From the NCBI GenBank assembly GCA_963810905.1, contig CAWEPG010000002.1, positions 242,178 to 306,177 on the forward strand: DNA of 64,000 bases, given 5' to 3'. The notes under the pieces were generated by a model. It did not search any database and was not told the origin of the DNA. It saw only the letters and a list, made by a program, of their open reading frames with translations. Source of the DNA: an uncultured Acidimicrobiia bacterium. GTDB taxonomy: Bacteria; Acidobacteriota; Terriglobia; Versatilivoradales; Versatilivoraceae. Positions 1 through 64,000 of this stretch are shown here, one piece after another. Numbering within the stretch: the stretch's first letter is position 1; the number at the start of each line of letters is the position of its first letter. The translations under genes were made by a program, and so were the position numbers.

Positions 1-9768: not shown

Positions 9769-9823
9769 GCCTAACCCATCCATCGATCGGACCTTCACCG
9801 GCCGCCCATGTCAAAGGTTAGGC
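9769..9823 (+). other. attC-like site with perfectly complementary inverse core GCCTAAC (9769-9775) and core GTTAGGC (9817-9823)
   Basis: The R'' consensus RYYYAAC and R' consensus GTTRRRY are both matched exactly, 55 bp apart. The site sits between the stop at 9753 and the next ATG at 9836. Confidence 0.6.
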
Positions 9824-9835
9824 TAGGGAGTTTAT

Positions 9836-10255
9836 TTGTATAAGACAATAGCCTTGATCTTGATACTTCTCTCCCGGTTTGATCTCGCGCAGACGAAGTC
9901 GAACGACATATACAACATTAAGGTATTGAAGCAGACGGAAGAATCTGTACTGTTTGAAATCTCATATTATTACTCCGGAGATCATGGCGATAACGCCAAA
10001 CTGACTGCCTGGCCTAAGCCTGCTGGCTTTTGGGGTTCGTCCATAATTCCGCTTGTGATGGGAGATCATACGTCACAGTTGAATGTAAAGTTAATGCCTA
10101 AGGCCCCGAAAGAAGTACTCTCCGATTCCGTAGATTTTTTTTACTATTCCGACAGTGGTCCACCGTTCTACACAAAGAACTTTACCTTTAAGAAAAAATG
10201 GATAAATTCAACTGGAAAGCCTGTCACACAGGCTAAGCAGGTTGAGAAGAACTGA
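9836..10255 (+). CDS. Secreted hypothetical protein (GC ~37 %)
   Basis: Signal-peptide-like N-terminus MYKTIALILILLSRFDLAQT, 139 aa. Confidence 0.5.
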   Translation: MYKTIALILILLSRFDLAQTKSNDIYNIKVLKQTEESVLFEISYYYSGDHGDNAKLTAWPKPAGFWGSSIIPLVMGDHTSQLNVKLMPKAPKEVLSDSVDFFYYSDSGPPFYTKNFTFKKKWINSTGKPVTQAKQVEKN

Positions 10256-10395
10256 AACAACTTATCGTGCAGTTCTTGAGGGTAAAAAGGAAGATCTAAG
10301 CCTTGAAAACACCTTCTTTTGGAATAGACCTCTTCCTTTCTCAATGTCTTAGCTTGTACTGACCCCGGGCCAACAAACATATTGGAGCAATTGGG

Positions 10396-12697
10396 ATGAT
10401 CGGTAGAAAACTTGCCCATTACGAGGTGCTCGCGAGGATTGGAGCCGGAGGCATGGGTGAGGTGTATCGAGCCCGGGACTTGAGGCTCCAACGGGAGGTT
10501 GCCATCAAGATTCTGCCGTCTGAGCTTCCTTCGAGTTGGGAGGAACGAGAACGTCTTAAGCGCGAGGCAAGGACCCTCGCTACGCTGAATCATCCCAATA
10601 TCGTCACGGTCTACTCGGTGGAGGAGGCGGACGGGACCCACTTTGTCACCATGGAGCTACTGGATGGAGAGACTCTTGACAAGATCGTGGCCGGCGGCGG
10701 CTTGTCCCAGGAACGCTTCACCAGTCTCGCTTTGCAACTGCTCGATGCAATGCGTGCGGCCCACGGGCAAGGTGTCGTGCATCGGGATCTGAAGCCCGGC
10801 AATATTATGATTACCGCTGAACAACGGCTTAAGGTCCTCGACTTTGGCCTGGCAAAGGTCTTTCTCGGTAAAGCCACGGAGAAACCATCCTCTGAACAAA
10901 ATGATCTCTCCACGCGACTTTTTACTCATGCAGGGACTATTCTGGGCACCATCTCCTATCTCTCCCCCGAGCAAGCGCAGGGGAAACCGGTCGACCATCG
11001 TTCTGACATTTTCAGCCTGGGCATCATTCTTCATGAGATGAGTGTGGGCCGGCATCCCTTTCCCGGCGAGAGTGCAGCGGAGGTCATTTCCTCGATCCTG
11101 AGGGATACTCCTTCTCCGATCGGGGATCGCGAATCACCCTGGCTCCTGCGAATGCGCCCCATCATCGAGCGTTGCTTGGAGAAGGACCCGGCGCGACGCT
11201 ATCAAGAGGTCTCGGACATCGTCGCTGATTTGATCACGCTCCGAGAAGTACCGACAGCTTATATTGAGACCAGGGCGGTTGAGGATCTCGTCCAGGCGGG
11301 CCGCGAGGCCCTGGGCCGGCATTCCTGGTCAAGAGCCTTTGAATACCTGGAGCGAGCAGATGCGGCGGGAGAGCTCTCTCCCGACATCCTCGGGCAGTTT
11401 GCCGAGGCCGCCTGGTGGACTGGAAAGATAGATCACTGCTGCCACCTGCTCGAACGGGCCTATGCAGGCCATTTGCGGGAGGGGCATCCAGAACGTGCGG
11501 CCCTCATGTCGGTGAAGCTAGCAGACCTCTTCTATCACAAGGCCGCTCGCTCCGTGAGTAGTGGCTGGCTGAAAAAGGCGGAGAGGCTCCTAAAAAACGC
11601 TGAACATGCCGCGGAGTACGGATACCTCTTGCGCTTCAAAACGCTCCTCTCCTTTGAGGTCGACGGGGATTCCGAGGCCGCATTACGGCTTTCGAAAGAA
11701 TGCTTCGATATTGCCAATCGGGCTGGGGACGAAAACCTACTCACTCTGAGCCTTCAGGACCAAGGGCGAGTTCTGGTTGCCCAGGGTCACGTTTCAGAGG
11801 GCATGGCGCTCCTCGACGAAGCCATGGCCACAGCCTTGAGCGGAGAACTTGACCCCTTCACTGTGGCCAGGACGTACTGCAATATGATCGCCGCTTGTGA
11901 AAAAACGGCCGACTATCGGCGGGCTGCAGAGTGGAGCGACGAGGCACGGGATTGGTGTGAACCCCACGTCAGTTCGCCATTCCCAGGGATCTGTTCGGTG
12001 CATCGTGCGGGGCTGATGCGTCTCCGAGGAACTTTGAAAGAAGCCGAGCACGAAGTGGGTCAGGTCTGTGCAGACTCCCGTGGCTATGTCGATATCGCGG
12101 CGGCAGCTTTCTATGAGATGGGTGAAATCAGATTGCGCCTGGGGAACTACGAAGGTGCTGAGGACGCCTTTCGCGAGGCCCATGAACGAGGCCGAGACCC
12201 GGTTCCTGGCCTTCCGCTCCTTGCTTCTGGCCCAAGGGAAGGTAGACGCTGCCAAGGGCTTGATGACGCGGGCACTAGCCGGATCGCTCCTGCCCCTGGA
12301 TCGTGCACGGCTGCTTCCGACGCAGGTTCAGATTGCTCTGGCCGCCGTGGACGTCGAAGGAGCAAGGGCAGCTGTAGAGGAACTCGAATCAATCGCCTCT
12401 CGATTCGGCTCGGCTGCTTTCGAAGCTGCGGCTGCACACGCCCGCGGGAGCCTAGATATTGCCAACCGCGACTTCGAGAAGGGGTGCACGAGTCTTCGGC
12501 GGGCGCTCGAGTTCTGGTTGGAGGTCAACCTTCCGTATGAGGCTGCCATGACGCGAGTGCTTCTCGCCAAGGGCTATCGTGAAATGGGGGACGGAGCCAG
12601 CGCGGAGCTCGAGCTTCGCACGGCTCGATCGGCTTTCGAGAAGCTCGGTGCGCAGGAAATCTCGGGGGAGTCTGACACCCTGCTGAGTGCTGGGTGA
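10396..12697 (+). CDS. Ser/Thr protein kinase with C-terminal TPR-like helical repeat region; frameshift ~12185-12195
   Basis: The sequence has GAGGMGEVY (a glycine loop), HRDLKPGNIM and DFGLAK. The C-terminal alpha-helical repeats continue in the +1 frame at 12068-12697. Confidence 0.75.
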
Positions 12698-12869
12698 AGA
12701 AGGGCCTACTCACCCCGCCGTTCGGGCGTGAGACGTCCAATGCCGTCACGATAATTCGGGGGCTGACAAAGAAAAGAGTAGTCGCAGTCAGAGAAATCAA
12801 GTTCAGGTAACCGAAAAAGAGGAAATTGACGCTACCGTAGCCTCCAGTCCCCTACTCATTTCATATCCC

Positions 12870-12885
12870 CGTGAATTTTTTGTAT
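12870..12885 (+). promoter_or_regulatory. -10-like element (TTTTTTGTATAATAT) in the 400-bp gap upstream of the GlsB-family gene
   Basis: TATAAT lies in an AT-rich stretch. No convincing -35 was seen. Confidence 0.2.
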
Positions 12886-13104
12886 AATATCGAGAAAGTC
12901 ATCTAGTTGGGAATTACAAGAACTCGCCGTGATTGAGACACCCCAGGAGATTGTGTCGTCTAGCTATGTTCATCACGCGTTTCCCGTCGTAGGGCATTTC
13001 CTGGATTTGAGCTTCTCTCTTCTGGAGATTGTCAATTTCCAGATGTTTGATCCCTATTCCAAAGATAGGGCTGTACCATCCCATATTCGCGAGAGGAGGA
13101 TGTT

Positions 13105-13350
13105 ATGCAATTCGTTTGGTTTATCTTGATTGGTTTAATCGCAGGCTGGCTGGCGGGCCAGATCATGAAGGGCGGAGGCTTTGGAGTCATTGGCGACATT
13201 GTCGTCGGAGTGGTGGGGGCATTGTTGGGAGGTTACCTGTTTGGTTCGCTTGGGATTTCCGCCGGTGGAGGATTGCTCGGTTCCATCATCGTGGCGACCA
13301 TTGGCGCAATTGTGCTCATATTCATCCTGCGCCTGGTTAAACGAGCCTAA
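13105..13350 (+). CDS. GlsB/YeaQ/YmgE family small membrane protein (transglycosylase-associated protein)
   Basis: 81 aa with glycine-zipper TM helices (GWLAGQIMKGGGFGVIGDIVVGVVGALLGG). RBS GAGGAGG. The stop overlaps GCCTAAC at 13345-13351. Confidence 0.75.
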   Translation: MQFVWFILIGLIAGWLAGQIMKGGGFGVIGDIVVGVVGALLGGYLFGSLGISAGGGLLGSIIVATIGAIVLIFILRLVKRA

Positions 13351-13590
13351 CGGTGCAATTTATGGTTTAGCCGGATGTCCCTTCGATAGCGGTATTGGGA
13401 CATTCGCCGAGCAGCCTCATGGAAGCTGGCCCTTGATCCGGAAACAATAACTGGAGGGGGGGCTCTGCGACGCCGAAGCCGAATTTGGAATTCGAGCTAA
13501 AGAGAAATAACTCGCACATACATGGCTTGATTTTGCCTGGCCGGCGCAGCATTTTTATTCACTGCCAGATGGGTCAAAAAGGGTTCGATC

Positions 13591-14028
13591 TTGGGTTCGG
13601 GGGGAAAGAGATCCTTCCAGGAATGCATGTGGTGGAAACGTACAAACTGGACAGCCCAGTCGGCGTCGAAGCGCTCCGTATGGATTGAATACCGGTGAAT
13701 CCAGAGGACCTGACGGCCCTCCTCCAGAATTTAGGCTGTTTGCTTTTGCCGGGCGAAGGCAAAGCTTTTGTTCGAGAAGCGGCACTTCGTTTACGCGGTT
13801 TGTGTGATAATAGGCAAGTGGCAAAAGTGCCTGAAAACCAAATTATTATCACATTATCAACGCAATAGTGCCTGGTAATCAATGGTTCCTCGGATGCGCA
13901 TAGCCCCATCCATCGGCTCTTCGGCGCTGCGCGCCTCAGAACCAACGGATCGAGCTACGTACTCGCCTGATAACCGGTGCGTCAGTGCACCGGTTATTTT
14001 GACTGCGCCGCGCTCATCCGGGGCGTTA
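13591..14028. repeat. Three-copy repeat, copy 2 (full length; hairpin 13960-13987)
   Basis: Aligns with 5246-5612 and 16333-16619. It ends ...GGGGCGTTA, 30 nt before the ATG at 14059. Confidence 0.8.
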
Positions 14029-14058
14029 TGCGGCAAAAGAAAACTAGCGCCTTGATAG

Positions 14059-14622
14059 ATGGTTGAGATAATTGAATTCGAAACCGAACGTCTTCGCTTG
14101 CGTCAGTGGCTTCCTGCTGATCGAGAACCGTTCGCCGCTCTGAATGCCGATCCAAAAGTTATGGAATTCTTTCCTGCTACTCTCGATTACGCCGCAAGCA
14201 ACACCCTAGCTGATCGCTGTGAGGCATTTATTGCTGAGCGGGGTTGGGGTCCATGGGCTGCTGAGATAACGAGAAGCAACCAATTCATTGGATTTGTTGG
14301 CCTTCATGTTCCTGCCCCTGAGCTTCCATTTTCGCCTTGTGTCGAAATTGCCTGGCGGCTAGCCTTCCATCATTGGGGTAAAGGCTTCGCGTCGGAGGCC
14401 GCGAGAGGCGCCCTACGTGTTGGCTTTGAATTGCTTAGCTTGCCGGAAATCGTGTCGTTTACCACGGTTCACAATCTCCGGTCGCGTGCCGTCATGGAAC
14501 GGCTCGGTATGCACGAAACCAAAGATGTCTTTGAGCACCCTCATGTGCCGGCAGGCAACCCTCTTCGTCTACACTGCCTGTATCGGTTGTCGCGCGAACA
14601 GTGGCTGGCACATCCCGTATAA
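14059..14622 (+). CDS. GNAT family N-acetyltransferase (RimJ/RimL-like)
   Basis: 187 aa. The pattern LRLRQWLPADREPFAALNADPKVMEF ... HHWGKGFASEAARG is typical of RimL-type GNATs. Confidence 0.7.
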   Translation: MVEIIEFETERLRLRQWLPADREPFAALNADPKVMEFFPATLDYAASNTLADRCEAFIAERGWGPWAAEITRSNQFIGFVGLHVPAPELPFSPCVEIAWRLAFHHWGKGFASEAARGALRVGFELLSLPEIVSFTTVHNLRSRAVMERLGMHETKDVFEHPHVPAGNPLRLHCLYRLSREQWLAHPV

Positions 14623-14628
14623 TACGTC

Positions 14629-14673
14629 GCTCAACCTGACTCGCGGTGCTGGCGCGCCGCTCGCGGGTTAGCT
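14629..14673 (+). other. Short attC-like palindrome (GCTCAAC ... GGCGCGCC core ... GTTAGCT)
   Basis: A perfect RYYYAAC (GCTCAAC) lies 7 nt after the stop. The right end is GTTAGCT. At 45 bp it is shorter than typical attC sites. Confidence 0.3.
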
Positions 14674-14680
14674 CTGCGTT

Positions 14681-15982
14681 ATGCCGACCGACGATTCTCA
14701 GTCCTCCGAGAGCCGAGACATGAATCAACGCCAAACATTGCCTCACGGTGTAGTTCTGGTGCTCGGGCTGGCGGTGCTGCTCAACTATGTTGATCGCGGC
14801 AACCTCGCGACGGCAGCGCCGATCTTGCAGGACGAGCTCTCACTCTCGGGCGCCCAGGTCGGCTTATTGTTGTCGTCGTTCTTCTGGGTGTATGCACCTG
14901 CGCAGTTGCTGGCAGGGTGGCTGGTGCACCGTTACGAGATCCGCATTGTTCTGGCCGCGGGCATCGCGCTGTGGTCTGTGGCGACCGCCATGACTGGGCT
15001 TGCCGGGGGATTCGCTTCAATCCTGCTTTGGCGCCTGATGCTCGGTCTCGGAGAGAGCGTCACATTTCCGAGCTGGCAGTTGCTACTCGCGCGACACACA
15101 GTCGAGCATGAGCGTGGGCGGGCGAATGGCTTCGTAGGCGCCGGCCAGGGGATCGGGCCGATGCTCGGCACTCTCTTTGGCGGCCTGGCGATGGCCCACT
15201 ACGGTTGGCGTGCCACGTTCATCGGGCTGGGGATCATCACGCTCCTGTGGCTCTGGCCTTGGTTTACCGTTACACGAGTGGGCTTTCATGCGCCGGCTGG
15301 GAAGGATCCGCTGCCGGTCTCATACCTTGCGATCCTTCGGCGGCGGGAGTTCTGGGGCGCCGCACTCGGACATTTCAGCATCAACTACACGTTCTACTTC
15401 GTTATCACGTGGCTGCCGACTTTCCTCGTCAAGGCGGGCGGTTTCACGGTCTCGCAGATGGCGGGGATTGGCGCGGCTATCTATGGCATCTATGCTGTCA
15501 CGACGGCGCTCGCTGGTGCGGCCTCTGATCGTTGGATCCGGCGTGGCGGATCCGCTACGCGAGTGCGCAAGACGTTCGTGCTCACGAGTGCCCTTGGCTC
15601 GGCAGTCACGATCGCGTGCTGCGCGTACGTAGAGCCGCGCGCTGCGGTCTGGTTGCTCGGCGTTGCAGGAGTGTTCTTCGGCCTTTCAACGCCGATGATC
15701 TTCGCCATCGGCGCGACGCTCGCAGGTCCGCGTGCCGCAGGCCGCTGGGCCGGCGCGCAGAACCTGGCGGGCCAACTGGCAGGAATAATCGCGCCAGTCG
15801 TGACGGGCTTAATCGTCGATCGTACTGGCGCCTTCTCCTGGGCATTCGCCGTCGCCGCGGCGTCGGCCGTGTTCGCGATGGTGGCGTGGGGCGTCGTCAT
15901 TCGGCGGGTGGCAGCGGTGCAGTGGCCGGAGGAGCTGGCGCCAGTCCCCTTAGAGCCCCTTGGTGGCGCGAGCCCGCGCTGA
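14681..15982 (+). CDS. MFS transporter (high GC)
   Basis: 433 aa with about 12 predicted TM segments. MFS-like loop motifs are present, for example LGESVTFPSWQLLLARH. Confidence 0.7.
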   Translation: MPTDDSQSSESRDMNQRQTLPHGVVLVLGLAVLLNYVDRGNLATAAPILQDELSLSGAQVGLLLSSFFWVYAPAQLLAGWLVHRYEIRIVLAAGIALWSVATAMTGLAGGFASILLWRLMLGLGESVTFPSWQLLLARHTVEHERGRANGFVGAGQGIGPMLGTLFGGLAMAHYGWRATFIGLGIITLLWLWPWFTVTRVGFHAPAGKDPLPVSYLAILRRREFWGAALGHFSINYTFYFVITWLPTFLVKAGGFTVSQMAGIGAAIYGIYAVTTALAGAASDRWIRRGGSATRVRKTFVLTSALGSAVTIACCAYVEPRAAVWLLGVAGVFFGLSTPMIFAIGATLAGPRAAGRWAGAQNLAGQLAGIIAPVVTGLIVDRTGAFSWAFAVAAASAVFAMVAWGVVIRRVAAVQWPEELAPVPLEPLGGASPR

Positions 15983-16092
15983 GACGTGTCCCTCGACACC
16001 GAAGTGAAGATGGCTGACCTCGATCTCTGGCAAAACGACAGCCCGACATAACAGGCCGTTGGGCGGCCATAACATATAGAAACGAGGGGGCA

Positions 16093-16410
16093 ATGAAGAA
16101 TCTGCGACGCGAGAGGGCTTTAGCCCATCAGGCGCTTGTCCCATCCACGGGGTCTTGGTGTTGGCTTGAATCCGTCATCCTGGCCTTCGGATTCCCAGCC
16201 GTGATTTGGGCGATTTCGAAGCTCATTACGCTGTTCGTCCCAGCCGCCCTCCACAGTTCTAGGGAACAGCGCTTTCTGCAATACATCAGTGGGGGATTGA
16301 TCGCCGAGTGGCTGTTTGTCGCCAGCCTTTGTTTGGGTTCGGTGGGAAAGAGATCCTCCCGGGAATGCCTGTGGTGGAAACGGACAACCTGGACAATCCA
16401 ATCAATGTAG
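16093..16410 (+). CDS. Hypothetical membrane protein. Its C-terminus runs into repeat copy 3, so the call is doubtful
   Basis: 105-aa ORF. The 5' end overlaps a copy of the MITE terminal motif (GAATCTGCGACGCGAGAGGGC). Confidence 0.25.
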   Translation: MKNLRRERALAHQALVPSTGSWCWLESVILAFGFPAVIWAISKLITLFVPAALHSSREQRFLQYISGGLIAEWLFVASLCLGSVGKRSSRECLWWKRTTWTIQSM

Positions 16411-16619
16411 GAGCGCTCCGTATGGATTGAATAGTGGTGAACCCGGAGGACCCGACGGACCTCATCCAGAATTTAGGCTGTTTGCTTTTGCCGGGCGACT
16501 TTTGTTCAAGAAGTGGCACTTAGTTTACGCGGTTTGTGTGAAAATATGCAAGTGGCAAGAGTTCCCGAAAACCAGGTTATTATCAACTTACCAGGGTAAA
16601 ATTGCCTGATAATCAATGG
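16333..16619. repeat. Three-copy repeat, copy 3 (5' module only; the 3' structured module is missing)
   Basis: Homology to copies 1 and 2 stops at ...TGATAATCAATGG, 32 nt before the ATG at 16651. Confidence 0.75.
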
Positions 16620-16650
16620 CGTCTGGCGCCATACCTCAAACAGTGATCGC

Positions 16651-17187
16651 ATGAATACTTACATTGCGCTTTTCAGAGGAATTAACGTTGGCGGCAAAAA
16701 CTCTTTGCCGATGAAGGAGCTTGCGGCTTTTCTGGAAAACCTTGGTGCGAAAAATGTCAGAACTTATATCCAAAGCGGAAACGCAGTATTCCAGAGCGTA
16801 GAAAAGAACTCTTCACAACTCTCCAAACAATTGTCCGCTGAAATCAAAAAGCGTCACGGCTTTGAGCCCCACGTTCTCCTGCTTGGGCTCCAAGCAATAA
16901 ATACGGCAATAGCAAAAAACCCATTCCCCGAAGCAGAGGCTGATCCAAGCAGTTTGCATCTGGGCTTTCTAGCTTCCAAGCCCAAGAACCCCGACCTAGA
17001 GAAACTCAACAGCCTTAAGAAGTCGAGTGAGAGGTTTCATCTGAGCGATACCGTGTTCTATCTACATGCGCCCGAAGGCGTGGGTAGATCCAAGCTCGCA
17101 GCAAGCACCGAAAAATTACTCGGCGTTCCGATGACAGATCGCAACTGGAGAACAGTTTGCAAAATCAGAGAGCTGGCGGGAGAGTAA
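16651..17187 (+). CDS. DUF1697 family protein
   Basis: The N-terminal motif MNTYIALFRGINVGGKNSLPMKELAAFLENLG matches DUF1697. Confidence 0.7.
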   Translation: MNTYIALFRGINVGGKNSLPMKELAAFLENLGAKNVRTYIQSGNAVFQSVEKNSSQLSKQLSAEIKKRHGFEPHVLLLGLQAINTAIAKNPFPEAEADPSSLHLGFLASKPKNPDLEKLNSLKKSSERFHLSDTVFYLHAPEGVGRSKLAASTEKLLGVPMTDRNWRTVCKIRELAGE

Positions 17188-17195
17188 ATGACCAC

Positions 17196-17264
17196 GCCCA
17201 ACCCCTCATTCCACCGGACCTTGCGCATAAAGCCGCGCAAGTCCGGTGAATTCAAACGTAGGGC
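17196..17264 (+). other. attC-like site: GCCCAAC - 9 nt - CACCGGAC(C)TTGCGC - loop ATAAAGCC - GCGCAAGTCCGGTG - 9 nt - GTAGGGC
   Basis: The left core is a perfect RYYYAAC. The 14-bp arms are inverted repeats with one extrahelical C. The spacers are symmetric. The right core is one mismatch from GTTGGGC. Confidence 0.55.
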
Positions 17265-17353
17265 AGCCAGCGAGAATACAAGTCTGCGGCAGACTTTTCA
17301 ATTCTTGTCATGGCAGCCGTAAACGGCAACATTTCCGAGGCCACGGAAATCAG

Positions 17354-18037
17354 ATGAGTAACAATAAAGTGTATGTGGATCCCAAGGTTCAAAAGGTACT
17401 CAACCTATACGCGGACATATTCGCTGGCGATTTCTATTCGTTGCCGGTTAGAAGACAGCTCGAGCTTCAGGCAGTCAGGCTGACGGAGGCCCATCACAAT
17501 CGAGATGATTCAGTCTGTTTTCAGATCGGCTCCTGGCACCCTGAGTTGGTAGGAAAAAACGATGACTCGATCTTGAACCATGTCTTCTGTATCGACGATG
17601 GAAGAACCACCATAGCTAGAGAATACGGATTCAAGGACTGGAATGACGCGGATACTATCGGCGACAGACGGTCGAATGTGAAGTTCGAGATGGCCGTCAA
17701 CACAATGCTTTCTGGAAATCTGTCCTTATTGAGGGGACTAATAGGAGAAACACCTGACTTGACCAGCGCGAGATCACAGTACGGCCACAGCGCGACTCTC
17801 CTGCATTATGCCGGCATCAACGGAGTGGAATCATACAGGCAAGTTGTTCCATTGAATTTGACCGAAATCGTAGAATTCCTAATTGCATCGGGAGCCGATC
17901 TGACTAGCAGGGCTAACATCTACGGAGGAAGTACTCCCCGCGAACTATTCGAAACGAGCAAGCATTCGTACGAATCAAATGTGCATGAGGATGTCATTAC
18001 TATCTTCAAGAAATATGAAGCTAGGCTTGGTTGCTGA
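17354..18037 (+). CDS. Hypothetical protein with C-terminal ankyrin repeats
   Basis: The ATG at 17354 was chosen; the ORF track starts at 17246. HSATLLHYAGINGVE ... EIVEFLIASGADLTSRANIYGGSTP look like ankyrin repeats. Confidence 0.45.
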   Translation: MSNNKVYVDPKVQKVLNLYADIFAGDFYSLPVRRQLELQAVRLTEAHHNRDDSVCFQIGSWHPELVGKNDDSILNHVFCIDDGRTTIAREYGFKDWNDADTIGDRRSNVKFEMAVNTMLSGNLSLLRGLIGETPDLTSARSQYGHSATLLHYAGINGVESYRQVVPLNLTEIVEFLIASGADLTSRANIYGGSTPRELFETSKHSYESNVHEDVITIFKKYEARLGC

Positions 18038-18266
18038 TTTCTTGGCATATGAACAGGCTTCCCAACCAAACGATGGAGCCGACGCAAAAGGCGCAAGGCT
18101 CATTGTTAAGCCGTTCTGCCGACGTTGACGCGTGGGGATGAAGACAGGGAGCATCCTGTCGTCTTGCGTCGGGCGAACTGGTGAGTAGGCGCGTTAGTGT
18201 CCCAGTGACTTATCCGCGGGGCTCAATGCAAATCGTTCAGATCTGAGAGGCACGAGGCGAGATGTC

Positions 18267-18623
18267 ATGCGTGAGCAGGTGATACAGGTTGTCGAGCAGT
18301 ACATTGACGCGGTACGGCACAATGACGCCTCCGCTCTTCCACTTCATTCAGATGCAGTCTGCGAGTTCCCTACGAACACATATCGGGGCGCTGCGTCGTT
18401 TCGGAAGGGGCTCGAGGATTTCGCCCGCGTCATGAAGAGCATCGAAGTCGTCCGTCTCGTAGTCGATGGCGAGCACTGCGTCGCCATCCTGAACATCGAC
18501 ACCGTATTCGGGCGCATTCCGTTTGCCGAGTACATTCACGTGGCGCACGGACAGATCGTCTTCATTCGAGGCTACTGCGATCCACGCCCGATGCTGGGCG
18601 GAGCGACACTACCGCCTGGATGA
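18267..18623 (+). CDS. SnoaL-like / NTF2-like (ketosteroid-isomerase fold) small protein
   Basis: 118 aa. The pattern VVEQYIDAVRHNDASAL ... HCVAILNIDT ... HVAHGQIV fits the fold. Confidence 0.4.
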   Translation: MREQVIQVVEQYIDAVRHNDASALPLHSDAVCEFPTNTYRGAASFRKGLEDFARVMKSIEVVRLVVDGEHCVAILNIDTVFGRIPFAEYIHVAHGQIVFIRGYCDPRPMLGGATLPPG

Positions 18624-18694
18624 CTGGGATCTCCACGCGGACACCTCGATATAGCACCACTCTTCGCAGGTAGCTCCAACTGGAGGAAAAACCA

Positions 18695-19483
18695 ATGGTG
18701 ACCGACCAAATCCGCTTCGACGACGGGGCTGCCTACGAACGATACATGGGGAAGTGGAGCCAGCTTGCAGGTGAAACGTTCCTCGACTGGCTTGCTCCAG
18801 AATCAGGTTTGCGATGGCTCGACGTTGGCTGCGGCAACGGCGCCTTTACCGAAATGCTCGTCGAGCGGTGTGCACCAGTCTCGGTACAGGGGATAGACCC
18901 GTCTGAGGCGCAGCTCGCCTTTGCGCGCACACGACCCGCGTCGCGTATCGCACAGTTTCGTCAGGGCGATGCAATGGCGCTGCCTTTCCCCGACGACACG
19001 TTCGACGTGGCTGTCATGCCGCTGGTGATTTTCTTCGTTCCCGACCCGGCCAAGGGCGTTGCCGAAATGGCGCGAGTGGTCTGCCCGGGTGGCACCGTCA
19101 CAGCCTACGCGTGGGACATGTTTGGCGGTGGATTTCCCTACGAGGCGTTGCAGGTTGAAATGCGTGGGCTGGGCGTTGCAGTTCCGGTACCGCCGAGCCC
19201 TGGCGCGTCTCGAATAGACGCAATGCGGGACTTGTGGACGGGTGCGGGTTTGGATGCCGTCGAAACGCGGGAGATCACCGTGCAACGGACATTCGCCGAT
19301 TTCGACGACTACTGGACGACCATCCTCGGGGGGCCGAGCGTCGGTCCAAAGCTCGCAGCGATGGCGTCCGAGGATCTCGCGCTTCTCAAAGCGCGGATGC
19401 GCGCGCGCCTGCCGGCAGATGCCACTGGCCGTATCACCTATAGTGCCCGGGCTAACGCAGTAAAGGGTCGCGTGCCAAACTGA
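18695..19483 (+). CDS. Class I SAM-dependent methyltransferase
   Basis: LDVGCGNGAFTE is SAM-binding motif I. DAMALPFPDDTFDVAV and VCPGG are also present. Confidence 0.75.
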   Translation: MVTDQIRFDDGAAYERYMGKWSQLAGETFLDWLAPESGLRWLDVGCGNGAFTEMLVERCAPVSVQGIDPSEAQLAFARTRPASRIAQFRQGDAMALPFPDDTFDVAVMPLVIFFVPDPAKGVAEMARVVCPGGTVTAYAWDMFGGGFPYEALQVEMRGLGVAVPVPPSPGASRIDAMRDLWTGAGLDAVETREITVQRTFADFDDYWTTILGGPSVGPKLAAMASEDLALLKARMRARLPADATGRITYSARANAVKGRVPN

Positions 19484-19571
19484 TTTTCAGGATGAATCTG
19501 CTGAGTGGCTTTGGAGCTCGTTGCAGAATGATCTCGGCCGGCCAGCCAACACCTCCTAAAAGAGAATTGCG

Positions 19572-20786
19572 ATGCGGGTACTGTTATCAACCATTGGATC
19601 ACGGGGCGATGTCCAGCCGCTGGTGGCGCTGGCGCTGCAGTTGAGGACCCTCGGCCAGGAGGTCCGCATGTGCGTACCGCCCGACTTCCGGGATTGGATC
19701 GAGGGCCTTGGCCTCTCCCGTAACGACCATTGGACCCGAGCTGCGCTCGACTGGGAAAGCCAGCCCAGACAGCAGCCCCATCCACGCCGGAGCAACGACG
19801 CCAGATGATGGAAGACATGGTCACCACGCAATTCGCGACGGTCACGGCGGCAGCCCAGGACTGCGACATCATTGTGGCGGCAACCGGCCTTCAGATCGCC
19901 ACGCGCTCCGTGGCAGAGAAGAGGGGCATCCCTTACATTTTTGCCGCCTTCTGTCCGGCAGTTCTGCCCTCGCCGCATCACGCGCCCCCGGTCTATGGCA
20001 TGAGGGGACAGACGCCGGCGCCCGCAACCGCTGACAACCGAGAGCTCTGGGCTCGGGATGCGGCCGTCTACCATGACGGGTTCGGTACCGTGCTCAATTC
20101 CCTTCGCGCATCCGTCGGCCTGGCCCCGGTCAGCGATGTGCGCAGCCACATCTTCGCCGACCGTCCTTGGCTGGCAGCCGACCCGATCCTGGGACCATGG
20201 CCCGATCCCGCGGATCAGACCGTGTTTCAGACCGGCGCTTGGATCCTGCAGGATGAACGTCCCCTGTCCCCCGAGTTGGAGACCTTCCTTGAGGCCGGCG
20301 AACCACCTGTCTACTTCGGCTTCGGCAGCATCCGCGCACCGCAAGGTCTTAGCCAAGTGATGGTTCAAGCGGCCCGCGCCCTCGGGCGCCGTGCCATCAT
20401 CTCCCGCGGTTGGGCTGACCTGTCACTGGCGGATAATGAACCCGATTGCTTGGCCATTGGTGAGGTCAACCAGCAGGCGCTTTTCAAACGGGTTGCCGCC
20501 GTCGTCCACCACGGCGGCGCGGGGACCACAACCGCCGCCGCGCTGGCCGGTGCCCCCCAAGTCGTTGTCCCCCAGATGTTCGACCAGCACTACTGGGCTC
20601 AACGAATCCAGTATCTCGGCATTGGAACCGCGCACGCACCCGGCGACACCGACCACCGACTCGCTCACGATCACTCTCAAGCACACCCTCCAGCCCGACG
20701 TGACCGCTCGTGCTCAATCCATCGCCGCCGGAATGCGCCGCGATGGCGCCCAGGCCGCCGCCCAGCGCTTGATAACCGCCGCCTGA
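19572..20786 (+). pseudogene. Family 1 glycosyltransferase (UDP-glycosyltransferase/MGT-like), with at least 3 frame disruptions (~19715-19735, ~20640-20660)
   Basis: The N-terminus MRVLLSTIGSRGDVQPLVALALQL and the core HHGGAGTTTAAALAGAPQVVVPQMFDQHYWA are recognisable. The C-terminus (...AQSIAAGMRRDGAQAAAQRLI) is split over three frames. Confidence 0.65.
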
Positions 20787-21019
20787 CAAGGCGTGCACGG
20801 GACAGGTGGGATGGAGCTGGTTGCGCCGCGCTTAGGCTCGCAGGCGGCGCACGGAACCCCGGCAAGATCGCGGCCGGTTCCGCGGGCCAGCCCTACCGGA
20901 TCGGCGCGTGGTCGCGCGTGTAGCGATGTGGTTGTCCACCAAGTCGATGAAGTTGACGGTCCCCTTCGGCGACCGCAGCTTATTGGCGATCCGTTGGGCG
21001 GTACGATGCACCAGTCCTA

Positions 21020-21592
21020 TTGGAGAATAAGTGGGTGCTTAACAATCGTTCTGATGAACTAGATAGTCAAACTCACTTCACTCGCGCAATAAAATATCTT
21101 CGCGCCGGTAATGAACCTGAAGCTTTGGCGGCGTTCAGCCGCCTTCTCCAGCTGACACCCGGTCATGAACAGGCAAATGCCGCGCGCCAAAAATTGGCTA
21201 CCGAGCTCGGGCTGGCTGAACTTGACCAGGCCGCCCGAGTAATAGAGAACTTCGTTTATGCCCAATGTGGCCCAGGTTATGGTTGGAAAGTTGAACTCCG
21301 AGAGATGTATCAGTTTAGACCAAACCAACCGCCCCTGACCATGAATGCTGTTGTGCTGGATTTATGCCAGGCTCCGCAAGCCTTTATCCAACTAATAATT
21401 ATGGCCGACGACTATGAGGTAAGCCTTATGGTTGAGAAACCAATACCGGGAGTGGCACGCACAACTCTTTCGCAAGCACGGACCGAAACGGTTCAGGCAC
21501 AGCCAGAGAAATTGTTAGAGTTGCTCAACCGAATGGTAGCGACTGGCATGTTGATCAACACGGGCAATCAATTACAATATCATGGCGCATAA
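21020..21592 (+). CDS. Hypothetical protein; the only in-frame start is TTG
   Basis: 190-aa ORF. No family was recognised. Confidence 0.3.
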   Translation: MENKWVLNNRSDELDSQTHFTRAIKYLRAGNEPEALAAFSRLLQLTPGHEQANAARQKLATELGLAELDQAARVIENFVYAQCGPGYGWKVELREMYQFRPNQPPLTMNAVVLDLCQAPQAFIQLIIMADDYEVSLMVEKPIPGVARTTLSQARTETVQAQPEKLLELLNRMVATGMLINTGNQLQYHGA

Positions 21593-21733
21593 AGTAGCTA
21601 GACAGGCCGACCAACCCCGTCATGCAGCCGACCTGCTCCGCTGCGCTTCGCGGGCGGATGATGGCGACCGTTTGGCGGCTCATGCGACACTCGAAAGAAT
21701 TCGAAGGGTAAACAAAGGATCGGACAGGCCGAA

Positions 21734-22120
21734 GTGACGAGTCCATCTCTCAGCATCGCAGCCGTGATCGTTATCGGGGTATCCCTTTTGATCGTCGGCG
21801 GTACCGCCCTCGCGGTGCCGGGGTTTGCCGCCGACATGTATGGCGTCGCTGCGTCAGATGCGACGGCACGCGCGTATGTGTGGGCTACGGGTATACGTGA
21901 TATTGCGATCGGCTTTTGGCTGCTGGTCCTCGTGGCAATCCGAGCAGGCGCGCGGGTCTTAGGCATTTCGATACTGGTTGGGAGCCTCATCCCGATTGGT
22001 GACGCAATCAACGTTTGGATAAACGCAGGGACTCGAAGCCCCTTGGCGCTTGCGCTCCATATTTCTTCGGTGTTCTTGTTTATTGCACTTGGTTTGTGGA
22101 TATGGCGCAATCCTGTCTGA
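21734..22120 (+). CDS. Small membrane protein, possibly DUF4267-like
   Basis: 128 aa with four hydrophobic helices. The family assignment is from memory only. Confidence 0.35.
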   Translation: MTSPSLSIAAVIVIGVSLLIVGGTALAVPGFAADMYGVAASDATARAYVWATGIRDIAIGFWLLVLVAIRAGARVLGISILVGSLIPIGDAINVWINAGTRSPLALALHISSVFLFIALGLWIWRNPV

Positions 22121-22317
22121 AAAGGGCGAGCTGTTGGTCCAGCTTCGCGCAATCGGAGCGGGCGTAACCATTGCTATCGAAGTTGAAACCGGCTGGCGCA
22201 CCAAGGAGGTCATACTCGAAGATCCTTGAATCATGGCCGGAGAGTTCAACGCCAGCGTCAAGGGTTTAAGGCCTCTATTAGAGGGCAGGAAAGTCAATCG
22301 GAAACCGAGGTGGTAAT

Positions 22318-22999
22318 GAAGGTCACGGAGATCTGGCGATATCCGGTCAAGACGATGGCCGGCGAGAAGTTGCAACGGGCATGCCTGGGGCCGCTCGGCA
22401 TTGAGGGCGACCGAGTGGTGCATGTCGAGGACATCCAGGGTCGGGTGATCACCTCGCGCTCCCATCCGCGCTTCCTGGGTCATAAGGGGACGTTGGGTGC
22501 AGATGGTACGCCCCTTGTAGACGGCCGGCCATGGAACAGTTCGGAAGTCGCCGCCGCAACTGTAGACATTGCCGGGCCGGGCGCGAAGCTGGTGCGTTAT
22601 GATGGTGCCGAACGCTTTGACGTGCTGCCGTTGCTGGTGGCTACCGACGGAGCCATCGCCGCCTTCGGTCACGACCATCGCCGCTTACGACCCAACATCG
22701 TGATTGGCGGCGTCGAGGGGTTGGCCGAGCGCGAGTGGCCGGGAGGGTGCCTGCGTATAGGCAAAGTGCTTATCGGTGTCCAGGATTTGCGTCTGCGCTG
22801 CATTATGACTTCATACGATCCCGACACGCTGGTCCAGGAAAAGGAAATCACTCGCGGCATCTACCAGCGCTTCGAAGGCAAACTTGCCCTCAACTGCTTC
22901 GTGATCGAAGGCGGCGAAATTGCCGTGGGCGATGAGGTGCAACTGCTGCGCGGTCGTGCTTGCGCAGAGTCTAGCGCGGCAGCAGTATTCGCCGACTAG
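22318..22999 (+). CDS. MOSC domain-containing protein (YcbX-like)
   Basis: RBS GAGGTGG precedes the ATG at 22318. The start MKVTEIWRYPVKTMAGEKL is typical of MOSC N-terminal beta-barrel proteins. Confidence 0.55.
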
Positions 23000-23543
23000 G
23001 CCAGCCATGGCCGCCGGCGCCGAGCCTCCGACGATTCGCTCCCGCCAACGGGCAAAGGAGCACGTCTGATTTGACTTCGACGACGTCAAGCGTCAACTAA
23101 CCTAACCGGCTCCCAGCACGCTGCTGAACAGCCGTCAGGAGCGAGTGAGGTTGCCAGTTGTTTATAACAAGCTTTGGCCGAATCACCTGGGGTTGAGATT
23201 GGATGGCTCCGGTAGACCTGCTCTCATATGCCCACTTGCTCTGGAGGCATGCCGCTGTACCAGCCTCGCGTCATTTGTGTCTTCGGGCATGCATCGAGTC
23301 AAGGTCCCATCGCAGAACACTTTGGACCGGATCAAGGATCTTTAGGCTTTATTCTTGATTCAGCATAGGTATGTTCTTTAAATTGTCCCAATTAAGGTAT
23401 TCTGTTTTGAAATCCCCGCCGGGCAGGACTGCCTGACAACGACGTTTATATCTCGTTACCAGGACTGGCCTCCCTGTCAACTAAGGGATGGCCAGCTGCT
23501 GGCTGAATACAAAATCTAGGAGGCAACGTTCAGGGGGGGACCA

Positions 23544-23846
23544 ATGAAAAAGACCATCGCCGTTTTCATGCGTCCGGGCTCGCAGTGGAACCCGGACAAG
23601 CCGGTTCGAAAGCAAGCCTTTTGGGACGACCACGCGCGATTCATGGATTTGCTGTTCGAGGCCGGCGAGGTGATCCTGGCGGGCCCGTTTGCGGATGGCA
23701 GTGGGTCGATGGTGATCCTTGCGGCCGAGAATGTGGAGGCGGCGCGCGCGGTATTTCAGGAAGACCCCTGGACCCTCCATGACATCTTGTTAGCCGGTGA
23801 GGCCAAGGAATGGACCCTCTTCCTTGACGGACGCAACAAGGGATAG
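23544..23846 (+). CDS. YciI-like protein
   Basis: 100 aa. The residues ILAGPFADGSGSMVILAAENVEAARAVFQEDPW match the YciI family. RBS GGAGG. Confidence 0.7.
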   Translation: MKKTIAVFMRPGSQWNPDKPVRKQAFWDDHARFMDLLFEAGEVILAGPFADGSGSMVILAAENVEAARAVFQEDPWTLHDILLAGEAKEWTLFLDGRNKG

Positions 23847-23966
23847 AGGTGGATCCACTTCTGCTTGAAGCGAGGATCGAAGCATACTGCCGGCAGGTAA
23901 GGCGACTGGTGGCCGAGCGTATGAACCGCCAATGAGTCCGTAATCAGCAGGAGAGGAGAGGATTGA

Positions 23967-24440
23967 ATGAGCGAATACAAAACAGTAGTCCTATGGAGCC
24001 GCGACGGCGCAATCTTCACAGACAATCGCTACAGCCGCGGCCATCGTTGGCTGTTCGATGGCGGGGTCGAGGTGCCGGCATCCTCGTCCCCAAAGGTCGT
24101 CCCCCTGCCCTTGTCGGTCGCGGAAGCGGTTGACCCAGAAGAAGCCTTCGTCGCCAGTCTCTCCAGTTGCCACATGCTGTCGTTCCTTTACATTGCCGCC
24201 AAGCGCGGGTTCTTGGTCGAGAGCTATCGCGACGAGGCGGTCGGAGTGCTGGCAAAGAACTCGTCCGGCAAGATGGCGATGACGTGCGTGACGCTCCACC
24301 CAGAGGTTTACTTCGGCAGAGATAAACGGCCGACAGCCGACGAGATAAATGCTATGCACCACGAGGCGCATGAGCAATGCTTCATTGCCAGCTCGGTTAA
24401 GACGGACGTGCAGTGCGAGCCGGTTGGGATAACCACCTAA
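23967..24440 (+). CDS. OsmC/Ohr family peroxiredoxin-like protein
   Basis: A PEE ... ASLSSCHM block carries the first conserved Cys and a second Cys lies in ...HEQCF. RBS GGAGAGGAGAGG. Confidence 0.7.
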   Translation: MSEYKTVVLWSRDGAIFTDNRYSRGHRWLFDGGVEVPASSSPKVVPLPLSVAEAVDPEEAFVASLSSCHMLSFLYIAAKRGFLVESYRDEAVGVLAKNSSGKMAMTCVTLHPEVYFGRDKRPTADEINAMHHEAHEQCFIASSVKTDVQCEPVGITT

Positions 24441-24464
24441 CACACCAGTCACCACCTGGGGATC

Positions 24465-24860
24465 ATGATCATGAAAGATTTAACAATCGCACTGGAGAAC
24501 CGGCCCGGCGTTCTCGCCGATATGGGAGAAGCTTTGGGCCGCGCTGGGGTGAGCGTCGAAGGAGGAGGAGCCTGGGTCGTGGACGGCAAGGGCATCGCCC
24601 ATTTCCTTTTCGCAGATGGAAGTGCCGCTCGCAAGGTACTGGAAGCAGCTGGCATTCAAATCCTCGCCGAACGGGAAGTGCTCGCCCAGCGATTGAAGCA
24701 GGACGTACCCGGTCAACTCGGTTTGCTCACGCGCCGGATGGCCGAGGCTGGCGTCAACATCGAAGTTTTGTACAGCGACCACGACCATCGGCTGATCCTT
24801 GTCGTAGACGACCTCGCGAAAGGGCGAGCGGTTTCCGAGGCGTGGACCCGCGAGAGTTGA
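24465..24860 (+). CDS. Tandem ACT-domain small protein
   Basis: Two units resembling ACT-like ligand-binding folds are present: LTIALENRPGVLADMGEALGRAGVSV and LLTRRMAEAGVNIEVLYSD. Confidence 0.45.
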   Translation: MIMKDLTIALENRPGVLADMGEALGRAGVSVEGGGAWVVDGKGIAHFLFADGSAARKVLEAAGIQILAEREVLAQRLKQDVPGQLGLLTRRMAEAGVNIEVLYSDHDHRLILVVDDLAKGRAVSEAWTRES

Positions 24861-24982
24861 GCTTGAGGTCGAAACCCGGGTTGAACCAAGGTCCGACATC
24901 ATCGCATGACGAGATCGAACAATCGCGGTAAATTTTATCGAAAAACGGCGGACCGGATCCGGAAACGACTCGGCATAAATTT

Positions 24983-25396
24983 ATGATCAACAGGAGGAAC
25001 ATGAAGAATAAAATTTTCTCGACCCTATTCTTACTTGTAGGTTTCTTCATCACACTAGGTGCCTTTGGGCACAGCTTTGGCGGGGTTCACCAGGTTAATG
25101 ATGCGCTTGCGATTTCACAAGTCCCCAAACTAATCTCAAACGTAATCCTCGCAGTCTGGCATTTTGCCGGCCTTTGCATGGTTCTGTTCGGTATCATCAT
25201 ATTTTGGCACTGGTTCAGGATCCGGCGCGGTGAAAAGGTCAATCTATTTGCACCGTTCGCCATCAGCATTTTATATGTCTTATATGGTGTAGCCGTCATT
25301 TCCATTCTATACGATCCATTCTTTTCGGTATTTGTAGTTTTGGGCGGATTGTTGTTCATGTCTACGCTTGCGATTCGAAATCGTCAATTAGGCTAG
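24983..25396 (+). CDS. Hypothetical membrane protein (low GC)
   Basis: 137 aa with four TM segments. Confidence 0.4.
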   Translation: MINRRNMKNKIFSTLFLLVGFFITLGAFGHSFGGVHQVNDALAISQVPKLISNVILAVWHFAGLCMVLFGIIIFWHWFRIRRGEKVNLFAPFAISILYVLYGVAVISILYDPFFSVFVVLGGLLFMSTLAIRNRQLG

Positions 25397-25439
25397 AATA
25401 TTTTCAAACACAGGACTGTTTCGTGCTGAGCGAGGGATA

Positions 25440-25961
25440 TTGATTCAATTACGCAAGGGCACACCGAGCGACTTACCATTTCTGAGGCAAATGCTTTACG
25501 AGGCCGCGTACTGGAGAGGAGGGAACCGCCCGGAATTTGAAAATGGGTTGGCGACTACCGAGTTAAGCAAACTTCTTGCAAATTGGGGAAGAGAGGGTGA
25601 CACGGCCATTCTCGCTGAAGAGGCAGCAACAACAGTTGGGGCCGGGTGGTATCGACTCTGGGACGACGCAAATCATTCCTATGGCTACATCTCAAGTGCC
25701 GTGCCCGAGCTTGCCGTGGCTGTGCTTGAGCAATACAGACGAAAGGGTATCGGACGCAGTCTTCTCGAACGTTTATTACGCGAGGCCTCTCTCTCTGGTT
25801 ATTCCCAATTAAGTCTCAGCGTCGAACGTGACAATCCCGGTCTTGCGTTATACAAGTCCCTTGGCTTCACAATCATCAAGGAGGTCGGGAACGCGTATAC
25901 AATGATTGCTAACACCGACCGGACTGTGAATTTTTGCGAAACTGCGTTGCCGTCGGACTAA
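25440..25961 (+). CDS. GNAT family N-acetyltransferase (second GNAT in the array); TTG start
   Basis: QYRRKGIGRSLLERLL is the acetyl-CoA-binding motif. GAGGGA lies 4 nt before the TTG. Confidence 0.65.
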   Translation: MIQLRKGTPSDLPFLRQMLYEAAYWRGGNRPEFENGLATTELSKLLANWGREGDTAILAEEAATTVGAGWYRLWDDANHSYGYISSAVPELAVAVLEQYRRKGIGRSLLERLLREASLSGYSQLSLSVERDNPGLALYKSLGFTIIKEVGNAYTMIANTDRTVNFCETALPSD

Positions 25962-26006
25962 GATTGTACCAAGGCGGACCTGTAAATCCTGGTTGGGAAC
26001 CGATGC

Positions 26007-26222
26007 GTGGGAGATAACCGAACACGACCGTTAGGAATCCAAATGCAATTTAGTGATTGGGTGGCCGAACGCGTTAGAACAGTGCCTCAAGATCGTAACG
26101 AAGCATCTGAGTGGAAGATGTTTGGCAGTCTCCCATTCATGTCCCGAGGTCACATGTTTGTCAGCATTCTCGACAACACACTCATGGTGCGTAAGGGGCC
26201 AGACCCGTTGGCTCCTTCCTGA
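26007..26222 (+). pseudogene. Truncated TfoX/Sxy N-terminal-domain protein (paralog of 30483-30811)
   Basis: KMFGSLPFMSRGHMFVSILDNTLMVRKGPD is about 60 % identical to the same block at 30557-30650. The ORF stops after 71 aa, about 30 residues short of the paralog. Confidence 0.5.
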
Positions 26223-26235
26223 CGATATGAAATTC

Positions 26236-26298
26236 ATGCAACTAAATTGTTGCATTTCATAACGCGCTCGCTATAATGCAACCAGGAGGTTGCATATG
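26236..26298 (+). promoter_or_regulatory. Near-consensus sigma-70 promoter (TTGCAT 26250-26255, 16-nt spacer, TATAAT 26272-26277) and RBS AGGAGG, flanked by two identical palindromic operators ATGCAAC-N6-GTTGCAT (26236-26255 and 26276-26295)
   Basis: Read directly from the sequence. The operators overlap the -35 and the -10/RBS. An ArsR-family repressor gene is the second gene of the downstream operon. Confidence 0.6.
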
Positions 26299-26757
26299 AA
26301 TTCATCCACAGATTCCATTGAGAGAGAGATTTTGCTCAAGGCGCCACGAGCGCGTGTCTGGCGCGCCCTTTCGAATGCCGAAGAATTCGGCGACTGGTTC
26401 GGTGTAGCATTTAAAGGCAAAACATTTGCAGCCGGTCAGCGTGTGACGGGACGGATCACCTACCCCGGTTACGAACACCTTGTCTTTGAAATATGGATTG
26501 AACGCCTGGAGCCGGAGCGATTGCTTTCCTGGCGCTGGCATCCCTACGCAGTGGATTCCTCCGTTGACTACTCGAAAGAACCGACGACGCTGGTTGTATT
26601 CGAGCTAAAGGACGTCGAGGGAGGCACCTTACTTAAGGTTGCCGAATCCGGGTTCGACAAGATCCCGCCTTCGCGTCGACTGGAAGCGTTTCGCATGAAC
26701 AGCGGGGGCTGGGGCGAACAGATGAAAAACATCGAGAAACATGTCGCCACGTCGTAG
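26296..26757 (+). CDS. SRPBCC/AHSA1-like (activator of Hsp90 ATPase homolog 1-like) protein
   Basis: The start MNSSTDSIEREILLKAPRARVWRALSNAEEFGDWFG matches the AHSA1/SRPBCC family. Confidence 0.65.
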   Translation: MNSSTDSIEREILLKAPRARVWRALSNAEEFGDWFGVAFKGKTFAAGQRVTGRITYPGYEHLVFEIWIERLEPERLLSWRWHPYAVDSSVDYSKEPTTLVVFELKDVEGGTLLKVAESGFDKIPPSRRLEAFRMNSGGWGEQMKNIEKHVATS

Positions 26758-27112
26758 TGTCCATTCGAAGAAGGCTCTGCTTAAGAACCCGTCGCTGCGG
26801 ATTTCTGCCCCGATTTTCGCGGCGCTCGGCGATGAGACGCGCCTCCGCCTAATCGTAGTCTTATGCGCCGGAGGAGGAGTATCAATTGCCCAGCTCACTT
26901 CGGGAATGGGAATCACTCGCCAGGCTGTCACGAAACATCTGCACGTGCTCGCCGACGCAGGCCTGGTGCGCGACAGCAAAGTCGGACGGGAACGCCTGTG
27001 GGAGTTCGAGCCAACGCAACTGGAAGAGGTGCGACGCTCGCTCGACGCGATTGCACGACAGTGGGATCACGCCCTCGACAAACTAAAGATGGCCGTGGAA
27101 CGTCGATCATGA
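26741..27112 (+). CDS. ArsR/SmtB family transcriptional regulator
   Basis: IFAALGDETRLRLIVVLCAGGGVSIAQLTSGMGITRQAVTKHLHVL is a winged HTH. It overlaps the SRPBCC stop, suggesting translational coupling. Confidence 0.8.
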   Translation: MSPRRSVHSKKALLKNPSLRISAPIFAALGDETRLRLIVVLCAGGGVSIAQLTSGMGITRQAVTKHLHVLADAGLVRDSKVGRERLWEFEPTQLEEVRRSLDAIARQWDHALDKLKMAVERRS

Positions 27113-27146
27113 GCGAGCCTTAGCAGCTGAAATAAAAATCTTTCAT

Positions 27147-27620
27147 GTGATCCTTGTGGTGTTTCAAATGCAGGAGTTTCGGATAGATGGGTGGAACCTG
27201 ATCTGCGATCCCGGCCGCACGCGTGAGGCGTATTTTCATTCCGCACGAGGCGCCCATTGTTGCCCTTGTTCCGGCTGTCGTAATTTCTTGGCTGTTCGGG
27301 ATGATTATTACCCTTCATCTCTCCTTGGTTTGCTCGATTCCCTCGGAATCAACAAACACAAAGAAGCTGAGGTATATGAGATGGGGCCGAAGGGAAAAGG
27401 ACGACTGTACGGTGGCTGGTATCATTTCATAGGTCGAGTCGTCGAGGATCCAGGTCGTACAACGGTGTTCATTGCGGAACAGCCAAAGAGTGCAGCCTGG
27501 GAGATCCGTTTTCTCCAAAAGAGAGACCTCGCGTTCGAGACATTTGAAACTCCGGAACTTGTCCAATTGGAATTTGTCGTTGAATTGCCGTGGCGTCTTA
27601 AGAGTCTGCCCAACACGTAA
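27147..27620 (+). CDS. Hypothetical protein
   Basis: 157-aa ORF with a GTG start at 27147 or ATG at 27168. No family was recognised. Confidence 0.3.
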   Translation: MILVVFQMQEFRIDGWNLICDPGRTREAYFHSARGAHCCPCSGCRNFLAVRDDYYPSSLLGLLDSLGINKHKEAEVYEMGPKGKGRLYGGWYHFIGRVVEDPGRTTVFIAEQPKSAAWEIRFLQKRDLAFETFETPELVQLEFVVELPWRLKSLPNT

Positions 27621-27652
27621 CTCGATCACGCTGAACGAAACGCTGCGCTCAA

Positions 27653-28570
27653 GTGGTCGTCCGGTCCAAGAAGAGAGAGTCCATGATTGATGCAGTACGA
27701 AAAGTTCGATGGCAGGCATTCTGGATTACCATGGCAATTCCTTTTTTTGTGGGCTTCGTAACGTGTTTCGCCCGCGCAGAGGCACCGACGGAAAGCGCAG
27801 GTGATCAACCACCGGAGAAGCTACTCCCGCTACCCGGTGAAGTATTCAGAGTAAAAGGACACACAGCTTTTCTCCTGCTACCCGTACAGAGACATCCGAC
27901 CCGTACAACGCCATGGATATGGTATGCGCCAACGTTACCGGGCCTGCCCGGTGATGAAGAGAAGTGGATGTTTGAGAAGTTTTTGGCTGCTGGCATCGCC
28001 ATTGCTGGCATCGACGTGGGCGAATCTTACGGTAGCCCCCAAGGGCGGGACATCTACTCCGCGTTCTATGGAGAACTCGTCCAAGAGCGCGGCCTATCCA
28101 AGAAGGCGTGTCTCTTGGCGCGAAGTCGTGGGGGCTTGATGCTTTATAACTGGGCAGCCGAACACCCTTCCTCTGTTGCCTGTATCGCTGGTATTTATCC
28201 GGTCTGTAACCTCATCAGTCTTCCAGGGCTAAAGAAGGCAAGCGTCGCCTATGGGATGAACGAAGGTCAACTCGCCACCGAACTTGCTGAGCACAATCCC
28301 ATTGAGCGTTTGGAACCACTATCTAAGGCGCATATCGCCATTTTTCATATCCATGGAGACAGCGACAAAGTGGTGCCGCTGGAGCAGAATTCGGGTGAGT
28401 TGGCAAAGCGCTACCGGATGCTTGGAGGAGAAATGACGCTCAAGATTGTTGAGGGCCAGGGGCACAACATGTGGTCCGGTTGGTTTCAATGTCAGGAACT
28501 TGTCGATTTTGTCGTTGCACACGCAAGAAATAATGGCCCAAACCAGGCAGATCCAGACGACGGTAAATAG
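27653..28570 (+). CDS. Secreted alpha/beta-hydrolase (S9-type esterase/peptidase)
   Basis: A signal peptide is present. The C-terminal catalytic His/Asp region is HIHGDSDKVVPLEQ. The start is GTG 27653 or ATG 27683. Confidence 0.6.
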   Translation: MVVRSKKRESMIDAVRKVRWQAFWITMAIPFFVGFVTCFARAEAPTESAGDQPPEKLLPLPGEVFRVKGHTAFLLLPVQRHPTRTTPWIWYAPTLPGLPGDEEKWMFEKFLAAGIAIAGIDVGESYGSPQGRDIYSAFYGELVQERGLSKKACLLARSRGGLMLYNWAAEHPSSVACIAGIYPVCNLISLPGLKKASVAYGMNEGQLATELAEHNPIERLEPLSKAHIAIFHIHGDSDKVVPLEQNSGELAKRYRMLGGEMTLKIVEGQGHNMWSGWFQCQELVDFVVAHARNNGPNQADPDDGK

Positions 28571-28615
28571 CCGCGCCTGATCCGGATCGTTTAATTACAA
28601 TGAAGGAGTTGAATC

Positions 28616-29119
28616 GTGATTTTTCGCATGGATATGAAGAATACATTGACGCAGTTACTGATCATAGGTTTTTTGGTGTTCGGCACTTCCGCTTTTAGCG
28701 CAGAGCATCCTGAGTTGAAGGCTTTTCCCCCCGCAAAGGAAGGGATGGAACGATTTGTTATTGTGCTCCCAGACAAGGAGCGCGTGGAAGAAGATTCCTT
28801 CAAGGTTGAAATCATTGTCGGAAAAGAAATGCTTACCGATGGCGTCAATCTGGTCCGACTAGCCAACACTATTGAAGCGCGTCCGCTGAAAGGGTGGGGA
28901 TACACTTACTACGAAGTGACCGGATCTTCGGAAACCCTGAGCACCTTAATGGCTCCTCCTCCTGGAGCCCCCAAGGTAAAGAAATTTGTGACCGCCGCTC
29001 CCCTTCAGATTCCATACAACAGCCGCCTCCCAATTGTGGTCTATGCGCCCAAAGGGTACGAAGTCCGATACCGAATCTGGGAAGCATCCGAGATCATCAG
29101 GAAGGCTGAGAAGGGATAG
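28616..29119 (+). CDS. eco: Ecotin (periplasmic serine-protease inhibitor)
   Basis: A signal peptide is present. The motifs GWGYTYYEV, KFVTAAP, YNSRLPIVVYAPKGYEVRYRIW and AFPPAKEGMERFVI align with E. coli ecotin (GWGYDYY, KFV..., YNSKLPIVVYTP, VKYRVW). RBS GAAGGAG, GTG start. Confidence 0.85.
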   Translation: MIFRMDMKNTLTQLLIIGFLVFGTSAFSAEHPELKAFPPAKEGMERFVIVLPDKERVEEDSFKVEIIVGKEMLTDGVNLVRLANTIEARPLKGWGYTYYEVTGSSETLSTLMAPPPGAPKVKKFVTAAPLQIPYNSRLPIVVYAPKGYEVRYRIWEASEIIRKAEKG

Positions 29120-29266
29120 GCTGTAGGGACCTACGAAGCACAATTGAATACAGAAGGAAGCCGCTCAGCTCCCAGCTTTTTGAGTGTTGGAATCGCCCTT
29201 GAAAAGCTCACTCTACTAATGCCATTGTGAAGCAGTCAAACCTAGCTCAATCAAAGGAGGAACACG

Positions 29267-30370
29267 ATGACGACACGACTCATTCTGGTGGGAGGCTTCC
29301 TCGGAGCTGGAAAAACAACCTTGCTTTGGGAGGTAGCCCAAAGATTTGCAAGCCGCGGCTTGCGAGTCGGGTTGATCACTAATGACCAGGCACCCGAGCT
29401 CGTCGACACTGCGTTCCTTTCTCGCGGGGGCGTCAAAGTTACGGAAGTCACCGGCAGTTGCTTCTGTTGCAATTTCCAGGGTTTGCTCGATGCCATGTCC
29501 AATGTCCGTGCGGAAGCGGACGCCGATGTGCTCCTTGCCGAGCCGGTAGGCAGCTGTACCGACCTTTCAGCGACCATTGTTCAACCTCTAAAAGCTCGCT
29601 TTCGGCGCGAGCTTGTGATTTCCCCCCTGTCGGTTATGACCGATCCCCTGCGACTCGCCGACATTCTGGATGGTGGGACATCTGGACTTCATCCCAGTGC
29701 CGCATACATCTTCCTCAAACAGATCGAGGAAGCCGATATCGCTGTTATTAGCAAGTCAGATCTGCTCACATCAGCCGGGCTGAATAGGCTGAAGGTGCGG
29801 CTGACCCAAGCGTTTCCGAATGTGGACATATCCGCCGTAAGCGCGAAGACTGGTGAGGGGCTTGATACATGGCTGGATGAAGTGACAATGCGTTCCGACG
29901 CTGGACGGCACATTGCCGAAGTGGATTACGACGTCTATGCGGAAGGCGAGGCTGTCCTCGGTTGGCTAAACGCCACCATCGCGTTGCGTGGAGAGACAAC
30001 GGAATGGAACGCTTTTGCCAAGAACCTGCTCAGTGGTCTAAACCAACGTTTTGACAGCATGGGGGCATCGATTGGTCATGTTAAACTCATGGTCGAAGCT
30101 GGGAACAGTTTCCTGATAGGCAACTTAACCGGCAAGGGCGAGACGCCCAGCATTCGCGGCTCGGCAGTGAGCAGTTCCGAAGCCCGATTGATCATCAACG
30201 CTCGCGTTCAGATGTCTCCGGAAGCACTGGAGATGATCGTGCGCGAAACGTTCGTCTTGGTCAGCAAGGGGCGTATTACGGCCACTCCTGTGGCCTGGCG
30301 TTGTCTGAGCCCAGGGCGGCCGAATCCAACCCATCGTTACGACCACGTCGTTCCGGCAATAGATTCATAA
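29267..30370 (+). CDS. CobW/COG0523-family G3E GTPase (putative zinc metallochaperone)
   Basis: The Walker A GGFLGAGKTTLL and the CxCC metal motif GSCFCCN are present. RBS AAAGGAGG. Confidence 0.8.
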   Translation: MTTRLILVGGFLGAGKTTLLWEVAQRFASRGLRVGLITNDQAPELVDTAFLSRGGVKVTEVTGSCFCCNFQGLLDAMSNVRAEADADVLLAEPVGSCTDLSATIVQPLKARFRRELVISPLSVMTDPLRLADILDGGTSGLHPSAAYIFLKQIEEADIAVISKSDLLTSAGLNRLKVRLTQAFPNVDISAVSAKTGEGLDTWLDEVTMRSDAGRHIAEVDYDVYAEGEAVLGWLNATIALRGETTEWNAFAKNLLSGLNQRFDSMGASIGHVKLMVEAGNSFLIGNLTGKGETPSIRGSAVSSSEARLIINARVQMSPEALEMIVRETFVLVSKGRITATPVAWRCLSPGRPNPTHRYDHVVPAIDS

Positions 30371-30482
30371 ACCGAAATAGCCAACAATGGAGATGTAGCG
30401 GACGGGGACCCGCTGCTTTCTCCCAGCGATAGTCGGCACACTTTGTTTCGCCGCGCCGCTAAAACGCGCGTTCGGAGGCAGG

Positions 30483-30811
30483 ATGGCATTTGACGAAGGG
30501 TTGGCCGACGTATTAGGAATGTCCTTCGAGATCGCAAGGAAATAGTTGAGCGTAAGATGTTTGGCGGCCTCGCTTTTATATATCGTGGTCATATGTTTGT
30601 CGGAATTCTCGGCGACACACTCATGGCGCGTGTGGGTCCAGACCATTACGCCGAAGCACTGCTTCAGCCCGGAGCGAAAGAGATGGACTTCACCGGAAAG
30701 CCGATGAATGGGTATGTCTTCGTTGCACCTGTCGGCATTGATGCTGACTCCGCGCTTGAGCGTTGGATCGCCCAGTGCCTAACATTTGTGGGATCACTCC
30801 CTCCAAAATGA
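30483..30811 (+). CDS. TfoX/Sxy N-terminal-domain protein; 1-nt frameshift near 30505-30515 separates the first 9 codons from the rest
   Basis: MAFDEGLAD is in one frame. RIRNVLRDRKEIVERKMFGGLAFIYRGHMFVGILGDTLMARVGPD is in the +1 frame. Confidence 0.6.
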
Positions 30812-30955
30812 GCGCGGCTCGCTCGCCTGACCCTGCGAGACCGTTGGGTTTGGATGAACTGTCTTGCTCCAAAAGGCAATAATAACCAAATAAGCGTACG
30901 TCGCAGAAAGGTTGCACCCATATTGGTAGAATATCATCGGAAGGAGGTGAAAGCT

Positions 30956-31978
30956 ATGAAACAGATTGTCTTTCTCGCGCTTAGTATCATGGCGATGTTC
31001 ACCATAGCTTGTAGTCAAAGGTCTGAGAAGAAGGGCTCTTCTCAGATCTCTTCCCCCTCATTCTTTGTTGCTGAGGAAGGATTCGTGGACGCCCATGGCG
31101 TCTTGATTTACTACAAGGCTCTCGGCAAAGGCCAGCCCTTGGTCGTCCTCCATGGAGGTCCAGGGGCATCCCACGATTACTTTCTCCCTTATCTCCTGCC
31201 ACTCATTCGAAGGAACCGAGTCATTTTTATTGACGAGCGTGGTTCGGGACGCTCTCAAAAACTGGAGAACCCTTCGGCCTACACTGTTGAGAATATGGCA
31301 GAGGATGTAGAAGCCGTTCGCCAGGGATTGGAACTTGGCAAGATCAGTCTTTTGGGACACTCTTGCGGAGGCGTTCTGGCCCAAGCTTATGCCTTGAAGT
31401 ATCCAGAAAACCTAACCCATCTGATCCTCTGCAGCACCTTCTCTAGCACCAAGAAAATGAATGAGGTTTTCAAGAAGTTGAAGGAGACAATGACACCTGA
31501 ACTCCGGGCGCGAATCGATAAGATGGAGAAATCTGGATTGTTCGGCCACGGGAAGATATACCAAAAGAACCGTTATATTCCCGAATACATGATTGCCGCA
31601 TGGGGCGAAGGTTATTTCCCATACCTCTACCAGAATCATCCAGATCCGAATTTCGATCCGGAGAGAAACGGGATTATGGCTTGGGATCTTTATCGGGAAA
31701 TGTGGGGGTCGAATGGTGAGTTTGTCATCGATGGCAATTTGACATCCGTCGAGTACACGGACCGGCTTTCATCGATTCAGGTTCCTACGCTCATCACGGT
31801 TGGAGATCATGATGAGTGCGATCCTTCGCTCTCACAAGAAATGCACCAGAAGATAGCCGGATCAACCCTGGTCATATTGCCAAAAAGCGGGCACATGACT
31901 TTCGAGGATCAACCGGCTCTTTTCCTTTCGGCAGTGGATGAATTCCTTCATCCGGTTCAAAAAGCAAAATCATACTAG
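30956..31978 (+). CDS. Proline iminopeptidase-like alpha/beta-hydrolase (S33), lipoprotein
   Basis: RBS GGAAGGAGGTG. Lipobox MFTIAC. VLHGGPGASHDY and GHSCGG form the nucleophile elbow. Confidence 0.65.
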   Translation: MKQIVFLALSIMAMFTIACSQRSEKKGSSQISSPSFFVAEEGFVDAHGVLIYYKALGKGQPLVVLHGGPGASHDYFLPYLLPLIRRNRVIFIDERGSGRSQKLENPSAYTVENMAEDVEAVRQGLELGKISLLGHSCGGVLAQAYALKYPENLTHLILCSTFSSTKKMNEVFKKLKETMTPELRARIDKMEKSGLFGHGKIYQKNRYIPEYMIAAWGEGYFPYLYQNHPDPNFDPERNGIMAWDLYREMWGSNGEFVIDGNLTSVEYTDRLSSIQVPTLITVGDHDECDPSLSQEMHQKIAGSTLVILPKSGHMTFEDQPALFLSAVDEFLHPVQKAKSY

Positions 31979-32106
31979 TCAAATCAGCCTGACAAACAGA
32001 ACCTCATAGTCTTGATCAAAGGACCTCGGATTTTGTCCTTGATTCTGCATAGGCACGTCCCTTACGCTATTTGCATTAAAGTATAATTTATTAATTTTGG
32101 CAGCGG

Positions 32107-32400
32107 GTGGCACTAGTCGGCGATGGAGGGCTCGTGAAGCGCGGCGTCATCTTTTGTGACGGCACGTGGAATCAGCCGGACGAGATCACCAAGGGTATTC
32201 CCGCTCCGACTAATGTCGTCAAGCTCGCTGAAGCTGTCAGCCGAATCGGCACGGCGTCTTACAACAGGTCTATTACGACGCTGGCATTGGCTCCTCCGGC
32301 TCCATGATCCAACGCCTCTACGACGCGGGTACCGGGAGGACCAGAGCTACCGGCCACCGAAGCTCGTCGATTACTTCCACCGCCACCCCACACTGCTGTA
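32107..32400 (+). pseudogene. N-terminal remnant of a DUF2235 (Tle-like alpha/beta-hydrolase/phospholipase) gene, frameshifted and truncated
   Basis: VIFCDGTWNQPDEITKGIPAPTNVVKLAEAV and, in the +1 frame, QVYYDAGIGSSGSMIQRLYDAGTG match the DUF2235 N-terminus. Sense is lost after about 100 aa. It forms a high-GC island. Confidence 0.5.
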
Positions 32401-32508
32401 ATAAGATGTCCAGCACGTGACGCCCAACAACTATGGCATGAAACAGAACGAAATCGTTTACGGCTTTTGAGCAAGTAGTGATGCAACTTTAAGAAAAAGG
32501 AGAAATTT

Positions 32509-32880
32509 ATGAGTCAGAAGTCACTTTATGAACGTCTCGGTGGTTACGACGGTATTGCCGCTTTTACCGACGACTTACTTCCGCGTTTAAAAGCAGATAC
32601 TCAATTGGGTCGTTTTTGGAAAAATCGAGGAGAAGATGGTATGGCAAGGGAAAAGCAACTGCTCATTGATTTCTTATGTTCTTGTGCCGGCGGCCCCATG
32701 TACTACAAGGGGCGAGACATGAAATTATCACATAAAGGGATGAGAATTAGTGAAAGTGATTGGTCCATTTTCCTTGGACATGCTGGCGCCACGATGAAAG
32801 CTTTACAAGTTCCCCAGAAGGAATGTGACGAAGTGGCTGCATTCGTCTTAAGCCTAAAAGACGACATTGTTGAAGTATAG
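32509..32880 (+). CDS. Truncated haemoglobin (2/2 Hb)
   Basis: 123 aa starting SLYERLGGYDGIAAFTDDLLPRL. The proximal-His region is LSHKGMRISE. RBS AAGGAG. Confidence 0.7.
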   Translation: MSQKSLYERLGGYDGIAAFTDDLLPRLKADTQLGRFWKNRGEDGMAREKQLLIDFLCSCAGGPMYYKGRDMKLSHKGMRISESDWSIFLGHAGATMKALQVPQKECDEVAAFVLSLKDDIVEV

Positions 32881-32965
32881 TTGGAGATATAAAAAGGCAA
32901 ATTCAGCCGGGCACTTATGTATCGGCTGATTTGCAACGTGAGAGCTCCGCAGAAGGAGAACGACG

Positions 32966-33166
32966 ATGGGAAGCAGAGTTGTGCTTATCTTTATTGGAAT
33001 CGCAACGGCAAGCGTCGCAATTGTAGGCCTCATCCGAGGGAGCGTTTACTGCAAAGGCGGACCGTTCTCGCGTACGACGCAGCCCGTGGCTTTCTGGGGG
33101 TCCATCATGGTGTATCTTTTGTGGTCCGCACTTATGGGATACTTCGCGTTCTTTAGGCACGGTTGA
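32966..33166 (+). CDS. Small two-TM membrane protein
   Basis: 66-aa ORF with hydrophobic helices and RBS GGAGAA. Confidence 0.3.
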   Translation: MGSRVVLIFIGIATASVAIVGLIRGSVYCKGGPFSRTTQPVAFWGSIMVYLLWSALMGYFAFFRHG

Positions 33167-33474
33167 GCTTGATCCCATTCATGCAAAGCGCTACAGCCGA
33201 CGGCGTGTAACCACGCCGTCAAAAAGCCTAGATTCGACATTCTTGCAGTGGTGACCGCAGTTGATGCAAAATGCTAAGCGCCACCTGAGAACCAATGGCT
33301 CGTAAGCCGGGCCACAATATAGTTTCGTGGTTTGGGAAGTAGCGTTCCCGGTAAGGGCAAGGTCGGATTTCATTGGAGGAAAATGGGGAAAGGATGGGCT
33401 GTCTCACATTAGCCCACTCGTTTCACGGAGATGCACGCTGCGCATGTCTGCGTCAATCACGTTGGGGCTGATAC

Positions 33475-33876
33475 GTGAGGAACGTAATCGGGTTGAATGT
33501 GGTGATGATGAGGCAAAGGCATCTTAAATGGTTGCTGTTAGGGCTAAGCATCGTCTTGTTGATTCCGAGTGCCATCGTGATTGCCAGCATAATCCTTAGT
33601 GCGGCCAATGAGTCTGCCGGATGGCTTCGCTATAAACTTCCCGAAATATTCTTTTGGATGTTCCTCACAACCGGATTAGCTTCGCCCTTCTTGGGCATTA
33701 GTACGCTGCTATTGCTTTGGGCACAAAGGCATCAGAGTGCCATGAAGATCAGCAGCACAGTGGAGCGGAGGTTGAGAATTGCGCTAATCGTAGCTTCCAT
33801 GGCCGCAGTGATTGCGCCGGCAGTTTGGATCTTTTTTTTCAGTGAGGTCTTTTTTGTCGCAGGAGGAAATCGCTAG
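33475..33876 (+). CDS. Hypothetical membrane protein
   Basis: 133 aa with four TM helices. Last ORF of the co-oriented block. Confidence 0.4.
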   Translation: MRNVIGLNVVMMRQRHLKWLLLGLSIVLLIPSAIVIASIILSAANESAGWLRYKLPEIFFWMFLTTGLASPFLGISTLLLLWAQRHQSAMKISSTVERRLRIALIVASMAAVIAPAVWIFFFSEVFFVAGGNR

Positions 33877-34235
33877 CATTTAAGCTAGTTGGGTTACAGC
33901 CGGATATCTCCTTCCGGAAAATTTGAGTGATAAACCCTTTGAGTGAATTCTGGTTGAGCTGAAACCGAAGCCAGCAAAGGCTAAGTGAGATTAGAAGCTA
34001 TGATCCTTTCCGAGCCGGTAAAAGTATACAGAGTCAACGATCCGAGAATCCATGAGCACTGCAGCCAAGAGGTTTACCTAGTTGAGTTGGAGATTCTCTC
34101 ATTGTTAGACGAAGTGAGGTGTTGTCGATCGACTAGCCCTCGTTAAACCCACGCATTTCGCAGACACGCTCAGGCGCACATGTTGAGCGACGTCCGCGCC
34201 GCATTTTATCTCCATCAGTGGTACAAACCCACAAT

Positions 34236-34268
34236 CAATGCCTAATATGCATTGATCGTGCCTAATAT
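34236..34268 (+). promoter_or_regulatory. Palindrome CAATGC-CTAATAT-GCATTG overlapping a direct repeat TGCCTAATAT (34239-34248 and 34259-34268) in the 600-bp metH leader
   Basis: Seen in sequence. This is a candidate transcription-factor site. No riboswitch was recognised. Confidence 0.25.
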
Positions 34269-34487
34269 AGCCCATAGGATTCTTGGGCTATAAGGTCTTA
34301 TCAACTGGATCAGGGCGTCTACCCCAAGCCAAACAGCTGTCGCAATCCATTTAGTGTTTCTCATCTGGCATATTCCTTGCCTCTCCTGGTAAAATTAAGG
34401 GTTGTTGTCTTAAGCTGGCTTGCTTCGCGGCCGAAATGTCGGTTGACGAAGTAGGCTGGCAAGTTCACATGAGGATTCGTTTAGGTC

Positions 34488-37400
34488 ATGATCAATTCGG
34501 ACGTTAGACGTCAACAGCTTAGAGATTTGTTGGATCAGCGCATTGTCATTATTGACGGTGCCATGGGTACCATGATCCAAGGCTACAAGCTTGAAGAAAG
34601 AGATTTCCGAGGGGAACGACTCCTCAGTCATCCTTGTGATCTGAAGGGAGATAACGACCTACTGTCTCTCACTCGCCCGGACATTATTGAATCGATCCAC
34701 CACCAATTTTTGGAAGCCGGCGCTGACATCATCGAGACGAATACCTTTAATTCTACTGTGATCTCCCAAGCAGACTACAAGTTGGAATCACTGGTCTATG
34801 AAATCAACCTGGCTGCCGCCAAGGTTGCCAGAAAAGCAGTTGAAGCAGCGATGGCCAAAGATCCAGGTCGGCCGCGTTTTGTTGCGGGCTCGCTCGGCCC
34901 CACCAACAAGACTGCCTCCATGTCCCCTGACGTCAACAACCCCGCCTACCGGGCCGTGACGTTTGATCAGTTGGTGAATGCCTATTACGAACAGGTCTGT
35001 GCGCTGGTTGAGGGCGGCGTCGATTGTCTGCTGGTGGAAACGACCTTTGACACCCTCAATCTCAAAGCCGCTCTGTTCGCCATAACCCGGTATTTGGAAG
35101 AACAAGGCGTGGATATTCCTGTCATGGCCTCCGTCACGATCACTGATGCCAGTGGACGGACACTTTCAGGGCAGACGATTGAAGCGTGCTGGATATCGAT
35201 TTCCAACGCTCCCCTTCTGAGCGTCGGAATTAACTGTGCCCTCGGCGCGACTGAAATGCGCCCTTATTTGGAAGAGTTGTCGGGACTCGCCCCTGTATAT
35301 CTCAGCTGTTACCCGAATGCGGGCTTGCCTAATTCCTTCGGCGAGTACGATGAAACCCCGGAAAAGATGGCCGCGACCTTAAAGGAATATGCCGCGAACG
35401 GCTGGTTGAACATCGTGGGTGGGTGTTGTGGCACCACGCCTGCTCATATTCGTGCCATTGCCGAAGCTGTCCGGCCTTTTAAACCAAGGGCTCTCCCCGT
35501 TGTTCCCGGGTACAGCCGCTTGAGCGGCCTGGAGGCTCTCGTCATTCGTCCCGACACGAACTTTGTCAATGTTGGCGAGAGGACGAATGTCACGGGGTCC
35601 CCGAAATTTGCCAAACTCATCTTGAACGGAAATTACGAAGAAGCCCTTTCCATTGCTCGCCAGCAAGTCGAAGGCGGCGCCCAGATGATTGATGTCAACA
35701 TGGACGAAGGTCTCCTCGATTCCGAGAACGCCATGGTGACATTCCTGAACCTGATCGCCTCGGAACCTGACATTGCACGTGTCCCTATCATGATTGACAG
35801 TTCCAAGTGGAGTGTCATCGAAGCGGGATTGAAGTGTGTCCAAGGTAAAGGCATCGTCAATTCCATCAGCCTCAAGGAAGGTGAAGAGGTCTTCAAGCAT
35901 CACGCTGGCCTCATCAAGCGCTATGGTGCAGGTGTGATTGTGATGGCTTTCGATGAAACTGGACAAGCCGACACATTGGAAAGGCGAGTGGAAATTTGCA
36001 CACGCGCCTACCGGATCCTGACGGAGGAGATTGGGCTTCCCCCTTCCGATATTATTTTCGATCCCAATATCCTGACGATTGCGACCGGGATGGACGAGCA
36101 TAACAATTACGCAGTCGATTATATTGAAGCGACCCGGCGAATCAAGGCCACGCTCCCTCATTGCAAAGTGAGTGGCGGGGTCAGCAATCTTTCATTTTCG
36201 TTTCGCGGGAATAATGTGGTTCGAGAAGCGATGCACTCGGCCTTTCTCTATCACGCCATCCAGGCAGGTATGGATATGGGAATTGTCAACCCGGGCCAAT
36301 TGACCGTCTACGAAGAAATTCCGAAAGACCTTCTAGAACTGGTAGAGGATGTCATTCTCAATCGTCGCCCTGACGCCACCGAGCGGTTGATTACATTTGC
36401 CGAAAGTGTCAAGCAGAAGGGGAAAACTGAGGTTCAAGAGGACAGTTGGCGTCAAGAGCCCGTTGAAGAGCGTCTGAGTCATGCTTTGGTAAAAGGGATT
36501 GTCGAATACATCGAAACGGACACGGAAGAAGCCCGGCAGAAGCTCCCCAAGCCGCTGGACGTGATCGAAGGACCGCTGATGGCCGGGATGAATATCGTTG
36601 GCGATCTGTTTGGGTCAGGCAAAATGTTTTTGCCGCAGGTGGTCAAGAGCGCGCGGGTCATGAAGAAGGCCGTTGCTTATCTATTGCCATTCATGGAAAA
36701 AGAGAAGGAAGCGAGTGGTCTGCGGCGGGCTGTCGGCAAGATCTTGACGGCCACGGTCAAGGGGGATGTCCACGATATCGGGAAAAACATCGTGGGCGTT
36801 GTGCTGGGATGCAATAACTACGAAGTGATTGACCTGGGTGTCATGGTCCCATGCGACAAACTTCTGAAGACCGCCCGCGAGCTGGGAGTTGATATGATCG
36901 GCTTGAGCGGATTGATCACGCCCTCGCTTGACGAAATGGTTCATGTCGCCAAAGAAATGGAGCGAGAAGGATTCAAGATTCCGCTCCTGATTGGCGGCGC
37001 TACCACTAGTCGTGTGCATACAGCTGTGAAGATTGCGCCAGCCTACTCAGAACCAGTAATTCACGTGCTCGACGCTTCCCGCGCCGTGGGTGTCGTTGGG
37101 AGTTTAAGAAACCCTGCCTTAAAGCCAGTTTTTGTGGAGAACTATCGTCTGGAACAGGAAAAAGCTCGGGAGGAGCATAAGGGGAAGAAAGCTCAGCGGC
37201 CACTACTCAAACTTGAGGATGCCCGCAGAAAGAAGTTTACCCCGGAATGGAATCCTTCTGTTGTCTATCGACCGTCATTCACGGGGGTTAAGGCTTATGC
37301 TGATTTTCCGCTGGCGGAAATTGTCCCGTATATTGACTGGACTCCATTGTTTCATACTTGGGAACTTCGTGGTGTCTTTCCCCGAATTCTTGACCAAGAG

Positions 37401-38183
37401 GGCATCGGTCCAAAAGCGAGAGAGCTTTATGCCGATGCACAGGAACTCCTCTGCCGGATGGTCGAACAGAAGCTGGTGACTGCCCGTGCTGTCATTGGTT
37501 TTTTCCCTGCAAATTCTGTGGGCGATGATATTGAGGTTTATGCCGACGATTCCCGAACTGGCGTGCTTACTGTATTGCACACGTTGCGCCAGCAGACCGA
37601 CCGGCCCGACGGGCATCCCAATTTGGCTCTTGCCGATTTTATCGCTCCCCGCGAATCGGGACTGGCTGATTTCATCGGAGGTTTTGCGGTGACGGCAGGA
37701 ATCAACCTGGATGTCCTGGTAGAGAAATTCGAAAAGGATCACGACGACTACAACTCGATCATGGCGAAAGCCCTCGCCGACCGTTTGGCAGAGGCACTCG
37801 CGGAACTCATGCACCTTAAGGCCCGCGAGGTATGGGGGTTTGGAAAAAACGAGACACTCAGCGTCGATGACCTGATTCACGAGCGTTATCAGGGCATACG
37901 TCCAGCGCCCGGTTACCCGGCTAGCCCGGACCACACCGAGAAGCGTCTGCTCTTTGACCTGCTGCAAGTTGAGAAGAAGACGGGCATCCACTTAACTGAA
38001 AATTTTGCCATGCTCCCGGCAGCTTCCGTCAGTGGTTTTTACTTTTCCCATCCGGAATCGAGGTATTTTTCCTTGGGTAAGATTGAGCAGGATCAAATAT
38101 TGGATTACGCGAGACGAAAAGGGATGGATGTTAAGACCGTTGAACGCTGGCTTGCGCCTAACCTTAATTATGATCCGGAATAA
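34488..38183 (+). CDS. metH: Cobalamin-dependent methionine synthase
   Basis: 1231 aa with a homocysteine-binding N-terminus, pterin-binding domain, B12-binding DxHxxG-type region and an AdoMet activation domain. Confidence 0.95.
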
Positions 38184-38410
38184 GTTAACACTGGCGTCGC
38201 AGAGCTCCGCCCTCCACACGCGTACAATTCCCCCTCACCTCCAACTCCTCTCCCGCGCTGGGGAGAGGAGAGCCGACAATTTATTTTCTGGAATGGAGGG
38301 TCGAGCTCCTGCGAGACCGGAATTCCCGACAGGCCAGGAGGCCTGTCGCTACTTAGAGGAGTCGTGTCCTCGCTCCAGACGTAGTGAATCATCAAGAGGA
38401 CATTAGATTC
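38184..38410. repeat. MITE-like repeat, copy 2: inverted ends 38198-38220 and 38288-38313 around a perfect 10-bp hairpin CTCCTCTCCC/GGGAGAGGAG
   Basis: The ends match the terminal motif of copies 1 and 3. The interior matches 420-470 inverted. Confidence 0.65.
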
Positions 38411-38444
38411 GGCTCTTCGGTGGGAAAAGGAGAAGACGAGGGCT

Positions 38445-39908
38445 TTACGGAGCACCCTCCAGTTTCAGACTGACAATCCTGGCATTACTTCTTGGTCGTA
38501 CAACCAGAAGCATGACGGCATCATCGGCCTTCAACCTGCTAACGACTTTTTGATAATCCATTAAGGAAGTCACCGGATGCTTGTTGATCTCTACGATAAC
38601 GTCCTCGACGGCTAGCCCAGCATCCGCCGCAGGGCTAATCGGATCCACTTTAATGATCATGACCCCCCCAGCGTTTTCGATCCGATAAGCCTTGCGCTTA
38701 TTCTCCGGCACCTCTTGAACCGTAATGCCGGCACGTCCTGTTCTAGAATCCGAAGAGAGCTGTGGCTTGGTCTCGATATCTGCCGGATGGATTGAGGTCT
38801 GAGCCAGGGATGGTCTTTCCCTCACCAGAACGGTAAACTCCATGGACTCATTATTCCGAATTCCCCGAAGGTGGAGCTCAGTGCCAGGAGATATCTGGGC
38901 TACTTTTCTTCGGAAGGCATCCCGATCGGAGACCTGTTCATCACCGATATGGGTAATCACATCGTAGCGTTTGATCCCAGCCCGCTCTGCTGCAGACATC
39001 GGGCTTACCTCCGATACCATGACTCCTTGGATCGACGGAAGCTGAAGTACCTTGGCAATATTCTCGTCAATCGGCTCCGGAGTTAGACCCAAGAAGCCGC
39101 GAATGACCCGTCCATGCTCTTCCAACTGCCTGACGATCAGTCGTGCTAGGTTAATGGGGATAGCAAATCCAATGTTTCTTCCCCGAGTACTGATCGCCGT
39201 GGTGATCGCCACGACTTCTCCGTTGGCATTAAACAGCGGGCCCCCGCTATTGCCAAAGTTAATGGCTGCGTCCGTCTGAACGTAGCTTTCATAAGGATTT
39301 TCGTCGATCTTACGGTCTTTAGCACTAACAACACCTACTGTTACTGAGTGCTCATAGTTGTATGGGTTCCCGACGGCCATGACCCAATCTCCGACGCGCA
39401 AATGATCGGAGTCCCCAAGACTGACTTTTTCCAGCCGCGACTTGGGCTTGACTTTCATTAATGCCAGATCTGTTTCCGGGTCGGCGCCGAGCAATTCAGC
39501 CGGGTATTCGCTGCCGTCATAGAAGCGAACCATAATATTGCGCGAATCCTCAATGACATGTTGATTCGTGACGATGAGCCCTCCAGATTCCACAACAAAA
39601 CCGGAGCCAAAACCTAGACTCTTGCGTTTCGAATTGTCATCCGGGCGCAATGGATACCAAAATTCGAGTTCGTCATGAACGTCATTGAGATCAACGATCT
39701 TGGTCGACACAACACTGACGACAGCGGGAGTTACTTTTTCTGCCACATCCGCAAAGGAAACCTGAGTCACACGGTCCACGGAAGGCGACGACAAAAATTT
39801 GAAACCCCTTATCCGGCGCTGCGACGAACTCCCCAACAAGAATCCCAGGATGATGGAAACGACAATCACAGATATCCATCGAATTGCTCGTATGCCACTG
39901 AAAGACAT
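38445..39908 (-). CDS. htrA: Periplasmic serine endoprotease DegP/HtrA (trypsin domain + 2 PDZ)
   Basis: GNSGGPL carries the catalytic Ser. His and Asp are in place. Two PDZ segments and an N-terminal TM/signal are present. Confidence 0.9.
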   Translation of the reverse strand: MSFSGIRAIRWISVIVVSIILGFLLGSSSQRRIRGFKFLSSPSVDRVTQVSFADVAEKVTPAVVSVVSTKIVDLNDVHDELEFWYPLRPDDNSKRKSLGFGSGFVVESGGLIVTNQHVIEDSRNIMVRFYDGSEYPAELLGADPETDLALMKVKPKSRLEKVSLGDSDHLRVGDWVMAVGNPYNYEHSVTVGVVSAKDRKIDENPYESYVQTDAAINFGNSGGPLFNANGEVVAITTAISTRGRNIGFAIPINLARLIVRQLEEHGRVIRGFLGLTPEPIDENIAKVLQLPSIQGVMVSEVSPMSAAERAGIKRYDVITHIGDEQVSDRDAFRRKVAQISPGTELHLRGIRNNESMEFTVLVRERPSLAQTSIHPADIETKPQLSSDSRTGRAGITVQEVPENKRKAYRIENAGGVMIIKVDPISPAADAGLAVEDVIVEINKHPVTSLMDYQKVVSRLKADDAVMLLVVRPRSNARIVSLKLEGAP

Positions 39909-40258
39909 TGAACTAACTCCAGAAGGATCTCAAAGGGGAATAGATGAATGCTCATCTCATTATATCGTCAAATCACCCACCAGAGCACAGACATTATCTT
40001 GCAACTGAATAAGGACAAACATCTGCGATGATCCAAAAGGGACTGTCTAGACATTTTAGAATACGAGAGACGTTTCCAAAGATGGCGCGCTGATCTATCC
40101 AGTTCTTCTATCATTGAATCATCCTGTCTTCGGAGTGCGGGAGCTTGCTGCCGCACTCCAATACCCCTAATCTTTTCCCCAAATCACCTCAAAGTCCACG
40201 TGAATCAGAATTTCTTCAAGCCATTCAAGGTGATCAGGACATCCCCCATTACGACTCA

Positions 40259-41638
40259 TTAACGTTCCGTCATGCCATAGTCCTTAAGCTTTTTCTGGAG
40301 TGTGCGCAAACCGATGCCAAGGAGTTGGGATGCCTTGAGACGATTTCCACCGGTCTTTTCTAGGGCTTTTACAATCGCTTGTTTCTCAATGGCCCCCATG
40401 CTTAAGTCCTCAAACACTGGAACGGATTGGTCTTGCTGAAGAGATTGCTTTTCGATCTTGGATAGAATATCTGCAGGCAGATCCTCGATATTCAGGCGGT
40501 CCCCTCTTGAAAAAATAACCAGATTTTCAATCAGATTTTTAAGCTCGCGAACATTTCCCGGCCAAGGGTATTTGGCCAATACCTCCATGGCATCCGGGGA
40601 GACCTGAGAAACCGTTTTGTGATGTTCGCCGGAGAACTGTTGGACGAAATGTGACACAAGGAGGGGAATGTCCTCTTGTCTTTCACGCAGTGGTGGAACA
40701 TGAAGAGTGACTACCTTGAGTCTAAAGTAAAGATCGCTCCTGAAGATGCCTTTCTCAACGGCCTGGCTCAAATCCCGATTGGTCGCAGCCATCAAACGGA
40801 CATCCAGCTTTATCGCTACATTCCCTCCGACACGCATGATCTCGCGGGTCTCTAGAAATCGTAATAACTTCACCTGCATTTCCAGGGGGATCTCACCTAT
40901 TTCGTCCAGAAAGAGAGTTCCACGGTCGGCTAATTCCAGCTTCCCGACACGTCTCTCCATCGCTCCTGTAAAAGATCCTTTTTCGAATCCAAAGAGCTCA
41001 CTTTCCAGCAGCGACGCACTTAAGGCAGCACAATTTAATGGAAGGAAGTTTTCTTTTCGCCGCGGGCTATTGTCGTGGATCGTCTGAGCCAGCAGATCTT
41101 TCCCCGTTCCACTTTCTCCCAGCAGCAATATCGTTGACCGAGTAGGCGCGACCGTTGCCGCTTGTTTAAGCAGATCTTGCATCACGGCGGACTGCCCAAC
41201 CATTTTGTCAGTCCCCAGATGACTCAGCATCTGGCGTCGCAAGGTACGGAGTTCATTACGTGGTCTGCGGTGTTCCAGGATCTGCCGGACGCGGTCGCGA
41301 AGTTCAAAAAGGTCTAGAGGTTTTAAGATGTAGTCATCAGCTCCCGATTTGAGAGCCTCCACGGCTGTTTCGACCGTTCCATGCCCGGTCACGATTAGGA
41401 AGCCCGCCTCCGGATTGACTTCGCGAACTTTCTTGAGCAATTGGACGCCATCAACCCCGGGCATCTTGAGATCACTGACGAAGAGATCCACATCTTTACA
41501 AGCATCGATTTGCTGCAGTGCTGTTTCACCGTCTTCAAAGCTGAGTACCTCGTATCCAACTTTTCGCAGCGCACGGCTAATGGAAGCCAGGCTTTCACTT
41601 TCGTCATCCACTACGGCAATGTTGTATGGTCTATCCAT
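40259..41638 (-). CDS. Sigma-54-dependent response regulator (NtrC family: receiver + AAA+ + HTH)
   Basis: MDRPYNIAVVDDE is the receiver domain. GESGTGK is the Walker A motif and GSFTGA the sigma-54 contact. There is a C-terminal Fis-type HTH. The ORF-track N-terminal extension to 41737 overlaps a repeat and was rejected. Confidence 0.9.
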   Translation of the reverse strand: MDRPYNIAVVDDESESLASISRALRKVGYEVLSFEDGETALQQIDACKDVDLFVSDLKMPGVDGVQLLKKVREVNPEAGFLIVTGHGTVETAVEALKSGADDYILKPLDLFELRDRVRQILEHRRPRNELRTLRRQMLSHLGTDKMVGQSAVMQDLLKQAATVAPTRSTILLLGESGTGKDLLAQTIHDNSPRRKENFLPLNCAALSASLLESELFGFEKGSFTGAMERRVGKLELADRGTLFLDEIGEIPLEMQVKLLRFLETREIMRVGGNVAIKLDVRLMAATNRDLSQAVEKGIFRSDLYFRLKVVTLHVPPLRERQEDIPLLVSHFVQQFSGEHHKTVSQVSPDAMEVLAKYPWPGNVRELKNLIENLVIFSRGDRLNIEDLPADILSKIEKQSLQQDQSVPVFEDLSMGAIEKQAIVKALEKTGGNRLKASQLLGIGLRTLQKKLKDYGMTER

Positions 41639-41699
41639 TTCTCGTGATTTCCACCTGATGGCACCAATAATTTTGAGGGTGCCCAGTCCACTATGGGGC

Positions 41700-41845
41700 A
41701 AAATCAGTAGACGTCGTCGCGGAGCTCCGCCCTCCAACCATCGAATTAATTACATGCTGGAGGGTCGAGCTCCTGCGAGATCGGATGAAAGCAATGGTGG
41801 AACGCTCGCGTGGGACGCGGTCCACGCGCGCTCCACCTGATAGCG
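41700..41845. repeat. MITE-like repeat, copy 3 (ends 41714-41736 and 41757-41782 form a ~70-bp near-perfect hairpin)
   Basis: TCGCGGAGCTCCGCCCTCCA ... TGGAGGGTCGAGCTCCTGCGAGA. Confidence 0.65.
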
Positions 41846-41926
41846 GCGTCCACCTTTCAGATATACTTCCATGACCAATCGGGCTTCGGGGATTCAGCCG
41901 ATGGACTCAATCTGTTCGACCCGATA

Positions 41927-42136
41927 CTAACTTTCCGGGGTCTCAATACTTTCCCGACTCTCACGAACAACTACCTTTTCCAGAAGTCTGCCCTTCTTTG
42001 ATTGGATTACTTTCCCGGTTCGGGTCTTGAGCAACTCGCGACTCAGCTTTTTGACCTGTTTCACCGGATCAAAGGATTTCTTCCGCTTTCTCATGAGCTC
42101 TATCCACCCGCCAATGATAGCGCTATTTGTTTCCAA
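41927..42136 (-). CDS. Small lysine-rich hypothetical protein (doubtful)
   Basis: 69-aa ORF between two repeat-containing spacers. No family was recognised. Confidence 0.2.
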   Translation of the reverse strand: METNSAIIGGWIELMRKRKKSFDPVKQVKKLSRELLKTRTGKVIQSKKGRLLEKVVVRESRESIETPES

Positions 42137-42310
42137 ACAATGAAGATTCCTCTATTGTCTTGAAACAAATCAATTATTTTTTTCAATGCGGCAATTTTCG
42201 TTTTGTTATCATTACTCGAATGTCTGAGAAGCAAATCTCTTATCCCGCGGCTAATCTAGAAGTGGGAGAATGAACGAAAGATAATCCATTCCCCGGATTG
42301 AGGAGTCCTC

Positions 42311-42790
42311 ATGAACCATTCCGCATTCCTGTTTACCCTTCCCATACTCCTATTCACAAGTCTATCCGTTTCAGCCGCTGAGTACCCGCGTGTCATTGAG
42401 AAACTTTCATGGCTCTCCGGTTGTTGGGAGGAAAGAAAAGAGAGCAAATCCATTGAAGAATTTTGGACAAAACCAAATGGCCAAACCATGCTCGGGTTGA
42501 GTCGGGTGATCAAGAATGGCAAGACAGTTTCTTTCGAATTCATGCGCCTTGTCGAAACAGAAGCAGGGATTGACTTCATCGCCCTACCCTCAGGGCAAGA
42601 GCAAGCGTCCTTACATCTGGCCGGTCCAGCCTCCGAAGAATTGGCGTTTGAGAACCCAAATCATGATTTTCCACAAAAAATCATTTACCGAAAAGTGTCT
42701 GACAAAGAAATTTTCGCCAGAATTGAAGGAAAAGAAAAAGGAATTAGCCGCCATATGGATTTTGCCTACAAACGAGTCCCGTGCGATTGA
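42311..42790 (+). CDS. Secreted hypothetical protein
   Basis: Signal peptide MNHSAFLFTLPILLFTSLSVSAA, 159 aa. Confidence 0.5.
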   Translation: MNHSAFLFTLPILLFTSLSVSAAEYPRVIEKLSWLSGCWEERKESKSIEEFWTKPNGQTMLGLSRVIKNGKTVSFEFMRLVETEAGIDFIALPSGQEQASLHLAGPASEELAFENPNHDFPQKIIYRKVSDKEIFARIEGKEKGISRHMDFAYKRVPCD

Positions 42791-42941
42791 ACAAAATCCC
42801 TTAAATCTTCCCTCTCACATATCTTTGTCTGAAGGGCAATCGCCTTGACAGTTCGGCCTGCTTCTACTGATAATGGAATAAGTATCAGATGATGTCTTTG
42901 CGCAAGATAGAGCCATTAGGAAGTAATCCTGAAGGGAGTAG

Positions 42942-43268
42942 ATGATGCGTAAGTCACTTACCTTGCTATGGGTTTGCCTGTTTGCGTTCAGCTTGGATGC
43001 CTTCGCAGGAACGAAAGGGGAATGGGTTGGATGGCTTTCTGACGCGAAATGTGCAGCCAACGGGGCCAAGGCGTCTCACAAAGGTTGCACGCTCAAGTGC
43101 GTCGAAGCAGGTCAAGCCATTGTCTTTGTGAAAGAGGACGATAAGAAAGTTTACATGCTGGAGAACCTTGAAAAAGTAAAGCCATTATTGGGAGACAGGG
43201 TTCAGCTCAGCGGCTCCCTGGAAGGTGACACCATAAAGGTGGACTCTGTTAGGAAAGCAACCGAATAG
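42942..43268 (+). CDS. Small secreted cysteine-containing hypothetical protein
   Basis: Signal peptide, 108 aa, four Cys. Confidence 0.45.
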   Translation: MMRKSLTLLWVCLFAFSLDAFAGTKGEWVGWLSDAKCAANGAKASHKGCTLKCVEAGQAIVFVKEDDKKVYMLENLEKVKPLLGDRVQLSGSLEGDTIKVDSVRKATE

Positions 43269-43281
43269 GGAGGCTGGGGCT

Positions 43282-44658
43282 GTGATCAGACTGGATGCCG
43301 ACAAGCCCGTACATTTTTGTGATGGGTTCAACCGGCGCGATTTTTTACATGCGGGCGCTCTGGGACTATTAGGGTTCGGTCTGACCGATTTCTTCACATT
43401 GAAAGCTCAGGGGGCAATTCCTGAAGATAAAGAATTGAATGTGATCCAGTTGTTTCTGGTTGGAGGCCCGAGTCAGTTGGACACCTGGGACATGAAACCG
43501 GATGCTCCGTCCGAAATCCGCGGACCTTACAAACCCATCAAAACCAATGTTCCCGGTATCGAGATTTCAGAGATCTTCCCTCGCATGGCGCAATGTGCTG
43601 ACAAGTACACACTGGTCCGTAGTGTCTATCATACAGCGGCTGCCGTTCACGATACGGGCCACCAAATGATGCAGACTGGACGTCTTTTTCAAGGTGGAAT
43701 TGTCTCTCCACATTTTGGAAGTGTCATGGCCTGGAAAAAGGGAGGCCGCGGGGCCATCCCGCCCCATGTTCTTCTCCCGCGCCCCATCGGCAATACTGGA
43801 GGGGGTCTGCCCCATGGCCAAGATGCAGGTTTTCTCGGGAAGATGTACGACCCATTTGTATTGAACGCGGATCCATCAGACCCTAATTTCAAAGTGCCAG
43901 ACATGCTTCCTCCCGACTACATCTCAGCCTTACGCGCAGACCGGCGACGGGACTGGCGGGTGATGATTGATCAAACGGTCAAAGATTTCGAATCTGCTCC
44001 CGACGCAAAGTTATTCAATACGAATTTTAACCAAGCCTATGGCCTCATGTCTTCTACCCAAGCTCGTGAGGCTTTCGAGATCTATCGTGAGCCGGATAAG
44101 GTTCGGGACAGCTATGGCCGAAACCGGTTTGGGCAGAGTTGTCTACTTTCACGTCGCTTGATTGAAGCTGGGGTACGTTATGTGACCGTCAATATGTTTG
44201 AAACAGTATTTGATGAGATCACCTGGGATATCCATGGTTCTCGACCGTTCAGCCCTATCAGTTGCTATCGAGACCTGGTAGGTCCCATGTTTGATCATGC
44301 CTTCACTTCGCTTATCCAGGATCTCTCCCAGCGCGGCTTGCTGGAAAAGACTCTGGTTGTGGCCACCGGCGAATTCGGACGGACTCCAAAGGTGAACCCT
44401 GCCGGAGGCCGAGACCATTGGCCGGCCTGCTGGACGATGATTTTTGCGGGGGGAGGCATCAAGGGTGGCCAAATCGTTGGCGCCTCGGATGAAATCGGAG
44501 GCGCTCCCAAGGACCGACCGGTTTCCCCTTCCCAGGTTGCAGCAACAATTTACCAATTGATGGGGTTCGATCTGGAAACCTTCCTGCCAGCGCAGCTGGG
44601 ACGAATTGTTCCTCTAGTCGATAACAATGCCCAACCGATCAAAGAGCTGTTCGCGTAG
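43282..44658 (+). CDS. DUF1501 (sulfatase-like) protein with Tat signal
   Basis: RRDFLHAGALGLLGFGL is a twin-arginine signal. The conserved GGGIKGGQIVGASDEIG is present. Confidence 0.85.
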   Translation: MIRLDADKPVHFCDGFNRRDFLHAGALGLLGFGLTDFFTLKAQGAIPEDKELNVIQLFLVGGPSQLDTWDMKPDAPSEIRGPYKPIKTNVPGIEISEIFPRMAQCADKYTLVRSVYHTAAAVHDTGHQMMQTGRLFQGGIVSPHFGSVMAWKKGGRGAIPPHVLLPRPIGNTGGGLPHGQDAGFLGKMYDPFVLNADPSDPNFKVPDMLPPDYISALRADRRRDWRVMIDQTVKDFESAPDAKLFNTNFNQAYGLMSSTQAREAFEIYREPDKVRDSYGRNRFGQSCLLSRRLIEAGVRYVTVNMFETVFDEITWDIHGSRPFSPISCYRDLVGPMFDHAFTSLIQDLSQRGLLEKTLVVATGEFGRTPKVNPAGGRDHWPACWTMIFAGGGIKGGQIVGASDEIGGAPKDRPVSPSQVAATIYQLMGFDLETFLPAQLGRIVPLVDNNAQPIKELFA

Positions 44659-44739
44659 CTAGACGAAGTCATGAAGCTGACGAACTGAATTTTGGAATCG
44701 TACACTGATACTAGATGCATTAAATATTGTTTGCCAGTA

Positions 44740-44990
44740 ATTCTTTTCCCCCGTTCAAGTCCCCTTGTGCAAGGGGGGACGATGATGTACTTGCTTCCCC
44801 CTGAAGGTGTGAAAGGATCCGTTTCGGTATTGCAATGCCTAGTGCCTCCCTTGGTTAAGGGGGACTCCAGGGGGTTCGTCCAGTAAGAATTACGACCACC
44901 CCCTCGCCCCCCTCCTTACCAAAGAGGGGAACCAAAATTGAATCTCTTCACACCTTCCCTTAACAAGGGAGGATTTGAAGGGTTCATGTT
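44740..44990. repeat. G/C-run hairpin cluster (TCCCCTTGTGCAAGGGGGGA; CCCTTGGTTAAGGG; CCTTCCCTTAACAAGGGAGG)
   Basis: At least four short perfect hairpins are present. The block CCCCCTCGCCCCCCTCC is shared with 3825-3845. Confidence 0.5.
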
Positions 44991-45010
44991 GAGCTGAGGT
45001 TATTCATTCA

Positions 45011-47518
45011 ATGAGTTGGAAATCCTTTTATCGTCTTTTATTTCTCCCGGCAGCAGGCCTCCTTTTCTGCGCGCATGCAAATCTATACGCACTGAATTCC
45101 GAAACTCAAACCGAACCTTCTGCTCCGCTTGTAGAAATTAAAATCTTCCCTTCTGAAATCCTCTTAGGGGGGCCGCGCAGCAGTCAACGAATTCTGGTGC
45201 AGGGTTATTATGCGGATGGTTACTCAGAAGATTTGACTGAGAAAGCTCGTCTGCAAACACCGGATTCAAAAACCATTAAGATCGAATCGTTCACCGTCTA
45301 CCCGATTTCAAGTGGAACGACGACTCTTGAAGCAACCATCGGTAATCGGACAACCACGGCAAGAGTTCAGACGAGTAACATCGAAAAACCGGCCGCGTGG
45401 AATTTTCGCAATGATGTCATTCCGGTTTTGACCAAGTCTGGCTGTAATATGGGCGCTTGTCATGGGGCAGCGGTTGGCAAGAATGGTTTCAAATTAACGC
45501 TTCGCGGCTACGATCCGGAGGCCGATTACAAAGTTCTTACCCGGGAGGCTATTGGACGACGGATTGATCCGCAAGAGCCAGCCAGGAGCTTGCTCCTTCT
45601 TAAACCTACTCTGTCGATCCCGCATGCCGGAGGGCAACGATTCGCGGTCGATTCTAAGGAATATCAAATCTTGTCTGAGTGGATCTCCGAGGGTATGAAA
45701 CCGCCGTCCCTTCAAGATCATAAAATCACGCGGATCTCGATCGAACCTCGCTCCTTGAAACTTCGCTTGGGCACCAAACAGCAACTGCTCGTGCTGGCTA
45801 ATTTCGAAAACGGTCAGCGTGAGGATATGACGCGTTGGGTTCGGTTTGAATCGACAAACTCAGGTGCCGCCATTGTAGATGATCGAGGGTTGGTGCAGAT
45901 GAAGGGTTCTGGAGAGGCCGGTATCACTGCAATGGTTCTGAGTAAGGTTGATGTCGCTAGCCTAATCGTCCCTTTCCCCAACCAGATTCCAGAAGCTGCC
46001 TACCAGCAATCTCAAAAGAACAATTTCATCGACCAGTTCGTGATCGACAAGCTGAAAATGTTGAATCTTGAACCTTCCGGTTTGTCGACAGACAGCGAAT
46101 TTATGCGGCGCGCCTATATCGATGCGACAGGCACTCTGCCCACTGCTGCCGAGACCAAAGCATTCCTGTCGGACTCGGCCACCGACAAGCGAGCCCAGTT
46201 GATTGATCACTTGCTCGCGAGCGACGCCTACGTCGACTACTGGGCCTACAAATGGTCTGACCTCTTATTGGTGTCGGCAGGAAGAACTTTAACCGGAAAA
46301 CTGACAACCCCCGCCGTCCGGTCCTTTTATCAATGGATCCGTGATTCCGTCCAGCAAAACAAGCCTTGGAACCAAATGGTCCGGGAAATGTATGTTTCTT
46401 CTGGAAGCAGCCGTGACAACGGAGGGCTCAACTTCTACCAACTCCACAAGGACCCCATTGGCCTGTCGGAAACGACGACTGTTGCGTTCATGGGTTTGAG
46501 GTTGACCTGCGCCCGCTGCCATAACCATCCTTTAGAGAAGTACACCCAGGTTGACTATTACCGAATGGCTAATCTTTTTGCTCGGGTAAAACAAAAAACC
46601 GGTGACAACCCCGGTGAAATCATTGTTTTCAATTCTGAAGCTGGGGACATTGATCATCCCCGCCTGAACAGACCTCTGCCCCCGGCTCCGCTGGATGCCA
46701 AGGAAATCCCTCTCACCGCCAATGGACGACGTGAGGTCTTGGCCGATTGGCTAACTTCTCCTGAAAACAAGGCTTTCTCCCGGACGATCGTAAATCGAGT
46801 TTGGGGGAATTATATGGGACGGGGACTGGTGGATCCTGTCGATGACCTTCGCTCAACCAATCCGCCCTCCAATGAACCTCTCATGAATGCTCTAGTGGAG
46901 GACTTCGTCCAGCATGGATATGACATCAAACATTTGGCCCGGACGATCATGAATTCTACTGCCTATCAGCGTTCCTGGAAAACGACCCCCAATAACGTGA
47001 ACGATGATCGCTACTATTCGCATTACCTCATCAAACGGCTCCCGGCCGAAGTTTTGCTGGATGCTGTTTCCCAAATTAGTGAAGTCCCCACACGTTTTGA
47101 TGATTTCCCCGTGGGCACGCGGGCACTTCAATTGCCCGACACGGCCCCCATTGCCTCCTATTTTCTCGACGCATTCGGTCGCCCTGAACGCGTCAACACC
47201 TGCGCGTGTGAACGCGATTCACAGCCCAATCTGCGCCAGGCGTTACACATCATTAATGGTGACACGATCAATAAGAAGCTGAGTGCCAAGGGAAGTCTAA
47301 TCGATAAGGCAGTTCAATCCGGTGTGTCGAACAGCCAATTTGTGGAACAACTTTACCTCGCGGCTTTCAGCCGGTATCCCTCAGAAAAGGAGCAATCGAC
47401 AGCTCTCAAAGCTCTGCAGAACGCTTCGGATGAAAACAGGCCGGAAGCAAAAAAAGAGGCGCTGGAAGATTTCACCTGGGCAATGTTGACAGGAAGAGAA
47501 TTCATCTTTAATCACTGA
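45011..47518 (+). CDS. DUF1549/DUF1553 (PSCyt2/PSD1) domain protein with N-terminal Ig-like domains
   Basis: LTCARCHNHPLEKYTQVDYY is the family hallmark. A signal peptide is present. Confidence 0.8.
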   Translation: MSWKSFYRLLFLPAAGLLFCAHANLYALNSETQTEPSAPLVEIKIFPSEILLGGPRSSQRILVQGYYADGYSEDLTEKARLQTPDSKTIKIESFTVYPISSGTTTLEATIGNRTTTARVQTSNIEKPAAWNFRNDVIPVLTKSGCNMGACHGAAVGKNGFKLTLRGYDPEADYKVLTREAIGRRIDPQEPARSLLLLKPTLSIPHAGGQRFAVDSKEYQILSEWISEGMKPPSLQDHKITRISIEPRSLKLRLGTKQQLLVLANFENGQREDMTRWVRFESTNSGAAIVDDRGLVQMKGSGEAGITAMVLSKVDVASLIVPFPNQIPEAAYQQSQKNNFIDQFVIDKLKMLNLEPSGLSTDSEFMRRAYIDATGTLPTAAETKAFLSDSATDKRAQLIDHLLASDAYVDYWAYKWSDLLLVSAGRTLTGKLTTPAVRSFYQWIRDSVQQNKPWNQMVREMYVSSGSSRDNGGLNFYQLHKDPIGLSETTTVAFMGLRLTCARCHNHPLEKYTQVDYYRMANLFARVKQKTGDNPGEIIVFNSEAGDIDHPRLNRPLPPAPLDAKEIPLTANGRREVLADWLTSPENKAFSRTIVNRVWGNYMGRGLVDPVDDLRSTNPPSNEPLMNALVEDFVQHGYDIKHLARTIMNSTAYQRSWKTTPNNVNDDRYYSHYLIKRLPAEVLLDAVSQISEVPTRFDDFPVGTRALQLPDTAPIASYFLDAFGRPERVNTCACERDSQPNLRQALHIINGDTINKKLSAKGSLIDKAVQSGVSNSQFVEQLYLAAFSRYPSEKEQSTALKALQNASDENRPEAKKEALEDFTWAMLTGREFIFNH

Positions 47519-47532
47519 AGAGGATCTTGAAT

Positions 47533-48988
47533 ATGAGAAGTAGAGTCCTGCCTATTATGTTGATCGCTCGTTCCATATTTATTGATTTTCTGGTGATCTC
47601 TCTTCCTCTGGTTTACTTCCAGGGGATCATCTTCGCCCAAAACACCACTGAGGCCAGCAAGAAATATCACGAGATCACTCCTGAAACGCAGATCAGTTAC
47701 TCCGGTCAAGTAGTTCCCATCATTCAGGCTAAATGTCTGGCCTGCCATTCCGAGTCTGCGAAAATGGGCGGATTTGTTCTAGCGGATTACGAATCTTTGA
47801 TGAAGGGTGGAAGCAAAGGGAAAGCCGTTATTCCTGGGCACAGCCAGGAAAGCCGGCTATTGCAAATGCTTGAAGGCAATATCCAGCCGCGGATGCCCTT
47901 GGGCGGGGCCTTAGAAGAGCAAGAGATTAACATCATTCGTTATTGGATCGACCAAGGCGCGAAGCTTGATCAGGAAGCTAGCCCCACCCAAAGCCTGAAA
48001 GAGCCCGTTATCCCTAACATCAAAGCGGCTCCCCTTCCCCCTCAAGTGGGCTCCGTAGCTTATTCACCCGATGGTTCCATCATTGCCGCCGGCAAATATG
48101 GAGAGGTTGTTTTTTTCGACGCCACAACTCGCCAGAAATTAGGCAAGTTAACCGGTCTCACGGAAGCAGTCCGATCGATGGCCTTTTCGCCCGACGGCAA
48201 ATACTTTGCCACGGGCGCCGGACGGCCTGCCCAGGAGGGTGAAATCAAGATATGGGAAACCGGTAAAGAATTCTGGAACCACCCCCCTTCTCATACCATC
48301 AAGGCCCATCGCGATTGCGTTTATGCCGTAGCGTTCTCTCCAGACAATAAACTGCTGGCTTCCACCAGCTACGATCACATGATTTATCTCTGGGACCCGG
48401 CTACAGGCCAGCAGGTCAAACCGTTGAAGGAACATACTGATTCCGTCTTCGATCTGGCATTTTCTCCGGACGGTAAATGGCTTGCTTCAGGAGGGGCTGA
48501 TCGAACGGTTAAACTCTGGAACATCGAAAGCGGAAAACGAATTTTCACTTTGGGTAGTTCTACGGAAGGAGTCAACACAGTCGTCGTTTCACCCGTCAAG
48601 CAAATGGGTGGCTGCTAGCGGGTTTGATCGGACCATTCGGGTCTGGGATCTTACGGGAAAAGGTCCGGAGCCTGTAGAAATTTTTTCGACAATCGCTCAT
48701 GAAGCAGCCATCTTGAGACTAGCCTACTCACCCGATGGCGAATGGCTGGTGAGCACGGGATGGGATAAGCTGGTAAAAGTGTGGAATGCTAAAACGATGG
48801 AACAGGCTACTCTTCTTCCCACACAGAGCGACTGGGTCCTTTCAATCTGCTTTTCCCCCAACGGGAAACAACTGATCTTAGGCCGGTATGACGGAAGCAT
48901 TGGAATTTACGATACGGCGAACTATCAGCTGATTGGAGAACTCCTTGGTGAGCCATACAAGCAGCAGGCAGGTCTGAAAGGGAATTGA
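47533..48988 (+). CDS. Planctomycete cytochrome-c-like (PSCyt1, KCLACH) domain fused to WD40 repeats; frameshift ~48590-48600
   Basis: A CxxCH motif is present. The WD40 blades continue in the +1 frame at 48482-48988. Confidence 0.7.
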
Positions 48989-49045
48989 TTTATTTCCCAT
49001 TTTTCATCGTTCATTTTCTATTTACCATTTTAAACCCGAGCAACA

Positions 49046-51482
49046 ATGGAAAATGTCAAACGAACGATGAAAAATAGGCTGGAGCCAATATTGATGAAAA
49101 CCCTACGCCTGTTCATTCTTCTCGGAGCAGTTCTGCTGTATGAGGCGACTCTCTATTCACAAACGACCCCACCCACAATCATTGTCACTACACCTTCGGG
49201 CTTACAATTGGGCACAAGCGGGATTTTCGTCGTTGAGGGAACAGACTTGTCAGGCGGTTCCGCACTCGTCTTTTCAGAACCAGGACTAAGTGGCAAGATC
49301 CTGGAGATCGCCCGTGTCCCAACTTCGAAGGCAACTCTCGAACCCAAAGCTGTGGGTGCAGTCCGTACTTACTTTGAAGAGCCGGAAAAAGAACAGGCAA
49401 AGGTTGAGATCACAGCCGAATCGTGGATGGCACCGGGAACGCATCAGTTCCGGCTCATCACACCGCATGGAAGTTCGACACCCGGCAAGATTGTGGTCTC
49501 CCCTTTTCCGGAAATGCAAGAACAAGAACCCAATGATAGCCTCCAGGAGTCGCAAGTGTTGAAGTTTCCGGTTACTGTCCATGGCACTCTGAGTAAGCCT
49601 GGAGACAATGACTCCTTTCAGTTTACTGCTAAGACGGGAGAAGAGGTGGTTTTCTTGATCGGCGCAGCGAGTTTGGGTTCACAGCTGGATCCCGTGATGG
49701 AAGTGTTCGACATGAACGGGAAGAGACTCATCACGAACCTGAATAGCTCCGATCATAGTGTCATGGGATTGAAGATTCCAGATGATGGTCCATATCTCGT
49801 TCGTGTCAGTGATTTCCAGAAGGGGGGCAGCATTCGCCATTTCTACCGTTTGACCATGGGCGAATTCCCTTATCTGGTTGGAAGATATCCCTTGGGGTTA
49901 ATGGCCGGAACAAATGGCAGTTTCCAAGTTTGGGGATTCAATTTAGCAGGGACAGAGTCGAGTTCTCCGGAGCCGTTTGGCATGATGACGGGCAAAGTGA
50001 TGGAGACTGGACAACTTTTCGCGAAGACCCCACTGGGTGAAACCCTGAACACTCTTCCCGTCTCTATAGGACGATTCGAGGAGGTTGGCGAATCCCTAGA
50101 TAACAACAGCCTGAAGACGGCTCAACAACTCAAATACCCCGTCACGGTCAATGGCCGCATCAGCCTGGATAAGTCAGGGAATTCCGTCGCGGATTTTTAT
50201 CGATTTGCAGCCCGTAAAGGTCAAGAGCTAATCCTGGAAACGGCCGCCAATCGTTTCGGCTCACCCATGGATTCCGTCGTTGAAGTATTGGATGCCGACG
50301 GCAAGATCGTCCCACGGGTGACAGCTCGGGCAGTCTATAAGACTCAGCTTATCTTGCGGGATCATCAACTCCAAAGAACCCAATATTCGTCTCTTCCAGC
50401 CGACCGGCATCGATCTCAATAACTATATGGTCGTTGGAAACGAACTCATCCGGGTTACCCGTCTGCTTTCGGCTCCCGGAGCGGATGAGGCAATGAATTT
50501 CGACAATTTTGGGGGACTACGATTGACTTTTGAAGATACAACACCGGAAGCCCACGCCCTTGATGATGCGGCCTATAAAGTGGAGCTGCATCCTCCAGGC
50601 GCTCAGTTTCCTCCCAACGGAATGCCTGTGTTTCGGTTTAACATGCGGAATGACGACGGTGGGCCCGGGTATGGAAAAGATTCCCATCTCACATTTACTG
50701 CTCCGGCCGACGGGATCTATTTTGCCAAAGTCAGCGATGTCCAGGGGCACGGTGGAGAGAACTATGCTTACCGTTTCACCATCCGTGATCCTGTTCCGGA
50801 CTTTTTAATCATCTCTAACCCAACGAATCCGAACATCCCGGAAGGCTCGCAGACAGCCGTCGAAGTCAGCGTTCTTCGCACGGAAGGATTCGACGGACCT
50901 ATTGATGTATCCTTCGATGTGTTGCCGGCGGGAATTGAAGGAACCCGAGGAACGATAAGACCTGACGAACGCTCGATCACTCTAATTCTTTCACATAAAC
51001 CTGGGACATCACTGCCTGACGGCTGGGCACGATTTCGCGTTGTGGGCAAAGCTCGCGTTGGAGAAGGAACTCTTGAGCGGGTCGCCAACCCGGGAGATTA
51101 CTTGAAGGTGATTGCGCTGATGAAATCCCCGGACATCAAAGTCACGGTCAAGACACCTCAAATTAAATTGGCAGCAGGAGGAGAAACCAAAGTCACTTTG
51201 GCGATTGAACGCCAAAATGGGTTTAAAGGTCGAGTCCTTTTTCGCATGAACGATCTTCCCTTCGGAGTGCGCGTGACCAATGTCGGCCTGAACGGGATCA
51301 TGATCCCTGAAAACCAGTCGGAGATCACTTTCACACTCGATTCACGGCCGTGGGTCAAGCCGTTAAAGAAATCGGTCTTCCCGATTGGCATTGTGGAAGC
51401 ATTGGTTCCAACCGAGCATCCTGCCGCAGCCATTTCTCTGGAAATCGTTGGGAACGAACAAGCTTTAATGACCGATAAATAA
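49046..51482 (+). CDS. Large secreted protein with repeated pre-peptidase C-terminal (PPC)-type domains; frame break ~50340-50430
   Basis: Signal peptide MKTLRLFILLGAVLL. GDNDSFQFTAKTGEEVVF, VADFYRFAARKGQELIL and DGIYFAKVSDVQG are repeated PPC motifs. The sequence is split into ORFs 49046-50422 and 50427-51482. Confidence 0.55.
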
Positions 51483-51569
51483 AGGGATACTCCGGGGCTG
51501 TCGATCAGGAAAATTGAACGACAGTTCTTGTACCTTGTTCCTTATTTATTGTCCCTTATCACCGCGACG

Positions 51570-52217
51570 ATGAGCTCTTCCACTGGCACTCTCCACTGCC
51601 CTAATTGCGGAGGTAACGTTCAGCCAGAGAGTGTCCGTTGCTCCTGGTGCAAATCAACCCTTTCCGCCGTTGCCTGTCCGTCTTGCTTCGCCTCGATCTT
51701 TAGTGGCATGAAACATTGCCCCTACTGCGGGGTTGAAGTAACCTCGGCAAAGCTATCCAAAGCCACTCCAGAGTCCTGTCCGCGCTGTCAGGTTCAATTG
51801 CGAGCCATTGAAATCGGGAGATGCTCCATGAGGGAGTGTGGTCAATGTGGTGGTCTTTGGGTGGACAAGGAAACTTTGCAAAAGATCTGCGATGATCACG
51901 AAAAGCAAGAAGCAGTACTCGGTCTTGGAGATTTGAAAACCATTCTCCCCTCTGAGACCGCGACAGCCTCACAGAGAATGTATATTCCCTGCCCTGTGTG
52001 TGGCACCCTGATGAACCGGCTGAATTTCGCAGGCTGTTCCGGAATCGTCATCGACTGGTGTAAACCTCACGGAACCTGGTTTGATTTCAACGAACTGCCC
52101 CGAATTGTTGATTTCATCCGCGAAGGAGGACTCAAGAAATCACGAGAGCGTGAGAAGGAGTCCATTCGAAGTGAAATGGAAAGAATGAGACTTCAAGAGT
52201 ACACGCTTGGCGGCTGA
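51570..52217 (+). CDS. Multi-CxxC zinc-ribbon protein
   Basis: Four CPxCG-type pairs are present. The ATG at 51570 was chosen inside ORF 51528-52217. Confidence 0.4.
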   Translation: MSSSTGTLHCPNCGGNVQPESVRCSWCKSTLSAVACPSCFASIFSGMKHCPYCGVEVTSAKLSKATPESCPRCQVQLRAIEIGRCSMRECGQCGGLWVDKETLQKICDDHEKQEAVLGLGDLKTILPSETATASQRMYIPCPVCGTLMNRLNFAGCSGIVIDWCKPHGTWFDFNELPRIVDFIREGGLKKSREREKESIRSEMERMRLQEYTLGG

Positions 52218-52621
52218 AAGTGCGCGACTGGCGGGAACCCGGCCCGTTGCTCACTGGGGCAATGACGACAACAATCTCTTGGATTTTCTTTCATCGGTTT
52301 GGAAGGGGCTGAAAGAAGAACCGTAATCGCCCGCCCATTGCCTCTGGGGAAAAGCTAAAGAAAGAAGAGGTCCGAAAGGATTCCGCGCCTCAGCGCAAAG
52401 GAATGCGAACCACGGCCATACTTGCCGATCTTAACTTCCGCAGTAAACCCGCTGTCTAAACCTGCCGTAGACCCTGAGAGTACCCTTGTGATCCTTCAAA
52501 CGGGGTTTTTGGATTTTTGCCGCTTCTAACCCATTATTTTGGGAGTGAATTACCGCAGTGACCTTCTTTTACTTCTCCTTCTAATATAATATAAGGTACA
52601 CGAAGTAAGCTGCCCACTGAA

Positions 52622-55033
52622 TTGTGGCCGACATTTCAATGCCGGATGTTGAGGGAAATTATGCCTAAGATTCCCTCAGTCAACGAGAGGAGAGAGTCGA
52701 GATCAAAGTATCCGATTTTGCTATTCTTTTTTGCTTTAATTGTTTTTTGGAAACTGATTCTGACCGGCGAATACTCGATGCTGACCTATACGGACAGTGC
52801 TTTCCAAACCTATCCTTGGGCTCAATATATTGCAGGAGTTTTGCATCGAGGAAGCTTTCCATTTTGGGACCCGTATAGCGAGGCTGGACGCTTCTTCATA
52901 GGCGAAACCCAAACCGGCGCTTTCTATCCTCTCAATCTCTTGATGGGATTATTTCCTTTGAATCAGAAAGGAGCACTGCCCGTAGCGGTTATCGAGAACT
53001 TCGCGATTCTTCACTGTTTCATTGGCATCCCTCCTCACTTACTTCCTGGCTCGCGAATTAGGCCTAACTCGCTTTAGTGCTTTCGTTTCCGGCCTCGTGT
53101 TCGCCTATTCGGGATCAATTGGCGGGAGGGCATTTAGTCAAATCAATCTGCTTGATTCGTCCGTCTGGGTTCCTGCTGTTTTTCTCTTTTATTCAAAATC
53201 CTTGCGATCGACGACACTGAATGAGCAGCTCCTCTATACAAATTTGGCCGGGCTCTCTCTTGCCCTCTGCTTGCTCGCTGGACATCATCAGCCATTTATC
53301 TACACGACAATTGCGGTTATTTGTATTGCCGTTGCCATTGGGTTTTCGGGTTCAAAAACGACAATAGACCCTGGTTCTTGGCAGCTTTCACATCGGTCTC
53401 TCTTCAAGGTGACGATCTCTATTATTTCTATTTGCTTTAGGGTATAGCTCACTTCAACTAATTCCATCTTTGGAGTATTCCCCGTTGGCCTATCGCTGGG
53501 TCGGCCCAGCTAATCCTATTCTGGTCAGTGGTCACACTCCATATTCGGTGGCCGGCAGCGGCTGGTCTCTCCCCCCTCAAGGGTTGGCCCTAACAATTTT
53601 CCCTTATATATCAGTTGTGGAAAACAGTCCTTACATCGGAATCCTGCCTCTTTTCTTTCTGGTATTCTCGATAGGACAATTTAAAAAATCGAAAGTGGTT
53701 CGAATCACTTGGCTTATGGCCTTACTCTTTTTGGCCCTCTCAATGGGGGAATATACACCCCTGCACGGTCTTCTTTATGCTTTGCTTCCGGGCTTTGAGA
53801 AAGGGAGAGAAGCTTCCAGACTCCTCTTATTGAGCCATCTCGCTTTAAGCGTGCTTGCCGGCTTCGGTTGCCAGGCTTTCTTCAGTCCCTTCCCCAAAAA
53901 ACAAAAAATCCTTAACCTTCGAATACTGCAGACTTTTGGTTGTCTCTCAGTCGCCCTCACGGCCTTGGTTTTTGCCGTTTATTTCTACAGCACATCTGTT
54001 CTAATTTCAGAGCACCGATTACAACGTTCCCTTTCTTGCATGCTTGTGGTTGATGCTGACCACTGCATTGGTAATCTGCCGTCGTTATGGATCGCTCAGT
54101 CTGAAGGCTCTCAAGATTGCAGTCATCATTATATGTTTGTTTGACTACCACTTCGTTCTTGGTGTCCACATCAAGCCCAAGAGTGCCTTTGACAGGGAGA
54201 CTAACTTTGAACCTAAGCAATATTACCATCAAGACAGCGTCATCGAATTCCTTCGTTCACAGCCTGGGACTTATCGGATTGATTTCCGGGAACAAAGCTA
54301 CCCCAGAAGTACTGGGGAAGTGTTCAGGCTCGAGACGATCAATGGAAATGGCGCCACGCAGTTGAAACAGTTTTTTGACCTGTTATCTCTTGAAGCCACG
54401 CCTGGAGGAAAGATATCTGATTTATTCAACGTGAAGTACATCGTCTCCCGGGAGGAACTTCCATTGCCAAAGGTATTCGAAAGAAAAGGAACGATTGTCT
54501 ACGAGAACCCGGATTGTTTTCCTCGTGCATGGTTGGTGGATCGAGTGACATACGAAGAGAGTCTTGACAAGGTCTTGGTCAGAATTCAGGAACCATCTTT
54601 CGACCCTCATCATGCTGCCTTAATCGAACGTCATTCTGACGCCTTGTTAAACCCATGGGAAAGAACACTCCCTAATGATGAGACGCTATCGGGATCCTCA
54701 CCCCAGGAGATCCCGGTTCGTTTTACACGTGAGAGTCCTAATCGATTTGTGGTTGAGGCACAAGCGGCACGCCGCTCCCTCCTGGTCGTCAGTGAGAATT
54801 GGTATCCCGGCTGGACAGCAAGAGTGAATGGCACTCCACAGCCTGTGATGCGGGCCAATGGAGCGTTGATGGGCGTCTTTCTGAGTCCTGGTGTTTCAAA
54901 GGTCGAGTTCAGCTTCCGACCGCGTCATTTCTATTGGGCTCTTTCCCTGACAATAATTTCGTTGCTGACCCTTGTATTGGCCTCCACACTGCATTTGAGG
55001 GAAATGATGAAATCTGGAAGAAGCCGCTCTTAA
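52622..55033 (+). pseudogene. YfhO-family membrane protein split over four frames (52622-53077, 53022-53447, 53470-54144, 54044-55033)
   Basis: The fragments run contiguously, for example ...ENFAILHCFIGI | ASLLTYFLARELGL.... The C-terminal ENWYPGWTARVNGTPQPVMRANGALMGVFLSPGVSKVEFSFRP is typical of YfhO. Confidence 0.55.
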
Positions 55034-55322
55034 GCCCAATCACAAGTGGTCTCGATTACCTCGATAGTGCAAAGTAATCCAGAGGATCGCGAGCAAACTG
55101 CGAAGATTCTCATGATGGAGAGCTAGAAAACCTTATGTTTGAGACGGCGTTCAGGTCATTCTGGATGGCTCGTATTTCTGTGTCGCAATTGTCTAACACG
55201 ATCCGCTTCATCGGTGCAACTAGCGATAAAGGAGCCGTCGCCTGTGCGCTGGTCTCGGGTTCGCTACCGTCGTTGATTACCGCGTAGGCAATGAAAGGAT
55301 TATCACCTGCGATCCTATTTAT

Positions 55323-57651
55323 TTAATCGTGGCTATCAGCTAGTCTGCGCTTGTCAATCGCCAGCATCGCGAGGGCAAACGCGTAAACCGAAAGTCCAGT
55401 GAACAACACAGCCTTAATTCCCCAGAACACTGCAATGATCATCCCTAGGACCGAAGAGATCACCGAAAGCGCGCCGTTGATCCCCGAGTACCATGCGGTT
55501 GGGGGAGCCCGATGGGCACCAGCCTGTTGCATTCCGATGGGAAAAGCCATTCCCATGAAGAATCCAAGAGGAAACAACATCGACACGGAGAGGCCGATGC
55601 GGACAGGCGTGAAGCAGCCGCAAACTCCCCGGTCGCCCAGGGTCCCAGCCAAATAAGGGCTCCGAGGACGACGGGGAGCATCCATAGCCAGCTGCGGAGC
55701 TTGCCAGAGCACCAGCTGCCGAGGCTCGATGAGCCCAGAAGCACAAAAAGGACGACTGAAAGCCCATAAATGGGATGCCCTAGAAAGAGTGTCAGCCGCT
55801 CCAGTTGACCTATTTCGATCAGCATAAACGCCAGGCCGATAGCCCCGAAGTAAAGCATTAACGGTGTGGACTGCCCCTGCCGGACTCTGCCAACTATGGC
55901 TAGTGGCAAAAGAATCGCTCCCAGACTCAGGGCGGTCACAATCAGCAACAGGATCTCAAGCACCATGACTGCCTGAACATAGTGGAGAGATTGACCTTGA
56001 AAGGCCTGAAAAGATCATTCGCTCGGAGCATGTGAAAAAAAAAGGGGCAGTCATCAGTTGGCGCCGAAATGTTGAGAGGATATTTTTGGATCAGGTCTTG
56101 CGACTTGATAGGATCAACAGCCGCTGAAAAACTAAGAGATTCAGCGAACCTGGGTGTCAGTACGAGCTTAAACTCGGAGTCTTGTGCCACAGCTTCGATT
56201 CTTGAGATTTCATTATCAGTGAATGGCCGAAGCGATACCAGAATGGTTGCGAGACTTGGAATCCCCTCCGTTAAGTTATCTGGCGACTTAACAATCATGA
56301 TGTGATCACGGGGAGTCTGAATACCCATCTCCAGCAATGACGCCATGCCCAGAGAGGCCAGCCGAAGGGACTCCCAACGGGACATGGTCAGGATTCCGTC
56401 AGGAGTGAGATGACTGAGAAAGGTAACCCATGCTTCTTTAGTGTACAGACCGTTTTCAGTGAGAGTATAGGCTCCTGCCGCAGTCGCTGCCCAGGTATCG
56501 ATCAAGGAAGCCTGAATAATGCCAAATCGCTCCTTGGATCGGGTAACAAAGCTTCGAGCTTCGTCATGGACCAGCGTGATTTCAGGACGTAAATGGAGAT
56601 TCCCCGCGTAAGCAGAATAGCGAGAGTTCAGCACGTCGAGAATGTCGTGATTGATCTCTACGCCTACGATGCGCTTTTGACCAAAGGCCAACGCAGTTAA
56701 GATGTCGCGGCCTCCTCCTACGCCAATGACGAGAACGGGTGAATTCGGGCGAAGGTAATGAGCCAAAGAGCTGACATCATGCTTCAGGTAGTCTATGGAG
56801 TTGAGATCACCGTCGAACTTCGTGATCATGGTCGATGCGCCTGCATCGATGTTAAGCCAACGTTGGTTGACGGACCGCCCAACTAGATACTTGGAGCTTA
56901 CCCCCCATCCGAAGGGGCGATTAGGCGCTTGCCCGACCCAGATTCTGGAGAAAGCGTTCCATTTTTCATAAAGTCCGGACGGAATGTACTTCCTGCCCTT
57001 GACCCACCGCAAGTCGACCAACTTAAGAGAAGGATTAAGAGCAGCCACCGTGAGCAACAAGATGCAACTACACGCAGCGGCTCGGCGGATTCTCGGCGAA
57101 GAGGCAAGGCCAAATACGTAAGCGCCCAGAGCTGCAAGTGCGGCGTTGAGAATCATGGCGGTTGGAGCCGGGATATGGTTGAGGATTGGAATTGTGAGAA
57201 TGCAACCTGCCGCTGAACCAGCCAGGTCCACCGTGTATAAGGGTCCGGTGTACTTCGGGAAACGCGTTAGAGCAACACAAATCACGACTCCGGCCAGAAC
57301 GAAGGGAATCGAGATGATAGTAAATGCCATGGCCGTAAAAAGCACTTCCTTACGAGGGTTCACCGGAATATAGAGTTGAAGCACAAAACAGAGGGCACTG
57401 CTGACCGAATAAAGCAATGCGTTCCGAGCCAGAACGTCATGCGGATTCCCCCTGACTCCGAGCTCCACCCACATCGCGCCGGCCGCAATTCCAAACATTG
57501 CCAGAGAGATCGCCATGAAGGCAAAGTGGTAGTACATGGTGACGCTGTATATGCGTGTTAAGAACAACTCGATTTGCAGGAGAGAGAGTGTCGTTAGAAA
57601 GAGACCCAGATAGGTATTCCAGGTTGGTTTAGCAGTAGCCTGAAGAGTCAT
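55323..57651 (-). pseudogene. Membrane-anchored spermidine-synthase-like (PABS) protein with N- and C-terminal TM regions; 2 frame breaks (~55700, ~55950)
   Basis: LVIGVGGGRDILTALAFGQKRIVGVEINHDILDV is the PABS Rossmann motif. The hydrophobic C-terminal fragments lie in other frames at 55460-55966 and 55323-55712. Confidence 0.5.
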
Positions 57652-58088
57652 ATTTAGCGATTAAAGCTACTGGAGGCCCACTGGCGGGTCAACGAACAAG
57701 CACTGGGTGCTGCAGGTAGTGCAACAGTAAGACAAGCCCGATCTCTAAGTCAAGAGGCATGGATAATAATTGAAGCTTCCCTCCCCACAACCCAGATCCA
57801 CTGCAATTTGGGATTCTCCCAGAGTGCTCAATAGAGTATGCATCTGAAATCAGCCCTTTGTATCGCGAACATCCTCTTCTTTCATGAATTTCAGCTCAAA
57901 AAGGCTATTCGGTGCCTCGGAAACGATGGGTCCAGAAGTTTCAATTCGAACCCCAGGCATCTGAACAGGTCTAGAACGCCCTCCATAGTGTACTCATATG
58001 ATCGATGGGTTGGGTTGGAGCTTCGATTTGTTTTCACACAAAGGCACAAAGACCTATTCGACTCTTCCATTCAGGATTCGCGAAATCC

Positions 58089-58438
58089 CGTCTTTCATTA
58101 ATGCTTCGCCAAAGTTCAGAAGGTACCCTAGTTTCATTCCAGTCAATTTGAGATAGGTCAGGACCTGTTTTTTATGTGCATTACTGACTGCTTCCACTGA
58201 TTTCAACTCCACAATCACCTTGCCTTCAACGATGAGGTCTGCCCGGAACCCCTTCGTTGAAGGTCATCCCATGAAACTCAATGGCGACGGGAACCTGCCG
58301 TTCAACTCGCAGACCCAATTGCTCCAATTCGTGAACCAGAATAACCTCATATACGCTTTCGAATAGTCCGGGACCCAACTCTTTGTGGATCTGTACGGCA
58401 CAGTTAACGATTATTTTCCCAATCTCGTTTTCCTTCAT
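58089..58438 (-). pseudogene. GxxExxY family protein, frameshift ~58230-58260
   Basis: The N-terminus MKENEIGKIIVNCAVQIHKELGPGLFESVYE is in ORF 58226-58438. The conserved C-terminus ...RADLIVEGKVIVELKSVEAVSNAHKKQVLTYLKLTGMKLGYLLNFG is in another frame down to ~58089. Confidence 0.6.
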
Positions 58439-58487
58439 CTCTTCGTGGCTTTGTGTCTTATTGAGAGTTCATATTCAAAGAATAGCC

Positions 58488-59825
58488 TTAGGGCGCGCTG
58501 GCGATGAAGGCACCGTCGCCGCTGCGGTGGGTAGGTGCGCCGCCATCGTTGATCACGGCGTAACCAATGAAAGAATTCTTACCTGCGGTCCGCGTGATCC
58601 GGGCGTAACCTTGCGTCACTCCCGGGGCATATTGCGAAAGAATCATCCCTTCTGGACCCAGCGGTTGGCTCCCAGAGTGAGGCCCTCCACCGTCGCCACT
58701 TTGGCTCCTGTGTCCCCATTGAAAATCTCAATCGTGAAAGTGTCTTCACTTTCGTCCATTTCTCCGGTGTTCACCAACGCCACCTGGCCCTCTCCTTACC
58801 AAGCAGGGAAATCACAATTGATTTTCTTCATACCCTCCCTCAAAAGAGAGTGTTTAAAATGTCTTCGAGTGGATTGCCAAACGACGAACCATAATGTGGA
58901 TCTGATTGAGGACGTCCCGAAAAGGTGAAGGTTTTCCATACTTCCACCAATGGTCGCACCCACAATGTCGTAGTTCGTCCCCCTCCGCTATTTTGCAGGC
59001 AGTGGATAGGCATTGATGATTACGTTGTCGTAAAAGGCCTCGACCTGGGCGAATGTTTGAGTGCTGGTACAATTCGAGCTCCAGACCACGGCGTCAATGG
59101 TCCTCCTGGGAGACACGGCCGGCGTCGTATCAGAAATAGAGTAAGGTAACATTACCTCCTTGCCCGGACCAGGCTCGCCCTTGACCTTCACAACAGCAAT
59201 GAACTGATGGTTCGCCTTGTCCCAAGCAAGGGTTCCGGTTAGAGGAGTTCCTATCGGATAAGAATCGATGTCAGTCCAGCCACCTTGGCCACTTACATAC
59301 CAGAAGGCGCTTACCTTCATATGTCTTTGGGTCCGTGGTATCGACCGAAAGGATCAACAGAGATGTAACGTCGTCGGCAGAGTCGCCAGTCCCCGTGTTG
59401 AAGTAATACCCGCCGATCTGTACCCGGGTAAACGTCCCTTCGGTATTGTTGGTGGAACATCCAGTGCCGCTGAAGCTGCGCAGGGCAACGTCGGCGGTGA
59501 TGCTGCTAATCGTGTTCGGATTGACAAAATCCAACTCGGACTCGCTACTCTGAAGACCAGAATTCGAATCGGTCGCCCCGAAGGACCGGACCTCCAGCCG
59601 TAAGTGCCCGTTCTGAATTTCGCGGACGCATTCCAGCCCCCGACAAAAGGGACCGGTGGCCAGCCACTTCGCGGGATTAAGCCACTTCTGGTCGAAGGTG
59701 TCGTAGTAAACCGGCTTGCCACGTAGGGCAGGTTCCTTAGCCGTGGGCTGCTGCGGCCACTGCGCCCACGCCGCAGATAGCAAAGAGGTGAATAGAACCA
59801 ATCCGAGAACAATAATTCGTTTCAT
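58488..59825 (-). CDS. Secreted hypothetical protein (signal peptide MKRIIVLGLVLFTSLLSAAWAQ), frame-disrupted. Its C-terminal tail is duplicated at 55200-55320
   Basis: ORFs 59271-59897 and 58988-59320, plus coding-like sequence down to ~58488. Confidence 0.4.
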
Positions 59826-60373
59826 GACGATCTTCCTTTTGAGTTGCTGGTTTCCATCTACCGAATCACAAGCAAGATCTGCTTCCGCTACAATCAAGTG
59901 ACATCAACTCCTTGTCATGGGACGACAAGCCATGAGAGACAAACAATTCAACAGAAATACCGACTCCCCAATTTTCTAACTTGCAACTGTCGCCGTTCGA
60001 CCTCCGTTCCGGCAACGACCATTCACCTACCACATTCCTTAAAGAAGCTAGTCCATGGAAGCCCGAGTCAAGCGATGACATCAATTGGAGAAGGTAGATG
60101 GCCTCAGGCCATTGGAAATGCCAGGTCGACCAGAAACAGCGGGTTAATAGGGCATAGGCCATGGAACGACGGAAACAACTCACACCTCTCTTGGCCTACT
60201 CATTTAAACTCATGTCCCAGCTCAGCCAGAGAGCTGTCACTGAAATGTAAGAACGTGATGTCACCGGCACAGTCAGCGGGAAATGAGAAATCTTTACAGA
60301 ACCACACTAACAGTCGATCAACTCGCAAATGCTCTCGAACTCTCCCTACGCCAGCCAAAAAACCCAACAAAAC

Positions 60374-61120
60374 TCACTTCGTCACATAATAGTGCCTGCT
60401 TTGAATAGCGGGCGTCAGATTCGGATCCGGTTGGACAAGCAAGATTCTTCCACCCAGCGCTCTCATATAAAAGATCACTTCCTCCTGCGAAATATAGTTG
60501 GCACAGAGGGGATGGAGTCCGATTTTTTCGTAAAGCACGCGTTCACGGACTCCAATGGATCTTAACCAAGAGTACATTCTGCGGCGGGGCTGGATACGGT
60601 TTCTCACCGGAATGTAACTTAGCAATTGAAACACCAGCAGCCCTCCACGTTTCATTACCCTCAAGAATTCCGCCAGATATTCCCGAATAATTTTCCGGCT
60701 GGAGATATGTTGGAGAACTTTGTTCGTGTAAATCATATCAAATGTGTTGTCGGTGAAAATTTCGAGATGGGGTTCCGTATTCAAGATGAATTGGCAATTT
60801 CCGAAGGACTGATTTAATTCCCGGGCTCGCGCCAGCATATTCTCAGAAATATCGAGTCCATACGCCTTTTCAAAATAACCTGCCAATGCCCGGGTTAACC
60901 TTCCGACACCGCAACCAAAGTCCAAAACCGATTCACTTCCCAACGGACGTCCTAAAGGGCGAGATGATCTCATGACCTGTTGAATTTCTAACTCCCCGGT
61001 ATCGAAAAATTCATCAACCTTCCACTTGCCAAATTTCCGGTCCGGAAAAGTAAGAATGGCCCAGAAGGGATCCATCTGTGCCAAATCTTCCCACTCTTGC
61101 TTAAGCTGCATCAGTGACAT
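60374..61120 (-). CDS. Class I SAM-dependent methyltransferase
   Basis: VLDFGCGVGRLTRAL is motif I. YGLDISENMLARA and FDMIYTNKVLQHI are also present. Confidence 0.75.
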   Translation of the reverse strand: MSLMQLKQEWEDLAQMDPFWAILTFPDRKFGKWKVDEFFDTGELEIQQVMRSSRPLGRPLGSESVLDFGCGVGRLTRALAGYFEKAYGLDISENMLARARELNQSFGNCQFILNTEPHLEIFTDNTFDMIYTNKVLQHISSRKIIREYLAEFLRVMKRGGLLVFQLLSYIPVRNRIQPRRRMYSWLRSIGVRERVLYEKIGLHPLCANYISQEEVIFYMRALGGRILLVQPDPNLTPAIQSRHYYVTK

Positions 61121-61898
61121 TGTCTTGCCCTCAATTTCATTTCTGTGAAATATTTTCCTGATGGAAGAGTTCGGTGGGAATCAGATTACTCAACCATTCG
61201 CTTGAGTATGCAACTGAGGTGAGCATTGTGTATCAGAGAGGCACAAAATAAATTCCAATCTCTTGAGACAGAATGTTGAGGTCCGTTGCATACTGTAATG
61301 GAGGAGCTTGTCATGTCAGCAAAAGGATTCATCAATCAAAAGCTCGGAAAGAAACTCACGCACCGGCAGGCCAGCAACAAATCCAAGTTGCAATTTGAGC
61401 GAAGGGCTTTTAAACAACGGGGCCTCGAGAATAATATCAAGGGAAAGAACCTCAAGTGAATTCCAGAGCGGACAGGGCGCAGCCAGAACAACCTAATTAG
61501 TTTCTGTAGCGAAACTGCAGAATTGCATGAAAACCCCCTCCTGGGCTGAGGAGGAGATGTGGCGCGCAGCGCCGCAGGGGTGATGCGAGTTGCCACAATA
61601 CCGATACTGGCTTGGCCACTCCAGGATTGTTCAAACCACCCCGCCGCGGCCTGTCGATGCGGCTGCTCCTCCTTATTGAAGGAGGGGAACCTTATTGCCG
61701 AATTTCGCGACGCAAACTAATTTGGCGGTTTCACCGAAATCGGATGAGCAAAAGTCAATTTCTAGAAAACGATTCTGAGCTGTCAACTTGTAATGCCGGT
61801 CTCAAAGGATCAGGCAACCCACATCGCTGGATTCGACATCCATTCAACCACTGGGCACGGTTATCGTTGCAGACTTGCATTCCGTGATATGAGGTTTT

Positions 61899-62963
61899 GT
61901 GCAAAAAGTAAGTCTTCTATCCTCAATCCTCTTAAGTTGCATCCTCTTCCACTTCAACTGGATGGCAACTCCAGCGGAATCGCGCTCCAATGAGCAAGAG
62001 GAGAAGCCCTACACCCTGGCTATCGACGTGGACCTGGTCAACGTTAATGTCGCCGTCTCAGACCCCTTTGGGAAATACCTGGTCAATTTGAAGAAGGACA
62101 ATTTCAAAATCTTTGAGGACAAGGTGGAGCAGAAGATCACTAACTTCTCCCCGGTTGACGCACCTTTTTGCATTGGCTTGCTCCTGGACACCAGTTTTAG
62201 CGCCGTCGATAAACTCGGGAAAATCCAGGACGAAGCCATTCACTTCATCCAACAGGTTCATCCTGACGACGAAGTGATGGTGGTCTCATTCGATGATGAA
62301 GTGCATTTAGAAACCGATTTCACCCAAAACAAAAACGCGGTCGAACGGGCCATCAAGATGACGCGAACGGGCCAGTCGACTCAGTTGTACGAGGCCGTGT
62401 ATCTAGCCCTGCATGACAAGTTACGGAAGAAAAGGGAACGCAAGGCAATGGTCCTGTTCACCGATGGAGTAGACACCTCCAGCCCCACCTCCTCTGCCCA
62501 CGAAACCATCGAACAAGCTAAGGAAGCAGACACTGTCATCTACCCGATTTTTTTTGATACCCGTGAGGACGTATTGCATCACTCGAGTGGTCCTGCGCGT
62601 ATTCCCCAGCCAGGTAACACGCCACAATTGCCGCTCCCAGGACGAATCCCAACGATCGATCCTCGCAATCCAAGACAAAGACAAGCGGACGATGAAACAA
62701 TCAGTATGCAATACGCTCAAGGACGGCACTATCTGCAGGAATTAGCCAATGTGACGGGTGGGACCCTCTACGTCGCCGATCGCCTGGATTCGCTGGGAGA
62801 TGTTTTTGCCCGAATCGCCAAGGAATTGCGCAGCCAATATGCCCTGGGTTACATTTCATCCAATCAGAAAAAGGATGGTAAGTTCCGCAAGATTACGGTA
62901 ACCGTGGACCAACCGGACACAACGGTTAAAGCCAAAAAAGGTTATCTCGCCAAAAAAAGTTAG
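61899..62963 (+). CDS. Secreted von Willebrand factor type A (VWA) domain protein
   Basis: A signal peptide is present. LLLDTSFS is a MIDAS-like motif and MVLFTDGVDTSS is also present. Confidence 0.6.
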   Translation: MQKVSLLSSILLSCILFHFNWMATPAESRSNEQEEKPYTLAIDVDLVNVNVAVSDPFGKYLVNLKKDNFKIFEDKVEQKITNFSPVDAPFCIGLLLDTSFSAVDKLGKIQDEAIHFIQQVHPDDEVMVVSFDDEVHLETDFTQNKNAVERAIKMTRTGQSTQLYEAVYLALHDKLRKKRERKAMVLFTDGVDTSSPTSSAHETIEQAKEADTVIYPIFFDTREDVLHHSSGPARIPQPGNTPQLPLPGRIPTIDPRNPRQRQADDETISMQYAQGRHYLQELANVTGGTLYVADRLDSLGDVFARIAKELRSQYALGYISSNQKKDGKFRKITVTVDQPDTTVKAKKGYLAKKS

Positions 62964-63015
62964 TTCTTGATAGAATTTATTTTCCAATCGAAAATCACTG
63001 CGAGAGGAGAAAGCG

Positions 63016-63951
63016 ATGGACCCATTAAAGGCGGTCGTCGTGGGAACCGGGATGATGGGGCCCGGAATTGCGGTATCGCTAGCAGTTGCCGGGATAGCAA
63101 CCTCTTTGGTCAGCCGCTCTGCCGATGGAGCTCATCGAGGGCTCGCCCAGGCAAAGGATCAGCTTGGGATTTTGCGCGATCACGGGTTGATCAGCACGGA
63201 TCAATTCGAAAACGGGAAATCTTGTCTTACCTCCTCATTCGTCCTGGACCCATTGCTGCCTATGGCCGATTTAGTAATCGAGTCAATCCCAGAAGATCTT
63301 CTTCTGAAGCAGGTATTATTCCAACACCTCGATTCTTTAGCTTCGAAAAGAACCATCCTGTGCAGCAATACGTCCGGAATGAGTATCAGTAAAATCGCTG
63401 AAGGAACAAAACACCCTGAAAGAATCGTCACGGCCCATTTCTGGAATCCCCCTCATTTGATGCCGCTGGTGGAAATTGTGATGGGGAAGCATACCGATGA
63501 GGCCATCGCTCTGCGGCTCATGGAGATCGTAAACCGATGTGGGAAAACTCCTGTGCTGGTGCGTAAAGACACTCCGGGCCAATTGGGAAATCGCTTGCTA
63601 CAAGCCTTGGTGAGGGAAGCCATTCATATCGTGAATGATGGGATTGCCTCGGTCGAAGACGTGGATTTGGTCGTGAAGAAGGGATTCGGCTTGCGCATGC
63701 CGGTCTGGGGAATATTGGAACATGCCGATGCCGTTGGGCTGGATCTGGTCAAGTCAGTCCAAAACTACGTCCTGCCTTATTTGAACCATGAGACCAAGGC
63801 TTCCCATCTGCTGGAGGAAAAATTGAGCCGAGGGGAATTAGGGGTCAAGTCAGGGAACGGTTTTTACAATTGGAGAGTGCGAGATATTCATGCGGCCAAG
63901 TTGCGGCGAGACAAATTTCTGATTGATTTTATGAAAGAGCAATCGGGATAG
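63016..63951 (+). CDS. 3-hydroxyacyl-CoA / 3-hydroxybutyryl-CoA dehydrogenase
   Basis: KAVVVGTGMMGPGIA is the NAD Rossmann motif. A 3HCDH C-terminal domain follows. Confidence 0.8.
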   Translation: MDPLKAVVVGTGMMGPGIAVSLAVAGIATSLVSRSADGAHRGLAQAKDQLGILRDHGLISTDQFENGKSCLTSSFVLDPLLPMADLVIESIPEDLLLKQVLFQHLDSLASKRTILCSNTSGMSISKIAEGTKHPERIVTAHFWNPPHLMPLVEIVMGKHTDEAIALRLMEIVNRCGKTPVLVRKDTPGQLGNRLLQALVREAIHIVNDGIASVEDVDLVVKKGFGLRMPVWGILEHADAVGLDLVKSVQNYVLPYLNHETKASHLLEEKLSRGELGVKSGNGFYNWRVRDIHAAKLRRDKFLIDFMKEQSG

Positions 63952-64000
63952 TAGATATTTTCTATTTGTAGCTTGTGATTTTTGTTCGTAATTGGCCAAA

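What the first reader, a model, noticed from the sequence alone, without database searches (positions are those of the whole stretch)
9769..9823. attC-like site with perfect inverse-core/core pair GCCTAAC ... GTTAGGC
GCCTAAC (9769-9775) matches the RYYYAAC consensus exactly. GTTAGGC (9817-9823) matches GTTRRRY exactly and is its reverse complement. The two are 55 bp apart. The site lies between the stop of the oxidoreductase gene at 9753 and the RBS/ATG of the next low-GC gene at 9836. Here GC drops from ~62 % to ~37 %.
Basis: seen in the sequence. Interest (0 to 1): 0.7.

Follow-up and report, generated by a model that had tools for sequence, protein, structure and literature searches.

The report
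Eroded integron attC site after a mobile gene
The 55-base palindrome-like site is a genuine but weakened integron recombination site (attC) that ends a horizontally mobile oxidoreductase gene cassette, inside a decaying cassette array whose integrase gene survives only as fragments. This is ordinary, well-understood biology.

Summary
GCCTAAC (9769-9775) and GTTAGGC (9817-9823) are there, but that motif pair alone is not significant (0.35 expected per window).

Four other lines of evidence show it is an attC site:
1. Cassette boundaries. The oxidoreductase gene recurs at 80-88% protein identity in genomes assigned to many phyla. Similarity starts at a GTTRRRY-type box about 25 nt before the start codon and ends at the GTTAGGC-type box of the downstream site. 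The next gene recurs elsewhere, and similarity there starts exactly at GTTAGGC.
2. Similarity to a known attC. 47 of 55 bases match the attC of the clinical aacA4/aac(6')-Ib cassette. The site's first 17 bases occur in more than 120 metagenome contigs, many of them dense attC arrays.
3. Covariance models. Models I built from class 1 attCs align it end to end: 15.9 bits, E 0.14, with aacA4 left out; 25.2 bits, E 4e-4, with it.
4. Context. Nine other same-strand hits scored E below 1, and three pseudogenised integrase 5' fragments lie in the window.

The site is eroded. It has two broken L-stem pairs and a short loop, and folds at only -9.9 kcal/mol. No intact integrase is present.

Verdict: supported; a new member of a known kind; low to moderate interest.

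The parts
9769..9823 (+). attC recombination site of the oxidoreductase cassette (55 nt)
   Evidence: Full-length covariance-model alignments. 47 of 55 bases identical to the aacA4 attC. Cassette boundaries shown by comparison with other loci.
9769..9775 (+). R'' box (inverse core) GCCTAAC. Its TAA is the stop codon used by the L001-L005 homologues.
9776..9780 (+). 5' half of the unpaired central spacer, CCATC
   Evidence: Same layout as 13 class 1 attCs; model alignment.
9781..9790 (+). L'' box CAT[C]GATCGG. C9784 is the bulge (an extrahelical G on the bottom strand). T9787 departs from the family consensus G.
9791..9801 (+). Short variable terminal structure ACCTTCACCGG. A9791 is bulged (an extrahelical T on the bottom strand).
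9802..9810 (+). L' box CCGCCC-ATG. C9806 departs from the family consensus T.
9811..9816 (+). 3' half of the unpaired central spacer, TCAAAG
9817..9823 (+). R' box (core site) GTTAGGC. The inferred crossover lies between G9817 and T9818.
   Evidence: Similarity of the left cassette ends here and similarity of the right cassette starts here.
8732..9817 (+). Oxidoreductase gene cassette (1086 bp): TTAGGCCC... ORF ... attC ... G
   Evidence: Similarity to L001-L005, L007, L010 and L072 begins at the GTTRRRY-type box about 25 nt before the start codon and ends at the R' box.
8758..9753 (+). Zinc-type alcohol dehydrogenase / quinone oxidoreductase ORF (331 aa, GTG start)
   Evidence: Pfam ADH_N, ADH_zinc_N_2. 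80-88% identical homologues in genomes assigned to many phyla.
8731..8737 (+). Degenerate R' box ATTAGGC of the preceding cassette (A where the crossover G should be)
   Evidence: No covariance-model hit for a site ending here.
9818..10255 (+). Start of the next cassette, with its ORF 9836-10255 (139 aa, signal-peptide-like N terminus, TTG start)
   Evidence: The L097 homologue shares sequence from GTTAGGCTAGG onward behind a different upstream gene. The L098 homologue has its own attC.
6038..6093 (+). Neighbouring attC, the strongest in the window
   Evidence: 35.9 bits, E 5e-7; 35.1 bits.
7458..7532 (+). Neighbouring attC
   Evidence: 24.6 bits, E 6e-4.
8158..8223 (+). Neighbouring attC
   Evidence: 20.1 bits, E 0.0095.
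14617..14684 (+). attC further down the array
   Evidence: 28.1 bits.
17196..17264 (+). attC further down the array (R' eroded to GTAGGGC)
   Evidence: 31.0 bits; sequence.
5239..5346 (-). Integron-integrase 5' pseudogene fragment, copy 1 (36 codons, internal stop)
13500..13730 (-). Integron-integrase 5' pseudogene fragment, copy 2 (77 codons)
   Evidence: TIGR02249 positions 2-68, E 1.3e-8, and PF13495; coordinates.
16332..16472 (-). Integron-integrase 5' pseudogene fragment, copy 3 (47 codons)
   Evidence: tblastn with IntI1; TIGR02249, E 1.3e-5.

Best explanation
Positions 9769-9823 are the attC recombination site of an integron gene cassette. The cassette runs from 8732 to 9817 and carries a zinc-type oxidoreductase gene.

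Mechanism, inferred from what is established for attC sites: when the bottom strand is single-stranded it folds into a hairpin. GCCTAAC pairs with GTTAGGC (the R box), and CAT/GATCGG pairs with CCGCCC/ATG (the L box). A 5/6-nt unpaired central spacer separates the two boxes. A bulged G and a bulged T mark the bottom strand. An integron integrase binds this fold and cuts between G9817 and T9818. The cassette can then be excised as a circle or joined to attI or to another attC.

Shown here: the site has this architecture; both neighbouring cassettes break at exactly that G|TT in unrelated genomes; and the site belongs to the attC family that includes the clinical aacA4 cassette.

Inferred: in this genome the site is a relic. 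It has two broken L-stem pairs, a minimal loop and a weak fold. The partner site upstream has lost its crossover G. The window holds only three pseudogenised integrase 5' fragments. Recombination is therefore probably rare, and would need an integrase encoded elsewhere.
For: 1. Cassette boundaries.
- The ADH protein has 80-88% identical homologues in genomes labelled delta-proteobacterium, Terriglobia, Gemmatimonadales, Thiobacillus, Chitinophagaceae, Nitrosospira and Chloroflexaceae.
- Upstream similarity starts at a core-site-like box (GTTAGCC or GTTAAGC in L001, L002, L004, L010 and L072; degenerate in L005 and L007) about 25 nt before the start codon.
- Downstream similarity ends at GTTAGGC or GTTGGGT.
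- In L001-L005 the ORF runs on to the TAA inside the R'' box.
- The downstream gene's homologue in L097 shares sequence from GTTAGGCTAGG onward, behind a different upstream gene.

2. Covariance models.
- R1 was built from 13 class 1 attCs with aacA4 left out. The left-out aacA4 control scored 31.8 bits.
- R2 gives 25.2 bits, E 4e-4 on the + strand and 8.6 bits on the minus strand.
- The homologous cassettes' sites score 37.1 (L001), 24.7 (L002) and 16.5 (L005) bits.

3. Family membership.
- 47 of 55 bases are identical to the aacA4 attC.
- The 17-mer GCCTAACCCATCCATCG is in more than 120 metagenome contigs. Many are dense attC arrays, and two carry a full-length IntI 56-58% identical to IntI1.
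- The L stem shows compensatory variants.
- Across 135 distinct sites, 95.4% of cells pair. 135 cells are changed on both sides, against 24 +/- 4 in shuffles.

4. Context.
- Ten of the eleven R2 hits with E below 1 are on the + strand, between 6 and 29 kb, at ORF ends.
- Three fragments match the integron-integrase family.

5. Fold.
- The R boxes are paired, with bulged G40 and T33 on the bottom strand.
Against: - The fold is weak: -9.9 kcal/mol, z = -2.1. The aacA4 site folds at -22.9 and the 78-nt family consensus at -30.
- Two of the nine L-box pairs are mismatched.
- At 55 nt it is shorter than any family member seen (57 nt or more).
- The independent model's E-value (0.14) is only just above the noise. 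The best minus-strand hits in the window score 10-14 bits.
- The models are home-built with short calibration. They are not the published IntegronFinder model.
- The window has no intact integrase.
- Taxon labels of metagenome-assembled genomes that carry mobile cassettes may be unreliable.
- No recombination was observed.
Confidence: 0.9

Rival explanations
1. It is an attC by descent but is now completely inactive. On this view it is a fossil boundary in a dead array, with no present recombination role.
For: - Two L-stem mismatches and a weak fold.
- The upstream partner box is ATTAGGC.
- Several neighbouring sites have eroded AAC/GTT triplets, such as GTAGGGC at 17258-17264 and GTATAAT at 14617-14623.
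- Only integrase pseudogene fragments are present.
Against: - Both R boxes are still perfect.
- The spacer lengths and the bulge position are canonical.
- Integron integrases are known to tolerate varied attC sequences (PMC4889954).
- An integrase could be encoded outside the window.
Confidence: 0.45
2. It is a chance inverted repeat in an intergenic region, with no relation to integrons.
For: The bare motif pair is expected 0.35 times per window. The fold z-score is only -2.1.
Against: - 85% identity to a validated attC.
- Exact cassette boundaries on both sides in unrelated genomes.
- A same-strand cluster of attC hits.
Confidence: 0.02
3. It is a transcription terminator or attenuator hairpin for the oxidoreductase gene.
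For: It lies 15 nt after a stop codon and can form a stem.
Against: - The terminator scan finds nothing here.
- The stem encloses a 37-39 nt loop region.
- No T-run follows; the next bases are TAGGGAGTTTAT.
- The + strand folds worse than the minus strand: -7.8 against -9.9 kcal/mol.
Confidence: 0.02

Closest known systems
attC of the aacA4 / aac(6')-Ib cassette of class 1 integrons (72 nt)
   Same: - Same R'' box GCCTAAC.
- Same layout: 5-nt spacer (CCATC here, CCTTC in aacA4), L'' of CAT[C]GA.., L' of ..ATG, 6-nt spacer TCAAA(G/C), and R' of GTTAG...
- 47 of 55 bases identical.
   Different: - 17 nt shorter, with a smaller terminal loop.
- Two L-stem mismatches.
- Fold energy of -9.9 against -22.9 kcal/mol.
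- It follows an oxidoreductase gene, not a resistance gene, on a chromosome-like contig.
Environmental attC family GCCTAACCCATCCATCGAGCGGACG...CGCCGCTCATGTCAAACGTTAGGC, found in dense metagenomic cassette arrays
   Same: - Identical first 17 nt, and a near-identical last 19 nt.
- The family's arrays sit next to IntI1-like integrases in L109 and L212.
   Different: - Family members are mostly 72-78 nt and score 45-65 bits with R2; this site is 55 nt and scores 25 bits.
- The window's own integrase fragments are only 36-38% identical to those integrases.
- The other attCs in the window are of different sequence types.
CALIN (cluster of attC sites lacking an integron integrase), as defined for IntegronFinder (PMC4889954)
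   Same: At least two attC hits with E below 1, less than 4 kb apart, on one strand, with no functional integrase nearby.
   Different: - Recognisable integrase pseudogene fragments are present. The paper reports these for only about 5% of CALINs.
- Unusually, there are three copies inside the array.

Membership tests
integron attC site | Inverse core RYYYAAC (R'') and core GTTRRRY (R') at the two ends, complementary to each other | tested here: met
   GCCTAAC / GTTAGGC, 7 of 7 complementary. Consensus as stated in PMC5027507.
integron attC site | A second inverted pair (L''/L') set off from the R boxes by an unpaired central spacer | tested here: met
   The 5-nt and 6-nt spacers and the 3 + 6 bp L box are in the same register as 13 class 1 attCs. 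Seven of the nine L pairs form; two are mismatched.
integron attC site | Extrahelical bases on the bottom strand near L'' | tested here: met
   The predicted minimum-energy fold of the bottom strand has bulged G40 and T33. The G is at the same place as in the aacA4 fold. This is a prediction only.
integron attC site | Stable bottom-strand hairpin | tested here: inconclusive
   -9.9 kcal/mol, z = -2.1, with 8 of 200 shuffles folding as well. This is much weaker than aacA4 (z = -5.9) or the family consensus (z = -6.4).
integron attC site | Length in the usual range (about 57-141 bp; my own knowledge) | tested here: inconclusive
   55 nt. The shortest relatives found are 57-62 nt.
integron attC site | Lies at the 3' end of a cassette ORF in the same orientation, with cassette boundaries at G|TT of R' | tested here: met
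   Similarity breakpoints of the left cassette and of the right cassette.
integron attC site | Scores with an attC covariance model (IntegronFinder keeps E below 1) | tested here: met
   Surrogate models built from class 1 attCs: R1 gives E 0.14 and R2 gives E 4e-4. Threshold from PMC4889954. The published attc_4 model was not available.
integron attC site | Recombined by an integron integrase | not testable with these tools
   Needs a conjugation or excision assay.
complete integron | Intact intI next to the array | tested here: not met
   tblastn with IntI1 finds only an N-terminal fragment in the window. All three copies are short and carry stop codons.
complete integron | attI site next to intI | not tested
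   The leader downstream of each integrase fragment is conserved, but no attI model or assay was applied.
CALIN | Two or more attC sites less than 4 kb apart on one strand, without an integrase | tested here: met
   Sites at 6038, 7458, 8158 and 9769 are spaced 0.7-1.6 kb apart on the + strand. Definition.

The most novel reading that the evidence does not exclude
The array may be more than a dead integron. Three dispersed copies of the same module (integrase 5' end plus leader) sit inside one cassette array, each followed by different cassettes. This could mean the integron platform's attI-proximal segment was itself copied or moved within the array. The oxidoreductase cassette carries an attC of the IntI1-like/aacA4 family, while the host's integrase fragments belong to a distant lineage. 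This would record cassette flow from proteobacterial-type integrons into a Planctomycetota-like chromosome, and would place the attC lineage of the clinical aacA4 cassette in soil and freshwater arrays.
Probability: 0.2. Interest if true: 0.5.

Novelty: new member of a known kind. Interest (0 to 1): 0.3.

Why it matters
attC sites and chromosomal cassette arrays are textbook, so the main value is correct annotation. This window holds a decaying integron, about 6-29 kb by attC hits, whose cassettes include a widely shared oxidoreductase.

Three modest points of wider interest:
- The same cassette recurs at 80-88% identity in genomes labelled as many different phyla. It is a clear example of cassette-level horizontal transfer.
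- Its attC belongs to the family that includes the aacA4 resistance cassette. That family is abundant in environmental metagenomes and sits next to IntI1-like integrases, which bears on where clinical cassettes come from.
- The site is a natural, minimal (55 nt) and partly mismatched variant. It could be used to test how much L-stem pairing and loop length an integrase needs.

Tried and rejected
- Rfam scan of the whole window: no hits. Rfam evidently has no attC family, so this says nothing.
- Exact-sequence look-ups of the kinase and the ADH proteins: not on record.
- Strict RYYYAAC...GTTRRRY pattern search: only five pairs in the window.
- Energy-ranked search for relaxed AAC...GTT pairs: this did not reveal the array, because most sites here have eroded R boxes. 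Covariance models were needed.
- MAFFT alignment of full-length class 1 attCs misaligned the L' boxes. I replaced it with a trimmed 50-column alignment and a hand-written structure.
- The tyrosine recombinase upstream of the ADH cassette in L072 could not be called an integron integrase. Its best NCBIfam match is XerC-like and below cut-off. The L010 ORFs gave nothing.
- The protein search with the 77-aa integrase fragment returned only proteins of 135 aa or fewer. This looks like a length limit of the candidate step, so it does not show a stand-alone small-protein family. The hits read like N-terminal pieces of full integrases.
- The terminator reading was rejected.
- No attC was found for the cassette that starts at 9818, nor for a site ending at 8737.
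- The pair GCCTAAC 30777 ... GTTGGGT 30849 fits the consensus but neither model scored it.

Full report
**Observation**

The sequence is as described. GCCTAAC is at 9769-9775 and GTTAGGC at 9817-9823. They are exact reverse complements and extend to an 8-bp stem, GCCTAACC/GGTTAGGC. The site lies between the TAA (9751-9753) of a zinc-type oxidoreductase ORF (8758-9753; ADH_N and ADH_zinc_N) and the next ORF.

Three details need correcting:
- The site is 55 nt end to end, not two boxes 55 bp apart.
- The next ORF starts at 9836 with TTG, not ATG. Homologues start with GTG or ATG at the same place.
- GC falls from 62.4% to 42-44%, not to 37%.

The motif pair is not significant by itself. It is the only perfect pair in the window, but block shuffles give 0.35 per window and 29% of shuffles have at least one.

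**Fold**

As single-stranded DNA, the bottom strand folds with the R boxes paired (9 pairs, counting one G-T). CAT pairs with ATG, and the inner stem is interrupted. G40 and T33 are bulged. The energy is -9.9 kcal/mol with z = -2.1. The top strand folds less well, at -7.8.

The topology matches that of the aacA4 attC, but the stability is far lower. The aacA4 site folds at -22.9 (z = -5.9) and a 78-nt relative at -30 (z = -6.4).

**Comparative evidence (the decisive part)**

I scanned one genome per species for relatives of the oxidoreductase. Homologues at 80-88% protein identity turned up in metagenome-assembled genomes labelled delta-proteobacterium, Terriglobia, Acidiferrobacter, Gemmatimonadales, Thiobacillus, Chitinophagaceae, Burkholderiales, Bacteroidetes, Chloroflexaceae and Nitrosospira. 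That spread fits a mobile gene.

- Upstream, nucleotide similarity to the window begins at a core-site-like box about 25 nt before the start codon: GTTAGCC in L001 and L002, GTTAAGC in L004, L010 and L072. Everything to the left is unrelated. The window has ATTAGGC at 8731-8737, so the crossover G has been lost.
- Downstream, L001, L002 and L005 carry G(G/C)CTAAC ... GTTAGGC/GTTGGGT at the same spot. Their ORFs run on to the TAA inside the R'' box, and the flanks after the R' box are unrelated.
- The gene to the right (9836-10255) has homologues up to 89% identical. In L097 the shared sequence starts at GTTAGGCTAGG, behind an alpha/beta-hydrolase gene instead of the oxidoreductase. In L098 the homologue is followed by its own attC at 27 bits.

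Two different cassettes therefore meet at G9817|T9818. Each is found elsewhere with a different partner. That is the signature of attC recombination.

**Covariance models**

Rfam holds no attC family, so I built surrogates.

I fetched class 1 integrons from ten plasmids and read their attCs off the cassette ends. All share one register: R'' of 7 nt, a 5-nt spacer, 3 bp, a 1-nt bulge, 6 bp, the loop, 6 bp, 3 bp, a 5-6 nt spacer, and R' of 7 nt.

Model R1 used 13 of these sites, trimmed, with that structure. The aacA4 site was deliberately left out.
- Controls: the left-out aacA4 attC scored 31.8 bits, and an untrained orfF-type attC scored 37.7.
- In 409 kb of other loci, R1 hit only sites in loci carrying close ADH-cassette homologues (L001-L005), including the attC immediately after the gene in L001, L002 and L005.

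Model R2 was rebuilt from 22 plasmid hits, including aacA4.
- The finding scores 25.2 bits (E 4e-4) on the + strand and 8.6 bits on the minus strand.
- Ten of the eleven hits with E below 1 are on the + strand, between 6 and 29 kb.
- The sites after the homologous cassettes score 37.1 (L001), 24.7 (L002) and 16.5 (L005).

IntegronFinder keeps attC hits with E below 1 and clusters those less than 4 kb apart on one strand (PMC4889954). By that rule this is an attC inside a cluster. My E-values are rough, and the best minus-strand hits in the window reach 10-14 bits. R1's 15.9 bits is therefore only just above the noise.

**Family**

The site is 47/55 identical to the aacA4/aac(6')-Ib attC, with a loop 17 nt shorter.

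These give 90 distinct sites, mostly 72-78 nt. The consensus is GCCTAACCCATCCATCGAGCGGACG...CGCCGCTCATGTCAAACGTTAGGC. The shortest sites are 57-62 nt.

The L stem shows compensatory variants: GAGGGG/CCCCTC, GAGCTG/CAGCTC, GAGAGG/CCTCTC and GAGCCG/CGGCTC.

Against that consensus the window site has two single changes, T9787 and C9806. Each breaks one pair.

Many of the contigs are dense arrays; L127 and L147 have about twenty attCs each, at 45-65 bits. L109 and L212 carry a full-length integrase 56-58% identical to IntI1, facing away from the array.

On 135 distinct aligned sites, 95.4% of cells pair. Eleven of 16 pairs show changes on both sides. 135 cells are changed on both sides, against 24 +/- 4 in shuffles and at most 37 when the partner is slid. 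That alignment was fitted to the model, so it leans towards the structure.

**Context in the window**

From about 4 to 34 kb nearly all ORFs are on the + strand, and GC varies from gene to gene (0.43-0.67). Their families are typical of cassettes: GNAT, MFS, DUF1697, SnoaL, methyltransferase, glycosyltransferase, MOSC, YCII, OsmC, AHSA1, ArsR, ecotin, CobW, hydrolase and globin.

metH (34488-38183) and the genes beyond it look like core genome. DUF1501, PSD1 and PSCyt2 proteins at 43-47.5 kb suggest a Planctomycetota-like host; this is an inference.

There is no intact integrase. A repeat of about 380 nt occurs three times (5238-5612, 13591-14028, 16333-16619). Its minus strand encodes the first 25-77 residues of an integron integrase. 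Integron-integrase models (TIGR02249, E 1.3e-8, and NF011946) are the only NCBIfam hits, for copies 2 and 3, and the copies carry in-frame stops.

Several neighbouring attCs have eroded AAC/GTT triplets. I read the whole as an old, decaying integron, or a CALIN with integrase pseudogenes (definitions).

**Mechanism and status**

Established knowledge of attC sites (PMC5027507; PMC4889954) gives the mechanism. The folded bottom strand is bound by IntI, the extrahelical bases set strand choice, and cleavage occurs between G and TT of the R' box.

Shown here: the architecture, the breakpoints and the family membership.

Inferred: the activity. The weak fold, the two mismatches, the dead upstream partner and the missing integrase make present-day recombination doubtful. 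I put about 45% on the site being a pure fossil.

**Verdict**

This is a new member of a known kind. Interest is low to moderate.

Noticed in passing
5238-5612, 13591-14028, 16333-16619 (minus-strand coding at 5239-5346, 13500-13730, 16332-16472): Three dispersed copies of one module: the pseudogenised 5' end of an integron integrase plus its conserved upstream leader. Each copy is truncated at a different point and each is followed by different cassettes. Copies 1 and 2 also share a further structured stretch of about 190 nt ending in GGGGCGTTA. Several integrase remnants inside one array is unusual.
   Followed up: partly
L099-L218 (metagenome loci); for example L127 1-9443, L147, L103, L110: The 17-mer GCCTAACCCATCCATCG marks a large environmental attC family, mostly 72-78 nt, found in very dense cassette arrays. 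Two contigs (L109, L212) carry integrases 56-58% identical to IntI1. The attC of the clinical aacA4 cassette belongs to this family.
   Followed up: partly
379-477 and 38183-38279; also 3830-3874, 13453-13475, 38294-38321, 41715-41785: A dispersed REP- or MITE-like element (GGAGGGCGGAGCTCTGCGACGCC plus a CCCCTCGCCCCAGCG...GGAGAGGGG module). One inverted pair of about 100 nt brackets the whole array together with metH. One copy sits exactly where integrase fragment 2 is cut off.
   Followed up: no
26059-26205 and 30498-30644; 30777-30849: Two copies (74% identical) of a short TfoX-like coding remnant lie in stretches that otherwise look intergenic. The second ends in GCCTAAC ... GTTGGGT, which fits the attC consensus, but neither covariance model scored it.
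   Followed up: no
534-1385 and 1745-2917 (minus strand); 2942-3694 (minus strand): A prolyl oligopeptidase is split into separate catalytic and beta-propeller ORFs, next to a truncated zinc-dehydrogenase ORF. These are probably pseudogenes at the left edge of the array.
   Followed up: no
9751-9753 versus 9772-9774: The oxidoreductase stops at a TAA seven codons before the in-frame TAA inside the R'' box. L001-L005 use the later stop; L007, L009, L010, L021 and L072 also use the earlier position.
   Followed up: partly
10396-12540: A 714-aa Ser/Thr protein kinase with TPR repeats sits inside the array, between the small secreted-protein cassette and integrase fragment 2. No recognisable attC lies on either side. 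It is much larger than a typical cassette.
   Followed up: no

What the first reader, a model, noticed from the sequence alone, without database searches (positions are those of the whole stretch)
17196..17264. Near-ideal attC hairpin: GCCCAAC / 14-bp inverted arms with one extrahelical base / GTAGGGC
GCCCAAC (17196-17202) is a perfect RYYYAAC. A 9-nt spacer follows. The arms CACCGGAC(C)TTGCGC and GCGCAAGTCCGGTG are inverted repeats with one unpaired C, the kind of extrahelical base attC sites use for strand selection. A second 9-nt spacer follows, then GTAGGGC, one mismatch from GTTGGGC, the complement of the left core. The site sits 9 nt after the DUF1697 stop and ~90 nt before the next gene.
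Basis: seen in the sequence. Interest (0 to 1): 0.7.

Follow-up and report, generated by a model that had tools for sequence, protein, structure and literature searches.

The report
Integron cassette recombination site (attC)

Summary
The sequence is exactly as described. It folds (z = -5.8) into attC geometry: an R''/R' outer stem, 5- and 6-nt unpaired spacers, and an inner stem with two bulged C on the 5' arm.

A covariance model built only from 21 attC sites of other cassettes in other genomes ranks it first in the window. It scores 54.5 bits (E = 7e-11) on the + strand and 9.6 bits on the - strand.

The same DUF1697 gene with the same hairpin is the second cassette of a bona fide integron (L001; IntI matches TIGR02249 at 425 bits). 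It also lies in cassette arrays of many phyla. Homology between contexts starts at G|TTGGGCG and ends at ...TCAAACG|TT, the integron crossover point.

A 98.2%-identical strain (L086) has GTTGGGC, so the window's GTAGGGC is a single T->A change at 17260. Published IntI1 data show that a GTA attC site recombines with wild-type attI1 at near wild-type rates.

At least seven more + strand attC sites (7.4-28.6 kb) follow + strand ORFs. No tyrosine recombinase lies in the 64 kb, so this is a CALIN-type array. The two strains differ by a cassette swap bounded by attC crossovers.

Verdict: a real attC, a new member of a known kind, of low interest.

The parts
17196..17264 (+). attC recombination site of the DUF1697 cassette, 69 nt. 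The top strand is the + strand, so the - strand is the recombining bottom strand.
   Evidence: Fold. Independent CM R2: 54.5 bits, E = 7e-11 on +, against 9.6 bits on -. Homologous copy in the integron L001 and in 13 other genomes. Covariation.
17196..17202 (+). R'' core, GCCCAAC (RYYYAAC).
   Evidence: Identical (GCCCAAC) in most DUF1697-cassette attCs, with minor variants (GCCCAAT in L047/L052, GCCCACAAC in L049).
17203..17207 (+). 5' unpaired central spacer, CCCTC. Position 17205 is C here, but A in strain L086 and in most of the family.
17208..17226 (+). L'' and 5' arm of the stem, ATTC(C)ACCGGAC(C)TTGCGC, with two extrahelical C at about 17212 and 17220.
   Evidence: Minimum-free-energy structure. 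Compensatory changes at 7 pairs.
17227..17234 (+). Terminal loop, ATAAAGCC (a minimal variable terminal structure).
   Evidence: The motif ATAAAGCC recurs in many attCs of the family.
17235..17251 (+). 3' arm of the stem and L', GCGCAAGTCCGGTGAAT.
17252..17257 (+). 3' unpaired central spacer, TCAAAC.
17258..17264 (+). R' core, GTAGGGC. The crossover point lies between G17258 and T17259. A17260 is a T->A substitution of the ancestral GTTGGGC.
   Evidence: L086 (98.2% identical strain) reads GTTGGGC. In at least 11 genomic contexts homology ends after the G. 91 of 110 metagenomic family members have G+TT and 2 have GTA.
16651..17187 (+). DUF1697 coding sequence (178 aa), the cargo of the cassette.
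   Evidence: Pfam PF08002, E = 1.6e-43. Homologues at 59-92% identity across many phyla.
16615..17258 (+). DUF1697 gene cassette, the block shared with other arrays. The canonical 5' end TTGGGCG is decayed to AATGGCG here, and homology to other copies starts at 16618.
   Evidence: Eight or more independent arrays read ...G|TTGGGCG...ATG. The window and L086 read ...C|AATGGCGTCTGG.
9769..9823 (+). Sibling attC after the ADH gene: GCCTAAC...GTTAGGC, with a short, poorly folding centre.
   Evidence: R2: 38.1 bits, E = 6e-7. Fold z is only -1.5 to -2.1.
7458..7532 (+). Sibling attC overlapping the 3' end of ORF 6119-7480.
   Evidence: R2: 28.7 bits, E = 1e-4.
8160..8223 (+). Sibling attC at the stop of ORF 7273-8163.
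   Evidence: R2: 26.5 bits, E = 4e-4.
21609..21676 (+). Sibling attC after ORF 21020-21592: GACCAAC...GTTTGGC.
   Evidence: R2: 22.6 bits, E = 3e-3. R1: 26.8 bits.
14617..14684 (+). Sibling attC at the stop of the GNAT gene.
   Evidence: R2: 21.0 bits, E = 8e-3.
28537..28595 (+). Sibling attC at the 3' end of the hydrolase gene 27653-28570.
   Evidence: R2: 20.5 bits, E = 0.01.
20934..20999 (+). Sibling attC after the glycosyltransferase gene 19730-20923, ending GTTGGGC.
   Evidence: R2: 19.3 bits, E = 0.02.
6039..6093 (+). Weak attC at the stop of the DUF4279 gene. It is the left breakpoint of the cassette swap between strains.
   Evidence: R2: 13.8 bits, E = 0.4. Homology with L086 ends at ...GAGGCG|TTA.
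18060..18126 (+). Weak attC of the next (227-aa) cassette: TCCCAAC...GTTCTGC.
   Evidence: R2: 12.3 bits, E about 1. The homologous site in L087-89 diverges at [G/T]|TT.

Best explanation
The element is the attC site (59-base element) of a promoterless DUF1697 gene cassette.

Established integron mechanism, not shown here: during replication or conjugation the bottom (-) strand folds into the hairpin. Integron integrase monomers bind the R box (R''/R') and the L box (L''/L'). The two extrahelical bases and the asymmetric 5/6-nt unpaired spacer make the integrase choose the bottom strand. Cleavage occurs opposite G|TT, here between 17258 and 17259. attC x attC recombination excises a cassette as a circle, and attC x attI recombination inserts it.

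Shown here: the architecture, the strand polarity, descent from a site that serves in real integrons, and exchange of neighbouring DNA exactly at the crossover point.

Inferred: the site is still a usable substrate. It carries a T->A change at the third base of GTT, which leaves an A.A mismatch (T.T on the bottom strand) in the R stem. Published IntI1 data suggest a GTA site is tolerated, though the constructs tested carried a compensating change in R''. Any recombination would need an integrase encoded elsewhere, because the window holds a cassette array without an integrase (CALIN type).
For: 1. Structure. The fold gives an outer 4+2-bp R stem, 5- and 6-nt unpaired spacers, an inner 17-bp stem with two bulged C on the 5' arm, and an 8-nt loop. 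z = -5.8, with 0 of 200 shuffles as stable.

2. Independent covariance model. R2 was built from 21 attC sites of other cassettes in other genomes. It gives 54.5 bits, E = 7e-11, the top hit of the window. The reverse orientation scores 9.6 bits.

3. Same cassette in a real integron. L001 carries IntI (TIGR02249, 425 bits against a cutoff of 265) on the - strand, then a response-regulator cassette, then DUF1697 (90% aa identity) followed by the same hairpin. P0004 (89% identity) lies directly beside a divergent tyrosine recombinase.

4. Cassette boundaries. In at least 8 arrays the block begins G|TTGGGCG, which is the exact partner of R'' GCCCAAC. In at least 11 arrays it ends ...TCAAACG|TT followed by unrelated DNA.

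5. Covariation. 75.5% of cells are paired, against 41.5% or less when partners are slid. Seven pairs carry compensatory changes. The score is 0.257 against 0.130 shuffled, with 0 of 500 shuffles as high.

6. Family spread. The left half of the site occurs on at least 120 metagenome contigs, with 100 distinct downstream contexts. G+TT is present in 91 of 110 parsed sites. At least 8 of the contigs also encode a near-full-length IntI homologue.

7. Array context. Seven further + strand attC hits with E <= 0.02 each sit at the 3' end of a + strand ORF.

8. Recent exchange. Two strains that are 98.2% identical differ by a cassette swap whose breakpoints lie at attC G|TT sites.

9. Tolerance of GTA. 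attC-aadA7 carrying GTA recombined with wild-type attI1 at near wild-type rate, at most 2-fold lower (PMC2811028).
Against: - No integrase or any tyrosine recombinase is detectable in the 64 kb. tblastn with the L001 IntI at E <= 1e-3 found nothing. Pfam scans of ORFs from 0.5 to 41.7 kb found none.
- The core triplet is GTA, not GTT, and R'' carries no compensating change. The constructs tested in the literature were compensated.
- The cassette's own 5' junction is decayed (C|AATGGC). No attC is recognisable in the 240 nt upstream, so DUF1697 could not be excised alone.
- The covariance models were my own, not IntegronFinder's, and their E-values are rough. Some R2 training sites come from arrays that share sequence motifs with this family.
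- No experiment shows recombination at this site.
Confidence: 0.93

Rival explanations
1. It is an attC by descent but now an inert relic. With no cognate integrase in the genome, a mutated GTT and a decayed upstream junction, it is no longer recombined and survives only as a hairpin between two genes.
For: - No intI in the 64 kb.
- GTA at the cleavage triplet with an uncompensated mismatch.
- The R2 score falls from 66.2 bits in L086 to 54.5 bits here.
- The upstream junction reads C|AATGGC instead of G|TTGGGC.
- Several neighbouring attCs are weak or poorly folding.
- Gene order is identical between the window and L086 over 19.3 kb.
Against: - The stem, bulges and spacers are intact. The only differences from L086 within the 69-nt site are the spacer base at 17205 and the R' base at 17260.
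- GTA alone is tolerated by IntI1.
- The same array shows a strain-level cassette swap exactly at attC crossovers, which implies recent integrase activity in this lineage.
- CALIN cassettes can be mobilised in trans (discussion in PMC4889954).
Confidence: 0.3
2. It is a rho-independent transcription terminator or attenuator for the DUF1697 gene, and its resemblance to attC is coincidental.
For: It is a stable G+C-rich hairpin starting 9 nt after a stop codon. Any such hairpin may incidentally impede transcription or translation.
Against: - There is no T-run after the stem; the tail reads AATTCAAACG.
- The terminator scan does not call it.
- The flanking R''/R' cores and the spacers are conserved across phyla, which a terminator does not require.
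- Homology breaks at G|TT.
- The CM score is strongly strand-specific in the attC sense.
Confidence: 0.02
3. It is a REP- or MITE-like repeated extragenic palindrome, mobilised for example by a RAYT-type transposase that recognises GTAG, and is unrelated to integrons.
For: It is an extragenic imperfect palindrome. The right end reads GTAG. The sequence family is very abundant in metagenomes.
Against: - GTAG is a private substitution. The sister strain and 91 of 110 family members have GTT.
- Copies always lie at 3' ends of co-oriented ORFs, in arrays next to IntI.
- Only one copy of this sequence occurs in the 64 kb.
- No Y1 or RAYT transposase was found in the window.
Confidence: 0.01

Closest known systems
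attC sites (59-base elements) of integron gene cassettes, e.g. attC-aadA7 of class 1 integrons
   Same: - RYYYAAC and GTTRRRY cores.
- 5- and 6-nt unpaired central spacers.
- L''/L' stem with extrahelical bases on the L'' side.
- Short terminal loop and a 69-nt length.
- Position at the 3' end of a promoterless ORF in the same orientation.
- Crossover at G|TT.

The aadA7 anatomy is recalled from memory. The features themselves were tested on 21+12 natural sites.
   Different: - R' reads GTA, a T->A change at the third base, and is uncompensated.
- The site is chromosomal, in an uncultured Terriglobia bacterium.
- No attI or intI lies nearby.
- The cargo is a DUF1697 protein of unknown function, not a resistance gene.
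[quoted passage not shown] 2016, PMC4889954)
   Same: Two or more co-oriented attC sites less than 4 kb apart with no integrase nearby. Cassettes are mostly of unknown function. No intI pseudogene is recognisable.
   Different: Defined here with my own covariance models, not IntegronFinder. The array is long (about 7.4 to 28.6 kb) and has heterogeneous, partly decayed attCs. Gaps between some confident sites exceed 4 kb.
Sedentary chromosomal integron arrays, e.g. Vibrio VCR arrays and the acidobacterial chromosomal attCs modelled by Ghaly et al. 2021 (PMC8352920)
   Same: A long chromosomal array of small, unrelated, co-oriented genes. Strain-to-strain variation in cassette content at a fixed chromosomal locus.
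   Different: No intI or attI at the head of the array within the window. The attC sites are not homogeneous. This site belongs to a sequence family found mostly in proteobacterial MAGs and metagenomes.
Rho-independent terminators and REP elements
   Same: A stable extragenic hairpin just downstream of a gene.
   Different: No U-tract. Conserved flanking cores, asymmetric spacers and bulges. Boundaries of mobility at G|TT. Association with IntI.

Membership tests
integron attC site | Inverse core R'' = RYYYAAC at the 5' end | tested here: met
   GCCCAAC at 17196-17202.
integron attC site | Core R' = GTTRRRY at the 3' end, complementary to R'' | tested here: inconclusive
   GTAGGGC: 6 of 7 bases match, with the third base of GTT changed. 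The 98.2%-identical strain L086 has the canonical GTTGGGC. A GTA attC is functional with IntI1 (PMC2811028).
integron attC site | Folded single strand with an R stem, an unpaired central spacer, an L stem with extrahelical bases on the L'' side, and a variable terminal loop | tested here: met
   The minimum-free-energy fold shows exactly this, with 5- and 6-nt spacers and two bulged C on the 5' arm. z = -5.8.
integron attC site | Significant, strand-specific score against an attC covariance model | tested here: met
   R2, trained on 21 unrelated attCs with neither the window nor the DUF1697 sites in the training set, gives 54.5 bits, E = 7e-11 on + and 9.6 bits on -. IntegronFinder's own model was not available.
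integron attC site | Located at the 3' end of a cassette ORF in the same orientation, with length in the 55-141 nt range | tested here: met
   The site is 69 nt and starts 9 nt after the DUF1697 stop on the + strand.
integron attC site | Cassette mobility: the same ORF+attC unit in different contexts, with homology ending at G|TT | tested here: met
   At least 11 different right junctions follow ...TCAAACG|TT. At least 8 left junctions read G|TTGGGCG.
integron attC site | Structure maintained by compensatory substitutions | tested here: met
   Seven pairs have changes on both sides. Covariation is 0.257, against 0.126 or less when partners are slid, and 0 of 500 shuffles reach it.
integron attC site | Recombined by an integron integrase (IntI), bottom strand preferred | not testable with these tools
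   Association only. Homologous sites lie in arrays next to a TIGR02249 IntI (L001) and next to IntI homologues on at least 8 metagenome contigs.
CALIN (cluster of attC sites lacking integrase) | At least 2 attC sites on the same strand less than 4 kb apart | tested here: met
   14617, 17196, 20934 and 21609 (all +, E <= 0.02) are spaced 2.6, 3.7 and 0.7 kb apart. There is a further group at 7458, 8160 and 9769.
CALIN (cluster of attC sites lacking integrase) | No integron integrase within 4 kb (or 10 kb) of the cluster | tested here: met
   tblastn with the L001 IntI finds nothing in the 64 kb at E <= 1e-3. No Phage_integrase Pfam hit among the ORFs scanned.
complete / sedentary chromosomal integron | intI gene plus attI adjacent to the first cassette | tested here: not met
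   None in the window. The rest of the genome is not available.
rho-independent terminator | G+C-rich hairpin immediately followed by a T-run | tested here: not met
   The tail is AATTCAAACG, and the scan does not list the site.

The most novel reading that the evidence does not exclude
The integrase-less array is still being remodelled in this Terriglobia lineage by an integrase acting in trans. It draws on a cassette pool shared across phyla. The DUF1697 cassette, with an attC of a type abundant in proteobacterial integrons, occurs at 72-92% protein identity from Betaproteobacteria to Acidobacteriota, and even in Methanothrix archaea. The GTA variant would then be a natural example of a cleavage-site change that alters partner specificity, as Frumerie et al. 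predicted.
Probability: 0.3. Interest if true: 0.45.

Novelty: new member of a known kind. Interest (0 to 1): 0.25.

Why it matters
The finding correctly annotates the DUF1697 gene and its neighbours as mobile gene cassettes rather than core genes. It also identifies roughly 7.4-28.6 kb of the window as a cassette array without an integrase.

This explains the swings in GC content and the run of small, unrelated, co-oriented genes. It documents that one cassette, including its recombination site, circulates among very distant phyla. It offers a natural GTT->GTA cleavage-site variant, with its GTT sister allele, for testing integrase tolerance.

None of this changes current understanding of integrons. 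Chromosomal attC arrays in Acidobacteria and CALIN elements are already described (PMC8352920, PMC4889954).

Tried and rejected
- A plain RYYYAAC...GTTRRRY regex finds only a handful of candidates. When loosened it is noise: 22 hits against 5-16 in Markov shuffles. I abandoned it in favour of covariance models.
- Rfam has no matching family.
- An exact-sequence lookup of the window's DUF1697 protein found nothing.
- Model R1 contains the window's own site, so its 90.7 bits is circular. I used it only to harvest sites, and used R2 for the test.
- The L018_12883 hit is a training sequence of R2 and does not count.
- The archaeal DUF1697 loci show no attC with R2.
- The region 28-34 kb next to metH is mosaic among relatives but has almost no recognisable attCs in L210 and L211. 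I therefore do not claim that the array reaches metH.
- My first regex for 'DUF1697 upstream' in the metagenome contigs was unreliable. tblastn replaced it and showed DUF1697 next to none of those 110 sites. The attC type is thus shared by many different cassettes.
- The terminator and REP readings were rejected for the reasons given under the rival explanations.
- No paper in the library links DUF1697 with integrons.

Full report
**Observation**

GCCCAAC lies at 17196-17202. The arms CACCGGAC(C)TTGCGC and GCGCAAGTCCGGTG follow, and GTAGGGC lies at 17258-17264. The site begins 9 nt after the last base of the stop codon of a 178-aa ORF (16651-17187). That ORF matches Pfam DUF1697 at E = 1.6e-43. 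The site ends 90 nt before the next in-frame ATG at 17354.

It is the longest inverted repeat between 8 and 34.5 kb. As single-stranded DNA it folds at -17.7 kcal/mol (top strand) and -19.6 kcal/mol (bottom strand). The z-scores are -5.8 and -6.0, and no shuffle of 200 folds as well.

The fold refines the anatomy. ATTC (17208-17211) pairs with GAAT (17248-17251), so the unpaired spacers are 5 nt (CCCTC) and 6 nt (TCAAAC), not 9 and 9. The 5' arm carries two bulged C, near 17212 and 17220. The outer stem is GCCC/GGGC plus AC/GT around an A.A mismatch. This is the textbook attC layout: R box, unpaired central spacer, L box with extrahelical bases, terminal loop.

**Surroundings**

From about 6 to 29 kb the window is a run of small, functionally unrelated + strand genes. 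They include DUF4279, an alcohol dehydrogenase (ADH), a Ser/Thr kinase, GNAT, MFS, DUF1697, SnoaL, a methyltransferase, a glycosyltransferase, MOSC, YCII, OsmC, GNAT, AHSA1/ArsR and hydrolases. GC content swings between 0.50 and 0.61.

No ORF scanned has a phage-integrase domain. tblastn with a bona fide integron integrase finds nothing in the whole 64 kb. Rfam has no hit. MetH (34488-38183) is 87% identical to a 'Terriglobia bacterium' protein, so the window is most likely from an uncultured acidobacterium.

**Relatives of the cassette**

The DUF1697 protein has homologues at 77-92% identity in the protein collection. It has homologues at 59-87% identity in 80 species-representative genomes. 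These span Beta-, Gamma- and Deltaproteobacteria, Acidobacteriota, Acidimicrobiia, Ignavibacteria, Nitrospirota, Chloroflexi, cyanobacteria and Methanothrix archaea. This distribution implies horizontal transfer.

Two close homologues lie in the classical integron layout. P0004 sits directly next to a divergently oriented tyrosine recombinase (no DNA held). In L001 the order is integrase (-), response-regulator gene (+), DUF1697 (+), then further + genes. The L001 integrase matches NCBIfam TIGR02249 'integron integrase' at 425 bits against a cutoff of 265.

Downstream of DUF1697, L001 carries the same hairpin. It reads ...ACGCCCAACCCATCATTCCACCAGACCTTGCGCATAAAGCCGCCAAGGCCGGTGAATTCAAACG|TTATGTG. 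Its similarity to the window stops exactly after the G.

Thirteen further genomes have recognisable versions after their DUF1697 gene. Their right junctions include GTTATCA, GTTGGCT, GTTGGAC, GTTGAGA, GTTAGCG, GTTGGCA, GTTAGGT, GTTAGGC and GTTAGGG, each followed by unrelated DNA.

On the 5' side, at least eight independent arrays read ...G|TTGGGCG...(about 30 nt)...ATG, each preceded by a different attC. TTGGGC is the exact partner of R'' GCCCAAC, as expected when a circular cassette is opened at G|TT. A unit that keeps its sequence while its neighbours change at G|TT on both sides is a gene cassette by definition.

**Structure conservation**

An alignment of 12 DUF1697-cassette attCs (A2) was tested against the window's structure. 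It gives 75.5% paired cells, against 41.5% or less when partners are slid by 1-3 columns. Seven pairs have compensatory changes. The covariation score is 0.257, against 0.130 in shuffles, and none of 500 shuffles reaches it. RNAalifold independently recovers the L stem, with 6 covarying pairs.

**Covariance-model test**

Model R1, built from A2, contains the window's own site. I used it only to harvest attC sites in the fetched loci. It found 61 hits, nearly all co-oriented with DUF1697 and arranged in arrays, for example 10 in L022 and 9 in L013 downstream of an IntI homologue.

From these I took 21 sites that belong to other cassettes in other genomes. None is adjacent to DUF1697 and none comes from the window. 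I aligned them (A3) and built model R2 with a hand-set R/L structure.

With filters off, R2 ranks 17196-17264 (+) first in the window at 54.5 bits, E = 7e-11. The same bases on the - strand score 9.6 bits, E = 4.4. The polarity agrees with the gene orientation and with the bulges lying on the L'' side.

R2 also finds seven more + strand sites with E <= 0.02:
- 9769-9823 (38.1 bits)
- 7458-7532 (28.7 bits)
- 8160-8223 (26.5 bits)
- 21609-21676 (22.6 bits)
- 14617-14684 (21.0 bits)
- 28537-28595 (20.5 bits)
- 20934-20999 (19.3 bits)

Weaker sites lie at 6039-6093 and 18060-18119. Every one sits at, or just after, the stop of a + strand ORF. No - strand hit has E < 0.6.

By the published definition, two or more co-oriented attC sites less than 4 kb apart with no integrase form a CALIN (PMC4889954). 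This region meets it.

**The GTA core**

The 227-aa gene downstream (17354-18037) led to L086, a 448-kb metagenome contig. L086 is collinear with window 8732-28039 at 98.2% nucleotide identity. At the homologous position L086 reads ...CCCATC...TCAAACGTTGGGCAGCC.

The window's GTAGGGC is therefore a private T->A substitution at 17260 of a canonical GTTGGGC. A second difference lies in the spacer at 17205. R2 scores the L086 allele at 66.2 bits.

Among 110 metagenomic members of the same attC sequence family, 91 have G+TT and two have GTA. The changed base is the third of the triplet. Formally it lies beyond the crossover, in the first bases of the next cassette.

Frumerie et al. tested exactly this change. 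attC-aadA7 carrying GTA recombined with wild-type attI1 at close to the wild-type rate, at most 2-fold lower. The rate fell 17-fold only when both partners were GTA (PMC2811028). Their constructs kept the R stem paired, whereas here R'' is unchanged, so an A.A (T.T on the bottom strand) mismatch results. Functionality is thus plausible but not shown.

**Is the array alive?**

The window and L086 share their sequence up to ...GAGGCG|TTA in the attC at 6039-6093. They then differ completely: 2.6 kb in the window against 1.3 kb in L086, which carries DUF1801 and a 252-aa gene. Similarity resumes at |TTAGGCCC, 26 nt before the ADH gene.

A replacement of cassettes bounded by two crossover points, between strains 98% identical, points to integrase-mediated exchange in the recent past of this lineage.

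The 227-aa cassette also occurs (85% identity) in a different long array of an Acidobacteriia MAG (L087-89). There its attC homologue diverges from the window's at [G/T]|TT.

Against current mobility of DUF1697 itself, its 5' junction in both the window and L086 is C|AATGGCG rather than G|TTGGGCG. No attC is detectable in the 240 nt upstream. It could leave only together with upstream DNA.

**The attC sequence family**

The sites have 100 different downstream contexts. DUF1697 is upstream of none of them. Near-full-length IntI homologues (42-52% identity to the L001 IntI) lie on at least 8 of the contigs.

So this is a widespread attC type attached to many cargos. Among the named genomes it is seen mostly in proteobacterial MAGs. 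The cassette was probably imported into the acidobacterial array.

**Rival readings**

- Terminator: no T-run follows the stem, and the scan does not call the site. Conserved cores, conserved spacers and G|TT breakpoints are unexplained by a terminator.
- REP or MITE: the GTAG is a private mutation. There is one copy in 64 kb. Copies elsewhere are tied to ORF 3' ends and to IntI.
- Chance: excluded by the fold statistics, the CM E-value and the homologues.
- Inert relic: this is the only serious open question, and I put it at about 0.3.

**Comparison with what is known, and verdict**

The site meets every defining sequence and structure feature of attC that can be tested in silico. The one exception is the third base of the GTT triplet, which a sister strain retains. 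Recombination by IntI cannot be tested here. The region meets the CALIN definition and fails the complete-integron definition within the window.

Chromosomal attC arrays in Acidobacteria and CALINs are already described (PMC8352920; PMC4889954). No paper in the library mentions DUF1697 cassettes.

The finding is a new member of a known kind, useful for annotation and of low general interest (0.25).

Noticed in passing
window 6091-8731 versus L086 106-1386: Two strains that are 98.2% identical carry different cassettes here. The window has a 453-aa ORF and others; L086 has DUF1801 and a 252-aa gene. The breakpoints lie exactly at attC crossovers: ...GAGGCG|TTA on the left and |TTAGGCCC on the right. 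This indicates recent integrase-type exchange despite the absence of an integrase in the window.
   Followed up: yes
window 26236-26295: Two copies of the inverted repeat ATGCAAC-N6-GTTGCAT flank a TATAAT box and overlap the ribosome-binding site and start of the AHSA1 (26290-26757) / ArsR-type HTH (26741-27112) gene pair. It looks like an autoregulatory operator. It passes crude attC regex filters but is not an attC.
   Followed up: no
window 17281-17300: A small hairpin, AAGTCTG-cgg-CAGACTT followed by TTTC, lies 17 nt after the attC in the leader of the 227-aa gene. It could be a weak terminator or attenuator. The terminator scan did not call it.
   Followed up: partly
window 13970-13997: A perfect 11-bp palindrome, ATAACCGGTGC/GCACCGGTTAT, followed by TTTT. 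It lies inside a weak attC-model hit at 13933-14031 (12.9 bits, E = 0.7). It may be a terminator or the terminal stem of a long, degenerate attC.
   Followed up: no
L018, L019, L037, L041 (Methanothrix / Methanotrichaceae MAGs): DUF1697 homologues at 72-78% identity occur in archaeal MAGs. After the stop codon they keep only an R''-like heptamer (GCACAAC, GTCCAAC, GCTTAAC or GCCCAAT). No full attC follows the gene. This suggests cross-domain transfer of the cassette followed by decay of its site.
   Followed up: partly
L002/L003/L007 (Betaproteobacteria MAG GCA_016194935), just after the DUF1697 stop: An ISL3-family transposase gene sits exactly where the attC should begin (...ATAACTAC|AGGGGG...). 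An insertion sequence has replaced or interrupted the recombination site.
   Followed up: no
window 534-1385 and 1745-2917 (- strand); window 10396-12540 versus L086 3051-5352: A prolyl-oligopeptidase (S9) gene is split into two ORFs in the window, which may be a frameshift or pseudogene. The Ser/Thr kinase is intact in the window but called as two genes in the sister strain L086.
   Followed up: no
window 28-34 kb versus L210 and L211: The region just upstream of metH is mosaic among relatives whose MetH is 94-95% identical. Ecotin, globin, GNAT and hydrolase genes are shuffled or absent. Yet it has almost no recognisable attC sites, so its variability may not be integron-driven, or its sites may be badly decayed.
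   Followed up: partly
L094, L101, L114 and about 117 other metagenome contigs (L090-L209): The attC sequence type GCCCAACCCATCATTCCACCGGAC...GGTGAATTCA(A/G)ACGTT is extremely common in environmental metagenomes. It is attached to many different genes, sometimes twice on one short contig. It appears to be the house attC family of a widespread integron lineage whose host is not identified here.
   Followed up: partly
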